Shown: positions 1 through 64,000 of the stretch, in pieces
How the letters are laid out: each line of letters begins with the position of its first letter
How positions within the stretch are numbered: position 1 is the stretch's first letter
Assembly: GCA_937120535.1 (NCBI GenBank)
Contig: CAKZJX010000022.1
Span: 9,895-73,894, forward strand
Origin: an uncultured Anaerolineae bacterium
GTDB taxonomy: Bacteria > Chloroflexota > Anaerolineae > Anaerolineales > Villigracilaceae
Length of the DNA stretch: 64,000 bases
Direction of reading: 5' to 3'
Notes under the pieces: model-generated
What the model was told of the DNA's origin: nothing
What the model saw: only the letters and a program-made list of their open reading frames with translations
Databases searched by the model: none
Program-made: the position numbers and the translations under genes

Positions 1-1
1 T

Positions 2-337
2 TATCGGATCAGCGGCAAACGCATGGTCACCATGCTTATGCGCCCCAACGTGGCCGATTTCCTAGACGAAGTATCTCACGCCGGCGGCCTGGAGCTGCTT
101 TTAGAGCAGGTGGAGATCGCCTCTACTTCGCCCCTGGTCGGCAAGACGGTTCATGAGGTGGAGTTGGGTCGCCGCTTGGGGGTGACCGTGTTGGCTTGCC
201 GTAGCACGAACGGCGTTTTCTGTCCACCCGGTCCAGAGACGGTTTTGCAGCCCAATTCCCTCATCATCGCCCTGGGCACGCGCGATCGCTTGCGCACCTT
301 GAAGGAACTGGCCGAAGGGGCCAGCGGGCCGGCCTGA
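2..337 (+). CDS. TrkA-family (RCK_C domain) potassium channel protein, 3' part; runs off window start
   Basis: Frame is open from position 2 (YRISGKRMVTMLMRPNVADFLD), followed by a typical RCK_C domain (SPLVGKTV..LGRRLGVTVLA...P.PETVLQPNSLIIALG). Confidence 0.75.
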   Translation, partial: YRISGKRMVTMLMRPNVADFLDEVSHAGGLELLLEQVEIASTSPLVGKTVHEVELGRRLGVTVLACRSTNGVFCPPGPETVLQPNSLIIALGTRDRLRTLKELAEGASGPA

Positions 338-402
338 GCCCTCTCCTCCCGAGTGCTGGGGTCGGCAATCGGCCGGCGACGCGGCTATAATAGCCATCAT
401 CT

Positions 403-2811
403 ATGGATCCGAAATCGCTCACCTTCTTAGAATATCCGCTCATCCTCGAGAATTTGGCCGGCTACTGCGCCTTCTCGGCCTCGGCAATGCTGGCACGCGC
501 CTTGCAACCCGCAGTGGACCCCCAAGAGGTCACGCGTCGACTGGCCGAGACCACCGAAGCCCGACGCCTGCTCGCCGTTCACCCGGTGGACGTGGGCGGC
601 GCCCACGACGTGCGGCCGGCGGTGGACCTGGCAAGCCGCGGCGGTGTGCTGGAGCCGCGCCGCTTGCTGGAGATCCGATCGACCCTGATCGTCGCTCGTC
701 AACTCAAGCGGCTGTTTGAACGCATGGGCAAAGGGAGGGACGACTTCTATCCCCGCCTGGCCGAGATCGCTCGCCGGTTGCCCGACACCTATGGCCTGGT
801 GGATGCCATCTCGCGCGCCCTTTCCGATCGGGGCGAGATCTTGGACTCGGCCTCGCCTCGCCTGGCTTCCTTGCGCCACCAGATTCGCCAGGCCCACGAT
901 CGCCTGATGGCCCGCCTCCAACGCTATCTCACCGATCCCCAAACTGCACCCTTCTTGCAAGAGGCGCTGATCACCCAGCGCGATGGACGCTACGTCATCC
1001 CCCTGCGCGCCGAGTTCAAAGGACGCATTCCGGCCATCGTCCACGACCAATCGGCCAGCGGCGCTACGCTGTTCATCGAGCCCCTGCCGGTGGTGGAAGC
1101 CAACAATGAACTGCGTCAGCTCCAACTTCACGAGCGCGACGAGGAACAGCGCATCCTGGCCGAGCTTTCAGCCCACGTCGCCCAACACGCCGTGGCGATC
1201 TCGACCGGCGTGGAGGCCCTGGCCCACCTCGACCTGGCCTTTGCTCGAGCCAAATATGCCGAGGCCCTGCGCGCCAGCGAACCGCTGATCCGCAAGCCGA
1301 TCCACCCCTCCCGCCAGCGCGGGCCGGCCGAGGCCGCCTTCCCCTTTCCTGTGCTGCGGCTGATCCAGGCTCGCCATCCCCTGCTCGATCCAGAGACCGT
1401 CGTTCCGATTGACTTCTACTTGCCACAGGGCGTTCGCGCCGTGGTGATCACCGGCCCCAACACAGGCGGCAAGACCGTGGCGCTCAAAACCGTTGGCCTG
1501 CTGATCCTGATGGCCCAAAGCGGGCTACATATCCCAGCCCAGAGCGGCTCCGAACTCAGCCTCTTCCACGCTGTCTATGCCGACATCGGCGATGAACAAT
1601 CCATCCAGCAATCGCTCAGCACCTTTAGCGGCCACATCAGCAACATCATTCGCATCCTAAAGGAGGCCGACCATCGATCGTTGATCGTCTTGGATGAGCT
1701 GGGCGCCGGCACCGACCCCCAAGAAGGGGCGGCCCTGGCACGGGCCATCCTCAACCACCTGCTGCAGCGTGGCATCACCACCCTAGTCACCACCCATCAC
1801 CCCGAACTCAAGGCTTTCGCCCATGCCACTTCGGGCGTGGTCAACGCCTCGGTGGAATTCGACCTAGAAACCCTGCGCCCAACCTATCAACTGACCATCG
1901 GCCTGCCTGGCCGCTCCCATGCTATTGCCATCGCCCAGCGGCTCGGCCTGGACCCAGAAATTGTCGCCGCCGCCCACAGCGATATCCACCCCGCCGATCG
2001 CCGTGTGGATAAGTTGCTGGACGACATCCGCAAGGAGCGCGACCGCTTGGCGCTCGAACGCCAAGCCCTAGAACGCGAGCGCACCCAGCTAGAGGCTAAG
2101 ACCCGTGAATTAGCGGCGCGCTTGGAGCAGATCGAAGAAGAGCGCCGACAGACCCTAGCCCGCGCCCGCGCCGAAGGCGAACTGGAAGTGGCGGTGCTGC
2201 GCCGAAACCTCGAAACCCTCAAGCGCCGCCTGAAGCGGGCTGCCCAGCCTCTGGAAGCGATCCAGGCCGTGGAAAAAGACCTGCAAACCCTAGAGGCCCA
2301 GGTGGAAGCGCCGCTAGAGCGCCGGCCGGCCCTAGAACCGCCTCTGCCGACCGAGCTGTTGCGCCCGGGCGAGCGCGTTCGAGTGAAAACCCTCAACGCT
2401 GAAGGCGTCGTGACGGCGGTGGGCGAATCGGATGCAGAAGTGCAGATCGGCAGCTTGCGGGTGCGGGCGCGATGGACCGAGCTGGAGCGGACAAGCGCCG
2501 GCCCCGTTGCTCCTGCTTCGACGCAGCCATCCGGCCCCTCGATCGTCGCCTCTGCCGTCTCCTCCCCCGGCCTGGAACTCAACCTGCGCGGCATGATGGT
2601 GGACGATGCCCTGCAAACCCTCGAGCGCCACCTCGAGAAAGCCTACCTAGCCGGCCTGCCGTTCGTGCGCATCGTCCACGGCAAAGGGACCGGCAAACTG
2701 CGCACCGCTGTGCGCCAAGCCCTACGCCATCACCCCTACGTGCGCTCCTTTGAAGAAGCCGCTCCCAATCAAGGGGGTGAAGGCGTCACCATTGTCCTGT
2801 TGGCCAAATAG
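403..2811 (+). CDS. mutS2: Endonuclease MutS2
   Basis: 802 aa; Walker A ITGPNTGGKT, DIGDEQSIQQSLSTFSGH, LDELGAGTDP, coiled coil, C-terminal Smr domain (LNLRGM...IVHGKGTGKLR). Confidence 0.95.
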   Translation: MDPKSLTFLEYPLILENLAGYCAFSASAMLARALQPAVDPQEVTRRLAETTEARRLLAVHPVDVGGAHDVRPAVDLASRGGVLEPRRLLEIRSTLIVARQLKRLFERMGKGRDDFYPRLAEIARRLPDTYGLVDAISRALSDRGEILDSASPRLASLRHQIRQAHDRLMARLQRYLTDPQTAPFLQEALITQRDGRYVIPLRAEFKGRIPAIVHDQSASGATLFIEPLPVVEANNELRQLQLHERDEEQRILAELSAHVAQHAVAISTGVEALAHLDLAFARAKYAEALRASEPLIRKPIHPSRQRGPAEAAFPFPVLRLIQARHPLLDPETVVPIDFYLPQGVRAVVITGPNTGGKTVALKTVGLLILMAQSGLHIPAQSGSELSLFHAVYADIGDEQSIQQSLSTFSGHISNIIRILKEADHRSLIVLDELGAGTDPQEGAALARAILNHLLQRGITTLVTTHHPELKAFAHATSGVVNASVEFDLETLRPTYQLTIGLPGRSHAIAIAQRLGLDPEIVAAAHSDIHPADRRVDKLLDDIRKERDRLALERQALERERTQLEAKTRELAARLEQIEEERRQTLARARAEGELEVAVLRRNLETLKRRLKRAAQPLEAIQAVEKDLQTLEAQVEAPLERRPALEPPLPTELLRPGERVRVKTLNAEGVVTAVGESDAEVQIGSLRVRARWTELERTSAGPVAPASTQPSGPSIVASAVSSPGLELNLRGMMVDDALQTLERHLEKAYLAGLPFVRIVHGKGTGKLRTAVRQALRHHPYVRSFEEAAPNQGGEGVTIVLLAK

Positions 2812-2969
2812 CCAACCAACCTGCCTGACACCTTTCACTTCCTGCCTCATGTCTAAACACTAACCCACTTGCCAGGCCTTCCTGCCCAAACTCGATGGGC
2901 TCCATGCCTGTAAGACCCTGTCGATCTTGGTATCCTAGCGGGAGCTTTTTCTCCTCTCGATCTGCGCCT

Positions 2970-4469
2970 ATGCTTGCTCGTCTCTCTCTGCTCATCCTGC
3001 TCTTGCTAACCGCTTGTTCCCCTTCTCTGCCATCGCCGACGGATGCCCCGCCTTTGCCCACGGCGACCTCTTTCCCCACCCCCGAACCCCCTCTGCCAAC
3101 CCCCTCCCCAACACCCACACCGATCCCGCCCCCCCAACGCCCTCACTACACCCTGAACCTACGCCTCAGCTACGCCCACAAAACCGCCCGTGTCGTTGAG
3201 ACCATCCGTTACACCAACAACAGCCCCGACGTGTTGACCGACCTGTTACTAGCTGTTGTCCCCACCTGTCCGCGCAGTTTCGCGCTCAACGCCATCGCCG
3301 TCAACGGCGTCCCGATCACCGACTACCGTTTCGAGCCCGACCACGTCCAGGCCTACGTTCGCCAGCGCCTGCAGCTTCCCCTGCCTCAACCATTGCCTCC
3401 CGGCCAACAGGTGACCGTGGAGATCGACTTTAGCCTGATCCTGCCGGTGGTTGAAAACTTCCGCAACCAGGACAGCCTGTGTTCCCAAATCTACGGCTAT
3501 ACCGCCGCCCAGATCAACCTGGTAGATTGGTATCCCTTCATCGTGCCCTACCTCCCTGGCCGAGGCTGGATCTTGAACAACCCCTGGTATTACGGCGAAC
3601 ATCTCACCTACGAAGCGTCCGACTTCGACGTGATAGTGACCTTCACCGACGGCTTGAGCCCGGTGATCGCCGCCAGCGGAGAGGAGATCGAATCGGGTTC
3701 ACCGAACACGCGCCGGTTCCGCTTGGAAGCGGGGCGGACGTTCGCCTTATCGTTCGCGCTCGACTTTCGGGTAGTGTCTACCGTCGTGGATGGAGTGACC
3801 GTTTCCAGCTACTACTTCGCCCCCTACGAAGTGCCGGCCCGCGCCGTGCTCGACGCTACCGCCCAGGCCCTTCAAATCTATTCCCAGCGCTTCGGACCCT
3901 ATCCTCACAAAACCCTGACCGTCGTCCAGGGAGACTTCAACGACGGCATGGAGTTCTCCGCCTTCTACTTCCACAGCAAAGGCATCTACAACAATTACGA
4001 CGGAACCCTGCGCAATCATCTGATCGCCGTCTCGGTGCACGAAACCGCCCACCAATGGTGGTTCGAGCAGGTCGGGAACAATCAGGCCCTCGAGCCGTGG
4101 TTAGACGAATCCCTGGCGACCTTTAGCGAGATCGTCTACTACGAGACGGTACAGCCAGAAGTTTTGGGAGAATGGTGGTGGTTCTACCGCTTCGACCGCT
4201 ATCAGCCCAGCAATCAAGTGGACGTCCGCATCTACGAGGGCGACGGACAACGCCCCTACTGGAACAAAGTCTACCTCAACGGCGCCCGCTTCCTCCAAGA
4301 CCTGCGGCTACGCTTGGGCGAACCGGTCTTCTTTGCCTTCTTGCAAGATTACCTCTCCCAAATGCGCGGCCGCATCGCCACCTCGCAGGATTTCTTCCGC
4401 ATCCTGCGCCGGCATACCGATGCCGACCTGTCCGACCTGATCAGCCAATACTTCCAGAACTCCTACTGA
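2970..4469 (+). CDS. M1-family (gluzincin) metallopeptidase, lipoprotein
   Basis: Start moved to ATG 2970 (MLARLSLLILLLLTAC signal peptide and lipobox); Pro/Thr linker; HETAHQWW...WLDES zinc motif. Confidence 0.85.
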   Translation: MLARLSLLILLLLTACSPSLPSPTDAPPLPTATSFPTPEPPLPTPSPTPTPIPPPQRPHYTLNLRLSYAHKTARVVETIRYTNNSPDVLTDLLLAVVPTCPRSFALNAIAVNGVPITDYRFEPDHVQAYVRQRLQLPLPQPLPPGQQVTVEIDFSLILPVVENFRNQDSLCSQIYGYTAAQINLVDWYPFIVPYLPGRGWILNNPWYYGEHLTYEASDFDVIVTFTDGLSPVIAASGEEIESGSPNTRRFRLEAGRTFALSFALDFRVVSTVVDGVTVSSYYFAPYEVPARAVLDATAQALQIYSQRFGPYPHKTLTVVQGDFNDGMEFSAFYFHSKGIYNNYDGTLRNHLIAVSVHETAHQWWFEQVGNNQALEPWLDESLATFSEIVYYETVQPEVLGEWWWFYRFDRYQPSNQVDVRIYEGDGQRPYWNKVYLNGARFLQDLRLRLGEPVFFAFLQDYLSQMRGRIATSQDFFRILRRHTDADLSDLISQYFQNSY

Positions 4470-4470
4470 C

Positions 4471-6063
4471 ATGCTTGAGTGCTTCCCCTTCCGCTGTGGC
4501 AGGCTATGGATAGTCGGCCTGATAGCGCTTTTTATGACATGTGGGCTTCCTGCTCCTGCGGCGACTCCGACCGCTCCCTTCCGTGTCCCCTTCCGAATAG
4601 AAAGGGGAGGCCCGAACGTTCCACTTCCAACTCCCTTTCAGCCGGCCACCTCCACCCCGACGCATCCTCTTCCCTCGGCCACGCCCTCCCCGACCTCCCC
4701 GACTGCTTCCCCCTCCCCAGCTGCTCCCTTGCCTCTAGCCTCTCCTTCTCCCACTTTCTCCTCACCGGCATCCCTGCCAGAGCGCCCGTCCTACCTGCTC
4801 TACGTCACCGTGGATTATGATGCCCGCCGCGTCTGGGTAGACCAAGCGATTGTCTACCCCAACCTGAGTGGGGTTCCGCTCAGTGAGCTGGTGCTGGCGG
4901 TAGAGCCGATGCGCTACGACGGGGCCTTCAAGCTGATCGCCCTCTCGCTGGCGGGAATGCCTGTCTCCGACTATCTCCTGGACTCTCATCGTCTCATCGT
5001 TCCCTTGGCTTTGCCCCTGCCGGCGGGCCGCCAGGTGGAGCTGGTGCTCCAATACGAGCTGGCCTTGCCGCCTAAGCGCTATGACGACATCTTCGGTTGG
5101 ACCGCCGATCAGATCAACCTGACCGACTGGTATCCTTTTATCGTGCCCTATGATACGGCAAGCGGCTGGTTATTGCACGACCCTATGCCCTGGGGCGAGC
5201 ATCTGGTCTACGATTGGGCGAACTACGAGGTCTACCTCCGTTTTACCGAGCCGGCTGCCGCGCCGATGGTGGCAGCGCCGGCCCTGGCCGAAGCCCACGG
5301 CGAATGGACGCGCTATCGCCTGGATGGGGCGCGCACCTTTGCGCTCTCCATGAGCCGCCGCTTTCTGGTCCGTGAGACGGCAGTCCGTTCCACGGTGGTT
5401 CGCTCATATTTCTTTGCGGAGCACAAGGCGGCCGGCGAGAAGATCGCCTACGTGGCCACCCAAGCGCTTGGCTTGTTCGAGCCGCTGTTCGCTCCCTACC
5501 CCTATCCTGTGTTGAACGTGGTGGAGACCGAACACAGCGACGGTCAGGAGTTCGACGGCCTAGCCTTCTTGAGCAGCAATTTCTACGCCACCTACAACGG
5601 CGGTTCCAGGAACAACCTGGTGGTGATCGGCGTGCACGAGATCGCCCACAACTGGTGGTTTGGCTTGGTGGGCAACGACCAGGCCTTGGAGCCCTGGCTG
5701 GATGAAGCGCTTGCCGTGTACAGCGAACGCATCTTTTTTGAGTACACCAACCCCGGCCTGCTCGACTGGTGGTGGCGCTTCCGCGTGACCTATTTCAACC
5801 CGCGCGGCTGGGTGGATGCCACCATTTACAATGGCGGTTCGTTCCGCGACTATACCGATGCCGTGTATTTCAACGGAGCGCTGTTCTTGGAGAAGCTGCG
5901 CATCCGCATGGGCGATAAGGCGTTTTTGGCTTTTTTGAAAGACTACGCTCGTCAGATGGCCTATGGCCGCGCTACGGCCCGCAATTTCTTTCAAGTAGCG
6001 CGCCAGCACAGTGCCCGTGATTTCTCCGACCTGATCAGGGCTTATTTTTCAACCTCCGAGTGA
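4471..6063 (+). CDS. M1-family metallopeptidase paralog, probably membrane-anchored or lipoprotein
   Basis: HEIAHNWW...WLDEA zinc motif; hydrophobic N-terminus with FMTC; Pro/Ser/Thr linker; colinear with the upstream paralog. Confidence 0.85.
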   Translation: MLECFPFRCGRLWIVGLIALFMTCGLPAPAATPTAPFRVPFRIERGGPNVPLPTPFQPATSTPTHPLPSATPSPTSPTASPSPAAPLPLASPSPTFSSPASLPERPSYLLYVTVDYDARRVWVDQAIVYPNLSGVPLSELVLAVEPMRYDGAFKLIALSLAGMPVSDYLLDSHRLIVPLALPLPAGRQVELVLQYELALPPKRYDDIFGWTADQINLTDWYPFIVPYDTASGWLLHDPMPWGEHLVYDWANYEVYLRFTEPAAAPMVAAPALAEAHGEWTRYRLDGARTFALSMSRRFLVRETAVRSTVVRSYFFAEHKAAGEKIAYVATQALGLFEPLFAPYPYPVLNVVETEHSDGQEFDGLAFLSSNFYATYNGGSRNNLVVIGVHEIAHNWWFGLVGNDQALEPWLDEALAVYSERIFFEYTNPGLLDWWWRFRVTYFNPRGWVDATIYNGGSFRDYTDAVYFNGALFLEKLRIRMGDKAFLAFLKDYARQMAYGRATARNFFQVARQHSARDFSDLIRAYFSTSE

Positions 6064-6085
6064 TTGCGGGCTGCGGCAACGGGCC

Positions 6086-6424
6086 GGGAGTGGATAAAAA
6101 GGGGATTTTTTCACACCGAGACACAAAGACACGGGGAGGCTCTATGGTCTACGTGTTGGGTTCCCATGCGGCTCACGTTGCACGGCGGGGTGGAGGCCGG
6201 ATCCCAAGCACAGGCCGACCCCGAAGGGAAGAACGCCAAGTTAGGCCAGGATCTCGCTTGCCTGGCGCGACGCTCGCGCTGTTTTTCGCGTGGTCCAGAA
6301 GCCTGGAAGGCAGCCTGGAAGATTTTTCTGTACTGCTTCCACTGCCGTCCATGGCGCAAGCAGCGTTTTCCGAACTATCCCGCTCATATGTTTCAGTTTA
6401 TCAACCCATAATTTAGCCGCTCCC
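6086..6424. mobile_element. MITE-like element, family 1, copy 1 (339 bp)
   Basis: Imperfect TIRs GGGAGTGGATAAAA / ATTTAGCCGCTCCC (11 of 14 match); alignable end to end with the reverse complement of 29776-30108, including an identical 58-nt core (6180-6237). Confidence 0.8.
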
Positions 6425-6595
6425 GGACGGGGGTTGCTTAGGGTGCGCTTGGGGACGGCGTATACCGATGAGCGGGTGGTATGGTGGTCATGGTAGGGAA
6501 GAAGGCGACTATTGGCTGAAGGAAGGCTGCATGGCAAGAACAGAGTAGCGTTTTTTAGAGCACCCTCCCGGCAATTTGATAGCCCCTTAACGCAG

Positions 6596-6601
6596 TATAA
6601 T
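6596..6601 (+). promoter_or_regulatory. -10 box of a probable leaderless coaBC transcript
   Basis: TATAAT 6 nt upstream of ATG 6608; no Shine-Dalgarno. Confidence 0.55.
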
Positions 6602-6607
6602 CAAAGC

Positions 6608-7837
6608 ATGTCCATCTTTCATGACAAACGCATTTTGCTCGGGGTTAGCGGTTCGATCGCTGCCTACAAATCAGCCGATCTAGCCTCCAAACTGACCCAG
6701 GCGGGGGCGCATGTGGATGTGATCTTGACCCCTGGCGCCGAGAAGTTTATCACGCCGCTCACCTTCCAATCGGTTACCGGACGCCGTGCATACACCGACG
6801 CCGATCTATGGGGTGGTGAGGCTCATGTCCTCCATGTCGGTCTAGCCGATCAAGCCGACCTGCTGGTGATTGCGCCGTGCACGGCCCACACGCTGGCCAA
6901 GCTAGCCCACGGACTAGCCGATTCCCTCTTGACCATCACCGCTTTAGCCTATCGCGGCCCTCTGGTGTTGGCCCCGGCCATGGACGGCGGCATGTACGAA
7001 GCGCCGGCCACTCAAGCCAATCTAGAAACGTTACGCAAGCGAGGCGCAGTGGTGATCGGGCCGGCGGAAGGGCACCTGGCCTCCGGCCTGGTTGGCAAGG
7101 GGCGTATGGTAGAGCCGGCCGAGATCCTGGGACATTTGCGGTTGGTCCTGGGACGCAACGGGCCCCTGGCCGGCCGATCAGTCCTGGTCACCGCCGGCGG
7201 GACGCAGGAGCCGCTCGACCCGGTGCGCGTGCTGACCAACCGATCCTCTGGCAAACAAGGCTACGCCCTGGCCCAGGCCGCTCTCGATGCCGGCGCCCAG
7301 GTCACCCTGATCAGCGCGCCCACTGCCCTCACCCCGCCGGTCGGCGCCCGCCTGATCCCCGTGGAGACCGCCCAACAGATGCTTCAGGCGGTGCTCACCG
7401 AACTGCCCTCCACCGATGTGCTCCTCATGGCCGCTGCCGTAGCCGACTTTCGCCCGCAACAGGCGGCTAGCGAAAAAATCAAGAAACCTAGCCGAACTCC
7501 GGACGCGCCGGCATCGCTGATCGTCCTCGAGACCACAGAAGACATCCTGGGTACGGTGGCCCGCGCTCGGTCAGAGACGAAACGTCCGCTTGTTGTGGTA
7601 GGATTCGCTGCCGAATCCCAAAACCTGATTGAGAACGCCCTCGAAAAACTCCACAGCAAACAGATCGACCTGATCGTCGCCAACGACATCACTGCCCCCG
7701 ACGCCGGTTTCAACGTGGACACCAATCGCGTCACCTTGCTTGCGGCTGATGGCACCCAAGAGAGCCTGCCCTTGATGAGCAAAGCTGAAGTGGCAGAAAT
7801 CATCATCAAGCGTGTCCTTGCGCTGTTGGAGACATGA
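6608..7837 (+). CDS. coaBC: Bifunctional phosphopantothenoylcysteine decarboxylase/ligase
   Basis: ILLGVSGSIAAYK, APCTAHTLAKLAHG, PAMD, VTAGGTQEPLDPVR..TNRSSGKQG, VGFAAES; start moved to ATG 6608. Confidence 0.95.
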   Translation: MSIFHDKRILLGVSGSIAAYKSADLASKLTQAGAHVDVILTPGAEKFITPLTFQSVTGRRAYTDADLWGGEAHVLHVGLADQADLLVIAPCTAHTLAKLAHGLADSLLTITALAYRGPLVLAPAMDGGMYEAPATQANLETLRKRGAVVIGPAEGHLASGLVGKGRMVEPAEILGHLRLVLGRNGPLAGRSVLVTAGGTQEPLDPVRVLTNRSSGKQGYALAQAALDAGAQVTLISAPTALTPPVGARLIPVETAQQMLQAVLTELPSTDVLLMAAAVADFRPQQAASEKIKKPSRTPDAPASLIVLETTEDILGTVARARSETKRPLVVVGFAAESQNLIENALEKLHSKQIDLIVANDITAPDAGFNVDTNRVTLLAADGTQESLPLMSKAEVAEIIIKRVLALLET

Positions 7838-8568
7838 TGCGCATCCTGGTCCTTTCCGATATTCATGCCAATTATGAAGCGTTGCAGGCCGTCTTAAACG
7901 ATGCCGGCCCCGTGGATGAAGTCTGGTGCTTGGGAGATGTGGTCGGCTATGGCCCAGACCCAAACGAATGCATCGAAACCCTGCGCAACCTGCCCAACCT
8001 GATCTGCCTGATGGGGAACCACGACGTAGCCGTCCTAGGACAAATGCCGCTCTCGGTCTTCAATGGCGAGGCGCGCCATGCCTTGATGTGGCAGACTCGA
8101 TCGCTGACCACGGAAAGCATGGCCTTCCTCCGCTCCCTGCCGAAAACGGCATTGGTGCGCGGCGAGGTGACCCTAGTCCACGGCTCACCCCGCGACCCAA
8201 TTTGGGAATACATCCTGAACACGCTAACGGCCCGCATCAATCTGGACTACTTTGACACCCCGTTCTGCTTCGTGGGACACTCCCACTTTCAGGGCATCTT
8301 TCAACTGGATCAAGAACGGAATCGCATCAGCATGATCGTCCCTCGACCGGGCGAAAGTCTTCCCATGACGCCGCGCGCCATCTTCAACCCCGGCTCAGTG
8401 GGCCAGCCGCGCGATCGCGACCCACGCGCTGCCTATGCCATTTACGACCCCGAGGCCCACACCTGGGAGCCGCGCCGTGCGCCTTACGACATCGCCGCCG
8501 TCCAAAAACGCATTCGCGAACTGGGCCTGCCCGAAAAACACGCAGCTCGGCTGGCAGAAGGATGGTAG
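7834..8568 (+). CDS. Metallophosphoesterase (calcineurin-like, YfcE/MPP family)
   Basis: SDIHAN, LGDVVGYG, GNHD, VHGSP, GHSH, NPGSVGQPRD motifs; overlaps the coaBC stop. Confidence 0.9.
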   Translation: MMRILVLSDIHANYEALQAVLNDAGPVDEVWCLGDVVGYGPDPNECIETLRNLPNLICLMGNHDVAVLGQMPLSVFNGEARHALMWQTRSLTTESMAFLRSLPKTALVRGEVTLVHGSPRDPIWEYILNTLTARINLDYFDTPFCFVGHSHFQGIFQLDQERNRISMIVPRPGESLPMTPRAIFNPGSVGQPRDRDPRAAYAIYDPEAHTWEPRRAPYDIAAVQKRIRELGLPEKHAARLAEGW

Positions 8569-8607
8569 GTCAGGATGGCCGTTCCCCATGAATAGAGCGA
8601 CCCGAGT

Positions 8608-10146
8608 ATGGCGGATTCAATTGCTATTCTCGACTTCGGTTCGCAATACGCCCAGCTGATCGCCCGCCGCTTGCGGGAGATGCATGTGTATTGCGAGCTG
8701 TTTCCTTGGGATGCGCCAGCGGAGCGGGTCCTTGCCATTCATCCCAAGGGATTCATTCTCTCCGGCGGGCCGCGCTCGGTGTACGAAGAAGGCGCGCCCT
8801 CCATTCCCCCCTTCGTCTTCGAGAGCGGCCGGCCCATCTTGGGCATCTGCTACGGCATGCAGGCCCTCGCCCACGCCCTGGGTGGACAGGTGGACCCCTC
8901 AGCGCAACGCGAATACGGGCCGGCCCACATCGAACCGTTGGTCGCCACGCCCCTCATCGAGCCACTCTCCCTGGTCTGGATGTCGCACGGCGACCGAATC
9001 AGCCGCCTACCGTCGGACTTCGTGGCCCTGGCACGTTCCGATAACAGCCCCTATGCCGCCATGGGGGACTTTCAGCGCAACTACTTTGGCGTTCAATTCC
9101 ACCCCGAAGTCCATCACACCCCAAACGGCCGAGAACTGCTCAAATACTTCGTCCTCAACATCTGCGGCGCCAAGCCAGAATGGACCCCGGCTTCGATCAT
9201 CGAGGAGGCCGTCCAGCGCATTCGTGCTCAGGTGGGCAGCGAGCGCGTCTTGGCAGCAGTTTCCGGCGGAGTGGATTCATCGGTGGCGGCGGCCTTGGTC
9301 CACAAAGCAGTGGGCGACCAACTGGCGGCCGTGTTCGTCGACACTGGCCTCCTGCGCCGCGGCGAACGAGAACAAGTGGTGGCCGCCTTTCGTCAAACCC
9401 TGCACGTCGAACTGATCACCGTGGACGCCGCTGAAGAATTCCTGGCCGCCCTGCAGGGGATCACAGACCCAGAACAAAAGCGGCGCATCGTGGGCGAGAA
9501 GTTTATCCGGGTCTTCGAGCGGCAGGCGCGCCAAGTGGGCCAGCCCCGCTTCTTAGTCCAAGGAACGATCTACCCCGACGTGGTCGAGTCCTCGGCCCCC
9601 GATCGCAGCAAAGCCGAACGGATCAAAACCCATCACAACGTGGGCGGGCTGCCACCGGATTTATTGTTCGAGCTGGTAGAACCCCTGCGTTACCTGTTCA
9701 AGGATGAGGTGCGCGCCGTAGGCGAAGCGCTCGGGCTGCCAGAATCGCTGATTTGGCGGCAGCCCTTCCCGGGTCCAGGCTTGACCGTGCGCTGCGTAGG
9801 GGAGATCACGCGCGAGCGTTTGGAACGCCTGCGGGCGGCCGATTCGATCCTGCTCGAGGAACTGTCCCGCGCTGGGTTTCTAGGCAAAGGTGCTCCCCTG
9901 GCCCAGGCGTTTGTAGTGCTGCTGCCCGTGCGTTCGGTGGGCGTGATGGGCGACCAACGCACCTACCAGGAAGTGGCTGCCATTCGCGCTGTGACCACCG
10001 AGGATTTCATGACCGCCGATTGGGCACACCTGCCTCACGACCTGCTAGCGCGCATTGCCAACCGAATCGTGAACGAAGTCGCTGGGATCAACCGCGTCGT
10101 CTACGACATTACCAGCAAGCCCCCCGCTACCATTGAGTGGGAATAA
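8608..10146 (+). CDS. guaA: GMP synthase (glutamine-hydrolysing)
   Basis: [51 protein letters not shown]. Confidence 0.97.
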
Positions 10147-12101
10147 ATTCGGAGATCGCCAAGGTGAAGCCAAGCGCCTCAACACCTTCATCCCCACCAA
10201 AGACCCTAGTCCTCTACTCGGCCCAGATAGTGGTCGCGGCCGCGAGCGCCTGCTGGTTTCTCGTATTGCTCTCCCTCCTCGCCGGCCCGGCGTTGGCCCA
10301 ATCGGCCGCCTACGCCGAGATCCACGCACCACAGACCTCCAACTTCCCCACCCTCTCCTTGCTGCTCGACGTGTACGACGCAGCCGGCCAATTCGTCGGC
10401 GGACTCCAGGCCCAAGACGTGACCGTGCTAGAAAACGGCGTCCCGCGACCGGTGCAAACACTCATCGAACAACCCCTCGGAGCCCAGATCGCCATCGGCA
10501 TCAACCCCGGGCCGGCGCTGGGCCTGCGCGACAGCCAAGGGATCACGCGCTACCAAAAAATCCAGCAAGCCTTGAGCGAATGGGCACAAGCGCGTGCCCA
10601 AGCCGCGGAGACCGACGACCTGAGTTTGGTCTCGATCATCGGCCCCCTGATCGCCCACACCACCCCCCAATCGTGGCTGTCCACCCTAACCGCCTTCCAA
10701 CCCAACTTCCGCGCCACCCGACCCAACATCCAATCCCTAGCCATCACCCTAGACATTGCCCTGGCGGCCACCCCACAGCCAGGCATGAAGCGCGCCGTCC
10801 TGTTCATCACCCCTCATCTAGAAGACCCCAATCTAGAAGACACCCTAGAAGTCATTCGCCAACGAGCCCAACAGACCCGCACCCGCCTGTTCATCTGGCT
10901 GGTGGACAACGAACTCTACTTCGCCCACAACAGCGCCCTGCTGCTGCGCAACCTAGCTGTCCAAACCGGCGGAGACTTCATCACCTTCTCAGGGCGCGAG
11001 GCCCTGCCCGATCCAGAGATCTACTTCGCCCCTCTCCGTCGAACCTACCAACTGACCTACCACTCAGCCCTAAACACCTCTGGCGATCACGCCCTAGCGG
11101 TGGAAGTCACCCTCCCCAACGGGACCCGTCTCACCTCCACCCCGGTCGTGATCGGCCTCAACGTACAACCTCCCAACCCGATCCTGATCGCTCTCCCCGA
11201 CCCGATCGAACGTCGTCCCCCCGCTGAAGATCCCTACAACACAGAACGGCTCCTGCCAGAGGAACAATTGGTTCAAGTCCTCTTCGAATTTCCCGACGGT
11301 CACCCACGCCCGATCGTCCGCACCGTCTTCTACGTGGATGGCCAGGTGGCGGCCGAAAACACCGACGGCGCCCTAGACCAATTCACCTGGGATCTGCGCC
11401 CCTACACTGCGAGCGGCCAACACATCTTACAAGTCGAAGCCACCGATAGCCTGGGGTTGACTGGCCGCAGCCTTGCCCTGCCGGTCAACATCTCGGTGGT
11501 CAAACCGCCTGGTGGACTTGTGATATGGGCAGCGCGCTATCGGCTCTTGATCGCCTGGGGTGCTGTCGCCGTAGCCGGCCTGGCATTGCTACTTGTCCTG
11601 TTCGGCAGTCTGATCTACCGAGCCCGGCACCGCGCCCGCGAACGACGACATCGCCATGCCGACCCACTGACCCAGCCGGTGCCGGCCACGCTCGAGTCGC
11701 CCACCGTGCGCCACAAAACCGCTCGACGATCCACCACCCAATCGATCGAAGCGCCGGCCCGATTGATCCCCCTGCTTCCCGACGGTCAACCAGCGCCTTC
11801 CTCCTCCATCCCCCTAGCCGACCCCGAAATCACCCTCGGCGCCGACCCAGTGCACGCCCTAGTGGTCCTAGACGATCCATCCATATCTCCCCTCCACGCT
11901 CGCATTCGGCGCCAAAACGGCGATTTCTGGATCTTTGACCAAGCCTCGGTTGCCGGCACCTGGGTTAACTACGAACCGATCCCCCAAGAGGGCTATCTCC
12001 TAAAACACGGAGATCGGGTACACTTCGGTTACTTGATGTATCGGTTTGAGCGAACCGCGCCTCCTCCGACGCCTGAACCACACATCCTTTTGCTGGCATG
12101 A
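10137..12101 (+). CDS. Membrane protein: VWA-like domain, Ig-like domain, TM helix, C-terminal FHA domain
   Basis: Hydrophobic N-terminal signal; [24 protein letters not shown]-associated motif; Ig-like segment (VFYVDGQ...[14 protein letters not shown]); TM ~470-495; FHA-like C-terminus. Exact start uncertain (GTG 10164 possible). Confidence 0.75.
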
Positions 12102-12964
12102 TCCCCATCACCTGCGCCCACCTGCATGTGGCTGCTCTCAGTCACCCTGGTATGACCGGCAAAAACAACGAAGATCGCTGTGCTGTCTTATCTCACGTGC
12201 TGAGCGAATCCCATCCTATGCCATCGCTGTTTGCTGTCCTTTCGGATGGGATTGGCGGTCACCGGGCCGGTGAAGTGGCCGCGGAACTGGCAGTGAATCA
12301 CATCAGCCATGTAGTCTCCCAGAGCAATGGCCGTAACCCGGTGAAGATCATGGAAGAGGCCATCCATCAGGCCAGTCAAGCCATTGCCTACCATGCCTCG
12401 AACGATCCCAGTCGGAAAGGGATGGGGGCCACCTGCGCCTGTGCCTGGATCATCGGTCGTCACTTATACATCTCCTACGTGGGCGACTCGCGCATCTACC
12501 TGCTACGGAACGGCCAGCTGCGGCAGTTGACCATTGATCACACCTGGATCCACGAGGCGCTAGAGAAAAAGATCATCCAACCTGAAGACGTTCCCCACCA
12601 CCCCAACAGCCATATCATCCGCCGCTACCTGGGCTCTCCCAACCCACCTGAAGTGGATATCCGCCTAAAATTGCACCCCGCCGACAACGACGCCCAAGCC
12701 CGCAAGAACCAAGGCGCCCTGCTTTACGCCGACGACACGCTTCTGCTGTGCTCCGACGGCCTGACCGACATGGTGCCAGACCAGGACATTCGTGCCATTC
12801 TGCTCGACTCCAAAACCCCGAAGGTGGCTGTGCAGCATCTGGTAGCTTGTGCTAACGATCGCGGCGGTCATGACAACATCACAGTCATCGTGATTGCCGT
12901 CCCCCATGAACCCTCGCTCACCGCTAAGAAGAACGATTTATGGGGCTGGCTGACAGGGAGCTAA
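12098..12964 (+). CDS. PP2C-family Ser/Thr protein phosphatase
   Basis: NNEDR, VLSDGIGGHRAGEVAA, MGATC, VGDSRIY, LLCSDGLTD, GGHDNITV; ATGA overlap with the FHA gene. Confidence 0.92.
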   Translation: MIPITCAHLHVAALSHPGMTGKNNEDRCAVLSHVLSESHPMPSLFAVLSDGIGGHRAGEVAAELAVNHISHVVSQSNGRNPVKIMEEAIHQASQAIAYHASNDPSRKGMGATCACAWIIGRHLYISYVGDSRIYLLRNGQLRQLTIDHTWIHEALEKKIIQPEDVPHHPNSHIIRRYLGSPNPPEVDIRLKLHPADNDAQARKNQGALLYADDTLLLCSDGLTDMVPDQDIRAILLDSKTPKVAVQHLVACANDRGGHDNITVIVIAVPHEPSLTAKKNDLWGWLTGS

Positions 12965-13745
12965 TTCCGCTCCGACGCTGTCGCATCACCTCAAACATCA
13001 ACACCGAACCGGCCACAGCAGCGTTAAGCGACTCGGTTCGCCCTGTCATCGGAATAGCCACACGCTTGCTAGCCAAGCGACGCGCCTCGGCGCCGGCCCC
13101 GTACGCCTCACCTCCCACGATCAACATCAGCGACGGGCGCATATTCACCGTCCAGAACGGCTCGCCCTCACTTTCGGCCAACAACACCTGCAACCCAGCC
13201 GACTGCACCAGCCGACCGATCTCCTCCCATTCGACGGAGCGGATCGGCAAGCGAAAGTGAGCTCCCATGCCGGCCCGCAGCACCTTTGGCGCGAACGGGT
13301 CGGTCGTCTCCGGTGGCAAGAATACCGCTTCCACGCCGGCCGCTTCCGCCGATCGAAGCAGGGTTCCCAGATTGCCGGGGTCGCGAATCCGATCTAAAAC
13401 CAGAACAAACGTGATTCTCTCCGGCAGCGGCAATTCACGCCTTCCCAAGACAGCCAAAATCCCCTGAGAGGTTTCGGTATCGCTCAACGAACGCAGGAGC
13501 TCGGGGCTGACCTCCTCACAACTCACCCCACGGCTACGCAATACTTCTACCACTTTTCGTCCTCGCTCGCTTAGGGTAGCATCGAAAAGAGCGAGCTCAA
13601 AGCGCCAATCGCTATTAGCCGCCTCCTCCACCAAGCGCACCCCCTCGATCACAAACATTCCCGCAAGGCGACGTTTGCGTGCTCGCTCCTGGAGAGAACG
13701 CACCAGCTTGATCTTGGGATTGTGCGGCGAAGTAATCATAGCCAA
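12924..13745 (-). CDS. TrmH/SpoU-family RNA methyltransferase
   Basis: ITSPHNPKIK, IEGVRLVEEA, LDRIRDPGNLGTLLRSA, VGGEAYG, IPMTGRTESLNAAVAG. Confidence 0.92.
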   Translation of the reverse strand: MAMITSPHNPKIKLVRSLQERARKRRLAGMFVIEGVRLVEEAANSDWRFELALFDATLSERGRKVVEVLRSRGVSCEEVSPELLRSLSDTETSQGILAVLGRRELPLPERITFVLVLDRIRDPGNLGTLLRSAEAAGVEAVFLPPETTDPFAPKVLRAGMGAHFRLPIRSVEWEEIGRLVQSAGLQVLLAESEGEPFWTVNMRPSLMLIVGGEAYGAGAEARRLASKRVAIPMTGRTESLNAAVAGSVLMFEVMRQRRSGISSLSASPINRSS

Positions 13746-13788
13746 GGCGCCACCGGCCTATTTTATCAGCAAGCTCCCCTCAACAAGC

Positions 13789-13819
13789 CGATAGGGCGGA
13801 AAATCCATCCGCCCTATCG
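13789..13819. terminator. Perfect 11-bp hairpin, probable intrinsic terminator
   Basis: CGATAGGGCGG-N9-CCGCCCTATCG just after the stop of 13852..15879(-); U-tract weak. Confidence 0.6.
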
Positions 13820-13851
13820 TTGTTCTCGCACCTCACCAGACAGCCCCAAAC

Positions 13852-15879
13852 TCACTCGTTCGCCGCCAGAGCCGGCTCTGCAATCACCACAATCTGTTCG
13901 GGCTGTTGCACATAAATCGCCGGGTCGCCCTGATACCAGGTCACCACCCCCCGCACACGCACCGTCATTCCTACCCGATACAACTGCTCCGGCGGCGCCT
14001 CGAAATTCGACCATACCGATCGCATAATCCGCGCCTTGAACGTCCCCTGGTGAGGGTTGCTAAACCCCAACAACACCCCCTGTCGGTTGTTGAACACATA
14101 TCGCAACTCCCCTTCCACCGTCACCTCCCGCCCAGCATACCGCGCTGCCTCTTGATACGATATCACCGCCGGCGGCGGCAGCATGCTTCTCAACACGCCC
14201 TCTAAGGCCGCCAACGGGTCGCGGAACACGGCCAGCTGCGGCGCCCGGTTTGCGGCTGTGGGATGGCCGTTGCGGAAGGCCAGCACCGCCCCGTCCGTGC
14301 TTACGAAGTACACTGTATTTCCCCCCACCACCCACGACGCATATTCGCTCCAATACTGGTCGTAGACCGCCCCTTTCTGCCAGTAGTTATAAAACCCGCC
14401 TGGCCAGATCCGTGTGTTGTGCAATCCCAAATCACAATAACGATGTTGGCGAAACCCGGTCCCACATGCATCGTTATCTTGAGAGGCCACGACGTGAGGC
14501 AAATCCGCAGTGGTAATCGGATTGTAGCGACTGTCGCCGCGTGCAGGCGAGCGATCTGTAATCCGATGCGCAATCCCGGCTTCCCAGTGACCGGCAAACA
14601 GGTGATCGCCGGCCATGCTCAGGAAGGGTTGCTCATCGGTCGGAAAGAAGGTATTGCGAATATACCGCACATATCCCGCCTGATACCCTGGTACCGTAAC
14701 CTCATCCAGCACCATCTCCCCCAGGTGCGAGTCCCCTCTCGGATCGCAACTTGCTTCCACCGGGGGGGCGCAACCGCCGCGCATCACCACATAGGCCACT
14801 TCGGTGTTATCTGGGAAGTGCTTGATCACCGGCATAGGCCCGATCGGCAGATAGCCGCCATCGCCAAAACCACCGTTTCCCACATTTGGGATGAAAGCCG
14901 CCGAACCATCGTCCAGGTCCAGCGCAAACAGCGCCTGCTCTTCGGGGTTATTCTCCAGGAACGCACGCCATTGTTCGTTGTCGACCAGGGTATGCGACCA
15001 ACTCCACAACGACTCCCAATGCAAGCGATAGCGCACAAACACCACGCCATGGCGTTCGGCCACCACTGGCCAACCGTTTCGGGCGGTAGCGCGGTTTATA
15101 TCGGATCCCGGATCGCCCGGCTGCAACACTGTTGGCTTCACCCGCCAGGCGCGCGTGCCGTTGGTTGCTCGAATCGCATGCACGTGCAAACTGCGCGCCA
15201 CCACAACCACTAGCCCACGCGAAGCCGAGTAGGCCGGCGGCGTCTCCACCAACCCCCCAGCATCGTAACGCCAAATCCGTCGCATCGTCTGCTTATTCAC
15301 CGCGTGCACATACCGTCCCATCGAAAAATACACCCGCGTGTCCACCAGCGCCGGCGGCAGCGGCAAGTTGCTGCGCTGGCCGGTCGCATACTGCCCGAGG
15401 ATCGCCCCGGTACTAGCATGCAGACGGTATAAGATGCCGTTACGCGTCACCACGTACAAACTGTTCGTCGGCCCGTCATAGGCCGGCGTGGACAGCACTG
15501 CATCCCCGGCAAACTGCCGATTCCACACCACCCTGCCGTTCAGATTGTTGATCGCATACACGCCGCGCGTCCCCGCCGCCACATACACCCGACCACCTCC
15601 AACCACTGGTTGGCTGTTGCGCGGCAAGCCAAACTTCCCCGAAGGGATGTTTCCGTTGGCATCTGAACCGTTCCAAATCCACTGCAACCGCCACGGTGTG
15701 GGGATTGCGTTCGGCACATAGTGCGTCCGCTGAGCATTTCCCCCAAACTGGTTCCACACGTTGGCGCTGCTGCTTGGCGACGGCGCTTCACTTTCCAGGG
15801 CCGGCGCACTCCCGGCGCTCATCATCCATGATACAACAACGATCAAGACCACAAAAACAAAAAAATGGTTCCGCTTCAT
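13852..15879 (-). CDS. Secreted PQQ-like beta-propeller protein with C-terminal OB-fold domain
   Basis: Signal peptide; WNQFGGNAQRT start; repeats (GRVVWNRQ, STPAY, RRIWRYDAGG, ETPPAY, TRAWRVK); C-terminal EAARYAGREVTVEG...VRVRGVVTWYQGDPAIYV. Confidence 0.7.
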   Translation of the reverse strand: MKRNHFFVFVVLIVVVSWMMSAGSAPALESEAPSPSSSANVWNQFGGNAQRTHYVPNAIPTPWRLQWIWNGSDANGNIPSGKFGLPRNSQPVVGGGRVYVAAGTRGVYAINNLNGRVVWNRQFAGDAVLSTPAYDGPTNSLYVVTRNGILYRLHASTGAILGQYATGQRSNLPLPPALVDTRVYFSMGRYVHAVNKQTMRRIWRYDAGGLVETPPAYSASRGLVVVVARSLHVHAIRATNGTRAWRVKPTVLQPGDPGSDINRATARNGWPVVAERHGVVFVRYRLHWESLWSWSHTLVDNEQWRAFLENNPEEQALFALDLDDGSAAFIPNVGNGGFGDGGYLPIGPMPVIKHFPDNTEVAYVVMRGGCAPPVEASCDPRGDSHLGEMVLDEVTVPGYQAGYVRYIRNTFFPTDEQPFLSMAGDHLFAGHWEAGIAHRITDRSPARGDSRYNPITTADLPHVVASQDNDACGTGFRQHRYCDLGLHNTRIWPGGFYNYWQKGAVYDQYWSEYASWVVGGNTVYFVSTDGAVLAFRNGHPTAANRAPQLAVFRDPLAALEGVLRSMLPPPAVISYQEAARYAGREVTVEGELRYVFNNRQGVLLGFSNPHQGTFKARIMRSVWSNFEAPPEQLYRVGMTVRVRGVVTWYQGDPAIYVQQPEQIVVIAEPALAANE

Positions 15880-15882
15880 GGT

Positions 15883-16452
15883 TCATTCTCCTGACAACTC
15901 TGGTCGCCGCCATTCTTCCAGAAAGGCGTCAACCGTCTTTCGGTCCCATAACACTACCTTGACCAACTCAATCCCTGACTTCTGTCCCGAAAAGAAGTCG
16001 TCGAAGGTCTCAAACATGATCTGCGCTGCCCGTTCTTTCGGGAACCCGAAGATGCCCGTAGAAATGGCTGGGAAAGCCACTGACGAGCATCCCAGTTCTT
16101 CCGCCGTGCGCAGTGCACCTCGAATGGCTCGCTCTAGCTTCTCGTCTTCACCTCCTTCACCCCATACGGGACCCACAGCATGAATTACATACCGAGCGGG
16201 CAGATGTCCTCCAGAAGTCCAGGCCGGCCGATCGTGGGTGACGAGCCCATGAGTGCGTATCCAGGCATCGCTCTCCTCCTGGATCGCCGAACCCCCGCGA
16301 CGCACGATTGCCCATGCCACTCCGCCTCCGTGGTACAGGTAGGGATTGGCAGCGTTCACAATCGCGTCTACCTCTTCCAGTGTCAGGTCTCCTCGGACCA
16401 GTTGGATGACCTGCCCCGACGCCAAGCGCTTCTCCATCAGCATCTCGTTCAT
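15883..16452 (-). CDS. Macro domain protein (ADP-ribose / O-acetyl-ADP-ribose hydrolase family)
   Basis: GDLT, DAIVNAAN, HGGGVA, VIHAVGP, PAISTGIFGFP. Confidence 0.92.
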   Translation of the reverse strand: MNEMLMEKRLASGQVIQLVRGDLTLEEVDAIVNAANPYLYHGGGVAWAIVRRGGSAIQEESDAWIRTHGLVTHDRPAWTSGGHLPARYVIHAVGPVWGEGGEDEKLERAIRGALRTAEELGCSSVAFPAISTGIFGFPKERAAQIMFETFDDFFSGQKSGIELVKVVLWDRKTVDAFLEEWRRPELSGE

Positions 16453-16472
16453 ACGCTCATTTTAAACGAACG

Positions 16473-16502
16473 CGCCCGTCGACCTTTTTGATCGGACGGG
16501 CG
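16473..16502 (-). terminator. Hairpin after rplT, possible terminator
   Basis: CGCCCGTC...GACGGGCG 8-bp stem 30 nt after the rplT stop; weak U-tract. Confidence 0.45.
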
Positions 16503-16532
16503 GTTAGTACCTTTGTCTCATTTACAAAAGTG

Positions 16533-16883
16533 TTAGCCGCTGTGCGCTTTGGCAACCACTGCGGCAAAGCCGGCCGGGTCGCGCACCGCCAGCTCTGCCA
16601 GCATCTTACGATTCAGTTGAATGCCAGCTTTCCTCAGCGCAGCGATTAAGCGGCTATAGGTTGTGCCATTCCGCCGCGCCGCTGCGTTGATACGAGCAAT
16701 CCACAACGTGCGCAGATCGCGCTTGCGAGTTCGGCGATCTCGATACGCATACCACAAGCTCTTCAACATCGCCTCATTTGCGCGTCGGAAGAGAAAGTGC
16801 TTGGTGCCGCGCTGGCCTTTGGTGAATTTCAAAACTTTCTTGTGACGACGGCGTCCATACGGACCACCTTTCACGCGTGTCAT
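16533..16883 (-). CDS. rplT: 50S ribosomal protein L20 (bL20)
   Basis: MTRVKGG...[10 protein letters not shown]...[23 protein letters not shown]; GGAGG SD before ATG 16883. Confidence 0.97.
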
Positions 16884-17026
16884 GTTTCTACCTCCTGCGG
16901 ACCCTCGGGCGCCGACGGTTGCGAGAACCTGACCTGTTGCATACACCCGAAAGCCGCCAACTAGGATAATACGTTGGAACTACCTAAACAGAACCTATCG
17001 CCGGCAAACCGGACGAGTTTTATCCT

Positions 17027-17257
17027 CTATTCCTCCATGTTCGGCGCCAGACGACGGATGCGCTTAATATACCCTTTCCCCTGGACCGGGATCATTTCGG
17101 TGAACAAGCGCTTGGTGCGCTTCGAGGTGCGACGGCGCAGGTGGCTCTTACCCCCTTTGGTGCGCATCAATTGGCCGGTGCCGGTCAGGCGAAACCGCTT
17201 GGACGTAGCCTTGTGAGTCTTTAATTTAATCTTGCCGCTCTTCACTTTGCGGGGCAT
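17027..17257 (-). CDS. rpmI: 50S ribosomal protein L35 (bL35)
   Basis: KLKTHKATSKRFRLTGTG...KSHLR; lies between infC and rplT. Confidence 0.95.
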   Translation of the reverse strand: MPRKVKSGKIKLKTHKATSKRFRLTGTGQLMRTKGGKSHLRRRTSKRTKRLFTEMIPVQGKGYIKRIRRLAPNMEE

Positions 17258-17341
17258 GACCGTTTCTCCTTTCTGACAAAATGAACCGCGGGCTCGGCGT
17301 GCTCCCGCGGGCGAGAACTTTCTGCCTGAGCCAAGGGCTGG

Positions 17342-17884
17342 CTAGCCGAGCTTTTCAGCTTTCTTCTTGGCGTGTTTGGCCGGAGCGAGCACAACCATCA
17401 TTGTCCGTCCTTCCATTTGGGGAGGCTGTTCGATCACGCTGACATCGGATAGGCTCTGGGTGATCTCCTTTAGGTCTTCCAGCGCCAACTCCGGATAGTC
17501 CATCTCACGACCCCGGAATCGGATCGTAACCCGAACCTTGTGACCTTGCATCAGCCAACGACGAGCGTCATCCACCTTATAGCCGCGATGGGCTTCATTG
17601 GTCTTGGGCCGCAGACGGATCTCCTTAACCTCGATTTTGGTCTGTGCCCGGCGCGCTTCGCGCTCTTTCTTGGCGCGTTCGTAGATGAATTTACCGAAAT
17701 CCATCACCCGACAGACGGGCGGGTTAGCGGTTGGCGCCACCTCCACCAAGTCCAGTTCCGCCTCCTGGGCGATCTTCAAGGCTTGCTTGATAGGGACAAC
17801 ACCCAGGTTCGAGCCATCTGGACCGATCAACCGCACTTCGGGAGCGCGGATGCTCTCATTGACACGAAACTCATTAGCGCTGAT
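17342..17884 (-). CDS. infC: Translation initiation factor IF-3, probable non-canonical ATC start
   Basis: RVNESIRAPEVRLIG, DLVEVAP.A.PPVCRVMDFGK, KEIRLRP, GHKVRVTIRFRGRE; SD AAGGAG 6 nt before in-frame ATC at 17884. Confidence 0.95.
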   Translation of the reverse strand: MSANEFRVNESIRAPEVRLIGPDGSNLGVVPIKQALKIAQEAELDLVEVAPTANPPVCRVMDFGKFIYERAKKEREARRAQTKIEVKEIRLRPKTNEAHRGYKVDDARRWLMQGHKVRVTIRFRGREMDYPELALEDLKEITQSLSDVSVIEQPPQMEGRTMMVVLAPAKHAKKKAEKLG

Positions 17885-17949
17885 ATGCCTCTCCTTTAGG
17901 TAGTCGAACAAATGAATGCAAGAAATCTCTCCAGCGTTTGGGCGGGCGA

Positions 17950-17979
17950 ATGATACCATGAGCTCGGGCGAATCGTCAA
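17950..17979 (-). promoter_or_regulatory. Sigma70-type promoter of infC-rpmI-rplT
   Basis: Minus strand TTGACG-18 nt-TATCAT with extended TG. Confidence 0.65.
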
Positions 17980-17987
17980 TAAAATTT

Positions 17988-18151
17988 GGGCTTGTTCAAT
18001 AAATCTCTCTGGATGGTACAAACTATCTCTAGAAGAGCCACAAGCAGGCCGTTTGACCCTTGAATCGGCGGCTGATTGCATCGCTGATCCCCTCCTATGC
18101 TTGCTCTACCAGGCTCTCCTTGCGCTTCAAGAGTGCTTATTGAATAAGCCC
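17988..18151. mobile_element. MITE-like element, family 2, copy A (164 bp)
   Basis: TIRs GGGCTTGTTCAATAA / TTATTGAATAAGCCC (14 of 15 match); 143/164 identical by hand alignment to the reverse complement of 29159-29322. Confidence 0.85.
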
Positions 18152-18240
18152 AGCGAAATTGAGAAACGCTATCCTTCTGCCGGCCCAAGGAGTTGCTGAG
18201 CCATTCCCCAGTTAGGGCACAACGCAGCAAGCGGAAGGGC

Positions 18241-19443
18241 TCAGGGCGGTGGCAGGAAGTTCCAGGGATTCACCTTGTAGGAACCATGCATCAGTTCAAA
18301 GTGGAGATGGGCTCCCGAGGAGCGGCCAGTGGAGCCAATGGCGCCGATGGTTTGTCCACGGCCAACGCTCTCGCCGCAACTTACCCAAATTGAGCTGAGA
18401 TGAGCGTAGAGCGATTGCCAGTTGTCACCGTGATCGATCATGATCATGTTGCCGTAGCCGCCATCGTGCCAGCCGGCATAGACCACCACACCAGCATCCG
18501 CAGCGTAGACCGGATCGCCCGTCTGGCCGGCCAGGTCAATCCCCCAGTGATTGGTCTCTGGGCTGTAATCGTAACCGGAGAGATAACGGCGTCCGGTAGG
18601 CCAGACGTAGGAACCATAGCCAACCGCTCCTCCCTGAACTGGTCCGCAAGCACCGGGTCCCCAAGCACGGGCAATGGCCGGATCGTTGCGTGAGATGCCG
18701 AATGGGGCGTTCCAGGTGGTGAATTCTCGGCGACCGCCAGGGATGATCAACCACGTGCCCCTGGGGATGTTGGGGTTAGTGTAGTCGCCAACGGCGTCTG
18801 GATCGAGTTTGTTGCCGGGGTATTCGATAATATCGCGCGCAGTTACGCCGAAGTAGCGCGCCCAGGCCTCAAAGTTGATCCCTCCCAGCCATTCGTGGTA
18901 GACGCCGTCCACAGGTAGGATGTTGAGTTCTTGCCCCGGACGAAGGGCATGGGGATCGTCAGCCAGGATATTGTAGTTTCCCCACAGGATGGTTTGAGGT
19001 TTGAGCCCGAATTTCTCGGCGATGCCGAAGACGGTATCCCCCGGCTGGACGACGTATTTGAGGATTTCCTGGCGAGGACGGGTGGGAATGATGGTATGGG
19101 GTTGGGCAGAGCGCGCCAGGCCGAGCAAGGGGGTATCGGTGGCAGGCGGAAGACGATCTAAGGTCGGAGGGAGGGGGGCGGTTGAGTCGGCTATGAGAGC
19201 AGATACCGGCCGTAAGAACGAAGGGGCTTGCTCAAAGAACAGCTCCAAAAGCCAGAGGGCGGCGGCGATCAGAACGATCGTGAGAACGGTGGTGCCTAAC
19301 CTGAATAGACCCTCACCCAGGCCGATTTGGAACAGTGTTCGAAGCCAGCTGGGCAAAGCGTTCATTAGAGAGACGCCCGCCGAAGCCAGCAGATTTTCTG
19401 TGGATGGAAGGGGACGATCGTTGTTGTCTAGGAAAGGTTCCAT
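18241..19443 (-). CDS. LysM domain plus M23 peptidase, membrane-anchored cell-wall hydrolase
   Basis: TM segment; LysM YVVQPGDTVFGIAEKFGL; M23 HWGIDLA, SLYAHL, STGRSSGAHLHFE. Confidence 0.9.
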   Translation of the reverse strand: MEPFLDNNDRPLPSTENLLASAGVSLMNALPSWLRTLFQIGLGEGLFRLGTTVLTIVLIAAALWLLELFFEQAPSFLRPVSALIADSTAPLPPTLDRLPPATDTPLLGLARSAQPHTIIPTRPRQEILKYVVQPGDTVFGIAEKFGLKPQTILWGNYNILADDPHALRPGQELNILPVDGVYHEWLGGINFEAWARYFGVTARDIIEYPGNKLDPDAVGDYTNPNIPRGTWLIIPGGRREFTTWNAPFGISRNDPAIARAWGPGACGPVQGGAVGYGSYVWPTGRRYLSGYDYSPETNHWGIDLAGQTGDPVYAADAGVVVYAGWHDGGYGNMIMIDHGDNWQSLYAHLSSIWVSCGESVGRGQTIGAIGSTGRSSGAHLHFELMHGSYKVNPWNFLPPP

Positions 19444-19508
19444 AAAAAAATTGCGTGGTCATCATAACAAAGGGAAAAGAGCATGTCAAGTTGCCTTTTC
19501 ATGACAGC

Positions 19509-20183
19509 TTAATAGGCAAGCGGGCGGATCAGATCGGGGTGATCGATGGCAGGAGAGTTGACCTGGGGCGATACGGGATGGGCAAGCATCTCTTCAGCAG
19601 GGTAGGGCCGTAGGAGGGGGAGTAGGTGCTCGGGGTGCTGGGGCGAAGGGTCAATCCATTGCGTATAGTCTGAGGGATGGAGGATGACAGGCATGCGGTT
19701 ATGAATCGGCTCCAGGAGGGCATTGGGGGTGGTGGTGATAATGGTTGCTGAGCGGATCACGCCGCCATTCGGCGCGTGCCACTCGTCCCATAGGCCGGCG
19801 AAGGCGAAGAGGCGATGATCTTTCAGAAAGATGTAGTAGGGTTGTTTGGTTTTGACTCCCGGCCGAGATTGCCATTCGTAAAACCCATCGGCCAGGATCA
19901 GGCAGCGTTTGTAGCGCAGGGGGCCGCGAAAGGATGGCTTCTCGGTGAGGGTCTCGCTGCGGGCATTGATCAGGCGGTTGCCAATGGTCGGATCTTTGGC
20001 CCAGGAAGGGATCAGGCCCCATAGGAAGAGGTCTACAGCCGCTCGCCCGTCGTTAGGGATGGCCAGGATGGGTTGCGTGGGGGCTATGTTGTAGCGCGGA
20101 GCATAGGTCGGCGGGAAGGTGAATTCGGGGAAGGCCTCACGTAGGTCGTCTAGGGCCATGGTGAGGGTGAAGCGGCCACACAT
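19509..20183 (-). CDS. SRAP-family (YedK/HMCES-like) abasic-site processing protein
   Basis: MCGRF N-terminus, PRYNIAPTQ, LINARSET, ADGFYEW, IHNRMP. Confidence 0.95.
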   Translation of the reverse strand: MCGRFTLTMALDDLREAFPEFTFPPTYAPRYNIAPTQPILAIPNDGRAAVDLFLWGLIPSWAKDPTIGNRLINARSETLTEKPSFRGPLRYKRCLILADGFYEWQSRPGVKTKQPYYIFLKDHRLFAFAGLWDEWHAPNGGVIRSATIITTTPNALLEPIHNRMPVILHPSDYTQWIDPSPQHPEHLLPLLRPYPAEEMLAHPVSPQVNSPAIDHPDLIRPLAY

Positions 20184-20184
20184 A

Positions 20185-21408
20185 TCAGTCTCCTCGAGAG
20201 GCGACCGATTCGGCCAGGGCGATGCGCATGCGCCGCAGGGCTTCGCGGACCAGCTTGCGAGGCATGGCGATGTTCATGCGCAGAAAACCTTCGCCGCCAG
20301 GGCCAAAGATGGCGCCTTGTTCCAGGTAAACCCGCGCCCGTTCGACGAAGAAGCGTTGTAGGGAGGAGGGATCCATGCCCAAGGCGCGGCCATCCAGCCA
20401 GACCAGGTAGGTTCCTTCGGGGCGGATCATGCGCAGAGGGGAGAGGAAGCGAGTCACATAGTCTTCGACCATGTCGAGGGTTTGGCTCAGGTAGCGGAGC
20501 AGGTCGTCTAGCCAGGCAGCGCCATGGGTGTAGGCGACTTCGGTAGCCAGGCGGCCGAATAGGTTGGTGTTGGGCAGGGCATTTTGGGCGAGGTATGTTT
20601 TGAATTGGGCCCGCAGGGTGCGATCGGGGATGATGATGTTGGAGTGGGCTAGGCCGGCCAGGTTGAAGGTCTTGCTGGCGGCGGTGCAGATGATCGCTCG
20701 ACGGGCGATCTCTTTGCCTAGAGCTCCGTAGGAGGTGAAGGGGACGAAGCTCAGGTCGGCGTGGATCTCGTCGGAGATGACCAAGAGGTCATGTTCCAAG
20801 CAGATCTGGGCCAGGCGGGTGAGTTCTTCTCGGGACCAGACGCGCCCGACTGGGTTGTGTGGGCTGCACAGGATCAGCAGGCGGGTGTGGGGATCACGGG
20901 CTTTGCGGGCCAGATCGTCGAAGTCCATGGTGTAGCGTCCGTCTTGATAGCGCAAGGGGTTTTCGACGATCTCGATCTGATTGACGCGCAAGACATGGTA
21001 AAAAGGGAAGTAAACCGGCGGCTGGATGATGGCCTTGTCGCCCGGTTGAAGGAAGGTGCGCACCAGCATGGCCAAGGCGGGGATCACGCCCGGCGTGGCG
21101 ACGATCCAATCGGGTTGGATCTCCCAGTTGTGGCGGTTCTTCATCCAGTTGACCACGGCTTGGTCGTAGGTTTGGGAGCGCTCGGTGTAGCCGTAGATGC
21201 CATGACGGGCGCGGGCGACCAGGGCTTGAACCACAGGGCGCGGTGCAGCAAAGTCCATGTCGGCAATCCACATTGGGATGGCGGCGTCGGGTCCCTGGAA
21301 GAGATCGGTGCGGATGTGATGGAGGGGATTGTGTTCCGATTGGATGGTTTCCCACTTGACGGAGTCGGTGCTGATGCGAGAGATGAGGGTGTCGAAGGAG
21401 GAAGTCAT
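20185..21408 (-). CDS. MalY/PatB-family PLP-dependent C-S lyase (cystathionine beta-lyase)
   Basis: PMWIADMDF, HGIYGY, LCSPHNPVGRVW, SDEIHADL, SKTFNLAG, FLRMNIA; start moved to ATG 21408 (TATAAT 7 nt upstream). Confidence 0.92.
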   Translation of the reverse strand: MTSSFDTLISRISTDSVKWETIQSEHNPLHHIRTDLFQGPDAAIPMWIADMDFAAPRPVVQALVARARHGIYGYTERSQTYDQAVVNWMKNRHNWEIQPDWIVATPGVIPALAMLVRTFLQPGDKAIIQPPVYFPFYHVLRVNQIEIVENPLRYQDGRYTMDFDDLARKARDPHTRLLILCSPHNPVGRVWSREELTRLAQICLEHDLLVISDEIHADLSFVPFTSYGALGKEIARRAIICTAASKTFNLAGLAHSNIIIPDRTLRAQFKTYLAQNALPNTNLFGRLATEVAYTHGAAWLDDLLRYLSQTLDMVEDYVTRFLSPLRMIRPEGTYLVWLDGRALGMDPSSLQRFFVERARVYLEQGAIFGPGGEGFLRMNIAMPRKLVREALRRMRIALAESVASRGD

Positions 21409-21515
21409 GGTTGGAATTATAATGGCGTTCGGCAAGAGGCGCACGGGAGATTTGGACGGATGCTTGTCAGGGGATTGGATTTGGTCTATACTATACTCTA
21501 AATAGCGGAGTGGTT

Positions 21516-23171
21516 ATGTCCGAAATTGATATGCGCTCACTGTGGAAAGCGATTGAGGGGTATATTCCTCTCGGTCGTTCGGGGTTATTGCCGGCGTTGC
21601 ATGCCGCCCAGGGCTTGTATGGATGGATTTCAGAGCCGGTTGCCGAGGAGATCGCCCGAGCGCTCAAGGTGCCTTTGGCGGATGTACATGGTGTGATCGA
21701 GTTTTATTCGCTGTTCTACAATCGGCCAGCGGGGCGGCGGGTGGTGCATGTTTGTGTGGACCCGGCCTGCGCGCTGTGCGGTTCGGAGCGGTTGGTTGAC
21801 GATCTATGCGCGCAATACGGGGTCACCCCAGGCCAGGTTTCTGCCGATGGGGAGATCACGATCGAGCGAAGTCCTTGCTTGGGGTTGTGCGAGCACGCGC
21901 CGGCGGTGTGGACAACGGGGGGCGATCGATGGTGGATTGGCGCCCCTGGTTCAGAGAGAACGTTCCCGCCTTCGGTGGTGTATGGTTCGGTTCGCTGGTT
22001 AACGGTTCACTGTGGGAATGGGACCGCCGATCTGGCTCGGTATGGTCCGTATCGTGGGTTGGAGAAGGCATACCAAATGACGCCGCAGGCGGTGATCGCC
22101 GAGGTAAAAGCCAGCGGCTTGATGGGACGCGGCGGAGCAGCCTTCCCAACGGGCGTGAAGTGGGAGGGGGCGGCGCGTGCGGAGGGGTGGCCGAAGTATG
22201 TGGTGTGTAATACGGATGAATCGGAGCCCGGGACGTTTAAGGATCGGGTGTTGCTGTTGGATGATCCACATGGGGTGATCGAGGGGATGTGTATTGCCGC
22301 CTATGCCATTGGCGCTTCGAGGGGGTATTTTTATGTGCGGGGTGAATATCCGTATTTGGTGCCGATCCTGGAGAAGGCTCTGGCCGAAGCGCGCGCTGCC
22401 GGTTATTTGGGGAATGGGTTCGATGTTGAGATCCGCCTGGGAGCCGGCGCGTATATCTGCGGCGAGGAGACGGCGTTGTTCGAGTCGATTGAGGGCAAAC
22501 GCGGGTTTCCGCGCGTCAAGCCGCCGTTCCCAACGACGCATGGGTTGTTCGGAAAGCCGACGGTGATCAATAACGTGGAAACGCTGCGGAACGTTCCGAT
22601 CATCCTGGAGCGCGGAGCGGCGGCCTATCGCAGCTTGGGGACGGAGAAATCGCCGGGGACGAAGTTGTTCTGTCTTTCGGGCGATGTGGGTCGGCCCGGG
22701 CTGTATGAGGCGCCGTTCGGGATCACGTTGCGGGAGTTGTTGGAGATGGCCGGCGGTGTGGACGGCAAGTTACAGGCGGTGCTTTTAGGCGGCGCAGCCG
22801 GCGCTTTTGCTACTGCCGATCACCTGGATGTGCGGCTCACCTTCGAGGATCTGCGGGCGGCCGGCTTGCCGCTCGGTTCGGGTGTGGTGATGGTGTTCAA
22901 CGATCAACGCGATCTACGTCGGGCGCTGTTGCGGTTGGCCGAGTTTTTTGCCCATGAGAGCTGCGGCAAGTGTTATCCGTGTCAGATGGGGACCCAGCGT
23001 CAGGTGGAGATTTTGAAGCGGTTGGTCAACGGTCGGTGGAGGCCAAAGGACCGTCAACGTCTGCAGGACGTGGGATGGACAATGACCGATGCGTCGCTGT
23101 GCGGCTTGGGCCAGACGGCGGCCAGTGCCGTGCTTTCGGCTATGGCGTTGTGGCCGGAATGGTTTGAGTAG
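21516..23171 (+). CDS. Fused NuoE/NuoF-like diaphorase subunit of an NAD-linked formate dehydrogenase
   Basis: 2Fe-2S ligands VCVDPAC / CLGLC; [51 protein letters not shown]. Confidence 0.9.
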
Positions 23172-23194
23172 GGAATGAACAACAAGGTGCAGCT

Positions 23195-23881
23195 ATGACA
23201 ATCCAGCTAATGATGGACGGCCGAGAGGTGATTGCTGAGAACGGACAGACGTTGCTCGACGTGACGCAACGGTATGGGATTGTTATCCCAACTATTTGTT
23301 TTCATCCAGCCACGACGCCCAATGCGCTGTGCCGAATCTGCGTCGTGGAGGTGGAGGGGCAGCGGTTGCTCCAGCCGGCCTGCATCGTCCGAGCGGCGGC
23401 GAATATGAAGGTGCAGACGCGCAGCGAGCGAGTGATGCGAGCACGGCGCACGATTCTGGAGATGTTGGCGGCCACGGTGGATCTTTCTGAGGCCCCAGAC
23501 ATTCTGGCGATGATTGACGAGTATCAGGCCGATCCACAGCGCTTTCCAGAAGCTCATCCTCGCTACGTTCCGATCAAGGACGATAACCCGATGTATGTGC
23601 GAGACTACTCGAAGTGCGTCTTGTGTTGGCGCTGTGTGCAGGTGTGTGCGGAAGATGCCCAGTATACCTATGCTATTAACTTCAGCGGCCGAGGCTATGA
23701 GACGCAGATCGGCACGTTCTTCGACCAACCGATTCCCGAAACGACCTGCGTATTTTGTGGCCAGTGCGTTGGGGTTTGCCCGACCGGGGCGTTGAAGCCA
23801 AAGCGCGAGGCGCTGCTTGAGCAGGGCTTGATGCCGGAGCAGATCGTTAGGTTGAACACCGGCCGCAGGAGGAGAACCTGA
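23195..23881 (+). CDS. Iron-sulfur subunit (2Fe-2S plus 2x4Fe-4S), NuoG/FdhA N-terminal-like
   Basis: IPTICFH...CRICVVE...PAC; [11 protein letters not shown]; [12 protein letters not shown]. Confidence 0.9.
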
Positions 23882-23886
23882 TCGTG

Positions 23887-24717
23887 ATGCCGCTCCCGAT
23901 TGTGTTTGGGTTGCTCTCGGCCATTTTGTGGGGCGCAGGGGATTTCTACGGTGGATTGGCTGTTCGTCGCTCCAATCTGTATGGCGTGGTGTTGATCGCT
24001 CATGGGATCAGCTTGGGTTTGTTGCTTGGGTTGGCGCTGGCGATAGGGGAGCCGGTGTCGCCGCTGGGCGATTGGTTGTGGGGCGGCGCTGCCGGCATCT
24101 GCGGTGCAGTAGGGTTGGTGTTGCTCTATCGGGCGCTGGCCACCGGCCAGATGAGCGTGGCCGCTCCTCTCTCGGCGTTGCTGGCCGCTGCCCTGCCGGT
24201 GGCGGTCGGCTTCTTGACCGAAGGCTGGGTGGGGGGATGGACCCTGGCAGGTTTTGTGCTGGCGCTGGCGGCGGTGTGGTTGATCTCCGGAGGGGCCGGC
24301 GTTGTCTTGGATCGGCAAGCGCTGGTCTTGCCGTTTCTAGCTGGCCTGAGCTTTGGCGGCTTCTTTGTCCTCATCCATTTTGCTAGTGGAGTCTCGGTGG
24401 TGTGGCCATTGGTAGCGGTGCGGATTGTTTCGGTGCTCGGCCTGTTGGCGTTCTCATGGCTTACCCGTCAGCAATGGTGGCTGGCAAGCGAGAGCTGGCT
24501 GCCTATCCTGCTGAGCAGCATCTTGGACTCGGCGGGGAACACCTTTTACGCGCTTTCGGCGCAAACCGGTCGGATGGACGTGGCCGCCGTGCTCGGTTCA
24601 CTGTATCCGGGTTCCACTGTGTTGTTGGCTTATGTTCTCTTGAAGGAACGCCTCTCTTATCAACAGATGAGTGGGATTGCGACAGCACTGACAGCAATTG
24701 TCTTGATCTCGGTATGA
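23887..24717 (+). CDS. DMT/EamA-family membrane transporter
   Basis: About 10 TM in two repeats; [45 protein letters not shown]. Confidence 0.85.
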
Positions 24718-24775
24718 CTCATTGCTTGAGCTGCTTATTCGTTGTTTTGCAAGGCAGGAGAACCTGCCAGGAGGG

Positions 24776-27007
24776 ATGCTGATGATCCAAGCCGATCGAG
24801 TCACTCGTACGACTTGCCCCTACTGCGGTGTTGGGTGCACGCTTGAGCTGCACGTCAAGCAGAATTTTATTTACAAGGTCACTTCACCGTTCGATTCGCC
24901 CGTCAACCATGGGAATTTGTGCGTTAAAGGGCGCTTCGGATACGACTTTATTTACCATCCCAATCGGATCACAACGCCGATGGCGAGGCGCTATTTGTTG
25001 CAGAATGATTATCAAGGCGCTCTGTGGAAGACCCGTTATCACGCACCTGAGCTGGGGAATCGTTCGCTGACCAACGGCAACGATTCGCCGACGCCTTGGG
25101 ATTGGGTGGAGACCGACTGGGAGACCGCCCTCAATCTGGCGGCCGATCGCCTGACGCATATTTATCAGCGCGATGGTTCAGACGCCATGGCAGTGTATTG
25201 TTGTGCCAAAGCGACCAACGAGGACAATTATGTGTTGCAGAAAATGTTCCGCGCTCTGTTCCGCACAAATAACGTGGATCATTGCACGCGCTTGTGTCAT
25301 GCCGGCTCGGTCGTTGCGCTCCAACAATCGCTGGGCACATCTGCCATGAGCAACACGGCCTCCCAAGTGATGCTGAACGATGTGTTTATCGTCACTGGTT
25401 CGAACACGACCGAGAATCATCCCATCATTGCCTTACAGATGAAGGCAGCGGTCCGCAAGCGCGGCGCCAAGATGATCGTGGTCGACCCGCGGCGCATTGA
25501 ATTGGTGGACTTTGCGGAGCTGTGGTTGCCTCTCAAGCCGGGCACCAACGTGCCGCTGTTCTCGGCGATGGCGCACGTTATCGTGAAGGAGAACCTAGTG
25601 AATTGGGACTTCGTCCGCACCCGGACCGAAGGGTTCGAAGGGTATGTCGAATCGTTGGAGAAGTTCACGCCGGAATATGCTGAGGCGATCTGCGATGTGC
25701 CGGCCGAGAACATCCGCCAGGCGGCGCGGCTGTATGCGACGGCCAAAAACGCCGCTATTTACTGGGGGATGGGTATTTCGCAACTCTCCCACGGCACGGC
25801 TTCGGCGCTCTCGCTGGTCCATTTAGCGCTCCTCACCGGCCACATCGGGCGCGACGGAACCGGCCTGAACCCCTTGCGAGGTCAAAACAACGTGCAAGGC
25901 GCCAGCGATATGGGAGCCATGCCGTTTCATTATCCAGGTTACATGCTAGTGGATCGGGAGGAGAACGCCGTTCAATGGGAGCGGCTATGGAAGGTGGAAC
26001 CAGGCGGCCTCTCGCGCAAACTCGGCCTGACCACGACGGAAATTCTTGAGCATGCCCATGAAGGCGGAGTACGCGCGCTGTATATCATGGGCGAGAACCC
26101 GATGATGACGGAACCTAACCTGAACAGGACGCGCCAGCACATCGAGCAATTGGAGTTTCTGGTGGTGCAGGACTTGTTCCTGAATGAGACCGGCGTGTAT
26201 GCCGATGTGTTTTTGCCAGCCGCTTCGTTTGCCGAGAAGGACGGGACGTTTACCAACACCGATCGACGGGTGCAGCGCGTTCGTGCAGCGCATCCGCCGC
26301 GGGGTCAGGCTCGACCTGATTGGCAGATCGTCTGCGATCTGGCGAAGCGGATCGAGGCCCGCTTGGGACGTCCAACCTCTGCTGGTTGGGACTATGCCCA
26401 TCCGGAGCAGATCCTGCGCGAGGTGGCGCAGGTTAACCTGGATTATGCCGGCATCACTTATGAGCGCATTGAGAAGGTAGGGCTGCAGTATCCGGCGCCC
26501 ACGCTGGATTATCCCGGCACGCCAACCCTGTTCACGGAGACGTTCCCGCGCGGGCGCGGGCGGTTCATCCCCTTGGATTATGTGCCGGTGATGGAGCAAG
26601 CCGACGACGAGTTTCCGTTCATCTTGACCACAGGCCGGGTGCTCGAGCACTGGCATGGAGGTACGATGACCCGCCACTCGGTCATCGATCAGGTGTATCC
26701 TGAAGCTCGGGTGGAGATTCATCCGGCCGATGCGGAGATCCACGGCATTCGAGATGGCGACCCGGTTCGGGTCCGGAGCCGACGCGGGGAGGTGGTGTTG
26801 CGCGCTTCGGTGACCGAGAAAACGACGGTCGGGGTGGTCTTCATTCCATTTCACTTCGTCGAGGCAGCGGCCAACTTGTTGACCAACGACGCGCTCGATC
26901 CTCAAGCCAAGATTCCGGAGTTCAAAGCTTGTGCGGTGCAGATCTTTCCAGCGCGCGAGACCGATCTGCCCAATCCGGAGGCGATTTTGCGGCGCGGACG
27001 CTATTGA
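24776..27007 (+). CDS. fdhA: Formate dehydrogenase catalytic (Mo/W-bisPGD) subunit, Cys form
   Basis: CPYCGVGC...LCVKG, NVDHCTRLCHA, PLRGQNNVQG, EKDGTFTNTDRRVQ, LTTGRVLEHWH; start ATG 24776 or 24782. Confidence 0.92.
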   Translation: MLMIQADRVTRTTCPYCGVGCTLELHVKQNFIYKVTSPFDSPVNHGNLCVKGRFGYDFIYHPNRITTPMARRYLLQNDYQGALWKTRYHAPELGNRSLTNGNDSPTPWDWVETDWETALNLAADRLTHIYQRDGSDAMAVYCCAKATNEDNYVLQKMFRALFRTNNVDHCTRLCHAGSVVALQQSLGTSAMSNTASQVMLNDVFIVTGSNTTENHPIIALQMKAAVRKRGAKMIVVDPRRIELVDFAELWLPLKPGTNVPLFSAMAHVIVKENLVNWDFVRTRTEGFEGYVESLEKFTPEYAEAICDVPAENIRQAARLYATAKNAAIYWGMGISQLSHGTASALSLVHLALLTGHIGRDGTGLNPLRGQNNVQGASDMGAMPFHYPGYMLVDREENAVQWERLWKVEPGGLSRKLGLTTTEILEHAHEGGVRALYIMGENPMMTEPNLNRTRQHIEQLEFLVVQDLFLNETGVYADVFLPAASFAEKDGTFTNTDRRVQRVRAAHPPRGQARPDWQIVCDLAKRIEARLGRPTSAGWDYAHPEQILREVAQVNLDYAGITYERIEKVGLQYPAPTLDYPGTPTLFTETFPRGRGRFIPLDYVPVMEQADDEFPFILTTGRVLEHWHGGTMTRHSVIDQVYPEARVEIHPADAEIHGIRDGDPVRVRSRRGEVVLRASVTEKTTVGVVFIPFHFVEAAANLLTNDALDPQAKIPEFKACAVQIFPARETDLPNPEAILRRGRY

Positions 27008-27010
27008 GGC

Positions 27011-28246
27011 TTAGTGGCGGGTGGCTAGATCGAGGACCGCGTGGAGCAGGACGTTGGCTCCGTGGGCCAGGTCGTTGGGGTCGGTGTATTCGGCCGGGTT
27101 GTGGCTGATGCCGTCGCGGCTGGGGACGAAGATCATCGCCGCTGGGTATTTGTGGGCCATCAGTTGGGCGTCGTGGCCGGCGCCGGAGATCATCGGGCGG
27201 TAGGAAAGCCCTAGGCGCCGGGCAGCCCGTTCAACCGCTCCGATCACCAGCGGGTCGAAGCGCACCGGCTGAACATGTTCCAGATCGCGCACTTCGATCT
27301 TCACGCCCTCCTCGGCCACCACTTTTTGGAGGTATTCCCTCAGCATGGCTTCGGCGCGTCGCAGGTCACTGGGTTCAGGGTTGCGCAGATCCACGGTGAA
27401 GGCGACTCGGCCGGGGATGACGTTGATGGCGTTGGGTTCGAAGGAGAGGCGGCCGCAGGTGGCACGCTGGGGTTCGCCGAGGGCAGCTGTGATCTCACGC
27501 AGATAGGTGATCACTTTGGCGGCTGCCAGGCCGGCATCGCGACGCATGTCCATCGGGGTGGTGCCGGCGTGGTTGGCAGCGCCAATCACGATGATCTCTA
27601 GCCAGGTGATGCCGGTTACCCCCTCGACGACGCCGATCGTCTGGCCGGCCCGATCGAGCACTGGCCCCTGTTCGATGTGCAGTTCGAGATAGGCGTAGGG
27701 CTCGATGGCGCCGGGTTGCATTGGGCCGGCGTAGCCGATGCGCTGCAGTTCATCGCCGAAGCGAGAGCCGTCCACGCCCCGCATGTCTAATGCTTGCTCT
27801 ATCGGCAGTTCTCCGACGTATACGGCGCTTCCCAGCATGCCAGACGCATATCGCACCCCTTCTTCATTGGTAAAGGCAGCCACGACCAGTGGGCGCAGAG
27901 TTTGCTTGTTGTGTTCGTTCAGCGTAGCAATGCATTCTAAGGCGGCCAGCACACCGTAGGTCCCGTCCAATTTGCCAGCCACGCTCACCGTGTCAATGTG
28001 TGAGCCAAACATGACAGGCAGGCTGCCGGTTTGGCCAGGGCGGATGCCAAAGATGTTCCCAACGCGGTCGATCTGCACCGTCAGGTTGAGCGCTTCCATC
28101 CAACGGACAAGTTGATCGCGCGCCTGTTTATCAGGGTCGGTCAAGGAGAGGCGACTGACGCCTCCGGCTTCCAGAGCACCAATGCGGGCCATTTCGTCCA
28201 AGCGTTCAAGCAAGCGAACTTTGTTGATGCGTAGGCGAGGGGTCAT
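27011..28246 (-). CDS. M20-family Zn amidohydrolase (allantoate / N-carbamoyl-amino acid amidohydrolase type)
   Basis: GSHIDTV, DGTYGVL, NEEGVR, ELHIEQGP, ANHAGTTPM, SGAGHDA, SHNPAE. Confidence 0.9.
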   Translation of the reverse strand: MTPRLRINKVRLLERLDEMARIGALEAGGVSRLSLTDPDKQARDQLVRWMEALNLTVQIDRVGNIFGIRPGQTGSLPVMFGSHIDTVSVAGKLDGTYGVLAALECIATLNEHNKQTLRPLVVAAFTNEEGVRYASGMLGSAVYVGELPIEQALDMRGVDGSRFGDELQRIGYAGPMQPGAIEPYAYLELHIEQGPVLDRAGQTIGVVEGVTGITWLEIIVIGAANHAGTTPMDMRRDAGLAAAKVITYLREITAALGEPQRATCGRLSFEPNAINVIPGRVAFTVDLRNPEPSDLRRAEAMLREYLQKVVAEEGVKIEVRDLEHVQPVRFDPLVIGAVERAARRLGLSYRPMISGAGHDAQLMAHKYPAAMIFVPSRDGISHNPAEYTDPNDLAHGANVLLHAVLDLATRH

Positions 28247-28908
28247 TTGTGTTGGGTCTCCTTTCGGTTGCCGAACGATTGACTTAGGTCAGTGAACAGG
28301 GTTTCGGCGGCATAGGCGCGGTCGGCGACGGGAGAGAGGCGGGCAGCCATGCTCGGTGTGATCAGACGGATGACCGGCCGGCCGCAGAAGTGGCGATGGT
28401 AGAGGCGGTTTGCACCTTCTTCGTCCCACGCCCAGTTGAGATGGGTGTAGCAAGCGGCGTTGAAAGGACGGGTGTAGCCGCGCAACACTTTCGCTTGACG
28501 AATGCTGACAAAATGCTCAAAGTAGGTCATCACTAGCTCGCGCAAGGTCTTGTGAACCGGCTCGCGGAATCCTAGGTTGATGTAGTTGGATTTGGCGATC
28601 GCTCTCCAGCGCCCTTCGATGCGGTAGAGGGCCAACACGTGATCGTCGTCCACGCCAGGATCAGGGACAACATCAATCAGCAGGGGTGGAAAGCCAAAGC
28701 GCCACAGGCAGAGGGCGGCCAAAAAGCCGCCGTCTAGGCAGTGACATTGTCCATCCAGCATCACGTTGAGCGGTGAGCGATTGCGCTCCTCAGCAACATA
28801 GCGCAGCGAGTCGAGGTAATTCTGAATGGCGAAGGGGGTGGTCAGTTGGTGGAATTGCTCTTGGAGGTGGGACGGCAGGCGCAATTCGAATTCGGTCAGG
28901 AACGACAT
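28243..28908 (-). CDS. Conserved protein, vasohibin-like transglutaminase-fold cysteine protease candidate
   Basis: HCLDGG...DDHVLAL..EGRWRAIAKSN..LGFREPVHKTLRELV; GAGG SD before ATG 28908; ATGA overlap with the amidohydrolase. Confidence 0.7.
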   Translation of the reverse strand: MSFLTEFELRLPSHLQEQFHQLTTPFAIQNYLDSLRYVAEERNRSPLNVMLDGQCHCLDGGFLAALCLWRFGFPPLLIDVVPDPGVDDDHVLALYRIEGRWRAIAKSNYINLGFREPVHKTLRELVMTYFEHFVSIRQAKVLRGYTRPFNAACYTHLNWAWDEEGANRLYHRHFCGRPVIRLITPSMAARLSPVADRAYAAETLFTDLSQSFGNRKETQHK

Positions 28909-29158
28909 ACAGAATCCTCGTCTGAAAAGCAGCACAATGATTCTAACGCACAGGGGTGGGTTGCTCTCAAAATGTGATGATTTTGCGATCTATTGACTTG
29001 GAATCCGTGAGGCAGGGCGCCTGATCCGTGTTTCGTTGGCAGGCTAAATTCATCGGAAGTGGGCTCAGGATCGGGCCTACAAGCTCAGGATGCGACTGAA
29101 CCCTTGCCGTCTAGGCAAAATCGAAATTTCAAACGGTGTATTTTGAGGAACTGGAACT

Positions 29159-29322
29159 GGATTTGTTCAATAAGCATCCTTGACGCAAAAGGAGAGGCCG
29201 GTAGAGCAGGCATGGGAGGGGATCAGCGATGGAATCAGCCGCCGATTCAGGGATCAAACGGCCTTCTTGCGGCTCTTCTAGAGACAGTTCGTACCATCCA
29301 AAGAGACTTATTGAACAAGCCC
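29159..29322. mobile_element. MITE-like element, family 2, copy B (164 bp, inverted relative to copy A)
   Basis: Ends GGATTTGTTCAATAAG / CTTATTGAACAAGCCC; gap-free alignment to the reverse complement of copy A. Confidence 0.85.
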
Positions 29323-29331
29323 CAATTTCGC

Positions 29332-29360
29332 TTGACAACCTACTCGACCAGGATTACAAT
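29332..29360 (+). promoter_or_regulatory. Strong sigma70-type promoter of the tRNA operon
   Basis: TTGACA-17 nt-TACAAT, 29 nt upstream of tRNA-Phe. Confidence 0.8.
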
Positions 29361-29389
29361 CCCGTACACTCAACAACTGAAGAAACATC

Positions 29390-29465
29390 GCCGAGATAGC
29401 TCAGTTGGTAGAGCACGCGACTGAAAATCGCGGTGTCGCCAGTTCGATTCTGGCTCTCGGCACCA
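29390..29465 (+). tRNA. tRNA-Phe(GAA)
   Basis: GCCGAGA/TCTCGGC acceptor stem, CGCGA-CTGAAAA-TCGCG anticodon arm, TTCGA T loop, encoded CCA. Confidence 0.97.
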
Positions 29466-29469
29466 GGAC

Positions 29470-29541
<72 letters not shown>

Positions 29542-29554
29542 CTCAATGTCATAC

Positions 29555-29625
29555 GGCGTCGTGGCCAAGTGGTAAGGCAAGGGTCTGCAAAACCCTGACC
29601 ACGGGTTCGAATCCCGTCGACGCCT
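29555..29625 (+). tRNA. tRNA-Cys(GCA)
   Basis: GGCGTCG/CGACGCC acceptor stem, AGGGT-CTGCAAA-ACCCT anticodon arm; CCA not encoded. Confidence 0.95.
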
Positions 29626-29661
29626 CAGCTACTAGCTTAGATCGTTGCATGCCACCCCTCT

Positions 29662-29683
29662 GCGCCGCCAGGCGCTTTTTGTT
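29662..29683 (+). terminator. Intrinsic terminator of the tRNA operon
   Basis: GCGCC-GCCA-GGCGC followed by TTTTTGTT. Confidence 0.65.
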
Positions 29684-29775
29684 CTTAAAAACGTGACAGT
29701 AATCGGGAAACAGAACAAAAAAAGAGGTCTCCTACTAACATTAGGATGAACTCGTCTACAGCTGAGATATAATCG

Positions 29776-30108
29776 AGGAGTGGCGAAATTTAGGTTCGAT
29801 AAACTCATGAGCAGGATAACTGGAAAAACGCTGCTTGCGCCATGGACGTCGGTTGAAGCAGGACATCAAACGTTTCCAGGCTGCTTGCAAAGCTTCTGGA
29901 CCACGCAACAAGAAAAACAGCGCGAGCGTCGCGCCAGGCGAGCGAGATCATTGCCCAACTCGGCGTTCTTCCCTTCGGGGTCGGCCTGTGCTTGGGATCC
30001 GGCCTCCACCCCGCCGTGCCAAGCGACTCACATGGGAACACGTAGATCACAGAGACTTCCCGCGTCTTTGTGTCTCTGTATGAAAAAATTCCCTTTTTAT
30101 CCACTCCC
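29776..30108. mobile_element. MITE-like element, family 1, copy 2 (333 bp) with 8-bp target-site duplication
   Basis: Ends AGGAGTGGCGAAAT / TTTTATCCACTCCC; flanked by direct repeat TATAATCG at 29768-29775 and 30109-30116; inverted relative to 6086-6424. Confidence 0.88.
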
Positions 30109-30125
30109 TATAATCGTTAAATGCT

Positions 30126-33100
30126 ATGAGATCCTATCCTCCGTTTTATCGTTTCGCCTTCGATATTGCTTCTGAAGGCATCTTTCAAGCCAGCTTCAGA
30201 GGGGGATACATACACGTCAACGCTGCCATGGCTAGAATGTTTGGCTACACTTCACCGAACGAAATGATCGACTCGGTTGAAGATATTGCCCAAGACATCT
30301 TTGTTCTCCCAGACGAATATCGACGTTTCCAGGAAGAACTGAAAACCAAAGGGGCAATTGACCAATTCCGAACTCTACAGAAACGTAAAAATGGAACGAT
30401 CTTCTGGGTCTCGTACCGGGCATACGCCATCCGAGACTCAAAAGGCCGGCTCCGATCGTACATTGGTTTCGTCCAAGATATTACCCAACAAAAAAACATC
30501 GAGCTGGTGTTGGAACGCGTCGATAGCATGCTTCCCTCCCATCAAAGCTTGCTCGAAAACCTCCCCGCCGCTATATACATTGACACAATGAGCCAAGACC
30601 CCACCATAGGCTTCTACATTAGCTCGCACATTAAAACCATTAGCGGATATTCCCCAACCGAATGGAGCGGACGTGGCTTCTGGGCGAAAGTGATTCACCC
30701 CGACGACTACCCGAGCTTTGAGCGAGAAAACGAACGCACCGACCGAACCGGCGATCGCTTTGATATGGAATACCGCCTGATCCACAAAGATGGCCATATC
30801 GTCTGGGTACGCGATATTGCGACGGCCGTATGTGATCCCAAAGGCAAACCGATTTATTGGCAAGGGATCATGGTGGACATTACAGCTCAAAAACGGCTGG
30901 AGGAAACCATCCGCCACAGTGAAAGCCGTTTTCGGAAGGTGTTTCACAACAGCCCGGTAGCTATCTGCATTACCACGCTTGAGGAAGGGATTTTCCTGGA
31001 TGCTAACAAAGCCTATTTGACTCTGTTTGGCGTCTCTCGCGAACAGCTCATCGGTCGTTCGATTGTGGATTTAGGCATCACCGATGCGGCAACCCGTGCT
31101 CGCTGGGTAGCCGACTTACAGGCTGCCGGCGGTTTGCTGCGCAATCAACTGTTTTCGTTTCTCACTATGAACGGCGAGGTCTTACAAACCTTGGCGTTCT
31201 ACGAAATCGTTGAGCTAGAGGGCAAAAAAGCTATCCTCTCGATGTTCAACGACATCACCCCTCGCGTTCAGGCCGAACGTGCTCTGCGCAAGAGCGAAGA
31301 ACGCTATCGAGCCCTTGTCGAGAAATTGCCCGGCATAGTCCTCTTGCGCTCGGCGGAGAACACGCTGGTGACGCTATACATCAGTCCCCAGGTGGAGACC
31401 ATTCTGGGCTACACCTCGGAAGAATGGTTGGCCGATCCCGAATTCTGGGAGAAAGCTCTTCACCCCCTTGACCGAGAACACATCATTGAAAAAATCCGGC
31501 AAGCGACCCAACAGCAAAAGCCCTTTCACGCAGAATATCGCATGCTGAGTCGCTATGGCGCCATCGTTTGGATCTATGAGCAATCCCATCTGATCTACTC
31601 AAATGGTCATCCTACCTATTGGCAAGGATTTCTGCTCGATATTACCAGCAAGCGCGAAGTTCAAGAAGCCCTTGGAGAAGTTGCCGAAGTCTATCGCGGT
31701 CTGTTCGATAGCATCCAAGAAGCCATTTACGTCCAGGATTGGAACGGTCGCATCTTGGATGCCAGTCTGGGAGCCGCCAAGATGTACGGCTATCCCAGAG
31801 AAGCTTTCCTAGGAAAAACCCTGCTCGACTTCGCTGCGCCCGACAAAAACGATATCAACGCCCTGCGCCAAGCGTCAGAACAGGCCTTTGAAGGTATCCC
31901 CCAACAAGTGGAATTCTGGGGGCAACGCAGCAATGGCGAGATCTTCCCTCAAGAGGCTCGCTTCTACAAAGGCAATTACTTCGGGCAAGATGTGATCTTC
32001 GTCATTGCCCAAGACATCACTGAGAGAAAAAAGGCTCAAGAGGCCCTCGAGCGCCGGTTAAGAGAACTATCTATCCTACACGAATTGGCGCTGGAAGCCG
32101 GCCGTATTTTGAACGAAGATAAATTGATCAAGCGCGCCGGCACAATTATCCAACGCATCCTGTCCCCCGATCGGTGCACGTTCATCCTACTCAGCAATGA
32201 TGAGCGCTATCTCTATGTCCATCCGGCATCTCTGGGTCATTCGGGTGAACAGCAAACAATCTATCCGATCGAACACGGAACCATAGGGGCTGTGGTCATC
32301 ACCGGCCAGCCAGTCAGGGTTCACGACACGCGACGCAGCAAACACTATCCTCCTCTAGATGCAGAGATGCGTTCTGTGCTCTGCGTTCCGATGAAAATCG
32401 GTCAGCGGGTGATCGGGGTGATCAACCTTGAAAGCGCTCGGCCCGGCCAATTTACCGAAGATGACGAAAGGTTGTTGACCACCATTGCCGGCCAACTAGG
32501 GCCGGCCATCGAACGACTGCGAACCGAACGAGCCGAACGCGAACAGCGTCTGCTTGCTGAAGCGTTGCGAGACATTGCCTCTGCCCTGAACAGCACTCTG
32601 GACTTCAATACTGTCCTTGATCGCATCTTGGAGAATATCGGGCGCGTTGTTCCTAGCCTTGCCGCCAGCATTATGTTGATAGAAGACGACATGGCTCGTC
32701 CGATCCGTCATCGCGGTTTTTCCGAACGCGGACTGGGAGACTGGATGGACTCCTTGCGCCTAGACTGTCGAGCCATTCCCAACCTCCGGCGCATCCTGGA
32801 AACTGGCCTGCCCGATCTCATCCCCGATACCCACAATTGTCCAGAATGGATCGTCTTCCCCCAGACGGCGTGGATCCGCTCCTACCTAGCTGCGCCGATT
32901 AAGACCGATCACAAGATCATTGGCCTTCTCTCGTTGGATCACGATCAGCCCAATTTCTTCCAACAGCAAGATGCCGAACGGTTGGTGGCTTTTGCCAACC
33001 AGGCGGCCTCGGCCATCGAAAACGCTCGGCGCTACGAAGAGGAAGTCCGTCGCGCTCGCATCATTGAAACTCTGGCTGAGATCGCCAACCTTATCGCCAC

Positions 33101-35648
33101 CAACCATGACACGGAATTCCTCATCAACGAGATCGCTCAACGTTCTCTCCAACTGCTGCGAGCTAGAAATGTGGCTGTATATCTGATGGAAGAGGACAAC
33201 CAGACCCTCAAAGTAGTAGCCGCCAAAGGAGACTACTCCCAGACCCTGCTCTCTCATACCATCACGGTCGGTCAAGGGATCACCGGGCATGTGGTCCAGT
33301 CGGGCCGAGCCGAGATCATTCCCCAAATTGACCTTGATCCCCGCCGACGACACATCCCAGGCACCCCTCAAGAAGAACCTCCCGAAACCATGATGTCGGC
33401 GCCGCTGTGGTTGCGTGACAAAGTGATCGGTGCGATCAACGCCTGGCGTTTGCGAGAACATGGGGTTTTCACTGAAACCGAACTCAATTTTCTCGTGAGC
33501 ATCGCTCATCAAATCTCCATTGCCATCGAAGCCGGTCGGTTGTTCCAAGAGCTGGCACGTCGCGCTCGCGAGGCCGAAGCCATCGCCGAGGTGGGCCGGC
33601 AAATCTCCGCCACGTTGGACTTGAACGTAGTCTTGGAACGAATTGCCACCTATGCCAAGGAACTCCTACGCGCCGAAACCAGTGCTGTGTACATTGCCGA
33701 GCCGAACTCAACCCACTTGCACGCCGTGGCTGCACTTGGCAAGGATGCGGAGGCGCTAAAAAACGATCCGCTCTCCCTAGGCCACGGCATTCTCGGCAAT
33801 GTCGCCCTTCAAAAACGTGGCGAGATGATCAACAATGCTGAAAGCGATCCGCGCGCCCTCATCGTCCAAGGCACCGAAGCCACGCCGTTTGAACACATCA
33901 TGGGAGTTCCGATCCTGATCCAGGACGAATTGACCGGATTGCTGGCTGTCTGGCGTACTGGTCCGGGGCAAGAATTCAATCCGGCCGAATTGACCTTCTT
34001 GACCAACCTAGCTCAACAAGCAGCGATTGCTATTCAAAATGCCCGTCTCTTCCATGCAGAACAACAGCGCAGACAAGAAGCCGAAACCCTGCGTGAAGCC
34101 ACTGCGATTGTGGCCGCCACCCTAGACCTGAATCGCACCATTCAGGTCATTCTCGACCAACTAGCTAAGGTATTGGAGTATGACAGCGCTTCGATTCAAC
34201 TCTTGCGCAACGGCTGGCTAGAAATCGTGGGTGGGCATGGCTGGCCAAGCGATCAACCCTTGATCGGGATGGGATTCCAAATCCCAGGCGACAATCCGAA
34301 CACTCTTGTCATCCAACAACGGCGCCCCTTGATTGTCAATGTCTCCCAAAGCCCCCACTTGCTATTCCGACAGCCGCCCCATCATCATATCAAACACTGG
34401 CTAGGGGTGCCGCTGATCGCACGCGGCGAGACCATCGGTATGCTCACCGTAGAACGTTTTACCGAAGACGCTTTCAACGAAGAACACATTCGGCTGGTTA
34501 CGGCCTACGCCAACCAAGCTGCTATTGCAATTGATAACGCTCAACTGCATGAGCAACTTGAAAAACAGATCCGTCGTCTAACTTCCTTGCGTGAGATAGA
34601 TATCGCAATTGCTTCTAGTTTTGACATACGGGTAACGCTAGCTATCTTGCTCGAAAACGCCCTATCTCAATTGCGCGCCGATGCCATGTCCGTCTTGATA
34701 CACAACTCGGCCATGCAAGCTCTAGAAACTGTAGCGTCACTCGGGTTTAGAAATCCGTTGAGAAAACGCCGCGTTCACCTTGGTGAAGAGCTGGCTGGCC
34801 AGGTTGGCATCCAGCGCAAACCCTTGCAGCTTCACCAGATCAGTCAACTTCCCCAACACAGTTATATCCCCTGGCTTGCCGAAGAAGAATTCTCAACCTA
34901 TATCGCTTATCCCCTGATTAGCAAGGGACAACTCAAGGGCGTCCTAGAAGCCTTCTTCCGAACCACTTTCTCCCCCGACCGTGACTGGCTCGACTACATG
35001 CAAACCCTGGCCGGCCAAGCTGCTATCGCCGTGGACAACACCGAATTGTTTGAAAACCTACAGAGAACCAATCAAGAGCTGGCCCTGGCTTATGACACCA
35101 CCCTGGAGGGCTGGGGACGGGCGCTAGAGCTGCGCGACGAAGAGACCGAGGGCCACACCCGTCGCGTAGCGGAGCTCACCATCCGCCTGGCGCGCCGAAT
35201 CAACCTCAGCGATAGCGAGCTCGTTCACATCCGAAGAGGGGCCCTGCTGCATGACATCGGAAAAATGGCCATTCCCGACCGCATTCTGCGCAAGACTGGT
35301 CCGCTGGATGATGCCGAATGGGAACTGATGCATAAACATCCGATCTACGCCTACCAGTTGCTCTACCCCATCACCTATCTGAGACCTGCGCTCGATATTC
35401 CCCTCTACCACCACGAGAAATGGGACGGGACCGGCTATCCTTACGGGCTCAAAGGGGAACAGATCCCATTGCCGGCCCGCATCTTCGCCGTGGTAGATGT
35501 CTGGGATGCCCTGCTCTCCGACCGACCTTACCGAAAGACCTGGTCGCGAGAACAAGCGATGGAATATGTTCGCAACGAAGCGGGTAGCCGCTTTGATCCG
35601 CGGGTTGTGGAAGTCTTCCTAAAGATGATCGAAGAAGAAAACATATAA
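30126..35648 (+). CDS. Multi-sensor HD-GYP phosphodiesterase (about 5 PAS, 6 GAF, HD-GYP)
   Basis: 1840 aa; repeated PAS/PAC (IHPDD, HPLDRE) and GAF (LCVPMKIG, YLAAPI, MSAPLW, MGVPIL, LGVPLI, IAYPLI) units; LLHDIGK...HHEKWDGTGYP. Confidence 0.9.
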   Translation: MRSYPPFYRFAFDIASEGIFQASFRGGYIHVNAAMARMFGYTSPNEMIDSVEDIAQDIFVLPDEYRRFQEELKTKGAIDQFRTLQKRKNGTIFWVSYRAYAIRDSKGRLRSYIGFVQDITQQKNIELVLERVDSMLPSHQSLLENLPAAIYIDTMSQDPTIGFYISSHIKTISGYSPTEWSGRGFWAKVIHPDDYPSFERENERTDRTGDRFDMEYRLIHKDGHIVWVRDIATAVCDPKGKPIYWQGIMVDITAQKRLEETIRHSESRFRKVFHNSPVAICITTLEEGIFLDANKAYLTLFGVSREQLIGRSIVDLGITDAATRARWVADLQAAGGLLRNQLFSFLTMNGEVLQTLAFYEIVELEGKKAILSMFNDITPRVQAERALRKSEERYRALVEKLPGIVLLRSAENTLVTLYISPQVETILGYTSEEWLADPEFWEKALHPLDREHIIEKIRQATQQQKPFHAEYRMLSRYGAIVWIYEQSHLIYSNGHPTYWQGFLLDITSKREVQEALGEVAEVYRGLFDSIQEAIYVQDWNGRILDASLGAAKMYGYPREAFLGKTLLDFAAPDKNDINALRQASEQAFEGIPQQVEFWGQRSNGEIFPQEARFYKGNYFGQDVIFVIAQDITERKKAQEALERRLRELSILHELALEAGRILNEDKLIKRAGTIIQRILSPDRCTFILLSNDERYLYVHPASLGHSGEQQTIYPIEHGTIGAVVITGQPVRVHDTRRSKHYPPLDAEMRSVLCVPMKIGQRVIGVINLESARPGQFTEDDERLLTTIAGQLGPAIERLRTERAEREQRLLAEALRDIASALNSTLDFNTVLDRILENIGRVVPSLAASIMLIEDDMARPIRHRGFSERGLGDWMDSLRLDCRAIPNLRRILETGLPDLIPDTHNCPEWIVFPQTAWIRSYLAAPIKTDHKIIGLLSLDHDQPNFFQQQDAERLVAFANQAASAIENARRYEEEVRRARIIETLAEIANLIATNHDTEFLINEIAQRSLQLLRARNVAVYLMEEDNQTLKVVAAKGDYSQTLLSHTITVGQGITGHVVQSGRAEIIPQIDLDPRRRHIPGTPQEEPPETMMSAPLWLRDKVIGAINAWRLREHGVFTETELNFLVSIAHQISIAIEAGRLFQELARRAREAEAIAEVGRQISATLDLNVVLERIATYAKELLRAETSAVYIAEPNSTHLHAVAALGKDAEALKNDPLSLGHGILGNVALQKRGEMINNAESDPRALIVQGTEATPFEHIMGVPILIQDELTGLLAVWRTGPGQEFNPAELTFLTNLAQQAAIAIQNARLFHAEQQRRQEAETLREATAIVAATLDLNRTIQVILDQLAKVLEYDSASIQLLRNGWLEIVGGHGWPSDQPLIGMGFQIPGDNPNTLVIQQRRPLIVNVSQSPHLLFRQPPHHHIKHWLGVPLIARGETIGMLTVERFTEDAFNEEHIRLVTAYANQAAIAIDNAQLHEQLEKQIRRLTSLREIDIAIASSFDIRVTLAILLENALSQLRADAMSVLIHNSAMQALETVASLGFRNPLRKRRVHLGEELAGQVGIQRKPLQLHQISQLPQHSYIPWLAEEEFSTYIAYPLISKGQLKGVLEAFFRTTFSPDRDWLDYMQTLAGQAAIAVDNTELFENLQRTNQELALAYDTTLEGWGRALELRDEETEGHTRRVAELTIRLARRINLSDSELVHIRRGALLHDIGKMAIPDRILRKTGPLDDAEWELMHKHPIYAYQLLYPITYLRPALDIPLYHHEKWDGTGYPYGLKGEQIPLPARIFAVVDVWDALLSDRPYRKTWSREQAMEYVRNEAGSRFDPRVVEVFLKMIEEENI

Positions 35649-35698
35649 CTCCCGACCGATCTGCCCGCCGGGTGGGTGATAGTGGGGGGGGCCCCACC

Positions 35699-36922
35699 CT
35701 ACTTCATCACCACCCGCACAAACCGCCGCTTCCCCACCTGCAGCACACCCGGCCGCGGGAAAGGCACATCGCCCTGTTCGAGCACCTCCCCATCCAAACG
35801 GACGCCTCGCTGAGCGATCAACGAACGCGCCTTGCTGCGACTCTCGGCCAACCCTGTCTCGACCAACACATCCACCACCGTTTGCTCAGGTCGAAGAGCA
35901 TACTCCGGCATCACGTCCGGCATCTCACGCTGTTGGAACAGCCGAATAAAGTTCTCTTGGGCGGCATCAGCGGCCTCATCGCCATAAAAAATGGCCGTGA
36001 TCTCGCGCGCCAACTTCATCTTAGCATCGCGCGGATGCAATCGGCTGGCCGCCACTGCCTCTTCGATCTCCTCAATCTGCTGCGGGTGAAAGCGTGTCAC
36101 AAGCCGATAATACGTCCCCATGACATTATCAGGAATGGACATCACCTTGCCATACATATCGTCGGCAGTGGTGTTGATCGGGATCACATTGCCCATGGAC
36201 TTTGACATGCGATGCACCCCATCAGTGCCGGGCAAAATCCCACAAATGATCCCCACCAGCGGCCGTTGCCCGAGCGCTTCTTGAAGCTTGCGGCCAGCCA
36301 CGATAATGTTAAAAAGCTGATCCGTGCCACCCACCTGCACATCCGTCTGCAAAGCTACCGCATCATACCCTTGCATCAACGCATAAAACGTTTCGTGTAA
36401 GAAGATTGGCTCGCCCTTCTCCAAGCGTTTCGCAAAGTTCTCGCGGGCCAGGAACTGTTGTACAGTGAAATGCTGCCCCAACCGGATCAGGTCTACCAAC
36501 GTCAACTTAGACAACCACTCACCGTTATAGCGAATGCGCGTTTTTGACCGATCCAACACCCGAAACGCCTGTTCGGCGTAGGTGGCTGCATTCGCCATCA
36601 CCTGCTCTTCAGTCAGAATCGGACGCGCCTTATTCTTATCAGAGGGATCTCCCACCAAGGCCGTGTAATTTCCAATGAGGAACGTCACGTCATGACCCAG
36701 GTCCTGGAACTGGCGCAACTTCCGCATCGTGATCGTATGCCCCAGATGCAAGTCCGTCGAGGTCGGATCATATCCACAATAGACGCGCAGCGGTCGCCCC
36801 TCACGTTCCGCCAAGATCAACCGCTCACGGAGTTCCTCGGCCATGGCCCGTTTCAAGTCCTCATCCCCGTACTCTGTCCCTTGCATCAAGAGTTCGACCT
36901 GTTCGTCAATGCTCACGCCCAT
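35699..36922 (-). CDS. tyrS: Tyrosine-tRNA ligase
   Basis: GYDPTSTDLHLGH, YALMQGYD, QVGGTDQLFN, MSKS, C-terminal S4 domain; start approximate. Confidence 0.96.
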   Translation of the reverse strand: MGVSIDEQVELLMQGTEYGDEDLKRAMAEELRERLILAEREGRPLRVYCGYDPTSTDLHLGHTITMRKLRQFQDLGHDVTFLIGNYTALVGDPSDKNKARPILTEEQVMANAATYAEQAFRVLDRSKTRIRYNGEWLSKLTLVDLIRLGQHFTVQQFLARENFAKRLEKGEPIFLHETFYALMQGYDAVALQTDVQVGGTDQLFNIIVAGRKLQEALGQRPLVGIICGILPGTDGVHRMSKSMGNVIPINTTADDMYGKVMSIPDNVMGTYYRLVTRFHPQQIEEIEEAVAASRLHPRDAKMKLAREITAIFYGDEAADAAQENFIRLFQQREMPDVMPEYALRPEQTVVDVLVETGLAESRSKARSLIAQRGVRLDGEVLEQGDVPFPRPGVLQVGKRRFVRVVMK

Positions 36923-36932
36923 AGTCACCTCA

Positions 36933-37451
36933 TCATCGAAGAGTTCCATCCAAACGACCGTAATACGTCACACCATTGCGTTCCACGCGCCGATCCAAAC
37001 CGCACCGCTCTAGGATCGTTTCCAAGATCGCCTGTCCACCCACAAATCCGGTTTGGATAGTCCGCTCGCCCAACCGAATCTCAGCGGCCATCTGAAAACC
37101 GAACGACGAGCGCGCACCACACACCTGAACCCGTCGTCCAAGCCGCGTTGGAAACACCGCCACCTGCTGCACTTCAGGCCAGGTCAGCCGCACCGATCGG
37201 AGTCCATTCTCGAAAGAGATTCCCTCCGCATCCAGACGAATCACCGAGCGGCGATCCACCCAATTCGACAAGGAAATTGCGCTTGCGGCCAGGCCAAACA
37301 ACCCAGCCAACGCCCAATACGACCCTGGTACAGGTCCCCAACGATGACCGGCCAAGATCAGGCTAACCACCAAGCCCAACGTGACCAACCAGGCGATCCC
37401 TTCCCCACGACGGGGCGCCAACGCCGGGCGATACTCCTGGGATGGCTGCAT
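36933..37451 (-). CDS. Hypothetical membrane protein (2 TM plus possible PH-like domain)
   Basis: Two hydrophobic helices then IRLDAEGISF...LTWPEVQ; TATAAT 6 nt before ATG. Confidence 0.65.
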   Translation of the reverse strand: MQPSQEYRPALAPRRGEGIAWLVTLGLVVSLILAGHRWGPVPGSYWALAGLFGLAASAISLSNWVDRRSVIRLDAEGISFENGLRSVRLTWPEVQQVAVFPTRLGRRVQVCGARSSFGFQMAAEIRLGERTIQTGFVGGQAILETILERCGLDRRVERNGVTYYGRLDGTLR

Positions 37452-37478
37452 AAAAAAATTATACCGCGCCTACTCGGC

Positions 37479-38387
37479 TCAATGTTGCGGGTAGAGATCG
37501 GCCAAAGCGCTCTCCAAAGAAGGATATTGGAAGGAGTAACCCATCTCCAACAACCGTTTGGGCCACGCCGGACGCCCCTCGAGCACCATCGTGCTCATCT
37601 CGCCCAAGGCCAAGCGCATAGCGAACGCCGGCACATGGAACCAGTACGGTCGGTGCAGATGTCGCGCTAGGGTGCGCAGAAACTCATCGTTCGAAGTGAT
37701 ATGGGGAGCAACCAGGTTAAAGGGACCTCGCGCCTGTTCGTTGTTCAACAAGAAACGAATAGCACCCACCTCATCGGCAATATGAATCCAGGGCAAGGTC
37801 TGGCGCCCATCTGCCAATCGGCCCCCGACAAACAAGCGGATGGGGAGCTCCATCAGCTTCATGATCAGACTATCTCGCGCCAGCACAACCGAGGTGCGCA
37901 GGATCACCCGTCGAACCCCGAGATCCTCCACCGGTTGCGTAGAAAACTCCCAGGCCACTGTCAGGCGCGCCAAAAAGTCATCAGCATGAGGGGTACTCTC
38001 ATCGGCCACCTCGCCATGCACCCCATAGTGATTGATCCCCGAAGCTTGGACCAGCACGGCCGGCCGTTTCGTGGCCTGGCGCACAGCCTCCGCCACCGCC
38101 TGTCCAGCCCAGACGCGGCTGTTCCAGAAGGCCTGCTTGCGCGCCGCCGTCCAAGGCCACGAAGCCAGATTGGTGCCGGCCAGATTGACGATCGCATCCA
38201 TCTCGTTGACCAAATCACCCCAACCTTGAATGCTTCGACCATTCCACCGCACCTCGGTGCACCCTGCCGGCCACTGAACTTGCCCAGGCCCACGCGTCAG
38301 GATCCACACTCGATGCCCATCCTCCACCAACGATCGAGTGAGAGCTCGTCCGATCAAGCCAGTACCACCAGAAATCAAAACATTCAT
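37479..38387 (-). CDS. TIGR01777/YfcH-family NAD-dependent epimerase
   Basis: ISGGTGLIG, AIVNLAG, SGINHYG, PWIHIAD, GPFNLVAP. Confidence 0.92.
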   Translation of the reverse strand: MNVLISGGTGLIGRALTRSLVEDGHRVWILTRGPGQVQWPAGCTEVRWNGRSIQGWGDLVNEMDAIVNLAGTNLASWPWTAARKQAFWNSRVWAGQAVAEAVRQATKRPAVLVQASGINHYGVHGEVADESTPHADDFLARLTVAWEFSTQPVEDLGVRRVILRTSVVLARDSLIMKLMELPIRLFVGGRLADGRQTLPWIHIADEVGAIRFLLNNEQARGPFNLVAPHITSNDEFLRTLARHLHRPYWFHVPAFAMRLALGEMSTMVLEGRPAWPKRLLEMGYSFQYPSLESALADLYPQH

Positions 38388-38643
38388 TGCACCTCCTAAA
38401 AAACGAACGCTTCGAAATCAACGAAACCAACGTCGTCCAGCTTATATTCAAGCTGTTTGAGCGCTTTCCTGAGCCTCTTAGCCTCGGTCAGGGCCTGGCT
38501 GGGCACGTCAAGCGCATCCAAACGCAACTGCCGGCTCTGGCCTGACAAATTGTTAAAGTTTGGGAAATCTCTGCCACAGACACTCACAGCGCTGGTACTT
38601 TTTTCCAAACAAGCGGTATAATTCATAAAGTTACGGAGGCTCT

Positions 38644-39147
38644 ATGCACGAGCCAGTCCTTGTGCTTAACGCCAATTTCGAGCCGATCAACATCTGCAAC
38701 ACGCGACGCGCTATTGGCCTGATCCTCTCAGGAAAAGCAGCCATGGTATTAAATGGGCGCGGCTACATACATACAGTCTCTCAAATATTCCCGCGCCCTT
38801 CGGTCATTCGCCTGGAGCAGATGGCTCCTCGTCCACGCCCGCGCGTAAAACTGACACGCCGCGAAGTCTTCCGACGGGATAATTATACCTGCCAATACTG
38901 TGGACGAAAAGACGGCGATTTGACCTTGGACCACGTCACCCCACGCCACCAGGGTGGCGAGCACGTGTGGACCAACGTGGTCACTGCTTGCTCAGCCTGC
39001 AACCATCGCAAGGGCGGCCGCTCCCCAGAGGAAGCCCACATGCACTTACTACGTCCCCCAAGAGAACCTCCGGCCAATGCAGCCTACTTGTTTGGCAAGC
39101 ACCTGGAGGAATATCGCGAGTGGGAACCATACATCCAGGGATGGTAG
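38644..39147 (+). CDS. HNH endonuclease
   Basis: VLVLNANFEP, VFRRDNYTCQYCG, TLDHVTPR, NVVTACSACNHRKG; GGAGG SD. Confidence 0.92.
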   Translation: MHEPVLVLNANFEPINICNTRRAIGLILSGKAAMVLNGRGYIHTVSQIFPRPSVIRLEQMAPRPRPRVKLTRREVFRRDNYTCQYCGRKDGDLTLDHVTPRHQGGEHVWTNVVTACSACNHRKGGRSPEEAHMHLLRPPREPPANAAYLFGKHLEEYREWEPYIQGW

Positions 39148-39166
39148 ATTCCTCTGAAAAATTCTC

Positions 39167-40621
39167 TCAAGGAAAAGAGACGAACCGCAACAAGAGATAA
39201 GGGGTGAGATAGCTCTCCACCAATGCCGCGATCAGCAGCAGCGGGATAACCACTCCTATCATCACTCGCATCCAATCTGCCACGACGTCCAAAAGCACTT
39301 CGCCGATCGTACGCTGAGCTTGAGGCGTCACCAACACAATGCCAGCACGGAGCAAGATGGCACATGACAAAATCAAAGCCGGTAGCTCGAATATCCCATG
39401 GGGCAAGATGCCGGCTAAAGCGATTGGCAGCGGAGAATAGCCAAGCAAGTTAAAAATGCCCAACACAACCCCTATCACGCTTGTATTGAGCATATACAAC
39501 ACCACATTCAACACGCCAAACGAAAACAAACCGAAGAACGCTGCAATGAGAACAGCGCGCAGATTATGGAAAAACAAAAACCACGGATGTAAGTAGAACG
39601 GTTCTTCTATTCCACTTGCACTCAAAAAACTTCCACGAAGCCGCTCGATTCGTTCCATTCGACTCTCCGGCAACAATAAGGTGACATGGTCGCTCAATTC
39701 TTGTTGCGCCCACAGGTACGACGCCACAATCGACACCACGGACAACAAAGCGAGCATCAGCACCAAATAGGCAGCCTTCTTAAGAGACTCAGCAACCAAG
39801 ATACGATACCATTCGATGACCGAACACGTCTCTCCCTTGAAATACTTCCAGAACGTACGCGCCAACCACGACACATGGAGCATATCGATCTCGCGCCCCA
39901 ACAGATACTCCCGCTGGAAGTGGGCGAGACCTAAGCGGACGATCAAGGCGGCCATGACCAACACCGCCAGCACGCCTAGCCAGATCACATCCTCGTTTCC
40001 CCAAAACAGGAGGAAGGTCTCCCCTTGCATCAAGATCGCCACCGGTATCACGATAAACGACGCCAGCAGGTTGGCTCCCTTGATAGACGTGGACTGCGTG
40101 GAGATCACAATTGCCGCACTCACCATCAGCACGGCGTGCGAAACGGTCAATAAAAGCAATTGCACAATTGTCAGGATTGAAGGCATGACCATGCGTTGAT
40201 AAGCGATCAACACAATATAGATCAAAATCGAGAGAAAACTAGACGTCAGCGGCAGGAGGGTGCTGACGATGAGCTTGCCTAGGTACAACTGCCAATCTTC
40301 CAGGGGTGTGCTTAGCAACGGCTCAATCGTTCCGCGTTCCTTTTCACCTACAAACGACTCCAAGGCCGCCAACAACGAAGTGGTCAAAGGAAAGAAACCA
40401 ATTATCAAGATCGAGATCGGCACCAACCGCTCTACGACCAAATTCGCCCCATAGCGATTGACAAAGTTCACCGCCACAAACGTAAACCCGTTCATCAAAA
40501 AGGGAAAGCCGACCGTTAAGATAAGCGACGGCAACAGCATGCGCCAATCGCGCAAATAATCCCGCAATTCGCGCTGGACGATCAGCCAAACTGGATTAAG
40601 TGCCGCCTGAATTCTCGTCAT
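39167..40621 (-). CDS. ABC-2-type permease fused to a SpoIIM-like domain
   Basis: N-terminal ESFVGEKERGTIEPLLSTP; C-terminal LFFHNLR...LPHGIFELPALIL...AALVESYLT; start moved to 40621. Confidence 0.8.
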   Translation of the reverse strand: MTRIQAALNPVWLIVQRELRDYLRDWRMLLPSLILTVGFPFLMNGFTFVAVNFVNRYGANLVVERLVPISILIIGFFPLTTSLLAALESFVGEKERGTIEPLLSTPLEDWQLYLGKLIVSTLLPLTSSFLSILIYIVLIAYQRMVMPSILTIVQLLLLTVSHAVLMVSAAIVISTQSTSIKGANLLASFIVIPVAILMQGETFLLFWGNEDVIWLGVLAVLVMAALIVRLGLAHFQREYLLGREIDMLHVSWLARTFWKYFKGETCSVIEWYRILVAESLKKAAYLVLMLALLSVVSIVASYLWAQQELSDHVTLLLPESRMERIERLRGSFLSASGIEEPFYLHPWFLFFHNLRAVLIAAFFGLFSFGVLNVVLYMLNTSVIGVVLGIFNLLGYSPLPIALAGILPHGIFELPALILSCAILLRAGIVLVTPQAQRTIGEVLLDVVADWMRVMIGVVIPLLLIAALVESYLTPYLLLRFVSFP

Positions 40622-40622
40622 G

Positions 40623-41552
40623 CTATGCATCGCTCTTCTGCACATTTTCCATGACTTTGAGATACACCTGTTCCAACGAACGAGGCACTTCCTGCATCGC
40701 TACCACCGGCGCACGACATGCCACCAACTCCTGTAGGAGTTGTGGATTAACGTAGTGGGGGCGATCCACCCGAAACCGTAAAGAAAGGGGATCGTGATGC
40801 ACCAGGACTGCCCCTGGCGGCGGAGCGAAACCATCCAAGCTCCAAGGATGAGCAAATTGAACCCGATATTCGCGTGGCCCCAAGACCGATTCTTTTAACT
40901 CATCCAAGGTTCCCTGGATCAGGATCCGTCCTCGATGGATGATCGCCACCGTATCGGCCAGCATTTCGGCTTCGATCAGGTTATGGGTGCAGATCACGAT
41001 CGTGCGTTGAGACGATTTTAGGCCAGCGATGTGCTCCCGCACCAGGCGCGCCGACTCGGGATCCATCGCCGAGGTGGGCTCATCCAGCAACAACACCGGC
41101 GGATCGTGGATCAATGCCCGTGCTAAAGCTAGTTTCTGCTTCATCCCCTTGGAATACTCGCCGATCCGACGATCGGCAAAGGCGGTCAATCCAAAGTATT
41201 CTAACAATTGGTCGCGCCGGGCAACGCGTTGCTGGGGATCAAGTCTATAGGCCTTGCCGAAGAAATCTAGATACTCCCTGGCCGTCATGCGCAAATACAG
41301 GCCATGTTGTTCGGTGAGAACGCCGATGAAGGCTCGCACCTGAGACCCTTGGGTAGCTACATCGTATCCATAGACGCGCGCCCAGCCACGCGTAGGGCGT
41401 AGAAGGGCCGTGAGCAGGCGAACGGTAGTCGTCTTACCAGCCCCGTTCTGACCAAGCAACGCCAAAACCTGGCCTGGTCGGACAGTTAACGAGACACCGT
41501 TCACTGCCCAGAAATCATCAAACACTTTACTGAGATCGTACGTTTCAATCAT
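40623..41552 (-). CDS. ABC transporter ATP-binding protein
   Basis: GQNGAGKTT, YSKGMKQK, LLLDEPT, H-loop CTHN. Confidence 0.95.
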   Translation of the reverse strand: MIETYDLSKVFDDFWAVNGVSLTVRPGQVLALLGQNGAGKTTTVRLLTALLRPTRGWARVYGYDVATQGSQVRAFIGVLTEQHGLYLRMTAREYLDFFGKAYRLDPQQRVARRDQLLEYFGLTAFADRRIGEYSKGMKQKLALARALIHDPPVLLLDEPTSAMDPESARLVREHIAGLKSSQRTIVICTHNLIEAEMLADTVAIIHRGRILIQGTLDELKESVLGPREYRVQFAHPWSLDGFAPPPGAVLVHHDPLSLRFRVDRPHYVNPQLLQELVACRAPVVAMQEVPRSLEQVYLKVMENVQKSDA

Positions 41553-41562
41553 GGCGACATCA

Positions 41563-42402
41563 TCAAGCCGTGGGTGCCTCTCGTTTTAGACGATGACGCA
41601 CAAACAAAACTACGCCGGCCCCCAGGGCCACAATGGCCATAAAGGTCTGATTGGCATTAATGCTGCCGATCTGCGATGCATCCAGCCGAAGAAAGTCCAA
41701 CAAAAAGCGCCCGAGAGGATAGGTGATGCAATACGTCAACATGACATCCCCTGGTTTGAGGCGCCCAGCAAAACGCCGCGATAGCCAGAGCAAAAAGGCC
41801 ATGTTGGCAAAATTCCAAATCGATTCGTATAAGAAAAGTGGGTGGAAGTACTCGTATTGTTCAAAACCGCGCACACGATAGGCCGGCTCGATATAGATCT
41901 TCCACGGCAAATCAGTCGGAGCGCCATACAGCTCTTGGTTGAAATAGTTCCCCCAGCGCCCGATGGCCTGCCCCAGCGCCACCGATGGCGCTGCGATGTC
42001 AACCCACTCGGCAAAATTCATTTTGTGCTTGCGGGCATACAGATACAACGCAATCGCACCGCCGATCACAGCGCCGGGAATGCCCAAGCCCCCTTTACGC
42101 AAGTTGATCAAATCCAGAGGATGGGTCAAATAGTAGGCCGTAGTGAAGCCTTGTTCGATCGAAGAGGGTGGCGGTGTAAACACATGCCACAAACGAGCCC
42201 CAATGACTCCGCCAATGATCAAGTAGACCAACAGGTCCCAGACGATTTCCGGATCACCACCGCAGCGTCTTACCTGAAAGGCAGCTAGCCATCCCCCGGC
42301 CACGACGCCCAGCATCAGGATGATGCCATACCAAGCCAGCAAGCGCCAAGGCTCTCCGTCGGCCGGGAAAATGTAAATACCATCAAACAAAAATCGAACC
42401 AT
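41563..42402 (-). CDS. lgt: Prolipoprotein diacylglyceryl transferase
   Basis: WYGII, IGARLWHV, GGLGIPGA, QAIGRWGNYFNQELYG, HPLFLYES; start moved to 42402. Confidence 0.95.
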   Translation of the reverse strand: MVRFLFDGIYIFPADGEPWRLLAWYGIILMLGVVAGGWLAAFQVRRCGGDPEIVWDLLVYLIIGGVIGARLWHVFTPPPSSIEQGFTTAYYLTHPLDLINLRKGGLGIPGAVIGGAIALYLYARKHKMNFAEWVDIAAPSVALGQAIGRWGNYFNQELYGAPTDLPWKIYIEPAYRVRGFEQYEYFHPLFLYESIWNFANMAFLLWLSRRFAGRLKPGDVMLTYCITYPLGRFLLDFLRLDASQIGSINANQTFMAIVALGAGVVLFVRHRLKREAPTA

Positions 42403-42470
42403 GCATCGCTCCTTAAAATAGAATATTATCACCAGATACGGCCCGACAACAGACAAATTTGAAAGTTTGC

Positions 42471-43130
42471 TCAGGAACGCAAGCGACGTTTGGCGTGTGC
42501 TTGGGCACGAACGTGATAGATGCGCTGCAAAGCCGTGAAATTGGCAAAAATGGCAATGATCCAGATAGCAATCACAGGTCGATTTAAGATCAGCAATGGA
42601 GCTAAGACAAGGTAACGCTCCACACGCGTCAGAAAACCGACTTTTGCCTCAAAGCCTACCGATTCAGCACGGGCTTTGACATACGAAACCAACACAGTTC
42701 CAGCCGCTGCAGCAAACGTCGCTACTGCCGAGAGAGCATCGCCGGCCTGGGTGAAATAGACCAACAAGCCGCCCAAGATCAACAGCTCGGAATAGCGATC
42801 GGTAACCGAGTCGACAAAAGCGCCCCATTCATCCGCTTCGCCTCGCAAGCGCGCCATCGCTCCATCTAGGGCATCAAACGGGGTAGAGATCAACATGAAC
42901 AGGCCGCCGGTGACGATCTCGCCGCGCGCTACAAAGTAGGCGCCGATCAGATTGCCCGTCAACCCCAACAAGGTCATGGCGTTCGGCGTCAAGCCGAGGC
43001 GGGTGAGAAAGGCCGCGGTGGGATCGAGAAACCAGCTGAACCAGATACGCAGACGATCGGTGAAGGTAGGTTTGGGAGCAGGAGGTTGAGTGGTCAAAGG
43101 GGTGTCCTCGAGAAAAGAAAGGATTTCCAA
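42471..43130 (-). CDS. CDP-alcohol phosphatidyltransferase (PgsA / PIP-synthase-like)
   Basis: TPNAMT, DALDGAMAR..G....WGAFVDSVTDRYSE, VSYVKARAE. Confidence 0.9.
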   Translation of the reverse strand: MEILSFLEDTPLTTQPPAPKPTFTDRLRIWFSWFLDPTAAFLTRLGLTPNAMTLLGLTGNLIGAYFVARGEIVTGGLFMLISTPFDALDGAMARLRGEADEWGAFVDSVTDRYSELLILGGLLVYFTQAGDALSAVATFAAAAGTVLVSYVKARAESVGFEAKVGFLTRVERYLVLAPLLILNRPVIAIWIIAIFANFTALQRIYHVRAQAHAKRRLRS

Positions 43131-43160
43131 TCAAAAATGAGCCGCTCAGCTAGACGATCC

Positions 43161-45356
43161 TTACTCATCCGGCCGATCTTCCTCGTCCAGATCGATCAGC
43201 ACCTCGCGTTCACGCCCGCCGCCCTGTGATGGTCCAACCACGCCCATTTCTTCCAGCTGATCCAACAGGCGCGCGGCGCGCGGGTAGCCGATGCGTAACC
43301 GTCGCTGCAGCAACGAGGCCGAAGCACGACGCGTCTCTCGCAACACAGCAATCGCCTGTTCGATCAACCCGTCGTCCTCGTCCTCCGATGACTGGGACAG
43401 CAACTTCTCCCAGGGCGCTGACTCCTCGGAATAGGGGACGGTCTTCTGCCAATGAGCGATAATGCGCTCAATCTCCGAGTCGGCCACCCATACCCCCTGG
43501 ACACGGACGGGAGTGCCCACTTCGGGATGGAGGAAGAGCATGTCGCCGCGACCAAGCAGGGTCTCGGCGCCAACAGTGTCCAGGATGACGCGCGAGTCCA
43601 CTCCAGAAGCCACGGCAAAGGCAATACGGGCCGGGAAGTTGGCCTTGATCAGGCCGGTCACCACGTCCGTCGAGGGACGCTGGGTGGCTACCACCAGATG
43701 GATGCCGGTGGCACGGGCCATTTGGGCTAGCCGCACTAGATGATGTTCAGTCACGTCGGGAGCCGACATCATCAAGTCGGCCAACTCGTCAATCATCACG
43801 ACGATGCGCGGTAGCGGGCCAGGGCCACTCCCATCTTTGCGTCGCAGAGCCTTGTGGTTGTAGGACGCTAGATTGCGCGAGTGACTGGCCTCTAGCAGCC
43901 GATAGCGATGTTCCATCTCCAACACCGCCCAACGCAAGACGCCCAAGATGCGCTGGGGGTCGGTTTCCACCTTGCCATACAGGTGTGGCAAGCCGTTGAA
44001 GCGCAAGAGCTCCACCATCTTGGAGTCGATCATCACCAGTCGCAAATCGTCGGGGGTGTTGTTGATCGCCAAACAAGCAGCTATGGCTGTAAGACACACC
44101 GATTTGCCCGAACCGGTAGCGCCGGCAATGAGAAGATGGGGCATGCGAACTAAGTCGGCAACCACTGGTTGTCCAGATACATCTCGCCCCAGGGCAATTG
44201 CTAAAGGGGAGGCCACACGCCGAAAGGCTTCACACTCTAGAAGGGGGCGCAGTCGCACGGTTGAGGTGCGTGAGTTGGGCACTTCGATCCCTACGTAGGG
44301 CTTGCCGGGGACAGGTGCTTCGATGCGCAATCGTTCGGCCGAAAGCGCCAGGGCCAAGTCTTTCTCCAGGGAGGCAATCTGGGCCACGCGCACCTTCATC
44401 AGCTGGGGATCGTCTTCGTTGGAGCCGGGTTTTTTGATAAAGCCCGGTTGCACGGCAAATTGTGTTACCGTTGGGCCGACCCGATAGCCGATCACCTGAG
44501 CTGGAATGCCAAACTCGGCCAGGGTTTTCATAATCAGGCCGGCAGTTTGGTTGATGGTTCGTTCATTGGGGCGAAAGGCCTGCTCAGACGAGAGCAAGCT
44601 GAGCGGCGGCAAGTTCGGGTTGCGCTCTAGGGAGGTAGCAGGTTTCTCTTCTTTTGCCTCAGGCGGACGAAGCGAAGGGCGAAATTCCGGTGGCAGCGAA
44701 GGACGCTTGCGCGGTGGCCGCGGCGCAGGACTCTCTGCGGGCTTAGGTTCTTCTGTCTGGGCATTGGCGGACGCCGAAGAGGAGGGTTGCTCGGCTAAGG
44801 AGCGCAACCGGTGTTCGATCCATGAGCCAGCGCGCACCCCACCGGCGATGAACACCAGCCAGAGCGCCACAAGAACTACTGGGCCGGCCACCTCTCCCAA
44901 CAGCATCTCGAAGAAGCGCGCTAGCCCCCACCCGATGCGGCCACCATCAAGGCCGAGTTCCGCCCGAGTGAGATCCATCCCCCCGAGTTGGGCAAGCAGG
45001 CCGAGGGTCAGAAAGGAAGCGAGTTCGAGCGAGAGGATCTGCCCAAAGGAGGGAGGCCGTTCCGCCCGTCGGAGGAGCAGAATCCCGCTGAGCAGGATTC
45101 CCAGCGTCAAGAAATAACTTCCCCAGCCCAGCCAGAGCCGCAGGAAATGAGCCCACGGGGTGAGCAACATTCCCTGCGTCCACCCGATGAGAGCCAAAAA
45201 GGTCATGACAGCAACCGCCAATAGGGCGATGCCTACCCCATCGCGCACGAAGCGACCCAAGCGGGTGTTGAGCCGATTCAGGAAGTCAAACCAGTCGTCA
45301 GGAGGGGAAGCCTCAGGCGGTCGTTCAGACACGGTTACAGCCATCGGTGGGGACAT
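43161..45356 (-). CDS. ftsK: DNA translocase FtsK/SpoIIIE
   Basis: N-terminal TMs; HLLIAGATGSGKS, IDELADLMM, ATQRPS, gamma domain ASASLLQRRLRIGYPRAARL. Confidence 0.95.
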   Translation of the reverse strand: MSPPMAVTVSERPPEASPPDDWFDFLNRLNTRLGRFVRDGVGIALLAVAVMTFLALIGWTQGMLLTPWAHFLRLWLGWGSYFLTLGILLSGILLLRRAERPPSFGQILSLELASFLTLGLLAQLGGMDLTRAELGLDGGRIGWGLARFFEMLLGEVAGPVVLVALWLVFIAGGVRAGSWIEHRLRSLAEQPSSSASANAQTEEPKPAESPAPRPPRKRPSLPPEFRPSLRPPEAKEEKPATSLERNPNLPPLSLLSSEQAFRPNERTINQTAGLIMKTLAEFGIPAQVIGYRVGPTVTQFAVQPGFIKKPGSNEDDPQLMKVRVAQIASLEKDLALALSAERLRIEAPVPGKPYVGIEVPNSRTSTVRLRPLLECEAFRRVASPLAIALGRDVSGQPVVADLVRMPHLLIAGATGSGKSVCLTAIAACLAINNTPDDLRLVMIDSKMVELLRFNGLPHLYGKVETDPQRILGVLRWAVLEMEHRYRLLEASHSRNLASYNHKALRRKDGSGPGPLPRIVVMIDELADLMMSAPDVTEHHLVRLAQMARATGIHLVVATQRPSTDVVTGLIKANFPARIAFAVASGVDSRVILDTVGAETLLGRGDMLFLHPEVGTPVRVQGVWVADSEIERIIAHWQKTVPYSEESAPWEKLLSQSSEDEDDGLIEQAIAVLRETRRASASLLQRRLRIGYPRAARLLDQLEEMGVVGPSQGGGREREVLIDLDEEDRPDE

Positions 45357-46374
45357 TCAGGCGCAGGCTCAAGCCCATGCGTTGACGCGCTACGTCCACA
45401 TGCAGGATGCGCACTTGCAGACGCTGCCCTTCGTACAACACATCACGCACGCTCTGGCCATCTTTTAGAGGGATTTCTGAGACGTGAATCAAGCCCTCGA
45501 TGCCAATATCTAGACGGGCAAAGGCTCCATAGGAGAGCACCTCGGTGACGGTGGCCAACAGGACTTGATTGAGATGAAATTCACGCCCAAACAACAACCA
45601 GGGATTAGGGAATAGCCGCTTTAGGCTGAGGGCCACCCGACATCGCTCCGGAATGACTTCAAGCACCAGCACGTTTGCTTCTTGACCGAGATGGACGATC
45701 TGGCCGGGATGCATGACGCGTCCCCAGGAAAGTTCGGAAATGTGGATCAGGCCTTCTACTCCACCCAGGTCAACAAACACGCCGAAGTCAGTGATGTTGG
45801 TGACGGTGCCTTTTGCCGTCTGGCCGGGTTCTAAGGTCTCAAAGATCTTCGAGCGGCAGCCGGGCCCGACCTGAGCGGCGCGTTCGGAGAGTACCAGTCG
45901 CCCTTCCTCAGGGATACATTCGATCACCTTGAGGGCTAGGGAGCGACCTAGGTACGCCGAGAGCACTTGTTCTCGATCGGTCGTGTCGTCTCCAGTCAAG
46001 CCCACCAGATGAGAGATCGGGACAAACCCTAGCAGCCCTTTGCCTTCTACCACCAGGCCACCTCGGTTGAAACCAGTAACGTTGAGGCGGATGATTTCGT
46101 CATTGTCAAACAGCCACTTGACGTAGTCCCAATCTACAATCGGGGCGGCATTTTCCAGATGCGAGATTTTTTCGCGTTTTTCGGGCTTGATCAGCCTGTC
46201 GTTCTTGGCCGATCGTTGGCCAGGGAGCTTGGCCGGCGCGGCGCGCGAGGGTTTGGCCGGCAGAGAAGCCGTCCGACTACTGCGTCGCTCCTCTTCGGCG
46301 AGCACGGATTCCCACCATCCTTCGTCCATTGGTGGCGGGGGGTCGTCTTTCATTAGTCTTCGCTGTACCAGCAT
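45325..46374 (-). CDS. S1 RNA-binding protein (three S1 domains, RpsA-like paralog)
   Basis: NRGGLVV..GFVPISHL; FGVFVDLGGVEGLIHISEL; YGAFARL..GIEGLIHVSE. Confidence 0.85.
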   Translation of the reverse strand: MLVQRRLMKDDPPPPMDEGWWESVLAEEERRSSRTASLPAKPSRAAPAKLPGQRSAKNDRLIKPEKREKISHLENAAPIVDWDYVKWLFDNDEIIRLNVTGFNRGGLVVEGKGLLGFVPISHLVGLTGDDTTDREQVLSAYLGRSLALKVIECIPEEGRLVLSERAAQVGPGCRSKIFETLEPGQTAKGTVTNITDFGVFVDLGGVEGLIHISELSWGRVMHPGQIVHLGQEANVLVLEVIPERCRVALSLKRLFPNPWLLFGREFHLNQVLLATVTEVLSYGAFARLDIGIEGLIHVSEIPLKDGQSVRDVLYEGQRLQVRILHVDVARQRMGLSLRLNVPTDGCNRV

Positions 46375-46467
46375 AGCAGCACCTCCTCTACCTCATTTTG
46401 TAAATACACGTATATTAAAAACGAACGGGGTATCTGCCAATATTAGGAATAGGTTCCCTTATTCATT

Positions 46468-48441
46468 TCATTTCTCGGTGAATTGGACTTTGTCAGAGAA
46501 CATTGTCCTCTGACGAGCGCTGGCCAGACGCCGTTCGGTCTCCATTTGCAAGATGACCCGCGCCACAGCTTCTACGGCAATGCGCTGTTTGCGGTATAGG
46601 TCGGCTTCTGACATGGCCAGGCGTGAGGCCACTTCGCGCACCTTACGCCCCTCGATGAATTTCATCTCGAGAATGTTATACAAAATCCATTCACTGGTAA
46701 AGCGGCGTTCGCCCTCTGGGCGCATCTGATCTACGGCTTTGCGCAACAAGGCACGCAGGGCATTGGCCAAATTGCCGTCGTACTCATCGAGCATGTCCTG
46801 CACCACGCGCAGCTTGACCAAGGGATTTTGGGTTAACTTGGGCCCTCCCCAATAGTGACTCAGTGCGTCTTTCACCCAATTGGCCAGGTCGGCTTCGGGA
46901 GGCAGATCTTCTTCCGGTGCGCTCAGGCGGAGATGATCGTAGCGACCCACAGCCCGCAAGCGCTGCACCATCTCCACCCGAGATTGGAGATCCTCGATGG
47001 AGCGAAAGAGCTGTCGTTGTAACTGACGATCTTCCAGGGCCAGGCCGGCCCGCTCCACCAGCAGCCAGAGTGCATCCCGCTGATCCAGGTCAATTTCTTC
47101 TACCTGACGGGCCACCCCCAGAAGACCCAGCAAGAGAGGAATCGCCTCCGCGTCCATATCGCTGCGTCGGCGTTGATGGATGGGTAAGAGCCAGAAATTG
47201 CCCCAGCGGAACTCGCGCCGCAGAGAGGCGCCGTTGGAGCGTTCGATCACCTGCAGGGCATCCGAAAGGGTGTTCTCATCCAACGGGTGGGGATTGCCTG
47301 CGATCACTAGCAGGGACAGTTGATCGCCATCCAGGGCAGCGATAAACGCCGCCGGCGCCTGCATGTGATCCCGCACGGCAGCCAACACACTTTCTAGGAA
47401 TTGTTGCAAGTCGGAACGCGTCAACAAGCGCTCTTCCATGTTCTGCAACAGGATCAATTCGTCGCGGTCGCGGCCAAAGAACAACCAGCGCTCCCAGAAC
47501 GGGGCAACCAGGGTGATGGCATGTTCCATCAGCAAGACCACCGCCACCATCGAAAAGGGCACAAAGGCATTGTACTCTGTGCCAAACAGAACGCCGATCC
47601 GCCGCACGATGGTCATCACACCCAGCGCCAAGGAGGCAGTCACCGGGCCGCGCATCAGCCACTTCATCAAGCGGCTCTTCACCACCCGATCGGACCAGGA
47701 GGCCCCAAAAAACGCCACGGCATACGCCATCACCACGACCAATCCCCCTACCAGGAAATTGATCAGCGTGGCTGCGAGCCAGAAGAGCAAAGGATGCTGA
47801 GCAGCAATCGACGATCCATAAAGCAGGAACGGGTAGGAACCCAGCGCCGGCGCGGCTGCCCCCGTCATCAGATAGACCATGCGCCGCCGGCCCGAACGCG
47901 TCAACATCCGCCGATACGCTCGGAAGAAGTTGACCCACGCCCAGATCATGACCAAGGCGTAGTACAACGTAAACACTTGCGTTCCCAATGTCTGCTGCAA
48001 ATGGGGCGCCGGCTGTCCATTGGGCACCAACGGGCCCACCAGATGCCCACTTGCCAGCAACACCAAGAAGAACACTGCGACCAAATACATCAGGCGCACC
48101 GCAATGCGCCGGCGCCCGCGCGAGGGCCGGCCGGCAGTGACCAGCAGGGCATCGGAAAGATGAAGATAGGCCGCCGGCAAGAAGACCAACCCGATCCATT
48201 GCAACTGCAACAGCCGTTCAATCCCCCAGGCCGGCATCGAACCGGTTTGCAGCGCATCGGTGGTAAACACTACCACCACACACAACAAAATAATGGCAAA
48301 CGATCGAGCGACCCGATCGCGCAGATTAAAAGACAGCGCGTAGAGAAACAGCGAAAAGGCCGTTATCGCTATCCCGGCCGTCAGGATCTGATTAATCGTC
48401 TGAACCCCCACCAAGAAACCGTCGCTCCAACCGCTAAGCAT
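46468..48441 (-). CDS. 7TM sensor (HisKA_7TM-like) with C-terminal HTH and no kinase domain
   Basis: About 8 TM with LQWIGLVFLPAAYLHL; cytoplasmic GAF-like segment; C-terminal LEMKFIEGRKVREVASRLAMSEADLYRKQR. Confidence 0.7.
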   Translation of the reverse strand: MLSGWSDGFLVGVQTINQILTAGIAITAFSLFLYALSFNLRDRVARSFAIILLCVVVVFTTDALQTGSMPAWGIERLLQLQWIGLVFLPAAYLHLSDALLVTAGRPSRGRRRIAVRLMYLVAVFFLVLLASGHLVGPLVPNGQPAPHLQQTLGTQVFTLYYALVMIWAWVNFFRAYRRMLTRSGRRRMVYLMTGAAAPALGSYPFLLYGSSIAAQHPLLFWLAATLINFLVGGLVVVMAYAVAFFGASWSDRVVKSRLMKWLMRGPVTASLALGVMTIVRRIGVLFGTEYNAFVPFSMVAVVLLMEHAITLVAPFWERWLFFGRDRDELILLQNMEERLLTRSDLQQFLESVLAAVRDHMQAPAAFIAALDGDQLSLLVIAGNPHPLDENTLSDALQVIERSNGASLRREFRWGNFWLLPIHQRRRSDMDAEAIPLLLGLLGVARQVEEIDLDQRDALWLLVERAGLALEDRQLQRQLFRSIEDLQSRVEMVQRLRAVGRYDHLRLSAPEEDLPPEADLANWVKDALSHYWGGPKLTQNPLVKLRVVQDMLDEYDGNLANALRALLRKAVDQMRPEGERRFTSEWILYNILEMKFIEGRKVREVASRLAMSEADLYRKQRIAVEAVARVILQMETERRLASARQRTMFSDKVQFTEK

Positions 48442-48500
48442 AGAATCCTTTCAAGAAACAGAGATCATACAGCAGGCCCTCCCAAAAAACGCCTGCCTTC

Positions 48501-49034
48501 CTACCGCAACGTGCATCCGAAAAACAACGTCACATCTTGATTGGCGTAGTAGCGATCATTATACCCGCCGAACTCCAAACCGCCTTTTTGGGCCATGCGG
48601 ATGGCCGGATGATTCTTGGCCTGCACCTCAAAGACGAACATCATAAAACGGCGCTGGCGTGCCCATTCCTGGGCCTCGTTCAGCAACAACAGCCCAAACC
48701 CTCGACGGCGCTTCTCTGGTGCCACCACCAAGTCGGTCACCCAAGCCGTATTACCGGCGTTCAAATCGGCAACGCACACATACCCAAACGGCTCGGAGTC
48801 GGCCATCACCAACATCGCAGCTTTACGCGTCCACTCGTCGGCCAGCGCAAACGGATTGCGCGGATACGGCACCACGATCGGTCGCGGCAAGCGCACCTCG
48901 CGCAACGTTACCGAGACCTGACCGTTCTCTCGGCGAACATCCACCTGCCAAACATACTCGCTGCTCACCGAGTGATCCAACGCCATCAAACGCGGCAAAT
49001 CGGTTGCGACGGCTGGGCGAAGCGATAAACCCAT
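48501..49034 (-). CDS. GNAT-family N-acetyltransferase
   Basis: LVVAPEKRRRGFG AcCoA motif; EVQAKNHPAIR...G.EFGG. Confidence 0.9.
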   Translation of the reverse strand: MGLSLRPAVATDLPRLMALDHSVSSEYVWQVDVRRENGQVSVTLREVRLPRPIVVPYPRNPFALADEWTRKAAMLVMADSEPFGYVCVADLNAGNTAWVTDLVVAPEKRRRGFGLLLLNEAQEWARQRRFMMFVFEVQAKNHPAIRMAQKGGLEFGGYNDRYYANQDVTLFFGCTLR

Positions 49035-49038
49035 ACCC

Positions 49039-49704
49039 CTACTCCCCTCGCACCCGAATCGCGATCGTGCAAACCCCGATCTCCTGAGCGGCGTTGTCCA
49101 ACGCTACCACCTGTAACAGATAATCACCAGGGGTCAAGAAAGTAGTGTTTAACTTTCCCAACTCCCCATTACGAACCGGCTCACGGCGAGCTGCCACAGT
49201 GCTCCAGATATTCGAACCATACAACGCCACCTCATACTTATAAAAACCCAAATTCGGGAAATCCACCGTACCGATCAACGTCACCGTCCCCGACACCTCC
49301 TCGCCCGAACGTGGCGAAGTAATCTCCAAACGCCGTGGGACGCATCCCTCCGACCCCGCCGCGGGTTCGGTCGCCATCGACGTTATCCTCCCCACAGCCT
49401 CCTCCTCCGAGGACGACACAGCCGCTCCAGCCACGTCCAAACTAGAAGCCAAGGCCGCCGGCAACCCTGGCAGGACGACCACCGAGACAAAAAACACTCC
49501 ACCCGCCATCACCACCACGGTGGTCAAAAACGCGATGGCCTGAGCCAAACGCTGGATGCTGACCTCGCGCTCCAAGCCAAAATAGGCCTGACGCCACTCC
49601 CTCCAAGCGATGATCAATCGCCTGAAGGAATACACCCCCGCCAGAGCCAGTAAGAAATACAGCACACCCTGATAATCGCCGACGAAACGCAGAATGTCTT
49701 GCAT
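49039..49704 (-). CDS. Hypothetical membrane protein with C-terminal Ig-like domain
   Basis: Two TMs, then ITSPRSGEEVSGTVTLIG...GDYLLQVVALD. Confidence 0.7.
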   Translation of the reverse strand: MQDILRFVGDYQGVLYFLLALAGVYSFRRLIIAWREWRQAYFGLEREVSIQRLAQAIAFLTTVVVMAGGVFFVSVVVLPGLPAALASSLDVAGAAVSSSEEEAVGRITSMATEPAAGSEGCVPRRLEITSPRSGEEVSGTVTLIGTVDFPNLGFYKYEVALYGSNIWSTVAARREPVRNGELGKLNTTFLTPGDYLLQVVALDNAAQEIGVCTIAIRVRGE

Positions 49705-49705
49705 C

Positions 49706-50548
49706 TTAATCGTGCAATCGTTGCAACACGCCGCGGATGATCGTCTCCATCTTCGGCGTGATCACCCGACCGGCTGCCATCACCTCTTCATGGGTGGTGA
49801 TCGTCGAACCATCCAGGTTCGCCTTGTTGCTGATACCAGAGAGACCCAACACCCGCTGTCCACCATGCCGAGCGACCGTCACCTCCGGCACGGTAGACAT
49901 ACCCACGGCATCGGCGCCGGCCAAGCGCAAAAAGCGCAAATCGGCCGGCGTTTCAAACGACGGGCCGCTCAGCCCCACGTACACGCCTTCCCGCAAGGTG
50001 ATGCCGGCCCCACGGGCCGCTTCTCGCGCCAAATTCATCAACTCTCGATCGTAGGCCTGGCTCATATCAGGAAAGCGCGGACCAAACTCGTCCCAGTTTG
50101 GTCCGATGAGCGGATTCAATCCCGTCATACCGATCAAATTGATGTGATCGGTGATCAACATCACGTCGCCCGGCACAAAATCGGGGTTAATGCCGCCGGC
50201 AGCATTGGTGACGATCAGCGTCTTGATCCCCAACACCTGCATCACCCGCACCGGCAGAGTGACCTGGGACATGGGATACCCTTCGTAATAGTGGATGCGG
50301 CCTTGCATGACGAACACCGGGCAACCTTCCAGTTCACCGATCACCAATTGCCCGCTGTGTCCGACCACTGTCGAAAGCGGCCAGTGAGGCAGCTCCCGAT
50401 AGGGCACAACGCGCGCCCCTTGAACCGCTTCGGCGAGAGTGTTCAATCCTGAACCCAAGATGATCGCCACGCGCGGCGTAACCTTTAGATAACCGCGCAC
50501 GGCTTCAGCGGTTTCCCTAACTTGCTCTAACGTAATGACCGTTTGCAT
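49706..50548 (-). CDS. punA: Purine nucleoside phosphorylase (trimeric type)
   Basis: AIILGSGL, GHSGQL, QGRIHYYEG, NAAGG, GPSFETPA, VGMSTVPE. Confidence 0.95.
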   Translation of the reverse strand: MQTVITLEQVRETAEAVRGYLKVTPRVAIILGSGLNTLAEAVQGARVVPYRELPHWPLSTVVGHSGQLVIGELEGCPVFVMQGRIHYYEGYPMSQVTLPVRVMQVLGIKTLIVTNAAGGINPDFVPGDVMLITDHINLIGMTGLNPLIGPNWDEFGPRFPDMSQAYDRELMNLAREAARGAGITLREGVYVGLSGPSFETPADLRFLRLAGADAVGMSTVPEVTVARHGGQRVLGLSGISNKANLDGSTITTHEEVMAAGRVITPKMETIIRGVLQRLHD

Positions 50549-50830
50549 GGACCTATCCTATAATCCAAAACTACGCCAGTGAGGCGCATTTAGGAGATTG
50601 CCCCGCCAGGCAACCCTCTCAAGTGAGAATTATATCAGATTGTGTTCTGCTAGAAGGAAGATTTTCTGTCAGCGCTGCTATCGCTCCCTTGACGCCGGCC
50701 ATGCAAAGCCCCATCGCCATTATCGCACCCTCGGCGCATGCGGCAATACACTAGCTTGCTCAGGCCGAGAGCCTACCCAGGCCGGCGCCCAGCCTTCTCA
50801 CTGAACACTCAATATCCCAAAAATCAGAGT

Positions 50831-50846
50831 GGGCTTGTTCAATAAG
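50831..50846. repeat. Orphan family-2 terminal repeat GGGCTTGTTCAATAAG
   Basis: First 15 nt identical to the left TIR of copy A; no convincing partner TIR or full internal homology. Confidence 0.55.
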
Positions 50847-51043
50847 TGCCCTCCTCCCGCCGTGATACCCCAGGCGCTCATACCCTTCAAAGGCATCGCT
50901 GTAGAATATCGGGCTTTCGGCGCTTCGTCCACGATTGACTGCCGCTGCCGGTTTTTCCGGCTCGGCTTTGTCGTTCGGTTCGGTGACATCTTGGACACTC
51001 TATCATGTCGCTATTTTAGCCCAGTTTTGAGCCATTCCCGACC

Positions 51044-51072
51044 TTGCGAAACTCGTCCGATTGTGCTAAAAT
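51044..51072 (+). promoter_or_regulatory. Promoter of the nusA operon
   Basis: TTGCGA-17 nt-TAAAAT with extended TG. Confidence 0.6.
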
Positions 51073-51168
51073 CGTAATAGGTACAAAAACGCCCACCCTG
51101 CTGACGCTGAGAACTGGGTACTCCCCAGTTTTCTGCTTGTAAAAAGGAGTTATTGGAGTAAGAAATCT

Positions 51169-53049
51169 ATGGCCATTCGCAGTGAATTCGCCCTGGCCTT
51201 CCATGAAGTTCTAGAGGAAAAGCAGTTGCCGAAGGATGTCATCTTGGCGGCCATCGAGTCGGCAATGGTGTCGGCCTACCGTAAGGCAGTCAACGCTTCG
51301 GCAGCTCAGCGCGTAGAGGCCAAGCTCGACCCTGAGACCGGTAAGGTTACCATCTACGCTGAAAAAGAGGTAGTCGAGTCGGTTGTTGATCCACGCACTG
51401 AGGTGCAGCTGGAAGAGGCGCGGCGCGTTCATCCGAATGCGCAGACCGGAGACATGGTGATGATGGAATCCACGCCGGCCGATTTTGGCCGCGTGGCCGC
51501 CCAAACTGCTCGCCAGGTGATCCAACAGCGCATACGAGAAGCAGAACGCAAGGCGCAACTGGAGTATTTCCAGCGCCAGATTGGCGAGATCGTCAGTGGG
51601 GTGGTGCAGGCTGTTCACCCGACTCAGGGCATTACTATTGGCCTCGACATGAAAGCCGAGGGCAACATGCCCAACAACCAGAAGATCCCCGGCGAGCGCT
51701 TCAAAGTGCACGATCGGGTACGGGCAGTGGTCCTAGAAGTGAAGGATGGTCCGCGCGGCCCTCAGATTATCCTCTCGCGCGCGCATCGCAATTTCTTGCG
51801 CCGTTTGCTGGAGAACGAGGTGCCAGAGATCTATCATGGGATCGTGGAGATTCGGGCCATCGCCCGCGAGCCCGGCGCACGCGCTAAAGTAGCCGTCTCG
51901 GCCATGCAGCCCGGCGTGGACGCGGTAGGGGCTTGCGTGGGCATCAAGGGTGTGCGCATTCAGGCTATTGTTAAAGAACTGCACGATGAGAAGATCGACA
52001 TCATTCAGTGGGATCCCGACCCGGTGGTCTACATCTCAAAGGCCCTGAGCCCGGCCCGCGTGACTGGCGTGTATCTCTCCAAAGGGGAGGATGGTCACCG
52101 GACGGCCACGGTGGTGGTCAGCGAAGATCAACTCAGCCTGGCCATTGGTCGCGATGGGCAGAACGCGCGCCTGGCTGCCAAGCTGACTGGCTGGCGGATT
52201 GATATTAAGTCTTTGCCGGAGGCGGCGGCCGACGCGCTGCAAAAGCTCAGAGGTGATGCCGAACTCATGGCGGCCTTGCCAAACGCCGTGAGCAATGCGC
52301 CGTTGATCGAAGAGATCCTGGCGAAGAAGGCCGAGAATCGACCGGTGACGCCGGAAGAATACGAACACTTAGCCCAATTTGTAGACCAAGTCGAGAGGCG
52401 GATGGTTCAGCCGGCCCAGCTGGAGGCGGAGGATCAGAAGAAGACCGCCTTGCGCGCCGAGATCCCCGAAGCAGCCTTTCGCATGGATCTGCGTGACTCG
52501 GCCATCAAAGAACACGTGGTGAATATCCTGACCGAGGCCGGCTATGAGACGGTCGGGGACCTGATGTTGGTCTTGAAATTGGATCCCAACAAAGTGTTGG
52601 GCTTGCCGGGGATCGGGCCGCGCGCCATGCAGAACATTGAAGAAACCCTAGCTTCGCTCACCTTTGACGAGCCGGCCCAGGCAGAAGCCGCTGTAGCAGA
52701 GGAAGAGGTTTCGTCTCGCGCTGCTGCTGTTGAGGTTGAGGGTGTCTCTGCGCAGACTGTGCCGGCCAAGGCCGCTCCACAGGTCGCCGAACCCATTGCG
52801 CCATCGGCAGTCCACGTGCAGGAAGAAGAACAACCTGCTGTGAAAGACGGCGTCTCGCTGGATGAACTATTTACCTTCAAGCCCGAAACCTTCCTCGGCC
52901 TTTCTGACGAGGAAGAACCCGAAGTGGATCGCAAGAAGGGCAAAAAGAAAAAGAAAAAATTCGTCGAGTTGGAATACGACGAAGAATTGGGTGAAGTGAT
53001 CGCTCGTAAACGCCACAAACGAGACGACGATTTCTGGGACGAGGAGTAA
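51169..53049 (+). CDS. nusA: Transcription elongation factor NusA with long C-terminal extension
   Basis: DFGRVAAQTARQVIQQRIREAER, S1, KH domains (REPGARAKVAV, SLAIGRDGQNARLAAKLTGWRIDI). Confidence 0.96.
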   Translation: MAIRSEFALAFHEVLEEKQLPKDVILAAIESAMVSAYRKAVNASAAQRVEAKLDPETGKVTIYAEKEVVESVVDPRTEVQLEEARRVHPNAQTGDMVMMESTPADFGRVAAQTARQVIQQRIREAERKAQLEYFQRQIGEIVSGVVQAVHPTQGITIGLDMKAEGNMPNNQKIPGERFKVHDRVRAVVLEVKDGPRGPQIILSRAHRNFLRRLLENEVPEIYHGIVEIRAIAREPGARAKVAVSAMQPGVDAVGACVGIKGVRIQAIVKELHDEKIDIIQWDPDPVVYISKALSPARVTGVYLSKGEDGHRTATVVVSEDQLSLAIGRDGQNARLAAKLTGWRIDIKSLPEAAADALQKLRGDAELMAALPNAVSNAPLIEEILAKKAENRPVTPEEYEHLAQFVDQVERRMVQPAQLEAEDQKKTALRAEIPEAAFRMDLRDSAIKEHVVNILTEAGYETVGDLMLVLKLDPNKVLGLPGIGPRAMQNIEETLASLTFDEPAQAEAAVAEEEVSSRAAAVEVEGVSAQTVPAKAAPQVAEPIAPSAVHVQEEEQPAVKDGVSLDELFTFKPETFLGLSDEEEPEVDRKKGKKKKKKFVELEYDEELGEVIARKRHKRDDDFWDEE

Positions 53050-53106
53050 CATCTTCCCATACTCGCTCCGATACGGCACGAGACGGGTAGGGGCGAGTTC
53101 GAGAGT

Positions 53107-53418
53107 ATGTGTGCAAAACCTGCTAAACGTGTTAAGCGTGTCCCTCAGCGGACGTGCGTAGGATGCCGGTCGGTGTTGGCAAAGCGAGAGTTAATCCGCA
53201 TTGTCCGCACCCTAGAGGGGGTCAAGATTGATCCCACCGGCAAACTTGCCGGCCGCGGGGCATATCTGCATCGGCAACGCTCCTGCTGGGAGCGGGCCCT
53301 GCGTGGGCCTCTGGCGCACGCTTTGAAAACCGAATTGACCCCCGCAGACCGGGAACGCTTGTTGGCCTTTGCCCAAACGCTCCCGAAGGAACCCTCCACG
53401 GACGGAACGACCATGTGA
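53107..53418 (+). CDS. ylxR: YlxR (RnpM) family protein
   Basis: PQRTCVGCR, LIRIVR, GRGAYL; canonical position. Confidence 0.92.
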   Translation: MCAKPAKRVKRVPQRTCVGCRSVLAKRELIRIVRTLEGVKIDPTGKLAGRGAYLHRQRSCWERALRGPLAHALKTELTPADRERLLAFAQTLPKEPSTDGTTM

Positions 53419-53501
53419 TCGATCACCCCGTTTTCGTTCACAGGCCCGCCTGGTGTGGGGTCTCTGCGGCGGCGGAGTATCTTCAACAGAGGAGGTGTCC
53501 T

Positions 53502-55280
53502 ATGAACGAAAACGGACACAAAATTGAGTTACCTGCCAGCATTGTGGTTCGTGATCTGGCTCAACTGATCCAGAAAAGTCCGATTGACATCATCAAAAAG
53601 CTGATGAGCAACGGCGTCATGGCCACTATCAACCAGTCGGTGGATTTTGAGACCGCTGCGATCGTGGTAGCAGAATATGGTTATGAGGCAGTGCCCCAAA
53701 AGAGTGTGGAAGTCCAAGAAGAGGGTGAGATCCCTCTTTGGCGTCGCCTGATTGCCGGTGAGGATCCTGCTCTGCTCAAAAGCCGACCGCCGGTGGTCAC
53801 CATCTTGGGCCATGTGGATCACGGGAAGACGACCCTGCTAGATGCCATCCGCTCGAGCAATGTAGCTGCTCGGGAGGCAGGGGGCATCACCCAACATATC
53901 GGTGCCTATCAGGTCGAACATAACGGCCGGCTGATCACCTTCTTGGATACCCCCGGCCATGCCGCCTTTACGGCCATGCGGGCGCGCGGTGCTCAGGGCG
54001 CTGATATCGTGGTATTAGTGGTCGCTGCTGATGATGGGGTAATGCCTCAGACCAAAGAGGCGATTGCCCATGCCCGTGCGGCGCGTGTGCCGATTGTGGT
54101 GGCCATCAACAAGGTGGATAAACCCAATGCCAACGTGGAGCGGGTGAAACAGCAACTGGCCGAGTTAGACCTGGTTCCTGACGATTGGGGCGGGCAGACC
54201 CTCATGGTTCCCGTCTCGGCCAAGCAGAAACAGGGCATTGGCGACCTGCTGGAGGCGATCTTGCTGATGGCCGAGAACAGCGACATCCGAGCCAATCCCA
54301 ACGGCAAGGTGATCGGCACTGTGATCGAAGCCGAGCTAGACAAGACGCGCGGCGTGGTGGCGACGCTGTTGGTGCAGAACGGCACGCTGCAGACCGGTGA
54401 CATCGCGGTGGCCGGCATCGCCTACGGGCGCATCAAAGCCATGACCGACTTTCGCGGCAAGCCGATCAGGAAGGCCGGTCCGTCCACGCCGGTGCGGGTG
54501 ATGGGTCTCTCCAATGTGCCGACCGCCGGCGATCTGTTTGAAGTGGTCAAGTCGGAGCGCGAAGCGCGCGAAACGGCCACACAACGTGCAGAAGCCCTGA
54601 AGCGAAAGGCCCAAGAGCGACGCAAAGTCTCTTTGGAAGACCTGTTCGCTTCCTATGAAAAAGGTGAGGCCAAGACCCTCAACATCGTCCTCAAAGTAGA
54701 TGTGCAAGGCTCTCTGGAACCTATTTTGACTGAGCTGGAGAAATTGGGCAAAGGCGAGATCGGCATAGATGTCCTATTCTCAGAGACCGGCAACATTACC
54801 GAAAACGATGTGATGTTAGCTTCGGCTTCCAAAGCCATCGTGATCGGTTTCAACGTCCAGGTGGATGTGGTCGCTCGCCGCTTGGCAGACACCGAAGGCG
54901 TGGACATTCGCCTCTACGACGTCATCTATCGTCTCACCGAGGACGTGGAAAAAGCCCTGAAAGGCATGCTGACCCCGCAGGTGGTCGAAGTCCCGATCGG
55001 GCGGGCTCAAGTGCTCAAGGTGTTCAACATCTCAAAGGTCGGGAAGGTGGCCGGATGTCGTGTGCTAGAGGGAGAGCTGCGCCGCAATGCGAAAGTGCAC
55101 CTCAAACGAGGGAGTGACATCGTCTATGAAGGTGAGATCGCTTCGCTCAAGCGCGAGAAAGACGATGTGCGCGAGGTGCGCGCTGGCTTCGAGTGTGGCG
55201 TTGGCTTGAAGAACTTCCACGATATTGAGCCGGGCGATATTCTCGAATGTTATGTCTTGGAACAAACCAAGCCTGTGTGA
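53502..55280 (+). CDS. infB: Translation initiation factor IF-2 (short form)
   Basis: GHVDHGKTT, EAGGITQHIGA, DTPGHAAF, NKVD; GGAGG SD before ATG 53502. Confidence 0.97.
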   Translation: MNENGHKIELPASIVVRDLAQLIQKSPIDIIKKLMSNGVMATINQSVDFETAAIVVAEYGYEAVPQKSVEVQEEGEIPLWRRLIAGEDPALLKSRPPVVTILGHVDHGKTTLLDAIRSSNVAAREAGGITQHIGAYQVEHNGRLITFLDTPGHAAFTAMRARGAQGADIVVLVVAADDGVMPQTKEAIAHARAARVPIVVAINKVDKPNANVERVKQQLAELDLVPDDWGGQTLMVPVSAKQKQGIGDLLEAILLMAENSDIRANPNGKVIGTVIEAELDKTRGVVATLLVQNGTLQTGDIAVAGIAYGRIKAMTDFRGKPIRKAGPSTPVRVMGLSNVPTAGDLFEVVKSEREARETATQRAEALKRKAQERRKVSLEDLFASYEKGEAKTLNIVLKVDVQGSLEPILTELEKLGKGEIGIDVLFSETGNITENDVMLASASKAIVIGFNVQVDVVARRLADTEGVDIRLYDVIYRLTEDVEKALKGMLTPQVVEVPIGRAQVLKVFNISKVGKVAGCRVLEGELRRNAKVHLKRGSDIVYEGEIASLKREKDDVREVRAGFECGVGLKNFHDIEPGDILECYVLEQTKPV

Positions 55281-55293
55281 TCTCTAGTGAACC

Positions 55294-55689
55294 ATGCCAA
55301 CTGGAATTCGTCTTCAACGCATCGCCGATCGCATCCGCCAAGAACTCTCGGAGATGCTCCTGCAGGAGCTTAACGATCCACGCCTGCACATAGTCTACGT
55401 GACCGATGTGCGCGTGGATCGAGAATTGGCATACGCCGACATCTACGTCTCGTCGGTTGCCGGGGAGGGACAACAACGCAGTAAGGAAGTGTTGGCCGGC
55501 CTGGAGAGCGCTTCGGGATTTATTCGACGCGCCCTCGCCTCGCGCATCAGGCTGCGCGTCTTTCCCCGTTTGCGATTCCATTGGGATCCCACGCCCGAGA
55601 ACGCCGACCGAATCGAGCGCAAGCTGGCCGAACTTCGAGAAAAGACCAAAACTCATCCATTGACTTCTGGAGAACAAGGACAACGGTGA
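55294..55689 (+). CDS. rbfA: Ribosome-binding factor A
   Basis: RIADRIRQELS, DPRL..V.VTDV, ASGFIR...LRVFPRLRFHWD. Confidence 0.95.
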   Translation: MPTGIRLQRIADRIRQELSEMLLQELNDPRLHIVYVTDVRVDRELAYADIYVSSVAGEGQQRSKEVLAGLESASGFIRRALASRIRLRVFPRLRFHWDPTPENADRIERKLAELREKTKTHPLTSGEQGQR

Positions 55690-55696
55690 CTTTCTT

Positions 55697-56707
55697 ATGA
55701 ACGTTGAAGCAGTGATTCAACAAATTGGGGAACGTTTATCGCAAGCTCGTCGCGTGCTGATCGCTTCCCATGTGCGGCCGGATGGCGACGCCATCGGTTC
55801 GCTGCTTGGGTTGGGGTTGGCCTTACAAGATGCTGGGAAATCGGTTCAAATGGTGTTGCACGATGGCGTCCCGGCCTCCTTTCGTTTCTTAAAAGGACAG
55901 GAGCAGGTGCGCCAGTATCCTGAAGGGGAGTGGGATGCGTTTATCTCGGTAGATTGCGCTGATTTCAAACGCTTGGGGAAACCGTTTGCCTCCTTTCCCA
56001 GGCCGGATATCAACATCGATCATCACATCACCAACGAGCACTTTGGCGAACTTAATCTGATTGTGGGCGATGAAGTGGCCACAGCGGCCATCTTGACCGA
56101 TTGCCTGCCTGACTGGGGATTGACGATCTCTCCGCCTGTTGCCAACGCACTGTTGACCGGCATCGTGACGGATACCCTGGGCTTCCGCACAGCCAACACC
56201 ACTCCGAAGGCATTGCGCCAAGCGGCCACCTTGATGGAACATGGGGCCAACCTGACAGAACTGTATAACCACTCCCTGGTGCGGCGCTCGTTTGCCGCTG
56301 CGCGTTACTGGGGGGCCGGCCTCTCCAGCCTGGAGCGGAAGAACGGCGTGGTCTGGGGCACCTTGACCCTGGCCGATCGCAAGGCAGCCGGCTACCCTGG
56401 CAATGACGACGCCGATCTGATCAACATCATCTCGTCCATCAATGACGATACCCGCATTGGGATGATCTTTGTAGAACAGAGCGATAACCATGTCAAAGTG
56501 TCGTGGCGGGCGCTGGAAGAAGGGATTGACGTCTCGCGCGTGGCAAAGCAGTTTAACGGTGGCGGACACGCTGCAGCCGCCGGCGCCGACATCCCAGGAA
56601 CCTTGAGCGAAGTTCAGTCGCGTGTCTTGGAGGCCACCTGGGAGACGCTCGGTCTTACCTCACACTCATTGAAATCGGATACAATTAGCCGAAATAGTGT
56701 AGGGTGA
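55697..56707 (+). CDS. nrnA: DHH/DHHA1 phosphoesterase (nanoRNase / pAp phosphatase)
   Basis: SHVRPDGDAIGS, IDHH, GIVTDT, GGGHAAAAG. Confidence 0.92.
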   Translation: MNVEAVIQQIGERLSQARRVLIASHVRPDGDAIGSLLGLGLALQDAGKSVQMVLHDGVPASFRFLKGQEQVRQYPEGEWDAFISVDCADFKRLGKPFASFPRPDINIDHHITNEHFGELNLIVGDEVATAAILTDCLPDWGLTISPPVANALLTGIVTDTLGFRTANTTPKALRQAATLMEHGANLTELYNHSLVRRSFAAARYWGAGLSSLERKNGVVWGTLTLADRKAAGYPGNDDADLINIISSINDDTRIGMIFVEQSDNHVKVSWRALEEGIDVSRVAKQFNGGGHAAAAGADIPGTLSEVQSRVLEATWETLGLTSHSLKSDTISRNSVG

Positions 56708-56729
56708 TTTAGGATATGGAGGAAATCTT

Positions 56730-57671
56730 ATGAGCAGCCAAGATGTGAAAAACGCCATTTCAGGTGTATTGGTTGTGGATAAACCGGTGGGGATGACCTC
56801 TCACGATGTGGTTGAGAGCATCCGTCGCGGCACCGGTATTCGCCGTGCTGGTCACACAGGCACGTTGGATCCGCGCGCTTCGGGCGTGTTGGTGGTGTTG
56901 ATCGGGCCGGCGGTACGCTTGAGCGAATACGTCTCCGCTTCGGATAAACGCTATCAGGCGATCATTCGGCTGGGTTCTTCTACCGATACGTTTGATGCCA
57001 ATGGTCGCTTTCTTCGGACCAATCAACCGGTCAACGTTACCCAAGAAGAATTTGAGCGCATCCTAAAAACCTTTGAAGGCGAGATTGAACAGACCCCTCC
57101 GCCATACTCGGCCGTCAAGGTTGGAGGCCGGCGCGCCTACGATATGGCTCGTCGGGGCGAAGAGGTGACTCTGGCGCCGCGCAAAATCCACGTCTATCAT
57201 CTAGAGGTGCTCGAATGGGCGCCGCCAGAGGTGGTGATCGACGTGCATTGCTCCAGCGGCACCTATGTGCGCTCTTTGGCAAACGACATCGGCAACGCGT
57301 TAGGCACGGGCGCCTACTTGGTTGGTCTGCGCCGCACCAAGAGTGGTCGCTTCACCCTGCGCGATGCCGTGCCGTTGCGCAAATTGCAGGAGGCCTTCCA
57401 GGCCGGCACTTGGTACCAATACTTGATCCCAGCCGCTGAGGCCCTGGCCGATTGGCCGGCCGTGGAACTGAACCCCGACGAAGTCGAAGAAGTGCGCCAT
57501 GGCCATCGGGTAAAAGCCGCTGTAGGGGCGCCTCAGCCTCCCATGGTGCGCGGCATCAGTACGGCTGGCGAGCTGATCGCCCTGATGGTGCCGGCGATCG
57601 GCGAAGATGGCTCTCCAGAGTGGCAGCCGAAGAAAGTCTTCTTCACCACCGATACGAAACGCGGGGCTTAA
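56730..57671 (+). CDS. truB: tRNA pseudouridine-55 synthase
   Basis: DKPVGMTSHD, GHTGTLDP, PPYSAVK..GRRAY, CSSGTYVRSL. Confidence 0.96.
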   Translation: MSSQDVKNAISGVLVVDKPVGMTSHDVVESIRRGTGIRRAGHTGTLDPRASGVLVVLIGPAVRLSEYVSASDKRYQAIIRLGSSTDTFDANGRFLRTNQPVNVTQEEFERILKTFEGEIEQTPPPYSAVKVGGRRAYDMARRGEEVTLAPRKIHVYHLEVLEWAPPEVVIDVHCSSGTYVRSLANDIGNALGTGAYLVGLRRTKSGRFTLRDAVPLRKLQEAFQAGTWYQYLIPAAEALADWPAVELNPDEVEEVRHGHRVKAAVGAPQPPMVRGISTAGELIALMVPAIGEDGSPEWQPKKVFFTTDTKRGA

Positions 57672-57725
57672 TATCCGGACAGGCCGGACGGTGGACGCCT
57701 GTCTCCAAAACGATCACGCTGAACC

Positions 57726-58652
57726 ATGCTCCATTATCGCTCTCTGGCCGAAGTCGCCCTGCGAGAGGGGTGGTTGACCATCGGTGTATTCGATGGCCTT
57801 CATCGTGGACATCAGGCGATCCTTCGCCGATTGGTGGCGGGCGCGCAAGCACGGGGCGTGCCTGCCGTTTTGTTGACCTTTGATCCCCACCCGGCGCAGG
57901 TCTTGACGGGGCAGGCGATCCCCTTACTGACCACGCCTGACGAGCGGGCCAACCTAGCTGCTTCTCTGGGGGTGGAGGTAGTGATCACCCATCCGTTTGA
58001 CCGCCAACTAGCTCAAATGAGCGCTCGCGTCTTTATGGCTCTCCTTGTCCGGCATCTCGGCCTGCGTCACCTGGTGGTTGGCTATGACTTTGCTCTGGGC
58101 CGAGGCCGCGAGGGCAATGTGTCCCGCTTGATCGAGTTGGGCAGCGAGTTGGGTTACACGGTGGAGGTGGTGGATGTGGTGGCCGACGCCCACGGCGTGA
58201 TCTCGTCCACCGAGATCCGCAATCGAATTGCTGCTGGAGATGTGGAAACCGCTGCTCTCCTGCTCGGGCATCCTTACACCCTCTCCGGAACGGTGGTTCA
58301 CGGCGATGGACGGGGACGGCGGATCCACCTCCCAACCGCCAACCTGGCCTACCCGCCCAACAAGCTGATCCCCGCTAACGGCATTTACGCCTGCCGAGCC
58401 CGCCTCGGTCGGGACCTCTATGCGGCCGCCACCAACATCGGCATCAACCCCACCTTCACGCCTTCCCGCCAATCGGTCAGCGTGGAGACCTACCTGTTGG
58501 ATTTCAACCGCACCATCTACGGCGAGACGCTCACCCTAGAGTTTGTGACTCGCCTGCGCGAGGAGCGCAAGTACGAATCGGTGGAAGCTTTGCTGGCTCA
58601 GATCCATCTAGATATCGAGCAAACGCGACGTTTGGTGTCGCTCGAAGGATGA
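57726..58652 (+). CDS. ribF: Bifunctional riboflavin kinase / FAD synthetase
   Basis: GVFDGLHRGHQ, GYDFALG, ISSTEIR, PTANL, NIGINPTF, ETYLLDF. Confidence 0.95.
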   Translation: MLHYRSLAEVALREGWLTIGVFDGLHRGHQAILRRLVAGAQARGVPAVLLTFDPHPAQVLTGQAIPLLTTPDERANLAASLGVEVVITHPFDRQLAQMSARVFMALLVRHLGLRHLVVGYDFALGRGREGNVSRLIELGSELGYTVEVVDVVADAHGVISSTEIRNRIAAGDVETAALLLGHPYTLSGTVVHGDGRGRRIHLPTANLAYPPNKLIPANGIYACRARLGRDLYAAATNIGINPTFTPSRQSVSVETYLLDFNRTIYGETLTLEFVTRLREERKYESVEALLAQIHLDIEQTRRLVSLEG

Positions 58653-58658
58653 AGTCTT

Positions 58659-59267
58659 ATGGAGAGAAAGACATTACTGGTTGGCTTGGTAGCCCTGATC
58701 GTGATCGGTGCGGCGACCTGGCTTGTGTGGCTCACCCAGCCGGTGCGCTTTCGGGGCACAGCTTATTCAGAACCCTATCCCGTGGCGCCACCCATTGAAC
58801 TGCGACGCGCGGACGGCAGCTGGTTCCGCTTGTCTGACCAGCGCAGCAAGATCGTCTTGCTCTTCTTCGGCTATACGTCGTGCCCAGATATCTGCCCAAC
58901 CACCATGGCAGAGATGAAGCGAGTGGTGGAGCAGTTGGGGCGAGCTGGGGAGCAGGTTCAGGTGGTGTTCATCTCGGTAGATCCGGAGCGGGATACGCCG
59001 CAACGTGTGCAGGAGTATGCTAATCACTTTCGACCGGATTTCATCGGCCTTTCCGGGAGTTTAGAGGAGTTGCAGCCAATTTGGGATGCTTATGGGATCT
59101 ATCGCGCTGTGGCGACCACCGAATCTATGGTAGGATACTTGGTGGACCATACGGCTCGCGTGTTTTTGATCGATGGAAATGGCTATCTGCGGCTTTTGTA
59201 TGGGTTTCAAACGCCAGTAGGCGATATCGTCCACGATATTCGCCTGTTGTTGCGCTCCGGTTCGTAA
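58659..59267 (+). CDS. SCO-family copper chaperone
   Basis: TM anchor; FGYTSCPDICP, ISVDPERD, VDHT. Confidence 0.93.
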   Translation: MERKTLLVGLVALIVIGAATWLVWLTQPVRFRGTAYSEPYPVAPPIELRRADGSWFRLSDQRSKIVLLFFGYTSCPDICPTTMAEMKRVVEQLGRAGEQVQVVFISVDPERDTPQRVQEYANHFRPDFIGLSGSLEELQPIWDAYGIYRAVATTESMVGYLVDHTARVFLIDGNGYLRLLYGFQTPVGDIVHDIRLLLRSGS

Positions 59268-59469
59268 AGTGCTTCTGCTTGGGTCGAGATGGTTTGCCTG
59301 CCGGCGGTAGGGGCTATGCGACGATCTCGAGGCAACAGGGCGAGAGGGCTATAGCCATGGGAGGACGGGGGAAGGGCCTGCCTCCTCTCTCCCACACATC
59401 CCACCCTGCCACCGAAGCAGATCGCAACCGAAGCATCCATCCCGTTCTGGCTCTTTTATGGGTGTTGTA

Positions 59470-59955
59470 ATGAACCGTTCTGTGTTTCTCAGACGCCTTG
59501 CTTTTTCCCTGGGGATCGGTCTGGTGATCGGCGCGGCAATCACCGAGATCGCCTTCTATTTTTTGCGTGAAGTTGCCCGTCCACCTCAGACGATTGTCAT
59601 CACGATCCCGCTGGGCACGGCCGAGCAAATCAAACGCGGACAGCAGCCCTTGTCGTTGCCGGAGAATATGCTGTTTGTGGTTGGGGATGTGTTGGTTGTG
59701 GTGAATGAGGATACGATTCCCCATCAACTCGGGCCGTTATGGATCCCCCCTGGGACTTCTGCGTCTCTGGAGTTGAATCGGGCCGAGAGCCTGGCGTATG
59801 AGTGTAGTTTTCAGACGAGCAATTATTTGGGTCTCGAGGTGCGTCAGCCGCTCACGCTTTGGACGCGCCTGGTAGGGATTCTTTCGGCCGGCTTGCCGCT
59901 GGGCATTCTCTTGGCGATCTATAGCCTTGTGATGCCGGCCGGCAAGTCGAGCTGA
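59470..59955 (+). CDS. Hypothetical membrane-anchored cupredoxin-like protein
   Basis: TM-domain-TM layout; VGDVLVVVNEDTIPHQLGP...YECS. Confidence 0.55.
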   Translation: MNRSVFLRRLAFSLGIGLVIGAAITEIAFYFLREVARPPQTIVITIPLGTAEQIKRGQQPLSLPENMLFVVGDVLVVVNEDTIPHQLGPLWIPPGTSASLELNRAESLAYECSFQTSNYLGLEVRQPLTLWTRLVGILSAGLPLGILLAIYSLVMPAGKSS

Positions 59956-59967
59956 GTTGGTGGTTGT

Positions 59968-60717
59968 ATGATCGTCCTTCATATGTTTCGTCGCCGCTGG
60001 CTGCCTACCACTCTGCTGGTGATCGCAGCAGCGGCGGTGTGTGTGCGCCTGGGTCTCTGGCAATTGGATCGACTGGAGCAACGCCGCGCGTTCAACGCTC
60101 ATGTGTTGGCGATGCGTGCCCTGCCGCCTTTGGAGTTGAACCGAAGCGGGGAGAGGGATCTGCGCGCCATGGAGTATCGGGCAGTGGTGGCGTGGGGGAC
60201 GTTCGACTTCATCCATCAGGTGGCGTTGCGCAATCAGTACCATCAGGGCCGGCTCGGATATCGCTTGCTCACGCCGCTACGCCTGTCGGATGGTCGGGCC
60301 ATCTTGGTGGATCGGGGTTGGATCCCGGCCGAGGGGAACGAACATCCCGAGGGTTGGATGCGGTATCGGGAGGCCGATCCCGTTGAGGTCCAGGGGGTGA
60401 TCCGCTTGGGGGTGAGCACGACTCCGTTGGGTGGGCGCGCCGATCCGACGTTGGCGCCCGGGCAGGCGCGTTTGGATTTTTGGAATTTTCCCAACGTGGA
60501 ACGTATTGCGGCTCAGATCCCCTATCCTGTGTTGCCGGTGTATATTCAAATGAACCCGATGCCAGGGGATGAGGAACCACCCATCCCGCTGCCGATCGAG
60601 ATCGAATTGACCGAGGGGCCTCATCTGGGATATGCGGTGCAGTGGTTTCTGTTTGCTGCGCTGTTTTTGTTGGGGTACCCTTTCCTGCTGCGAAAGAGGA
60701 TTGCCGAAGCGCCATGA
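59968..60717 (+). CDS. SURF1-family cytochrome oxidase assembly protein
   Basis: LGLWQLDR, LLTPL, ILVDRGWIP, HLGYAVQWF. Confidence 0.93.
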   Translation: MIVLHMFRRRWLPTTLLVIAAAAVCVRLGLWQLDRLEQRRAFNAHVLAMRALPPLELNRSGERDLRAMEYRAVVAWGTFDFIHQVALRNQYHQGRLGYRLLTPLRLSDGRAILVDRGWIPAEGNEHPEGWMRYREADPVEVQGVIRLGVSTTPLGGRADPTLAPGQARLDFWNFPNVERIAAQIPYPVLPVYIQMNPMPGDEEPPIPLPIEIELTEGPHLGYAVQWFLFAALFLLGYPFLLRKRIAEAP

Positions 60718-62039
60718 GGTTTTACCGAGTGTTTTGGGCTTCTGCGTTTCTTCGCCTGGCCTGGGGGGCGGTGTTGTTTCTGTTGCTGGCAACTGTCGTG
60801 GGGCGCTTGACGATTTTGAGCGGCGCGCTGGCGTTTTGCACGGGATGGCCGTTGTGTTGGCCCACTCAGCCGGTTGGCTGGATTGCGATGGGGCATCGCC
60901 TGGCTGTGGCTTTGAGCGGGGTGATGGTGTTCGGGTTGTTATGGAGGGCGTGGCGGTTTTATCGCCACGATGCCGCTGTGTTGCCTTTGACCACGGTGGT
61001 CGCAACGATCTATCTGGGCCAGGTGTTGATCGGAGCAGGGCAGGTCTTGGGGAACTACCCGCTGCATTTGATGGTTTTGCATCGCTTGTCGTCGTTCTCG
61101 CTGTGGGTTGGGTTGGTGGTAATCGTAGCAGTGACGGTGGTGCGTCCGCCGGTGGCTCAGGTGTATCGGCCGGCCCCCTTGGGACGCCGTTTGTTGGATT
61201 TTCTGGCGTTGACCAAGCCGGTAGTGGTTGCGCTCTTGTTGGCCATAACGTTGACGGCGTTGATCGCCGGCTGGGGAGGGTGGCCGCCGTTTTCGCTGTT
61301 TTTGGCGACAGGGGTGGGCGGCGCGCTGGCGGCCGGTGGGGCGTCGGCGTTGAATCAGGTGATCGACCGTGAAGTGGATCGTTTGATGCAGCGCACTCAG
61401 AAGCGGCCGATCCCGGCCGGGCGGATGTTTGCGGCAGAGGGGTTGGCGTTTGCGCTGGCGCTGTGTTTGCTGAGTTATTATGTGTTCGCTGTGTTTGTGA
61501 ATTTTGTGGCGGCGGCGCTCTCGTTGGCGGGAATCGTGTATTATGTCGTGGTGTATAGCCTGTTGCTTAAGAAGACGACGGTGCAGAATATTGTGATCGG
61601 CGGTGGCGCCGGCGCAATTCCCCCGATGGTCGGTTGGGCGGCGGCTACCGGCCGCGTGGATGGGGTGTCGCTCCTGTTGTTTGCGATTGTCTTCTTCTGG
61701 ACACCGTCTCACTTTTGGTCGCTGGCCATCGTTCGTCGCCACGATTACGCCCGGGCCGGCGTGCCGATGTTGCCGGTGGTGCGCGGCGAAGCCGAGACGC
61801 GCCGACAGATTTGGTGGTACACCTTGATCTTGGTGGCGATCACCTTGCTCTTGCCGGCCCTGGGGCAGGCCGGCAGCCTTTACTTGGCGGCTGCTCTGGG
61901 GCTCGGTGCCTGGTTGATCTGGAGCGCCTGGCGGGTATGGACGGGCAGCGGCAACAAGGTGGCCTGGCAGATGTATCGCTGGTCCAGCTTGTACTTGTTC
62001 TTCCTGTTTGTGGCGTTTATGGTGGATCGAATAGTGTAG
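60714..62039 (+). CDS. ctaB: Heme o synthase (protoheme IX farnesyltransferase) with N-terminal half-size CtaA/COX15-like domain
   Basis: N-terminal CTGWPLC...GHRL...LHRL; C-terminal LTKP, NQVIDREVDRLMQRTQKRP, FWTPSHFWSLA; ATGA overlap with SURF1. Confidence 0.9.
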   Translation: MRFYRVFWASAFLRLAWGAVLFLLLATVVGRLTILSGALAFCTGWPLCWPTQPVGWIAMGHRLAVALSGVMVFGLLWRAWRFYRHDAAVLPLTTVVATIYLGQVLIGAGQVLGNYPLHLMVLHRLSSFSLWVGLVVIVAVTVVRPPVAQVYRPAPLGRRLLDFLALTKPVVVALLLAITLTALIAGWGGWPPFSLFLATGVGGALAAGGASALNQVIDREVDRLMQRTQKRPIPAGRMFAAEGLAFALALCLLSYYVFAVFVNFVAAALSLAGIVYYVVVYSLLLKKTTVQNIVIGGGAGAIPPMVGWAAATGRVDGVSLLLFAIVFFWTPSHFWSLAIVRRHDYARAGVPMLPVVRGEAETRRQIWWYTLILVAITLLLPALGQAGSLYLAAALGLGAWLIWSAWRVWTGSGNKVAWQMYRWSSLYLFFLFVAFMVDRIV

Positions 62040-62097
62040 CCTGCGACGAAGGCGCCGACTCTACCTAGACAATATTCCGCCCACGGTTTGAGACCCT

Positions 62098-62382
62098 ATG
62101 AATACGCAATCATCTCGTTGGGCTGGGCTGATTTTGGTTAGGTCAGTTGCGTTTGGCGCCATTCTGCGCTTTACGCCGACGATGGTTGCCGGCTCCCCGA
62201 TTAATGACGGGGGAATGTTTTTCGTGATGATCGAGGATCTGAAAACAAACGGTTTTCTGATTCCTGCGGTTACTTCGTATAATCGTTTTGACATCCCATT
62301 TGCTTATCCGCCTTTTTCTTTTTACGTAGGGGGGATTTTGTCTTTGTTCGGTATCCCCGGGCAGCGTATATGTCGGACGTAA
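62098..62382 (+). pseudogene. Truncated N-terminal fragment of a membrane glycosyltransferase-like (GT-C/GT39-like) gene
   Basis: TM then PINDGGMFFVMI...IPFAYPPFSFY..., ends abruptly after 94 aa; family call is recalled resemblance only. Confidence 0.5.
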
Positions 62383-62453
62383 TTCAAATCATCTCTCGCA
62401 TGAAATTGCCAAAGCGTTCGGCTTCCAGAAATTAGCGCGCAGCCCATCGCATC

Positions 62454-63221
62454 TTGAAATCGTTGCTGCGGCCGACTGTGCAGCGTTTCGCCTTGCCGGC
62501 GGTTGAGTTCGACGAGGATGTGAGCCGTTTCGGCTTCAACGAGGCGGCGCGCCGATTTCTGCGTCATTTCGTCCATGAGATGCATGTGCGCGGCGCCGAG
62601 CGGATTCCCGCCGAAGGGCCGCTGCTGGTCGTCTCCAACCACCCCGGCACGGTGGACGGACTGGCGATTGCCGCCCATCTGCCGCGCCCCGACCTGAAAA
62701 TCGTTGTCTCCGGCGTGCCGTTCATCCGCCACCTTCGTGCCGCTGCCAATCACCTGATTTATTCCAGTTTAGATACGGTTGAACGCATGTTGGTCGTCCG
62801 CTCCGCCATTCGTCATTTGCAGGAAGGCGGAGCGGTGTTGCTTTTCCCCAGCGGCGGCCTGGACCCCGACCCAGCGGCGATGCCCGGGGCATTGCAGGAA
62901 CTCGAAGCCTGGTCGCCTAGCCTGGAGGTCATCCTGCGCCGTGTGCCGGCGGCCCGCGTCGTTGTCACCGCCGTCAGCGGGGTGCTGCACCCGCTCTGGG
63001 CGCGCAGCCCGGTCATCTACCTGCGGCGCGGACGGCGCAATCAGCAGCGCGTGGCCGAGTTCTTCCAGGTCATTCAGCAAGTGCTGTTCCCCAACAGCCT
63101 GCGGGTCAGCCCCTCGGTGTGCTTTGCCGAGCCGATTCTCTTCCCCGCCCAGGGAGATTCCCCCCGCCTGCCCGCCCTGATTGCCCGCGCCAGGGCGCAT
63201 TTCATCACCTCCATGGTATAA
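62454..63221 (+). CDS. Lysophospholipid acyltransferase (PlsC-like); 5' end possibly disrupted
   Basis: IPAEGPLLVVSNHPGTVD, LLFPSG; the track start is TTG with no SD; upstream in-frame ATG 62370 is blocked by TAG 62433. Confidence 0.8.
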   Translation: MKSLLRPTVQRFALPAVEFDEDVSRFGFNEAARRFLRHFVHEMHVRGAERIPAEGPLLVVSNHPGTVDGLAIAAHLPRPDLKIVVSGVPFIRHLRAAANHLIYSSLDTVERMLVVRSAIRHLQEGGAVLLFPSGGLDPDPAAMPGALQELEAWSPSLEVILRRVPAARVVVTAVSGVLHPLWARSPVIYLRRGRRNQQRVAEFFQVIQQVLFPNSLRVSPSVCFAEPILFPAQGDSPRLPALIARARAHFITSMV

Positions 63222-63227
63222 TCCAAA

Positions 63228-64000
63228 ATGAGATATTCCATGAAACTCACCGAACGCAAATGGTTTTACCCGCTGGTTTATTTCCTGCTGGTTTTCATTT
63301 CGTTTTTGCCGCTCTACACCGAGCGCCCCTACGACCCGCGCCAGACCCAGCAGGTCATCCTGGAGATTTTGCAGGTCGCCACGCAGCCTTACGCCGCCTG
63401 GGGCTGGGTGTTCCATGTGCTGACGCTAGCGGCCATCGGACTTGCACTGTGGAAGCCGCAGGCCGGCGGGCGCCTCCTGGCCGCCTATTTTGGCCTGAAC
63501 TACCTGGTGATTGCCGCCGTACAGACGCGCGGCGTGACCGCCTCCTATGGCTTTGCCGTGCATACCGGCGCGCTGGTAGCCGATGTGCTGCTCGGCCTGC
63601 TCTGGCTGTGGGTCGCCTGGAAAGGGGGCCTGCGGATGGACTGGCAGGCCATTCCGCGCTGGCGCTGGCTGCTCTTGCCGCTCGCCCTGCTGACTTTTTG
63701 GTCGCCGATTGGCCGGGAGGGCAGCCGCTTCGTCTTCGACTTCGACCCGCTCTTGCTGCTCACCTCGCCCGATTACGGCCTGGCCTACTGCTTCCTGACG
63801 CCCGTCCTGCTCTTCCTGCTCATCCTGGCCTGGCCGCAGGTAGATGGCTTCGCTCTGCGTGTCACCGCCTTCAACGCCGTGCTGTATGGCCTGTTCAACC
63901 AATCGGCCTGGGCGAGCCCGGATACGGCTGTGATGGCCGTCATGCATCTGCCGCTGCTCCTCCTGGGGCTGGTGGCGCTCTTCCTGCCGCGCTTTGCGCC
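63228..64000 (+). CDS. Multi-pass membrane protein, runs off window end (absent from the ORF track)
   Basis: ATG 63228 (or 63240) with frame open to the end (MRYSMKLTERKWFYPLVYFLLVFISFLP...); extended -10 TGgTATAAT 5 nt upstream. Confidence 0.75.
   Translation, partial: MRYSMKLTERKWFYPLVYFLLVFISFLPLYTERPYDPRQTQQVILEILQVATQPYAAWGWVFHVLTLAAIGLALWKPQAGGRLLAAYFGLNYLVIAAVQTRGVTASYGFAVHTGALVADVLLGLLWLWVAWKGGLRMDWQAIPRWRWLLLPLALLTFWSPIGREGSRFVFDFDPLLLLTSPDYGLAYCFLTPVLLFLLILAWPQVDGFALRVTAFNAVLYGLFNQSAWASPDTAVMAVMHLPLLLLGLVALFLPRFA

Follow-up and report, generated by a model that had tools for sequence, protein, structure and literature searches.

Evidence for an 11.0-kb inversion between opposed copies of a 164-bp IS903-like miniature element in an uncultured Anaerolineae genome

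The window (the whole analysed stretch of 64,000 nucleotides, belonging to G000, a short-read metagenome-assembled genome [MAG] of 140 contigs) carried a nine-gene block enclosed by two opposed copies, A and B, of a short element (Table 1). The Pfam search returned nothing for the product of 28243-28935, termed "vasohibin-like" in the initial annotation, and the Rfam search of the window returned three tRNAs and nothing else. The tRNA-operon promoter was recognised as host DNA lying outside the element, because a homologous TTGACA-N17-TAAAAT preceded tRNA-Phe in G010, a relative of the same genus (see below). A programmed invertible segment was considered and found no support: no recombinase domain was found by Pfam in or beside the block, and a single orientation was present in both available assemblies, although a minority of the population may carry the other.

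Table 1. Features of the inverted block, its bounding elements and its flanks (window coordinates)
Feature	Position	Strand	Basis or remark
infC (IF3), then rpmI, rplT	17342..17959 (infC)	-	fixed left flank
-35-like TTGACG, infC upstream	17979-17974	-	L end of copy A abuts
MITE copy A	17988..18151	+	164 bp; L end left, R end right
TSD copy 1	18152..18161		AGCGAAATTG; now inner side of A
Inverted block	18152..29158		nine genes, 11.0 kb; Pfam, GC3 skew, G010 synteny
M23/LysM	18241-19443	-	Pfam
SRAP	19509-20183	-	Pfam
Aminotransferase	20185-21444	-	Pfam
NuoF-like gene	21510-23171	+	Pfam
Fer2_4/4Fe-4S gene	23195-23881	+	Pfam
EamA	23884-24717	+	Pfam
Molybdopterin formate-dehydrogenase-like gene (FDH)	24722-27007	+	Pfam
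M20 peptidase	27011-28246	-	Pfam
230-aa gene ("vasohibin-like")	28243-28935	-	no Pfam match
MITE copy B	29159..29322	-	inverted relative to A; L end toward tRNA operon
TSD copy 2	29323..29332		CAATTTCGCT; outer side of B; exact reverse complement of 18152-18161
tRNA-operon promoter	29332..29360	+	TTGACA 29332-29337, 17-nt spacer, TACAAT 29355-29360
tRNA-Phe(GAA), tRNA-Gly(GCC), tRNA-Cys(GCA)	29390..29626	+	fixed right flank

The initial annotation had described A and B as inverted copies of one 164-bp element with terminal inverted repeats, and their coordinates and orientation held: the repeat search of the window gave inverted arms at 17982-18153 and 29157-29328, and the aligned copies were 87-88% identical, with 21 differing columns spread along the element and a longest identical run of 17 nt. 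The element began with GGGCTTGTTCAATAAG and ended with CTTATTGAACAAGCCC (terminal inverted repeats), and at 164 bp it was too short to encode a transposase, as expected of a miniature inverted-repeat element (MITE: short, bounded by terminal inverted repeats, non-coding). Its family comprised about 45 copies in G000 (about 42 full-length, plus fragments) and had a star-like phylogeny. Relative to the family consensus, A (93.3% identity) had 11 private substitutions scattered from end to end, and B (93.9%) had 10, none overlapping those of A; the two shared no derived substitution, and each was nearer to other copies (best match 90.9% for A and 93% for B) than to its partner.

A target-site duplication (TSD) of 9 bp was read from the 13-15 of 38 copies that kept their own (two mismatches at most), the remaining 23 or so having none. 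Flanks varied from copy to copy, so CAATTTCGCT was no fixed sequence of the family; the sole recurrence was GTCA/TGAC just beyond the 9-bp TSD, giving the target form GTCA-N9-TGAC, with GTCA at -13 to -10 in 34 of 121 termini and motif bases in about 57% of termini. The search of G000 for an autonomous partner, meaning a transposase gene enclosed by two such ends at a distance of 0.9-1.3 kb, returned none, and the DDE_Tnp_1 matches in G000 belonged to other IS5-family elements lacking these ends; this absence is weak evidence, since multi-copy IS sequences may be missing from the MAG. No copy of the family was found in the 30 relatives searched, which places both insertion and flip within this lineage, after its divergence from G010. 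From its sequence, the 164-bp element was classified as a non-autonomous IS903-like MITE that multiplied in this lineage only.

The proposed 10-nt reverse-complement flanks matched at 10 of 10 positions (AGCGAAATTG at 18152-18161 and CAATTTCGCT at 29323-29332). The -35 box of the tRNA operon begins with the final T of the latter; because the family TSD is 9 bp, the tenth matching base may be due to chance or to an extra G on the terminus of B. For any one pair, a 9-mer at a fixed position would match by chance with a probability of about 1e-5, which amounts to about 0.1-0.5 pairs expected genome-wide over all termini, and six split-TSD pairs were found between different, non-tandem copies in the genome. 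The split TSD marks the place, between M23/LysM and the tRNA operon, where an element once stood as a simple insertion. One flank pair restored a perfect duplication and the second did not: the caveat of the initial annotation that the pair left of A and left of B restored no TSD was borne out, and the outer flanks (ATAAAATTT left of A and CAATTTCGC outside B) were no duplication of each other. Partners of the unmatched flanks ATAAAATTT and AGTTCCAGT were sought beside every element end in the assembly and none was present, which counts against strictly conservative recombination, as this would have kept them somewhere.

Strand composition was compared by per-gene GC3 skew instead of whole-sequence GC skew, because the latter was noisy on several contigs. 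The + strand GC3 skew was +0.11 to +0.48 in 9/9 block genes (18241-28935), -0.15 to -0.40 in every gene of 403-16452 and -0.14 to -0.41 in every gene of 30126-41552, on either strand in both flanks, with rplT and infC near zero. The skew reversal first suggested by spot counts was thereby upheld gene by gene, with a discontinuity at both inversion endpoints, and the inflections sought near 18.1 and 29.2 kb appeared as turning points of the cumulative GC skew at 18668 and 29232. The G+C content of the block (0.58-0.62) was the same as that of the flanks.

The gene order was then compared with G010 (about 70% amino-acid identity, four contigs, MITE-free), which contained the run FDH, EamA, Fer2, NuoF, aminotransferase, SRAP, M23/LysM, tRNA Phe-Gly-Cys, PAS/GAF/HD-GYP and then seven further genes. 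This run was collinear with the window only once 18152-29158 was flipped back, and it confirmed both the right endpoint and, for seven block genes, their orientation. In the rebuilt empty site, the spacer from M23 to tRNA-Phe measured 146 nt (138 nt in G010), and the rebuilt site and G010 had the same TTGACA-N17-TAnAAT promoter. An ancestral M23/LysM gene reading toward the tRNA operon, as the initial annotation had proposed, was therefore exactly what this element-free relative displayed, in contiguous order; it had the unflipped arrangement, not that of the window. M23/LysM adjoined tRNA-Phe in G010 only among the relatives; in L040-L045 and L057 it was followed by tRNA-Val, after which L040, L041 and L044 had orthologs of genes on contig C80 of G000.

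The left breakpoint had a different history. No supporting relative was found for it, and the "vasohibin-like" gene, supposed to have been ancestrally divergent from infC, adjoined infC in no relative: in every relative with both, the two were on separate contigs or far apart. The distance from infC to tRNA-Phe in G010 was 1.7 Mb. Upstream of infC, the relatives of the genus had orthologs of the small G000 genes C80_882_1268 and C80_353_937 and then of a 621-aa gene (C114_2434_4299), which in G000 sat on contigs C80 and C114; any junction between infC and the 230-aa gene just before the flip would accordingly have been derived already. From this comparison, the infC side was recognised as an older breakpoint, itself a prior rearrangement, and the position of the infC-side copy at such a junction is the likely reason for the missing second TSD pair. 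As a separate observation, the lineage-specific MITE burst coincided with extensive synteny loss relative to the genus.

The split TSD, the GC3 skew and the gene order of G010 agreed that, as first proposed, the block is inverted between two copies of a non-autonomous element, and 18152-29158 is read as a real, fixed 11.0-kb inversion between inverted 164-bp IS903-like MITEs, present in two assemblies (probability about 0.85). The events fall into three steps, the first two of which can be read from the sequence: (i) a MITE inserted 8-9 bp upstream of the tRNA-Phe -35 box (TTGACA), in the spacer that separates this promoter from the 3' end of M23/LysM, and generated a 9-10-bp duplication, CAATTTCGC(T); (ii) a second copy, in opposite orientation, sits correspondingly placed upstream of the -35-like box of infC; and (iii) an exchange between the two copies would have flipped the intervening DNA, carrying one TSD copy to the inner side of A and keeping the other on the outer side of B.

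For step (iii), homologous recombination between the inverted copies while they were still nearly identical is favoured at slightly under even odds; recombination and a transposase-catalysed event are indistinguishable from sequence, and the latter is almost as likely. It counts against recombination that the identical run of A and B now measures 17 nt, less than RecA needs to work efficiently, so that the exchange would have to predate most of their divergence. In a mosaic test of A and B as reciprocal chimeras of two parents, private changes were distributed along the whole length of each; this was uninformative, because the family is star-like and the private changes may postdate the event.

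A flip catalysed by a transposase instead of host recombination, only a little behind in likelihood, could have followed two routes: (i) intramolecular replicative transposition, by which the copy at infC reached the tRNA-promoter site and a single step produced both the inversion and the second copy in inverted orientation; and (ii) reversed-ends (alternative) transposition, in which a staggered cut at the tRNA-promoter site received the R end of one copy together with the L end of a copy nearby, and the stretch separating those copies was lost. The TSD was placed as an enzyme would place it, 9 nt from TGAC, the preferred target of the family, and the reversed-ends route predicts the observed state, in which a single pair is restored, the other is unrelated and the genome no longer contains the partner flanks. 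The reciprocal TSD was checked in two other split pairs (C54 22398/46202 and C42 19797/C82 40662), and these likewise restored one pair only. About 60% of the copies lacked their own TSD and few of those flanks had a partner anywhere, so that non-conservative events seem common in the family. The products of IS903 include cointegrates, adjacent deletions and simple insertions, which fits this route. It is also favoured by the report of IS movements linked to large rearrangements without target-site duplication (PMC11708052). Against it, A and B had no shared derived substitution and each was nearer to other copies, giving no positive sign of copying; the replicative route would still require a donor that lacked a TSD of its own; the assembly contained no autonomous IS bounded by such ends; and, because 60% of the copies have no duplication, plain recombination too would most often be detected as one restored pair of two.

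Two further explanations of the arrangement itself are very improbable. A composite transposon (MITE-block-MITE) of foreign or translocated origin that had landed between infC and the tRNA operon, bringing its skew from its source, would fit the form of two inverted MITEs around 11 kb and the synteny breakpoint on the infC side, but it is opposed by the outer flanks not being a duplication (see above), by a block G+C equal to that of the flanks and by the contiguity of seven block genes with the tRNA operon and right flank in G010, which makes them native neighbours of that flank. An assembly error, with the block misoriented between inverted repeats, has an equally small chance: an unflipped true genome would give identical skew, split TSD and synteny, and many contig ends of this short-read MAG lay inside MITE copies, but the 17-nt limit on identity between A and B makes both junction paths unique at the usual k, leaving the assembler unable to flip the block, and a separate JGI metagenome contig, Ga0116210_1000500, had the same inverted arrangement at 99.94% identity over 20.7 kb, with 12 SNPs, none of them within the MITEs. 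Exact-protein look-ups with SRAP, M23/LysM and infC returned a single foreign contig among the available records, of the same arrangement, and a metagenome scan of those records for an unflipped or empty site, anchored on the tRNA-promoter flank, returned no matches.

A second candidate inversion was detected on contig C54, with the split duplication AACTCTCTG and copies 23.8 kb apart; its GC3 skew was noisy, one copy was located at a synteny breakpoint relative to G010, and the predicted adjacency was absent from the 18 relatives searched.

The family also displayed a strong association with promoters, a more interesting lead than the flip itself. Among 43 TTGAC-flanked termini, 33 also had a -10 box at the correct spacing, and about one-third of all intergenic promoter-like sites of this kind were MITE-docked. 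A short element family starting with the same IS903-like end was present at window position 50831, and a family of about 340 bp may be a third with this end. That the 164-bp and further families constitute a transposase-driven system, docking 8-9 bp upstream of the -35 boxes of complete sigma-70-type promoters and reshuffling the chromosome, is an unlikely proposal; if it were true, reversed-ends or replicative transposition would reshuffle the chromosome by linking ends that belong to different copies with targets near promoters, and the inversion would be one such single-step event, with the tRNA promoter as its target, instead of a side effect of recombination by the host.

Since infC and the tRNA operon each kept their promoter, the flip was probably nearly neutral, and it mainly changed the direction in which nine genes lie with respect to replication. 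Rearrangements of this sort are ordinary in bacterial genomes; the present one is well documented and provides a multiply supported case of a very short non-autonomous element bounding an inversion in Chloroflexota, a phylum known mostly from MAGs and little studied for genome dynamics. Split TSDs and per-gene GC3 skew can together date and orient rearrangements, draft MAGs included, and inverted MITE pairs in MAG contigs are not automatically misassemblies.

Comparable inversions include a 23.8-kb inversion between opposed ISHsal1 copies in Halobacterium salinarum, reported with MITEHsal-triggered rearrangements (PMC7002104), and Drosophila inversions generated by the MITE BuT5 (PMC3698922). 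The present case resembled these in that inverted element copies bounded the segment and an exchanged ("hybrid") split TSD revealed the prior order, but here the element was non-autonomous and 164 bp long, the host was a Chloroflexota MAG, one TSD pair survived, and the case was built on sequence, skew and synteny instead of long reads covering both orientations. As in replicative inversion by IS26 and the IS6 family (PMC7986276), the inverted TSD lay inside one element and outside the other; unlike in that model, there was no sign that the second copy arose in the event, and the duplication of the donor was not split as predicted. The prokaryotic MITEs found beside promoters include the Correia elements of Neisseria (PMC10969869), likewise short, non-autonomous and clustered immediately upstream of genes; Correia elements carry their own promoters, whereas here the promoter was host DNA outside the duplication, with the element 8-9 bp upstream of the -35 box. 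The closest likeness was to IS903 (IS5 family, IS903 group): the terminal repeat GGCTTTGTTGAATAAATC of IS903B (PMC10569121) and the GGGCTTGTTCAATAAGTC of the MITE were identical at 14-15 of 18 bases (IRL/IRR as printed), the target duplication was 9 bp in the MITE too, and the IS903 target WTTYA-N9-TRAAW (PMC2577343, Table 1) and the MITE target GTCA-N9-TGAC shared the same palindrome architecture with other bases. Unlike IS903, the MITE had target bases coinciding with the -35 hexamer TTGAC(A), contained no transposase gene, with none bearing these ends in the assembly, and resided in a different host phylum.

The window (C22:9895–73894 of the 3.11-Mb, 140-contig MAG G000) contained two inverted copies, A and B, of a single 164-bp element bounded by terminal inverted repeats; the copies shared 87–88% identity and had been correctly positioned in the initial annotation. 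As also reported there, the 10 nt on the right of A (AGCGAAATTG) and the 10 nt on the right of B (CAATTTCGCT) were perfect reverse complements. G000 had about 42 full-length copies plus fragments; copies with their own duplication intact (e.g., TACCTTAAT, GTTCGGACT, and AGTCCAGTT) gave a duplication length of 9 bp, and because flanking bases varied between copies, CAATTTCGCT was a target and not part of the element. The probability that a 9-mer in a set position would match by chance was about 1e-5; over all termini of G000, about 0.1–0.5 pairs were expected by chance, and six (different, non-tandem copies) were found.

The skew contrast between block and flanks described in the initial annotation was confirmed gene by gene. 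GC skew in a 2-kb sliding window was about -0.16 to -0.26 at 10–17 kb, +0.15 to +0.26 at 18–24 kb, and +0.06 to +0.11 at 25–29 kb, and it was back to negative from about 29–30 kb. Several other contigs were noisy in whole-sequence skew, and therefore gene-by-gene skew at third codon positions (GC3 skew) was used: it was positive in 9/9 genes at 18241–28935 (+0.11 to +0.48) and negative in all genes from 403 to 16452 (-0.15 to -0.40) and from 30126 to 41552 (-0.14 to -0.41), with a sign independent of gene strand within each of these three regions; rplT and infC were near zero. Cumulative skew was lowest at 18668 and highest at 29232 (within B).

The sequence was compared with those of 30 relatives (Anaerolineae MAGs, Chloroflexota), 0/30 of which carried a copy of the element. 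The same-genus relative G010 (~70% amino-acid identity, four contigs) displayed, on one strand and with no MITE, SRAP, M23/LysM, tRNA-Phe, tRNA-Gly, tRNA-Cys, and the N-terminus of a PAS/GAF/HD-GYP protein. When a 79-kb G010 map was compared with all G000 ORFs, FDH, EamA, Fer2, NuoF, aminotransferase, SRAP, M23/LysM, the three tRNAs, PAS/GAF, and seven more right-flank genes formed a single collinear run, which agreed with the window in the order and strand of every gene only with the block flipped; this order agreed with the proposed flip, in which M23/LysM formerly read toward the tRNA operon. The M23-to-tRNA-Phe spacer was 146 nt in rebuilt G000 (flanks joined, one duplication copy) vs. 138 nt in G010, and TTGACA-N17-TA(C/A)AAT preceded tRNA-Phe in both; the right breakpoint was therefore exactly at the element. 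Since M23/LysM was followed by tRNA-Val in the relatives' records L040–L045 and L057, the M23/tRNA-Phe adjacency was common to G010 and rebuilt G000 only; orthologs of contig-C80 genes of G000 came after tRNA-Val in L040, L041, and L044. Between tRNA-Cys and the PAS gene, G010 had a tandem repeat, seen as ORFs (a ~33-residue peptide thrice repeated, ~100 nt DNA per unit), at the position occupied in G000 by a ~340-bp element.

On the left side, infC lay near the 230-aa ("vasohibin-like") gene in 0 of the relatives with both genes; this ancestral neighbourhood was the part of the initial interpretation that found no support, the observation and the remaining interpretation being upheld. Upstream of infC, genus relatives had orthologs of C80_882_1268, C80_353_937, and then the 621-aa gene C114_2434_4299, a gene set split over three contigs in G000; C80_882_1268 and C80_353_937 adjoined an IS5-family, not IS903-like, element, and the start of C114 (region 1–4300) held the end of a tyrosine-recombinase gene. 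In G010, infC (803 kb) and tRNA-Phe (2538 kb) were separated by 1.7 Mb, orthologs of contig C130 were found past FDH, and the 230-aa gene ortholog was located ~32 kb further on, on the opposite strand and unaccompanied by the M20 gene. Given these differing infC neighbours and the G010 layout, the infC junction was recognized as an older rearrangement point. No duplication was formed by the flank on the left of A (ATAAAATTT) and that on the left of B (AGTTCCAGT, reverse complement), a likely reason being that an element at this older junction would already have been hybrid; no partners of either flank were found beside element ends across the assembly. The infC ORF as listed started ~20 codons upstream of the alignment start in most relatives, and a -10-like box of a putative infC promoter lay within this extension; the real start is probably further downstream, possibly with a non-standard start codon, for which infC is known. 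The 230-aa protein had no Pfam match at E <= 0.001; its orthologs occurred in 12 relatives (54–75% identical) in varying gene contexts, with weaker homologs (33–43%) in a few further relatives.

Identical flanks are predicted by three routes: (i) homologous recombination between inverted copies, (ii) intramolecular replicative transposition, and (iii) reversed-ends transposition, in which the ends come from two copies. We tentatively favour an exchange by homologous recombination between A and B (probability about 0.45); inversions of this kind usually arise by recombination, which requires only copies still alike at the time. The element family had a star-like phylogeny, with A and B showing 93.3% and 93.9% identity to the consensus and non-overlapping private changes. 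A transposase-catalysed flip is a serious possibility, somewhat short of even odds: reversed-ends transposition predicts restoration of one flank pair only, as found at both other split pairs checked for the reciprocal (C54 22398/46202 and C42 19797/C82 40662), and recombination among copies already without duplications predicts the same. A purely conservative history is at odds with the ~60% of full copies that had no recognisable duplication of their own, few of these flanks having a partner anywhere in G000. The same mechanistic ambiguity has been discussed for IS elements (PMC11708052). Artefact or other routes are unlikely. An assembler flip would leave skew, duplication, and synteny looking identical, but A and B differed at 21 alignment columns spread over the element (longest identical run 17 nt, and thus nothing for a k-mer graph to collapse), and JGI metagenome contig Ga0116210_1000500 (38.7 kb) matched window 9509–30183 at 99.94% in identical arrangement, with 12 SNPs, 0 of them in A or B. 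The other orientation may be present as a minority.

The strongest additional lead was the location of element termini at promoters. TTGAC was present 7–9 nt downstream of 43/121 termini (this element and others with the same end), and in 33/43 TAnnnT followed 16–18 nt beyond, which completes a sigma-70-type promoter lying in unique host DNA. TAnnnT at that spacing accompanied 4.2% of TTGAC sites overall and 14.5% (100/691) of those in intergenic DNA (Fisher p = 4e-18), and about one in three of these promoter-like intergenic sites had an element end docked at it.

MITE tandem dimers were also present, in which a new copy seems to have inserted into the 9 bp beside TGAC that had already served as a target, and split duplications at MITE termini of different contigs suggest further element-associated rearrangements. 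The second inverted MITE pair, on C54, adjoined a TTGACG-N17-TAGAAT promoter, and reversing its flip would regenerate a canonical tandem dimer; GC3 skew was noisy there, and none of the 18 relatives searched had the adjacency that this flip predicts, but comparison with G010 did show a break in synteny at the 46-kb copy. The ~340-bp family (at least 35 copies genome-wide) accounted for the other inverted-repeat pair reported within the window, between whose copies GC3 skew indicated no inversion; it was also fused to the MITE in a 516-bp composite with 95%-identical copies on C73 and C118. A third short family began with the same end as the 164-bp MITE but had a different interior, and its window site is probably another rearrangement junction, because it coincided with a GC skew change at about 50.5–51 kb.

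Coordinates of elements, junctions, and associated features (window positions unless a contig or record is named)
Feature	Position	Detail
Copy A	17988–18151	
Copy B	29159–29322	
Block between A and B	18152–29158	nine genes
Window sites of the terminus–promoter association	17974–17987 and 29323–29360	
infC ORF as listed	17342–17959	
230-aa protein gene	28243–28935	
~340-bp family copy	6086–6425 (-)	
~340-bp family copy	29801–30114 (+)	
Third-family site	50822–50850	end GGGCTTGTTCAATAAG; flank AATCAGAGT
Terminus with split-duplication partner of AATCAGAGT	C37 47184–47192	contig end
MITE tandem dimer	C11 55473/55645	spacing exactly the 9-bp duplication
MITE tandem dimer	C26 37672/37497	same spacing
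MITE tandem dimer	C65 8779/8952	same spacing
MITE tandem dimer	C54 22235/22408	same spacing
MITE tandem dimer	C37 17577	same spacing
Second inverted MITE pair	C54 22235–22451 / 46038–46203	23.8 kb apart; split 9-bp duplication AACTCTCTG
Split 9-bp duplication across contigs	C42 19797 / C82 40662	ACCTTTCAT
Split 9-bp duplication across contigs	C42 1526 / C48 77	TGCTATAAT
Split 9-bp duplication across contigs	C67 138 / C73 5193	GCCGGTAAT
516-bp composite	C127 7225–7740	own 9-bp duplication
IS5-family element and adjoining genes	C80 1–2200	
G010 tandem repeat	L025 491–865	3' of tRNA-Cys

The element ends GGGCTTGTTCAATAAGTC (a GGCC variant exists) matched the IS903B inverted repeats GGCTTTGTTGAATAAATC (PMC10569121) at 14–15/18 positions, and both elements made 9-bp duplications. 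IS903 prefers a short palindrome directly outside the duplication, WTTYA-N9-TRAAW (PMC2577343 Table 1); the target architecture was the same here with different bases, GTCA-N9-TGAC, of which GTCA was found at -13 to -10 of 34/121 termini and motif bases at about 57% of termini, the motif being one-sided in most copies. The element is thus classed, by its ends and target rules, as an IS903-like MITE; no autonomous partner was found in the G000 assembly. Inversions with IS elements or MITEs at their boundaries, recognised by hybrid duplications, are a familiar class: (i) IS/MITE-bounded inversion with hybrid duplications in Halobacterium (PMC7002104), (ii) BuT5 MITE-bounded inversions with hybrid duplications in Drosophila (PMC3698922), and (iii) IS26-type replicative inversions (PMC7986276); the inversion between A and B is a well-supported new case of this well-known type in an under-studied phylum.

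Follow-up and report, generated by a model that had tools for sequence, protein, structure and literature searches.

In a 64,000-nucleotide stretch of DNA from an uncultured Anaerolineae bacterium (the window), an open reading frame of 221 codons ends inside the start of an M20 amidase gene. It raises two questions: what kind of enzyme does it encode, and does its overlap with the amidase gene signify a common function? The original prediction described a bacterial vasohibin-like protease that is translationally coupled to the amidohydrolase, and proposed a peptidase or amidase that acts on a C-terminal residue. The features concerned are as follows.

28243..28908, (-) strand: gene for a CPR-C4-family (vasohibin-like, transglutaminase-fold) predicted cysteine hydrolase, 221 aa, ATG start
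28915..28919, (-) strand: Shine-Dalgarno sequence GAGGA, 6 nt before the ATG at 28908
28243..28246, (-) strand: ATGA stop/start overlap of the protease and M20 genes, 4 bases
27011..28246, (-) strand: M20 amidase gene (hydantoinase/carbamoylase / allantoate amidohydrolase family), 411 aa
24722..27007, (+) strand: molybdopterin oxidoreductase gene (formate-dehydrogenase-like), convergent

The reading frame is intact, has a good Shine-Dalgarno sequence and retains every catalytic residue. An alternative start, a GTG at 28935, is less likely than the ATG at 28908, because GAGGA lies 6 nt before the latter and relatives align from residue 1. No signal peptide is evident in the 221-aa protein, and searches of Pfam, NCBIfam, PADLOC and PHROGs returned no match to it.

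Membership of the CPR-C4 family

The product belongs to the CPR-C4 family, to which it adds an ordinary new member from the Chloroflexota; crystal structures are already available (7OB6, 7OB7 and 7PJO; Cornish, Lange, Aevarsson & Pohl, J Biol Chem 2022, PMC9108980). A phmmer search of the PDB matched CPR-C4 over residues 13-160 (E=1.1e-26), and a profile built from 45 relatives matched it over residues 1-203 (E=5.4e-58). The AF2 model of the protein (pLDDT 95.4, pTM 0.92) likewise has CPR-C4 as its first-ranking Foldseek match (TMq 0.80-0.82, with 0.82 for 7OB6; E~1e-17; rmsd 2.3-3.1 Å over 207-212 columns). In the model, DSSP assigns a helix to residues 57-70, with Cys57 at its N-terminus, and a strand to residues 90-97, with His90 at its start; this is the layout of the transglutaminase-like superfamily, a Cys at a helix N-terminus and a His on the following beta-sheet. 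Matches to Transglut_core were found in 12 of the 45 relatives (best 3e-5).

The protein resembles CPR-C4 in its length of 221 aa, in homology over the full length, in the positions of the Cys/His/Leu triad, in having no signal peptide and in lying in a gene neighbourhood that is not conserved. It differs in that identity is ~29%, the host belongs to the Chloroflexota (Anaerolineae) rather than to the CPR, Ser107 stands where CPR-C4 has Thr, Ala occupies the position of CPR-C4 S108, Gly113 replaces a common Arg, and Arg102 replaces a near-invariant Gly. CPR-C4 itself is reported as a homodimer with a positively charged pocket, in a family that its authors named 'CP01A' (PMC9108980). It carries a tri-aspartate Zn site (D83, D92 and D182), which according to the authors is not required family-wide (PMC9108980). 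In the present protein, the first two aspartates have aligned counterparts in D79 and D89; the region of D182 is poorly aligned, with D162 as a candidate for the third ligand.

The vasohibin reading is right, but the link had already been published, with crystal structures, in 2022: the structure of CPR-C4 was described as remotely homologous to that of VASH1/2, on which its C61-H93-L115(carbonyl) triad superposes (PMC9108980). The profile and structure searches proposed at the outset as the test of this reading did return vasohibin and transglutaminase-fold matches. Apart from CPR-C4, the only PDB matches of the profile were VASH1 chains, at E~0.06 and over the segment from the His strand to the Leu; in Foldseek the 23 structural matches after CPR-C4 were all VASH1 or VASH2 chains (E 1.8e-5 to 3.1e-4, probability 1.0, TMq 0.38-0.49). 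The eukaryotic vasohibins are the closest structural relatives outside the family. With the human vasohibins, which are tubulinyl-Tyr carboxypeptidases (PF14822), the protein shares the transglutaminase-like core fold and the Cys at a helix N-terminus, whereas the common core extends over only ~126-141 aligned columns at 13-19% identity, and the host would be expected to lack tubulin. The bacterial family is also described as lacking the SVBP-binding helices of VASH and as forming homodimers (PMC9108980). At the level of Pfam, the protein had no match to the Vasohibin model (PF14822) even at E<=1, leaving it short of the gathering threshold, and 19 of the 45 relatives had sub-threshold matches (best E=0.0049).

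After VASH1/2 the Foldseek matches ran through LapG, PNGase and arylamine N-acetyltransferases, with transglutaminases also among the fold neighbours. LapG (BTLCP; 4FGP, 4FGQ) is, like this protein, a bacterial transglutaminase-fold Cys-His peptidase (E 7e-4, TM ~0.4). Unlike it, LapG is periplasmic and calcium-dependent, with a Cys-His-Asp triad and a defined adhesin substrate, and sequence similarity between the two is not detectable.

The family is without a model in Pfam and NCBIfam; it is widespread in bacteria and patchily distributed. Matches at E<=1e-3 fall into 803 clusters (50% identity). Of 41 relatives, 20 have the gene, as do 20 of the 301 genomes from the phylum. A homologue is found in a cultured relative, Pelolinea submarina MO-CFX1 (NZ_AP018437.1, 420490-433059).

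Catalytic residues, chemistry and an unusual arginine

The four residues on which the original prediction rested, and a fifth discussed below, are encoded as follows.

28738..28740, (-) strand: Cys57 codon TGC; first residue of helix 57-70 and predicted nucleophile; counterpart of C61 in CPR-C4 and C169 in VASH1
28639..28641, (-) strand: His90 codon CAC; first residue of strand 90-97 and predicted general base; counterpart of H93 in CPR-C4 and H204 in VASH1
28588..28590, (-) strand: Ser107 codon TCC, in a conserved K-S-N motif; equivalent to VASH1 S221 and CPR-C4 T110
28573..28575, (-) strand: Leu112 codon CTA; equivalent to CPR-C4 L115 and VASH1 L226
28603..28605, (-) strand: Arg102 codon AGA; Gly in nearly all other sequences, the substitution being unique to this copy

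The predicted spacing C-x32-H-x16-S-x4-L is borne out: the expression C.{32}H.{16}S.{4}L picks out residues 57-112 (C57, H90, S107 and L112), and both sequence strings quoted with it occur as given. The VASH1 string given for comparison (GRYGALGMSRREDLMYKPPAFRTLSELV) reads as it does in VASH1 PDB chains, in the HMMER alignment S107 and L112 pair with the VASH1 Ser and Leu, and the His-Ser (17) and Ser-Leu (5) spacings are identical in the two proteins. By alignment, C57, H90 and L112 appear to correspond to the CPR-C4 triad C61/H93/L115, in which the third member, as for VASH1 L226, is a backbone carbonyl (PMC9108980). By itself a Cys-His-Ser-Leu motif carries little information; the match to the family exceeds chance because of the homology statistics (phmmer, profile and Foldseek) and not because of the motif alone.

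Conservation was assessed in a set of 108 sequences, comprising 107 diverse representatives of 50%-identity clusters and this protein. The position of C57 is Cys in 102 (invariantly so in A1 and A2), that of H90 is His in 107, position 107 is Ser or Thr in 107, and that of L112 is Leu in 91 and otherwise C, I, M or V. K106 and N108, which flank Ser107, are kept in 101 and 95 sequences, respectively, and R115 and E124 in all 108.

We consider the protein very probably a cytoplasmic CPR-C4-family cysteine hydrolase of transglutaminase fold, whose adjacency to the M20 gene is incidental. If its homologues, CPR-C4 as crystallised and VASH1/2, are a guide, the predicted nucleophile Cys57, at its helix N-terminus, would be deprotonated by His90 of the neighbouring beta-strand; the backbone carbonyl of Leu112 would orient His90, possibly with help from the Ser107 hydroxyl; and a thioester acyl-enzyme intermediate would form and then be hydrolysed by water. 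The conserved basic residues K106, R115 and R123 fit the positively charged pocket of CPR-C4, which suggests that the putative substrate is an acidic peptide or another carboxylate-bearing compound.

What has been published for the family is generic proteolysis by CPR-C4, and the specificity for a C-terminal residue proposed at the outset is a prediction. CPR-C4 degrades BODIPY-casein slowly, with cleavage rising with concentration and time; the controls were non-proteolytic, and the available text of the report mentions no active-site mutant control (PMC9108980). Peptidase may therefore not be the true activity, since the data concern a labelled casein and, as far as that text goes, come with no mention of such a control. 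Members of the family could instead be some other kind of transglutaminase-fold thiol enzyme (an amidase or deamidase, isopeptidase, acyltransferase or transglutaminase) whose target is a small molecule or a protein side chain. PNGase, transglutaminases and arylamine N-acetyltransferases stand beside LapG among the fold neighbours past the vasohibins, the sole published activity is the slow breakdown of a surrogate (PMC9108980), and the family has no model in Pfam or NCBIfam, nor a physiological substrate known for it. We nonetheless think this unlikely: the nearest structural relatives of known chemistry, VASH1/2 and LapG, are peptidases, the casein cleavage grew with CPR-C4 concentration and time, and the Cys-His-Leu(carbonyl) geometry is that of VASH1/2 (PMC9108980).

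This copy has several changes of its own. At position 102, all but one of the 120 closest sequences have Gly, as do 106 of the set of 108, and two further substitutions, I71F and Y175C, are unique among the same 120. Position 113 is Arg in 92 of the 108 and Gly in this protein's subfamily. Given Arg102 and the subfamily Gly113, the pocket, or even the activity, may differ. VASH1 also has Gly at the position equivalent to 102 (GRYGALG).

One could go further and suppose that this copy is impaired or decaying through the Gly102-to-Arg change, and that the M20 gene merely uses its transcript. Arg102 occurs in no other of the 120 closest sequences and is one of just two non-Gly residues among the 108, I71F and Y175C accompany it, and the gene is dispensable in many relatives, as the distribution given above indicates. 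Decay is nevertheless distinctly improbable for a reading frame that is intact, well provided with a Shine-Dalgarno sequence and in possession of all its catalytic residues. The AF2 model is also confident, although AF2 is insensitive to point changes, and Arg102 could be an assembly error in the draft genome.

The M20 gene and other neighbours

The M20 protein matches Pfam Peptidase_M20 (3.5e-30), the NCBIfam allantoate amidohydrolase subfamily NF006769 (478.8 bits, cut-off 452) and also the hydantoinase/carbamoylase family TIGR01879. The overlap claimed for the two genes is present: the + strand reads tcat at 28243-28246, the stop TGA of the protease gene occupying 28245..28243 and the ATG of the M20 gene 28246..28244. 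The 3' end of the protease gene contains an AAGGAG (28258-28263), 11 nt ahead of the M20 ATG. The 4-bp overlap and this internal AAGGAG lead us to predict that the two genes are co-transcribed, and probably translationally coupled, in this genome, and so expressed together in this organism.

A functional link between the two enzymes is not supported by this overlap. We searched for the M20 protein by tblastn in 160 related loci (80 from genomes and 80 from metagenomes). A homologue lay within 6 kb in 2 of the 160 and was adjacent in none, adjacency being confined to this genome. The two loci belong to sister species, in which the M20 orthologue follows on the same strand, after 0.95 kb in one and 2.5 kb in the other, behind genes for PPK2, an RRM protein and an SRPBCC protein; in one of them (L015) the order protease-PPK2-M20 is tightly packed, with gaps of 14 and 3 bp. 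When the whole genomes of relatives were searched, no M20 orthologue was found in 8 same-genus genomes that have the protease, nor in most of the relatives that carry it. In four genomes of the same genus (G001, G007, G011 and G012) the protease gene is instead directly convergent with the formate-dehydrogenase-like gene.

A dedicated two-step pathway, in which, for example, the protease sets free an amino acid, either C-terminal or N-modified, for the amidase to hydrolyse, would account for the ATGA overlap, the AAGGAG, and the same-strand arrangement in the two sister species with the tight packing of L015, but it is very unlikely when adjacency recurs in 0 of 160 loci, eight same-genus genomes have the protease with no M20 orthologue, four have it directly against the formate-dehydrogenase-like gene, the intervening PPK2, RRM and SRPBCC genes are functionally unrelated, and the published survey of CPR-C4 likewise found no conserved or informative gene neighbours (PMC9108980). 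Because the pairing is not conserved in related loci or same-genus genomes, the coupling carries no functional weight; we read the adjacency as an accident of gene order, local and at the level of the genus, and not as a functional two-enzyme unit.

Other candidate partners fared no better. Clustering of neighbouring ORFs across the 80 genome and 80 metagenome loci gave local synteny only: the largest clusters covered at most ~18 of 80 genome loci and at most 6 of 80 metagenome loci, counts obtained with a crude ORF caller that also picked up antisense ORFs in GC-rich DNA. The genes in local synteny encode YigZ/IMPACT, Zwf-Pgl-Gnd, a MacB-type ABC system, an SDR, an FAD oxidase and PPK2. Same-strand downstream genes elsewhere (HhH-GPD, Imm5-like, PhyH, UbiA, FGE-sulfatase, FtsW-PBP, LuxR and PPK2) are unrelated to one another.

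Two partners were set aside on co-occurrence, and neither association is present in the Chloroflexota. A RimK-type ATP-grasp tail ligase, a counterpart by analogy with TTL/VASH, had no strong match in 10 same-genus genomes that bear the protease, and many RimK-bearing genomes are without the protease. A SET methyltransferase gene lies on another contig of this genome; SET occurs in 18 of 20 genomes of the family-level group f1, with or without the protease, and outside f1 in only 1 of 11 protease-positive genomes.

Meaning for the family

The locus gives no help with the substrate or role of the CPR-C4 family, since its sole distinctive feature, the coupling to M20, is not conserved. If in this Anaerolineae genus protease-(PPK2)-M20 were a lineage-specific operon, with the vasohibin-like enzyme acting on an acidic peptide or protein tail, from which it would cut a terminal residue or an amide, and the M20 enzyme processing what is released, it would offer a first physiological handle on the substrate of the family, but we rate the chance of this as very small. 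A vasohibin-type catalytic signature in a bacterial reading frame was recognised correctly from the sequence alone, and proteins of this family could be named 'CPR-C4-family cysteine protease' instead of hypothetical protein.

The gene, its start and its overlap

The protease gene is the first of three closely packed genes, located as follows.

28243..28908, minus strand: protease gene, 221 amino acids
27011..28246, minus strand: M20 amidase gene of the hydantoinase/carbamoylase / allantoate amidohydrolase family (Pfam, NCBIfam, TIGR01879)
24722..27007, convergent to the M20 gene: molybdopterin oxidoreductase (FDH-like) gene

The C-x32-H-x16-S-x4-L motif falls at C57, H90, S107 and L112 of the protease protein. 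A GAGGA (28915-28919) lies 6 nt upstream of the ATG at 28908; because of this spacing, and because relatives align from residue 1, that ATG was preferred as the start to an upstream GTG at 28935. The protease stop overlaps the M20 start in an ATGA at 28243-28246, an arrangement that implies co-expression of the two genes in this organism, and an AAGGAG is placed 11 nt 5' of the M20 start. The M20 product matches Pfam Peptidase_M20 (3.5e-30), TIGR01879 (416 bits) and NCBIfam NF006769 (478.8 bits; cut-off 452), and 3 bp separate the end of its gene from the stop of the convergent oxidoreductase gene. Every detail observed in the original prediction (reading frame, Cys-His-Ser-Leu motif, overlap and amidohydrolase neighbour) was thus confirmed.

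The surrounding DNA holds a 172-nt inverted repeat (17982-18153 and 29157-29328, 87% complementary), which may be related to the unusual local gene order; the 11-kb block between its copies carries the protease, M20, FDH-like and EamA genes. On the plus strand, divergent from the protease gene, tRNA-Phe(GAA), tRNA-Gly(GCC) and tRNA-Cys(GCA) genes form a cluster (29390-29626). A sigma-70 promoter close to consensus (TTGACA-17-TACAAT) is found at 29332-29360. Positions 30126-35648 encode an 1840-amino-acid cytoplasmic sensor that combines multiple PAS and six GAF domains with an HD domain of HD-GYP type at its C-terminus.

Proposed pairing with the M20 amidase and distribution of the family

Gene neighbourhoods were compared at 160 loci carrying protease homologues, 80 from distinct Anaerolineae genomes and 80 metagenomic, the latter from a more divergent alignment; conclusions on M20 are based on tblastn with the M20 protein, not on ORF calls. 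M20 homologues were found in the 6-kb flanks of just two loci, 2.5 kb downstream of the protease gene in L011 (protease-PPK2-RRM-SRPBCC-small protein-M20) and 0.95 kb downstream in L015 (protease-PPK2-M20-GGDEF, then a convergent FDH-like gene), and adjoined the protease gene in none of the 160. Four genomes of the same genus (G001, G007, G011 and G012) have the protease gene directly convergent with the FDH-like gene, without M20, and whole-genome searches found no M20 orthologue in eight same-genus protease carriers (these four and G002, G003, G005 and G010). Judged by these phyletic distributions and gene orders, protease and amidase are unlikely to form a functional unit, and the operon proposed in the original prediction is not supported. 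Most likely, members of the genus have differentially lost genes that lay between the protease and FDH-like genes.

Same-strand downstream genes at other loci are mutually unrelated (HhH-GPD glycosylase, Imm5-like, PhyH, UbiA, FGE-sulfatase, FtsW-PBP, LuxR regulator), and some of them also overlap the protease homologue by 4 bp. Clustering of ORFs from all 160 loci, with an ORF caller that is crude in GC-rich DNA, gave local synteny alone and no partner recurring in the divergent set.

The PPK2 polyphosphate kinase gene is close to the protease gene in six loci, which looks like local synteny only. It lies on the same strand 3' of the protease gene in two sister species, with gaps of 14 and 24 bp (regions 6001-8831 in L015 and 1781-3417 in L011); the L015 M20 gene starts 3 bp after it. 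In three of the 80 metagenome loci (including L149, 828-1562), the protease homologue is followed on its own strand by a Sir2-family deacylase-like ORF, too few cases to interpret.

Distribution of the protease gene is patchy, with carriers making up 20 of 41 close relatives and, in a sample of the Chloroflexota, 20 of 301 genomes (12 of 171 genera). Two genomes, G012 and G013, each have an orthologue plus a second, divergent match (37-39% identity), and the sole match in G008 is divergent (35%); the corresponding loci are L102, L101 and L098. A RimK-type ATP-grasp tail ligase, considered as a counterpart by analogy with the TTL/VASH cycle, was rejected because ten protease carriers of the same genus have no strong match to RimK. 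The SET gene of this genome sits on a different contig from the protease gene. In f1, the family-level group to which this genome belongs, 18 of the 20 genomes sampled have SET genes, regardless of the protease and often in 2-4 copies; outside f1, one of 11 protease carriers does. SET-domain genes are rare in control genomes (1/14). A pairing of the protease with a SET methyltransferase thus does not hold for Chloroflexota.

Fold, conserved residues and proposed mechanism

No model in Pfam, NCBIfam, PADLOC or PHROGs matched the protease protein. Its clear PDB homologue is CPR-C4 (7OB6, 7OB7, 7PJO; phmmer E=1.1e-26), and a profile of 45 relatives matches CPR-C4 over positions 1-203 (5.4e-58). 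Other PDB matches of this profile were VASH1 chains only, and weak (E about 0.06); they span the segment from which vasohibin similarity was originally proposed and pair S107/L112 with the VASH1 Ser/Leu. Sub-threshold matches to Pfam Vasohibin were seen in 19 of the 45 relatives and to Transglut_core in 12.

AlphaFold2, run on the alignment of these 45 sequences, gave a high-confidence model (pLDDT 95.4, pTM 0.92). In it, helix 57-70 has Cys57 at its N-terminus and strand 90-97 begins with His90, a modeled placement that matches the papain and transglutaminase fold arrangement. Foldseek against the PDB ranked five CPR-C4 chains first (TM 0.80-0.82, E about 1e-17), then 23 VASH1/VASH2 chains (E 1.8e-5 to 3.1e-4, probability 1.0), then LapG, PNGase, transglutaminases and arylamine N-acetyltransferases, so that the predicted vasohibin-like fold is borne out.

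In an exhaustive HMMER search, 803 clusters at 50% identity matched with E<=1e-3, and 433 matched at 1e-10. Conservation was scored in the protease protein and 107 full-length representatives.

Conserved residues, numbered as in the protease protein (n = 108)
Cys57: 102/108
Asp87: 105/108
His90: 107/108
Lys106: 101/108
Ser/Thr107: 107/108
Leu112: 91/108 (remainder C/I/M/V)
Arg115: 108/108
Arg123: 106/108
Glu124: 108/108

Homology, fold and conserved triad positions are established by these comparisons. The substitutions at Leu112 are as expected of a backbone-carbonyl role. Position 113 is Gly throughout the Anaerolineae subfamily and Arg in 92 of 108 sequences. This copy has Arg102 (codon AGA, 28603-28605) where 106 of 108 sequences, 119 of the 120 closest sequences and VASH1 have Gly; I71F and Y175C are likewise found in it alone. 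Relaxed selection, a functional shift or assembly error could be the cause.

The source paper describes CPR-C4, from a CPR bacterium of a hot spring, as a homodimer of 221 amino acids (the length of the protease protein), with a Cys61-His93-Leu115(carbonyl) triad, a positively charged pocket, a stabilizing tri-Asp Zn site and, from its crystal structure, remote structural homology to human VASH1/2 (Cornish et al., J Biol Chem 2022, PMC9108980). By analogy with CPR-C4 and VASH1/2, Cys57 and His90 would act as thiolate and imidazolium, the Leu112 carbonyl, possibly together with Ser107, would orient His90, catalysis would pass through a thioester intermediate, and the conserved Lys and Arg may recognize an acidic or carboxylate-bearing substrate. 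CPR-C4 degraded labelled casein, an assay for which the available part of the paper mentions no active-site mutant control, so non-peptidase thiol-hydrolase activity is a live alternative to this peptidase reading (PMC9108980).

Its authors also report the family in non-CPR bacteria and found gene neighbourhoods uninformative as to function (PMC9108980). The vasohibin link rediscovers an already published family, of which the protease protein is a new, slightly atypical member.

Follow-up and report, generated by a model that had tools for sequence, protein, structure and literature searches.

A MITE of the IS1 family has duplicated the predicted -10 box of an HD-GYP gene in an uncultured Anaerolineae genome

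The window, a stretch of 64,000 nt from the genome of an uncultured Anaerolineae bacterium, harbors a plus-strand cluster of tRNA-Phe(GAA), tRNA-Gly(GCC) and tRNA-Cys(GCA) at 29390..29626 (ARAGORN, Rfam). The tRNA operon ends in an intrinsic terminator on the same strand (29662..29685), consisting of GCGCC-GCCA-GGCGC followed by TTTTTGTTCT (terminator scan), which is predicted to insulate the downstream gene from tRNA transcription. This gene (30126..35648, plus strand) is intact and encodes a protein of 1840 aa with PAS, GAF and HD-GYP (HD_5) domains, as seen in the translation and by Pfam (PF13487 HD_5, 134 bits; PF01966, 72 bits). The motif HHExxDGxGYP is present as HHEKWDGTGYP, and the product is a predicted HD-GYP cyclic-di-GMP phosphodiesterase. 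The 5.5-kb reading frame has no stop and no frameshift, and every domain is kept. Because of an in-frame TAA at 30111-30113, no start further upstream is possible, and orthologues align to the protein from residue 1 or 6. The ATG (30126-30128) is located 11 nt past a TATAAT hexamer (30109-30114), and no SD-like sequence is present ahead of 30126. A mini-ORF on the plus strand, ATG-CTA-TGA (30121..30129), starts 6 nt past the same hexamer, and its TGA overlaps the HD-GYP ATG (ATGA). An earlier note on this DNA had described both the 11-nt distance and the overlapping, out-of-frame mini-ORF, and both are present in the sequence as described.

Between the terminator and the gene lies a 333-bp MITE of the IS1 family, subfamily A (29776-30108; minus strand, taken as the ancestral transposase strand), as delimited by BLAST and an alignment of 21 copies. 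An 8-bp direct repeat, TATAATCG, abuts both of its ends (29768-29775 and 30109-30116). An exact 8-mer repeat is by itself not significant in this region, where 13 direct-repeat families of at least 8 nt occur within 900 bp; the pair is recognized as a real TSD because of its position, abutting both termini of an element for which BLAST gives 41 matches genome-wide. The MITE with a perfect 8-bp TSD that the earlier note had proposed is thereby upheld: the octamers are identical at 8/8 positions, the element is multicopy with its termini at the octamers, and individual copies have flanking duplications of their own. The BLAST boundaries of the 20 other full-length copies stop at exactly the same bases as those of the window copy. 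Own, differing flanking 8-mers that match at 7/8 positions or better occur in 12 of the 21 full-length copies (0.7% in shuffled left/right flank pairings), and a further 4-5 copies, judged by eye, have 7-bp or boundary-shifted duplications; most copies carry their own TSDs, of 7-9 bp. The TSDs of the other copies are heterogeneous and favor neither promoters nor AT-rich DNA, and insertion into a -10 box looks like chance, not preference.

The family comprises about 41 copies or fragments (BLAST matches) in the 3.1-Mb genome, 21 of them full-length, with copy lengths of 331-357 bp. A second full-length copy in the window, of subfamily B, lies on the minus strand at 6086..6424 (G000:C22:15980-16318), has no clean TSD and is 82.5% identical to the copy at 29776-30108, which is itself 7% diverged from its own subfamily consensus. 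No coding potential is conserved, as neither ORFs nor frames are kept among the 21 aligned copies, and the 5- and 6-nt indels between the subfamilies break any reading frame. The element thus combines the features of a MITE: it is short and non-coding, has TIRs and TSDs and occurs in high copy number. Conservation across copies is fairly uniform (0.78-0.96, sliding window), and a distinct, specially conserved core was rejected for this reason. Rfam matches in the region are confined to the tRNAs, and the predicted fold of the MITE RNA is no more stable than that of shuffled sequence (z = -0.08). The family is absent from 13 congeners, and a 24-mer of the MITE core has 0 matches in 185,579 species-representative genomes; the family has expanded to roughly 40 copies in one Anaerolineae/Chloroflexota species. 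Many copies are situated at contig ends, which partly explains the fragmentation of the assembly and means that an active IS could be unassembled.

The TIRs of the IS1 family begin with GGnnnTG (ISfinder rule). The MITE consensus, with the ends GGGAGTGGCTAAATT and GGGAGTGGATAAAAAGGG, which recur on the intact IS described below, starts with GGGAGTG and fits this pattern, as does the TIR (GGTGGTG…) of an ISAba3-like element with 8-bp TSDs (PMC6382973). In the window copy the TIRs are imperfect (GGGAGTGGCTAAA / GGGAGTGGATAAA), one originating from the right end of an IS (IRR, 29776 to about 29790; collinearity with the IS described next) and the other from the left end (IRL, about 30094-30108). 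An intact 791-bp IS1-family element occurs in another Chloroflexota MAG (L034), with insA, an A8 slippery run and insB, the TIR GGGAGTGGCTAAA, the TSD GCTATCTG(G) and a -10 box (TAAAAT) within IRL, just ahead of insA. Its insA matches PF03811 with 28.7 bits (cut-off 26.1) and HTH_23 with 37.2 bits, and InsB alone, at 21.9 bits, stays under the Pfam cut-off. InsAB', a conceptual fusion with the frames joined by hand, scores 131.6 bits over the full profile of NF033558 transpos_IS1 (cut-off 100). Against transpos_ISL3 (cut-off 180) the same transposase reaches 26 bits and against IS1249 (cut-off 300) 20 bits, and an IS256/ISL3 assignment was rejected; the hint at IS256 or ISL3 that the earlier note had taken from the 8-bp TSD gives way to IS1.

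The homology between the MITE and the IS covers the body, beyond the TIRs. A global alignment shows collinearity between MITE positions 1 to about 280 and the last ~285 bp of the L034 IS, which comprise the insB 3′ end and IRR. InsAB' residues about 166-244 match more than 30 MITE copies with 50-70% identity (tblastn), including the window copy, where the match covers residues 168-242 and the remnant of the InsB C-terminus occupies about 29801-30021 on the minus strand. The MITE retains the right IR, about 270 bp of the insB 3′ end, now non-coding, and ~20-25 nt of the left IR. By this homology, the MITE arose from an IS1-family insertion sequence by internal deletion and is non-autonomous. 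A related Anaerolineae IS1 (L023) has the terminal repeat GGTAGTGG. The genome of the window holds only decayed copies of the IS: one at C59:378-968 with 2 stops (DDE_Tnp_IS1, 26.1 bits, cut-off 24.1), and fragments in C30, C31, C75 and C93, the InsA zinc ribbon being recognizable among the decayed copies (PF03811, 26.8 bits, cut-off 26.1). A tblastn search of the 140-contig assembly returned pseudogene fragments only and no intact transposase of this IS1 lineage, and self-BLAST repeats of at least 500 bp in this genome include no autonomous copy with the MITE TIRs.

The arrangement without the element is found in the congeners. In all seven congeneric species examined (BLAST synteny with L002-L010), tRNA-Phe/Gly/Cys, the terminator and the HD-GYP gene follow in the same order, and all relatives have a GC hairpin and T-run after tRNA-Cys, equivalent to the terminator in the window. 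All seven lack the MITE and contain a single CTATAAT 6-7 nt ahead of the HD-GYP ATG. The spacer between terminator and CTATAAT measures 100-260 bp, and the intergenic length in the window minus 341 bp gives 158 bp, within this range. The earlier note had proposed a search for the empty site, and the result is divided: the single-box site is present in these other species, whose HD-GYP proteins are 55-67% identical, whereas metagenome contigs yielded no same-species empty allele, with 0 matches for the empty-site junction 27-mer and also 0 for a left-flank 23-mer that would catch either allele, in a collection that may lack records of this genome. For this large gene of a predicted c-di-GMP phosphodiesterase, the congeners independently point out the start codon and the predicted promoter.

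The spacing of these boxes recurs throughout the genome. Among ORFs of at least 150 codons, TATAAT is placed 6, 7 or 8 nt before the start in 26, 40 and 15 cases (81 in total), vs. about 5 at other spacings, and we infer that this position is the signature of a leaderless, -10-only promoter in this organism. The 162 leaderless-type promoters have no -35 element and no information upstream of -9. In Chloroflexi the TA-like signal that marks leaderless genes about 12 nt before the start codon takes the form TAtaaT (PMC3160421), and leaderless -10-only promoters with TANNNT about 12 nt upstream are described from Actinobacteria, Deinococcus and Chloroflexi (PMC3160421, PMC4007540, PMC4633059). 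At the locus, the ATG of the mini-ORF, at 6 nt, has the enriched spacing (6-8 nt), and the 11-nt spacing of the HD-GYP ATG occurs at background frequency genome-wide. The claim that the TSD includes the -10 box of the gene is well supported, given the CTATAAT kept in the 7 empty-site congeners and the leaderless signature of the genome.

After insertion, the two boxes differ in their surroundings, much as the earlier note had read them. The distal TSD copy (29768..29775, plus strand; native hexamer 29768-29773) retains the native upstream DNA and faces into the MITE, and the proximal copy (30109..30116, plus strand) has the MITE end (…TTATCCACTCCC) upstream of its hexamer. The 12-nt upstream context of the distal box scores -0.04 bits, at the 21st percentile of the 162 leaderless-type promoters; that of the proximal box scores -4.92 bits, under all 162, with the rarest base (C, 9%) at -2, the most informative position. 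As the context PWM is low in information (mean 1.2 bits, sd 1.6), weakening of the proximal promoter is only suggestive. Little promoter DNA has been separated from the gene, since comparable promoters have no detectable -35 or upstream information, and because the duplicated octamer includes the hexamer, a -10 box is left beside the HD-GYP gene. The notion of a rewired gene is thus reduced to a worsened 12-nt extended -10 context. The terminator scan detected no plus-strand terminator in the MITE, and no outward promoter specific to the MITE is predicted.

We assign a probability of roughly 80% to the following explanation as a whole: an IS1-derived MITE duplicated the -10 box, the proximal box probably still initiates transcription, and the distal box probably reads through the MITE. 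One MITE copy transposed into TATAATCG, 6 nt ahead of the region in which transcription and translation of the HD-GYP gene start, and an 8-bp duplication from staggered cuts, as is typical of IS1, doubled the octamer together with its hexamer. Because TATAAT at 6-8 nt before the start denotes -10-only leaderless promoters without a -35 element, the proximal copy would, somewhat more probably than otherwise, still start transcription at about 30121 (predicted TSS). Its strength is probably reduced, because the MITE end provides the worst extended -10 context of the genome. The distal box, in its native context, would initiate near 29780 (predicted TSS), and its transcripts would run through the MITE, whose plus strand holds no terminator, and arrive at the gene with a leader of about 345 nt lacking a Shine-Dalgarno sequence; such read-through into the HD-GYP gene is probable. 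The predicted effect on expression is that the duplication largely repaired the damage that the insertion would otherwise have caused. That the gene is still intact argues for an insertion that was tolerated rather than silencing, a soft argument as far as long intactness is concerned, because the 7% divergence of the window copy may predate the insertion. Against the explanation count the 11-nt distance between hexamer and main ATG, a spacing no commoner than background, and the ATG of a two-codon ORF at the canonical spacing.

The leading alternative, which we consider unlikely but worth weighing, is that the insertion effectively silenced native leaderless expression. The proximal -10 box would be dead, too little time since the insertion would be the sole reason why the gene is intact, and expression, poor if any, would come from the distal promoter via a long, SD-less leadered mRNA. 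The proximal context with its C at -2, below every reference promoter, the lack of an SD-like sequence before 30126 and, as a sign of recent insertion, the still perfect TSD all fit such silencing. However, a promoter class nearly devoid of upstream information may need the -10 box alone, and a copy 7% away from its subfamily consensus sits ahead of a 5.5-kb ORF in which neither stop nor frameshift has arisen and all domains persist.

Considerably less probable is a more elaborate proposal, in which the TSD acts as built-in promoter repair and also creates a second promoter. Here the -10-only promoter would stay functional on the gene side because the duplicated octamer includes the hexamer, the native-context box would launch a leaderless, GTG-initiated frame of 131 codons across the MITE, and the HD-GYP ORF would be translated by termination-reinitiation behind a 5′-terminal two-codon ORF, AUGCUAUGA. 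If true, nature would here offer an example of tandem promoters made by a MITE, together with the de novo birth of an ORF, at a gene of c-di-GMP signalling. Slightly more doubtful still is adaptive rewiring, in which the MITE would place the phosphodiesterase gene under added control; a structured 5′ leader, antisense transcription from the IRL-like end and a site for a regulator are conceivable examples. The tandem-promoter geometry, with a distal TATAAT 6 nt before the GTG of the 131-codon frame, is compatible with it, and outward promoters are known from other MITEs (PMC6382973). Yet the fold statistics and the Rfam result speak against a structured leader, and the frame from the TIR GTG closes after 4-10 codons in 8/21 copies, including 6/8 of subfamily A. 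Further, the MITE lacks the TAAAAT promoter of the parent IS, no outward-facing promoter is predicted in the element, and the TSDs elsewhere in the family give no sign of a preference for promoters. That the octamers are a chance repeat, with the true boundaries elsewhere, is scarcely credible even where exact 8-mers are so frequent, and was rejected on the shared end bases of the other copies, the flank statistics and the return to the congener architecture once the element and one octamer are taken out.

The finding assigns the lineage-specific MITE burst of an uncultured Anaerolineae genome to the IS1 family and supplies a full-length relative for it. With an identical hexamer present twice, once behind native and once behind foreign upstream DNA, the locus is also a natural experiment, and a clean one, on whether leaderless transcription in Chloroflexota needs no more than a -10 hexamer. 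That an IS or MITE inserts into a promoter and duplicates its target is textbook knowledge; the event is well documented and ordinary in kind, and current concepts are unchanged. The HD-GYP genes of the congeners and the 81 genomic TATAAT sites resemble known leaderless promoters, with the hexamer 6-8 nt ahead of the start codon and no -35 element. In contrast, the main ATG in the window is 11 nt away and a two-codon ORF takes the leaderless position. IS1 of E. coli is 768 bp long, with a -1 frameshift at an A-run that fuses insA and insB, a promoter within IRL and a transposase combining zinc finger, HTH and DDE domains (PMC12428005). The 791-bp relative shares this layout, with insA (zinc ribbon and HTH), the A8 run, insB (DDE) and a -10 box in IRL, and the GGGAGTG start (GGnnnTG) and TSDs of 8-9 bp are common to the IS1 family. 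Unlike IS1, the MITE of the HD-GYP locus is non-coding, a deletion derivative of 333 bp, and the sub-cut-off score of InsB alone (21.9 bits) places the Chloroflexota lineage only at a distance from enterobacterial IS1. Bacterial MITEs that alter the expression of neighboring genes include MITEAba12 and the Correia elements (PMC6382973 and references therein). Like these, the MITE described here is small, multicopy, non-coding and intergenic, has TIRs and TSDs and lies directly upstream of a gene start; unlike them, it has no evident outward promoter of its own, and what is unusual is that the TSD itself regenerates the predicted -10 box of the host.

Upstream of the HD-GYP gene, the 333-bp miniature element (MITE, 29776-30108) lies between two copies of the octamer TATAATCG, read from the sequence at 29768-29775 and 30109-30116. 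The TATAAT of the downstream (proximal) copy ends at 30114, and the ATG of the long ORF follows 11 nt on, at 30126; a more upstream start is ruled out by an in-frame TAA at 30111-30113. A mini-ORF, ATG-CTA-TGA (30121-30129), begins 6 nt past the hexamer and ends in a TGA that overlaps the main ATG. The perfect 8-bp repeat, the hexamer, the 11-nt spacing and the overlapping mini-ORF, all described in an earlier note, were confirmed in the sequence. Because exact 8-mers are frequent here (13 direct-repeat families within 900 bp), the octamer alone does not prove a target-site duplication (TSD). However, a BLAST search of the entire assembly (3.11 Mb, 140 contigs, 57% G+C) with 29776-30108 as query retrieved 21 full-length copies with 80-96% identity and about 20 partial ones, several located at contig ends. 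All full-length copies end in the same bases, forming imperfect inverted repeats (GGGAGTGGCTAAATT… and …CCCTTTTTATCCACTCCC), and 12 of the 21 are flanked by their own, differing 8-mers matching at 7 or more of 8 positions, compared with only 0.7% of shuffled flank pairings. Several further copies show 7-bp or boundary-shifted duplications, as judged by eye. The proposed MITE with its TSD is thus borne out: this is a real mobile element and the octamer a real TSD.

Indels of 5 and 6 nt set two subfamilies apart; the window copy is a member of subfamily A (92.9% identity to its consensus), and a second copy lies in the window at 6086-6424 (minus strand). The MITE matched no Rfam family, the predicted fold of its RNA is no more stable than that of shuffled sequence (z = -0.08) and no conserved ORF was found across the copies. 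It is absent from the remaining 13 species of the genus, and its core 24-mer occurs in none of the other species representatives. A second repeat family (~165-170 bp, roughly 70 copies genome-wide; 29163-29322 and 17987-18151 in the window) has one copy directly upstream of the tRNA operon promoter. Its edge is a frequent insertion place of the MITE, and a 513-bp composite of both recurs in contigs C73, C118 and C127 at 95-98% identity. On contig C96 (31153-32377), the decayed remnant of an IS110-family (DEDD) transposase splits a MITE copy after ~133 bp, which suggests that an IS110-type element targeted the MITE.

The earlier note had named IS256 and ISL3 as candidate families; these are replaced by IS1. 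TIR-like matches outside the MITE copies led to short elements in contigs C30, C31, C59, C75 and elsewhere, with the layout GGGAGTGGCT(C/T)AAAA…, then TAAAAT, 6 nt and an ATG opening a zinc-ribbon and HTH protein (Pfam Zn_ribbon_InsA, 26.8 bits, cut-off 26.1). A Pfam search of the genome also placed DDE_Tnp_IS1 at C59:468-812 (26.1 bits, cut-off 24.1, 2 stops), where it overlaps sequence with homology to the left end of the MITE. An exact-pattern scan found the IS left end in three further MAGs, whose titles read Chloroflexota or Anaerolineae bacterium. One of their loci (L034:4111-4901) holds an apparently intact 791-bp element with TIR GGGAGTGGCTAAA, insA, an A8 slippery run and insB, flanked by GCTATCTG(G). 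Its InsAB' fusion, hand-joined at the A-run, scores 131.6 bits over the full NCBIfam transpos_IS1 profile (cut-off 100) and 26 bits for ISL3, which was rejected. Aligned in reverse orientation, the final ~285 bp of this IS are collinear with MITE consensus positions 1 to ~280, and over 30 MITE copies, window 29801-30021 (minus strand) among them, gave tblastn matches to InsAB' residues ~166-244. The MITE is therefore a composite of IS pieces: the right end with the 3' portion of insB, fused to ~20-25 nt from the left end. Published accounts of IS1 (PMC12428005) and of a family member having a GGTGGTG… TIR and 8-bp TSDs (PMC6382973) agree with these features. No intact transposase of this IS1 lineage was found in the assembly. 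An isolated fragment at 50929-51006 (minus strand; C22:60823-60900), encoding the first 26 residues of an IS1-type InsA (81% identity to the L034 protein), represents a further remnant of the parent IS within the window. A 53-bp mini-element on C89 (~18790-18840, minus strand) joins the IS left end (GGGAGTGGCTTAAAAATGGGCTAAAAT…ATGATAGAATGT) straight to CCACTCCC, with no evident TSD.

The gene product (1840 aa) combines 4-5 PAS and 6 GAF domains with an HD-GYP domain at its C-terminus (HD_5, 134 bits; motif HHEKWDGTGYP). Congeneric orthologues share 55-67% identity, aligning from residue 1 or 6. In seven congeners (G002, G003, G008, G009, G011, G012 and G013), the same tRNA-Phe/Gly/Cys cluster and terminator hairpin precede the orthologue, the spacer of 100-260 bp lacks the element, and a single CTATAAT precedes the ATG by 6 nt in five species and by 7 nt in two. 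Removing 341 bp from the window spacer leaves 158 bp, then …GCTGAGATATAATCGTTAAATGCTATG…, the same architecture. This conservation upholds the reading of the octamer as containing the gene's putative -10 box, and the relatives display the empty site; scans of the available metagenome records for the empty junction and for the left flank gave 0 matches. In a further congener (G010:C1, ~6700-7105 of locus L006), a ~97-bp unit, the 3' part of tRNA-Cys plus terminator, forms about four tandem repeats upstream of an orthologue alignable only from residue 256.

Genome-wide, TATAAT precedes the ATG or GTG of ORFs of at least 150 codons by 6, 7 or 8 nt in 26, 40 and 15 cases, and by other spacings in about 5 each (4 at spacing 11), the published signature of leaderless genes, TAtaaT in Chloroflexi (PMC3160421). 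Within this class, the 162 promoters with TAnAAT have no -35 element and carry essentially zero information upstream of -9, with weak preferences for T at -5 and G at -2 and -1. With the hexamer lying inside the duplicated 8 bp, a putative -10 box stays at its original distance from the gene, and the DNA replaced by the insertion is inferred to be of a kind carrying little signal in this organism. Scored with the context matrix, the 12 nt that the MITE end contributes (TTATCCACTCCC) reach -4.92 bits, lower than any of the 162 reference promoters, compared with -0.04 bits for the native context kept by the distal copy. The distal box is predicted to yield transcripts from near 29780. No terminator-like site occurs on the MITE plus strand (the minus strand has one at 29936-29918, within the insB remnant), making read-through plausible, so that these transcripts may enter the gene with a long, SD-less leader. 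The gene is intact though its MITE copy is 7% diverged from the subfamily consensus, which mildly favours tolerance over silencing. Independently of the MITE, the box-to-ATG distance exceeds that of the congeners by 5 nt; a leaderless transcript would hence begin with the AUG of the 2-codon ORF, and reinitiation at the AUGA overlap is a possible but speculative route to the main ORF. A GTG in the MITE TIR, 6 nt after the distal TATAAT, opens a 131-codon frame (29780-30175, plus strand) across the whole element, ending 50 nt inside the gene; this frame is probably accidental, because 8 of the 21 copies close it after 4-10 codons, among them 6 of the 8 that belong to subfamily A.

The structural interpretation of the earlier note is thus right, with the family reassigned to IS1, and the regulatory rewiring proposed there would probably be modest. 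Insertion of an IS1-family MITE in a promoter is a known kind of event; what makes this one neat is a TSD that restores a putative leaderless-type -10 box. Unlike the leaderless promoters made of a -10 alone in other parts of the genome, that of the tRNA-Phe/Gly/Cys operon has two boxes close to consensus (29332-29360; TTGACA, 17 nt, TACAAT). The IS's own insA (L034:4111-4901; C30:439, C31:424 and C59:~1000 of this genome) has TAAAAT, 6 nt and ATG within the left inverted repeat, a promoter of leaderless type comparable to PIS1, which lies within the IRL of E. coli IS1.
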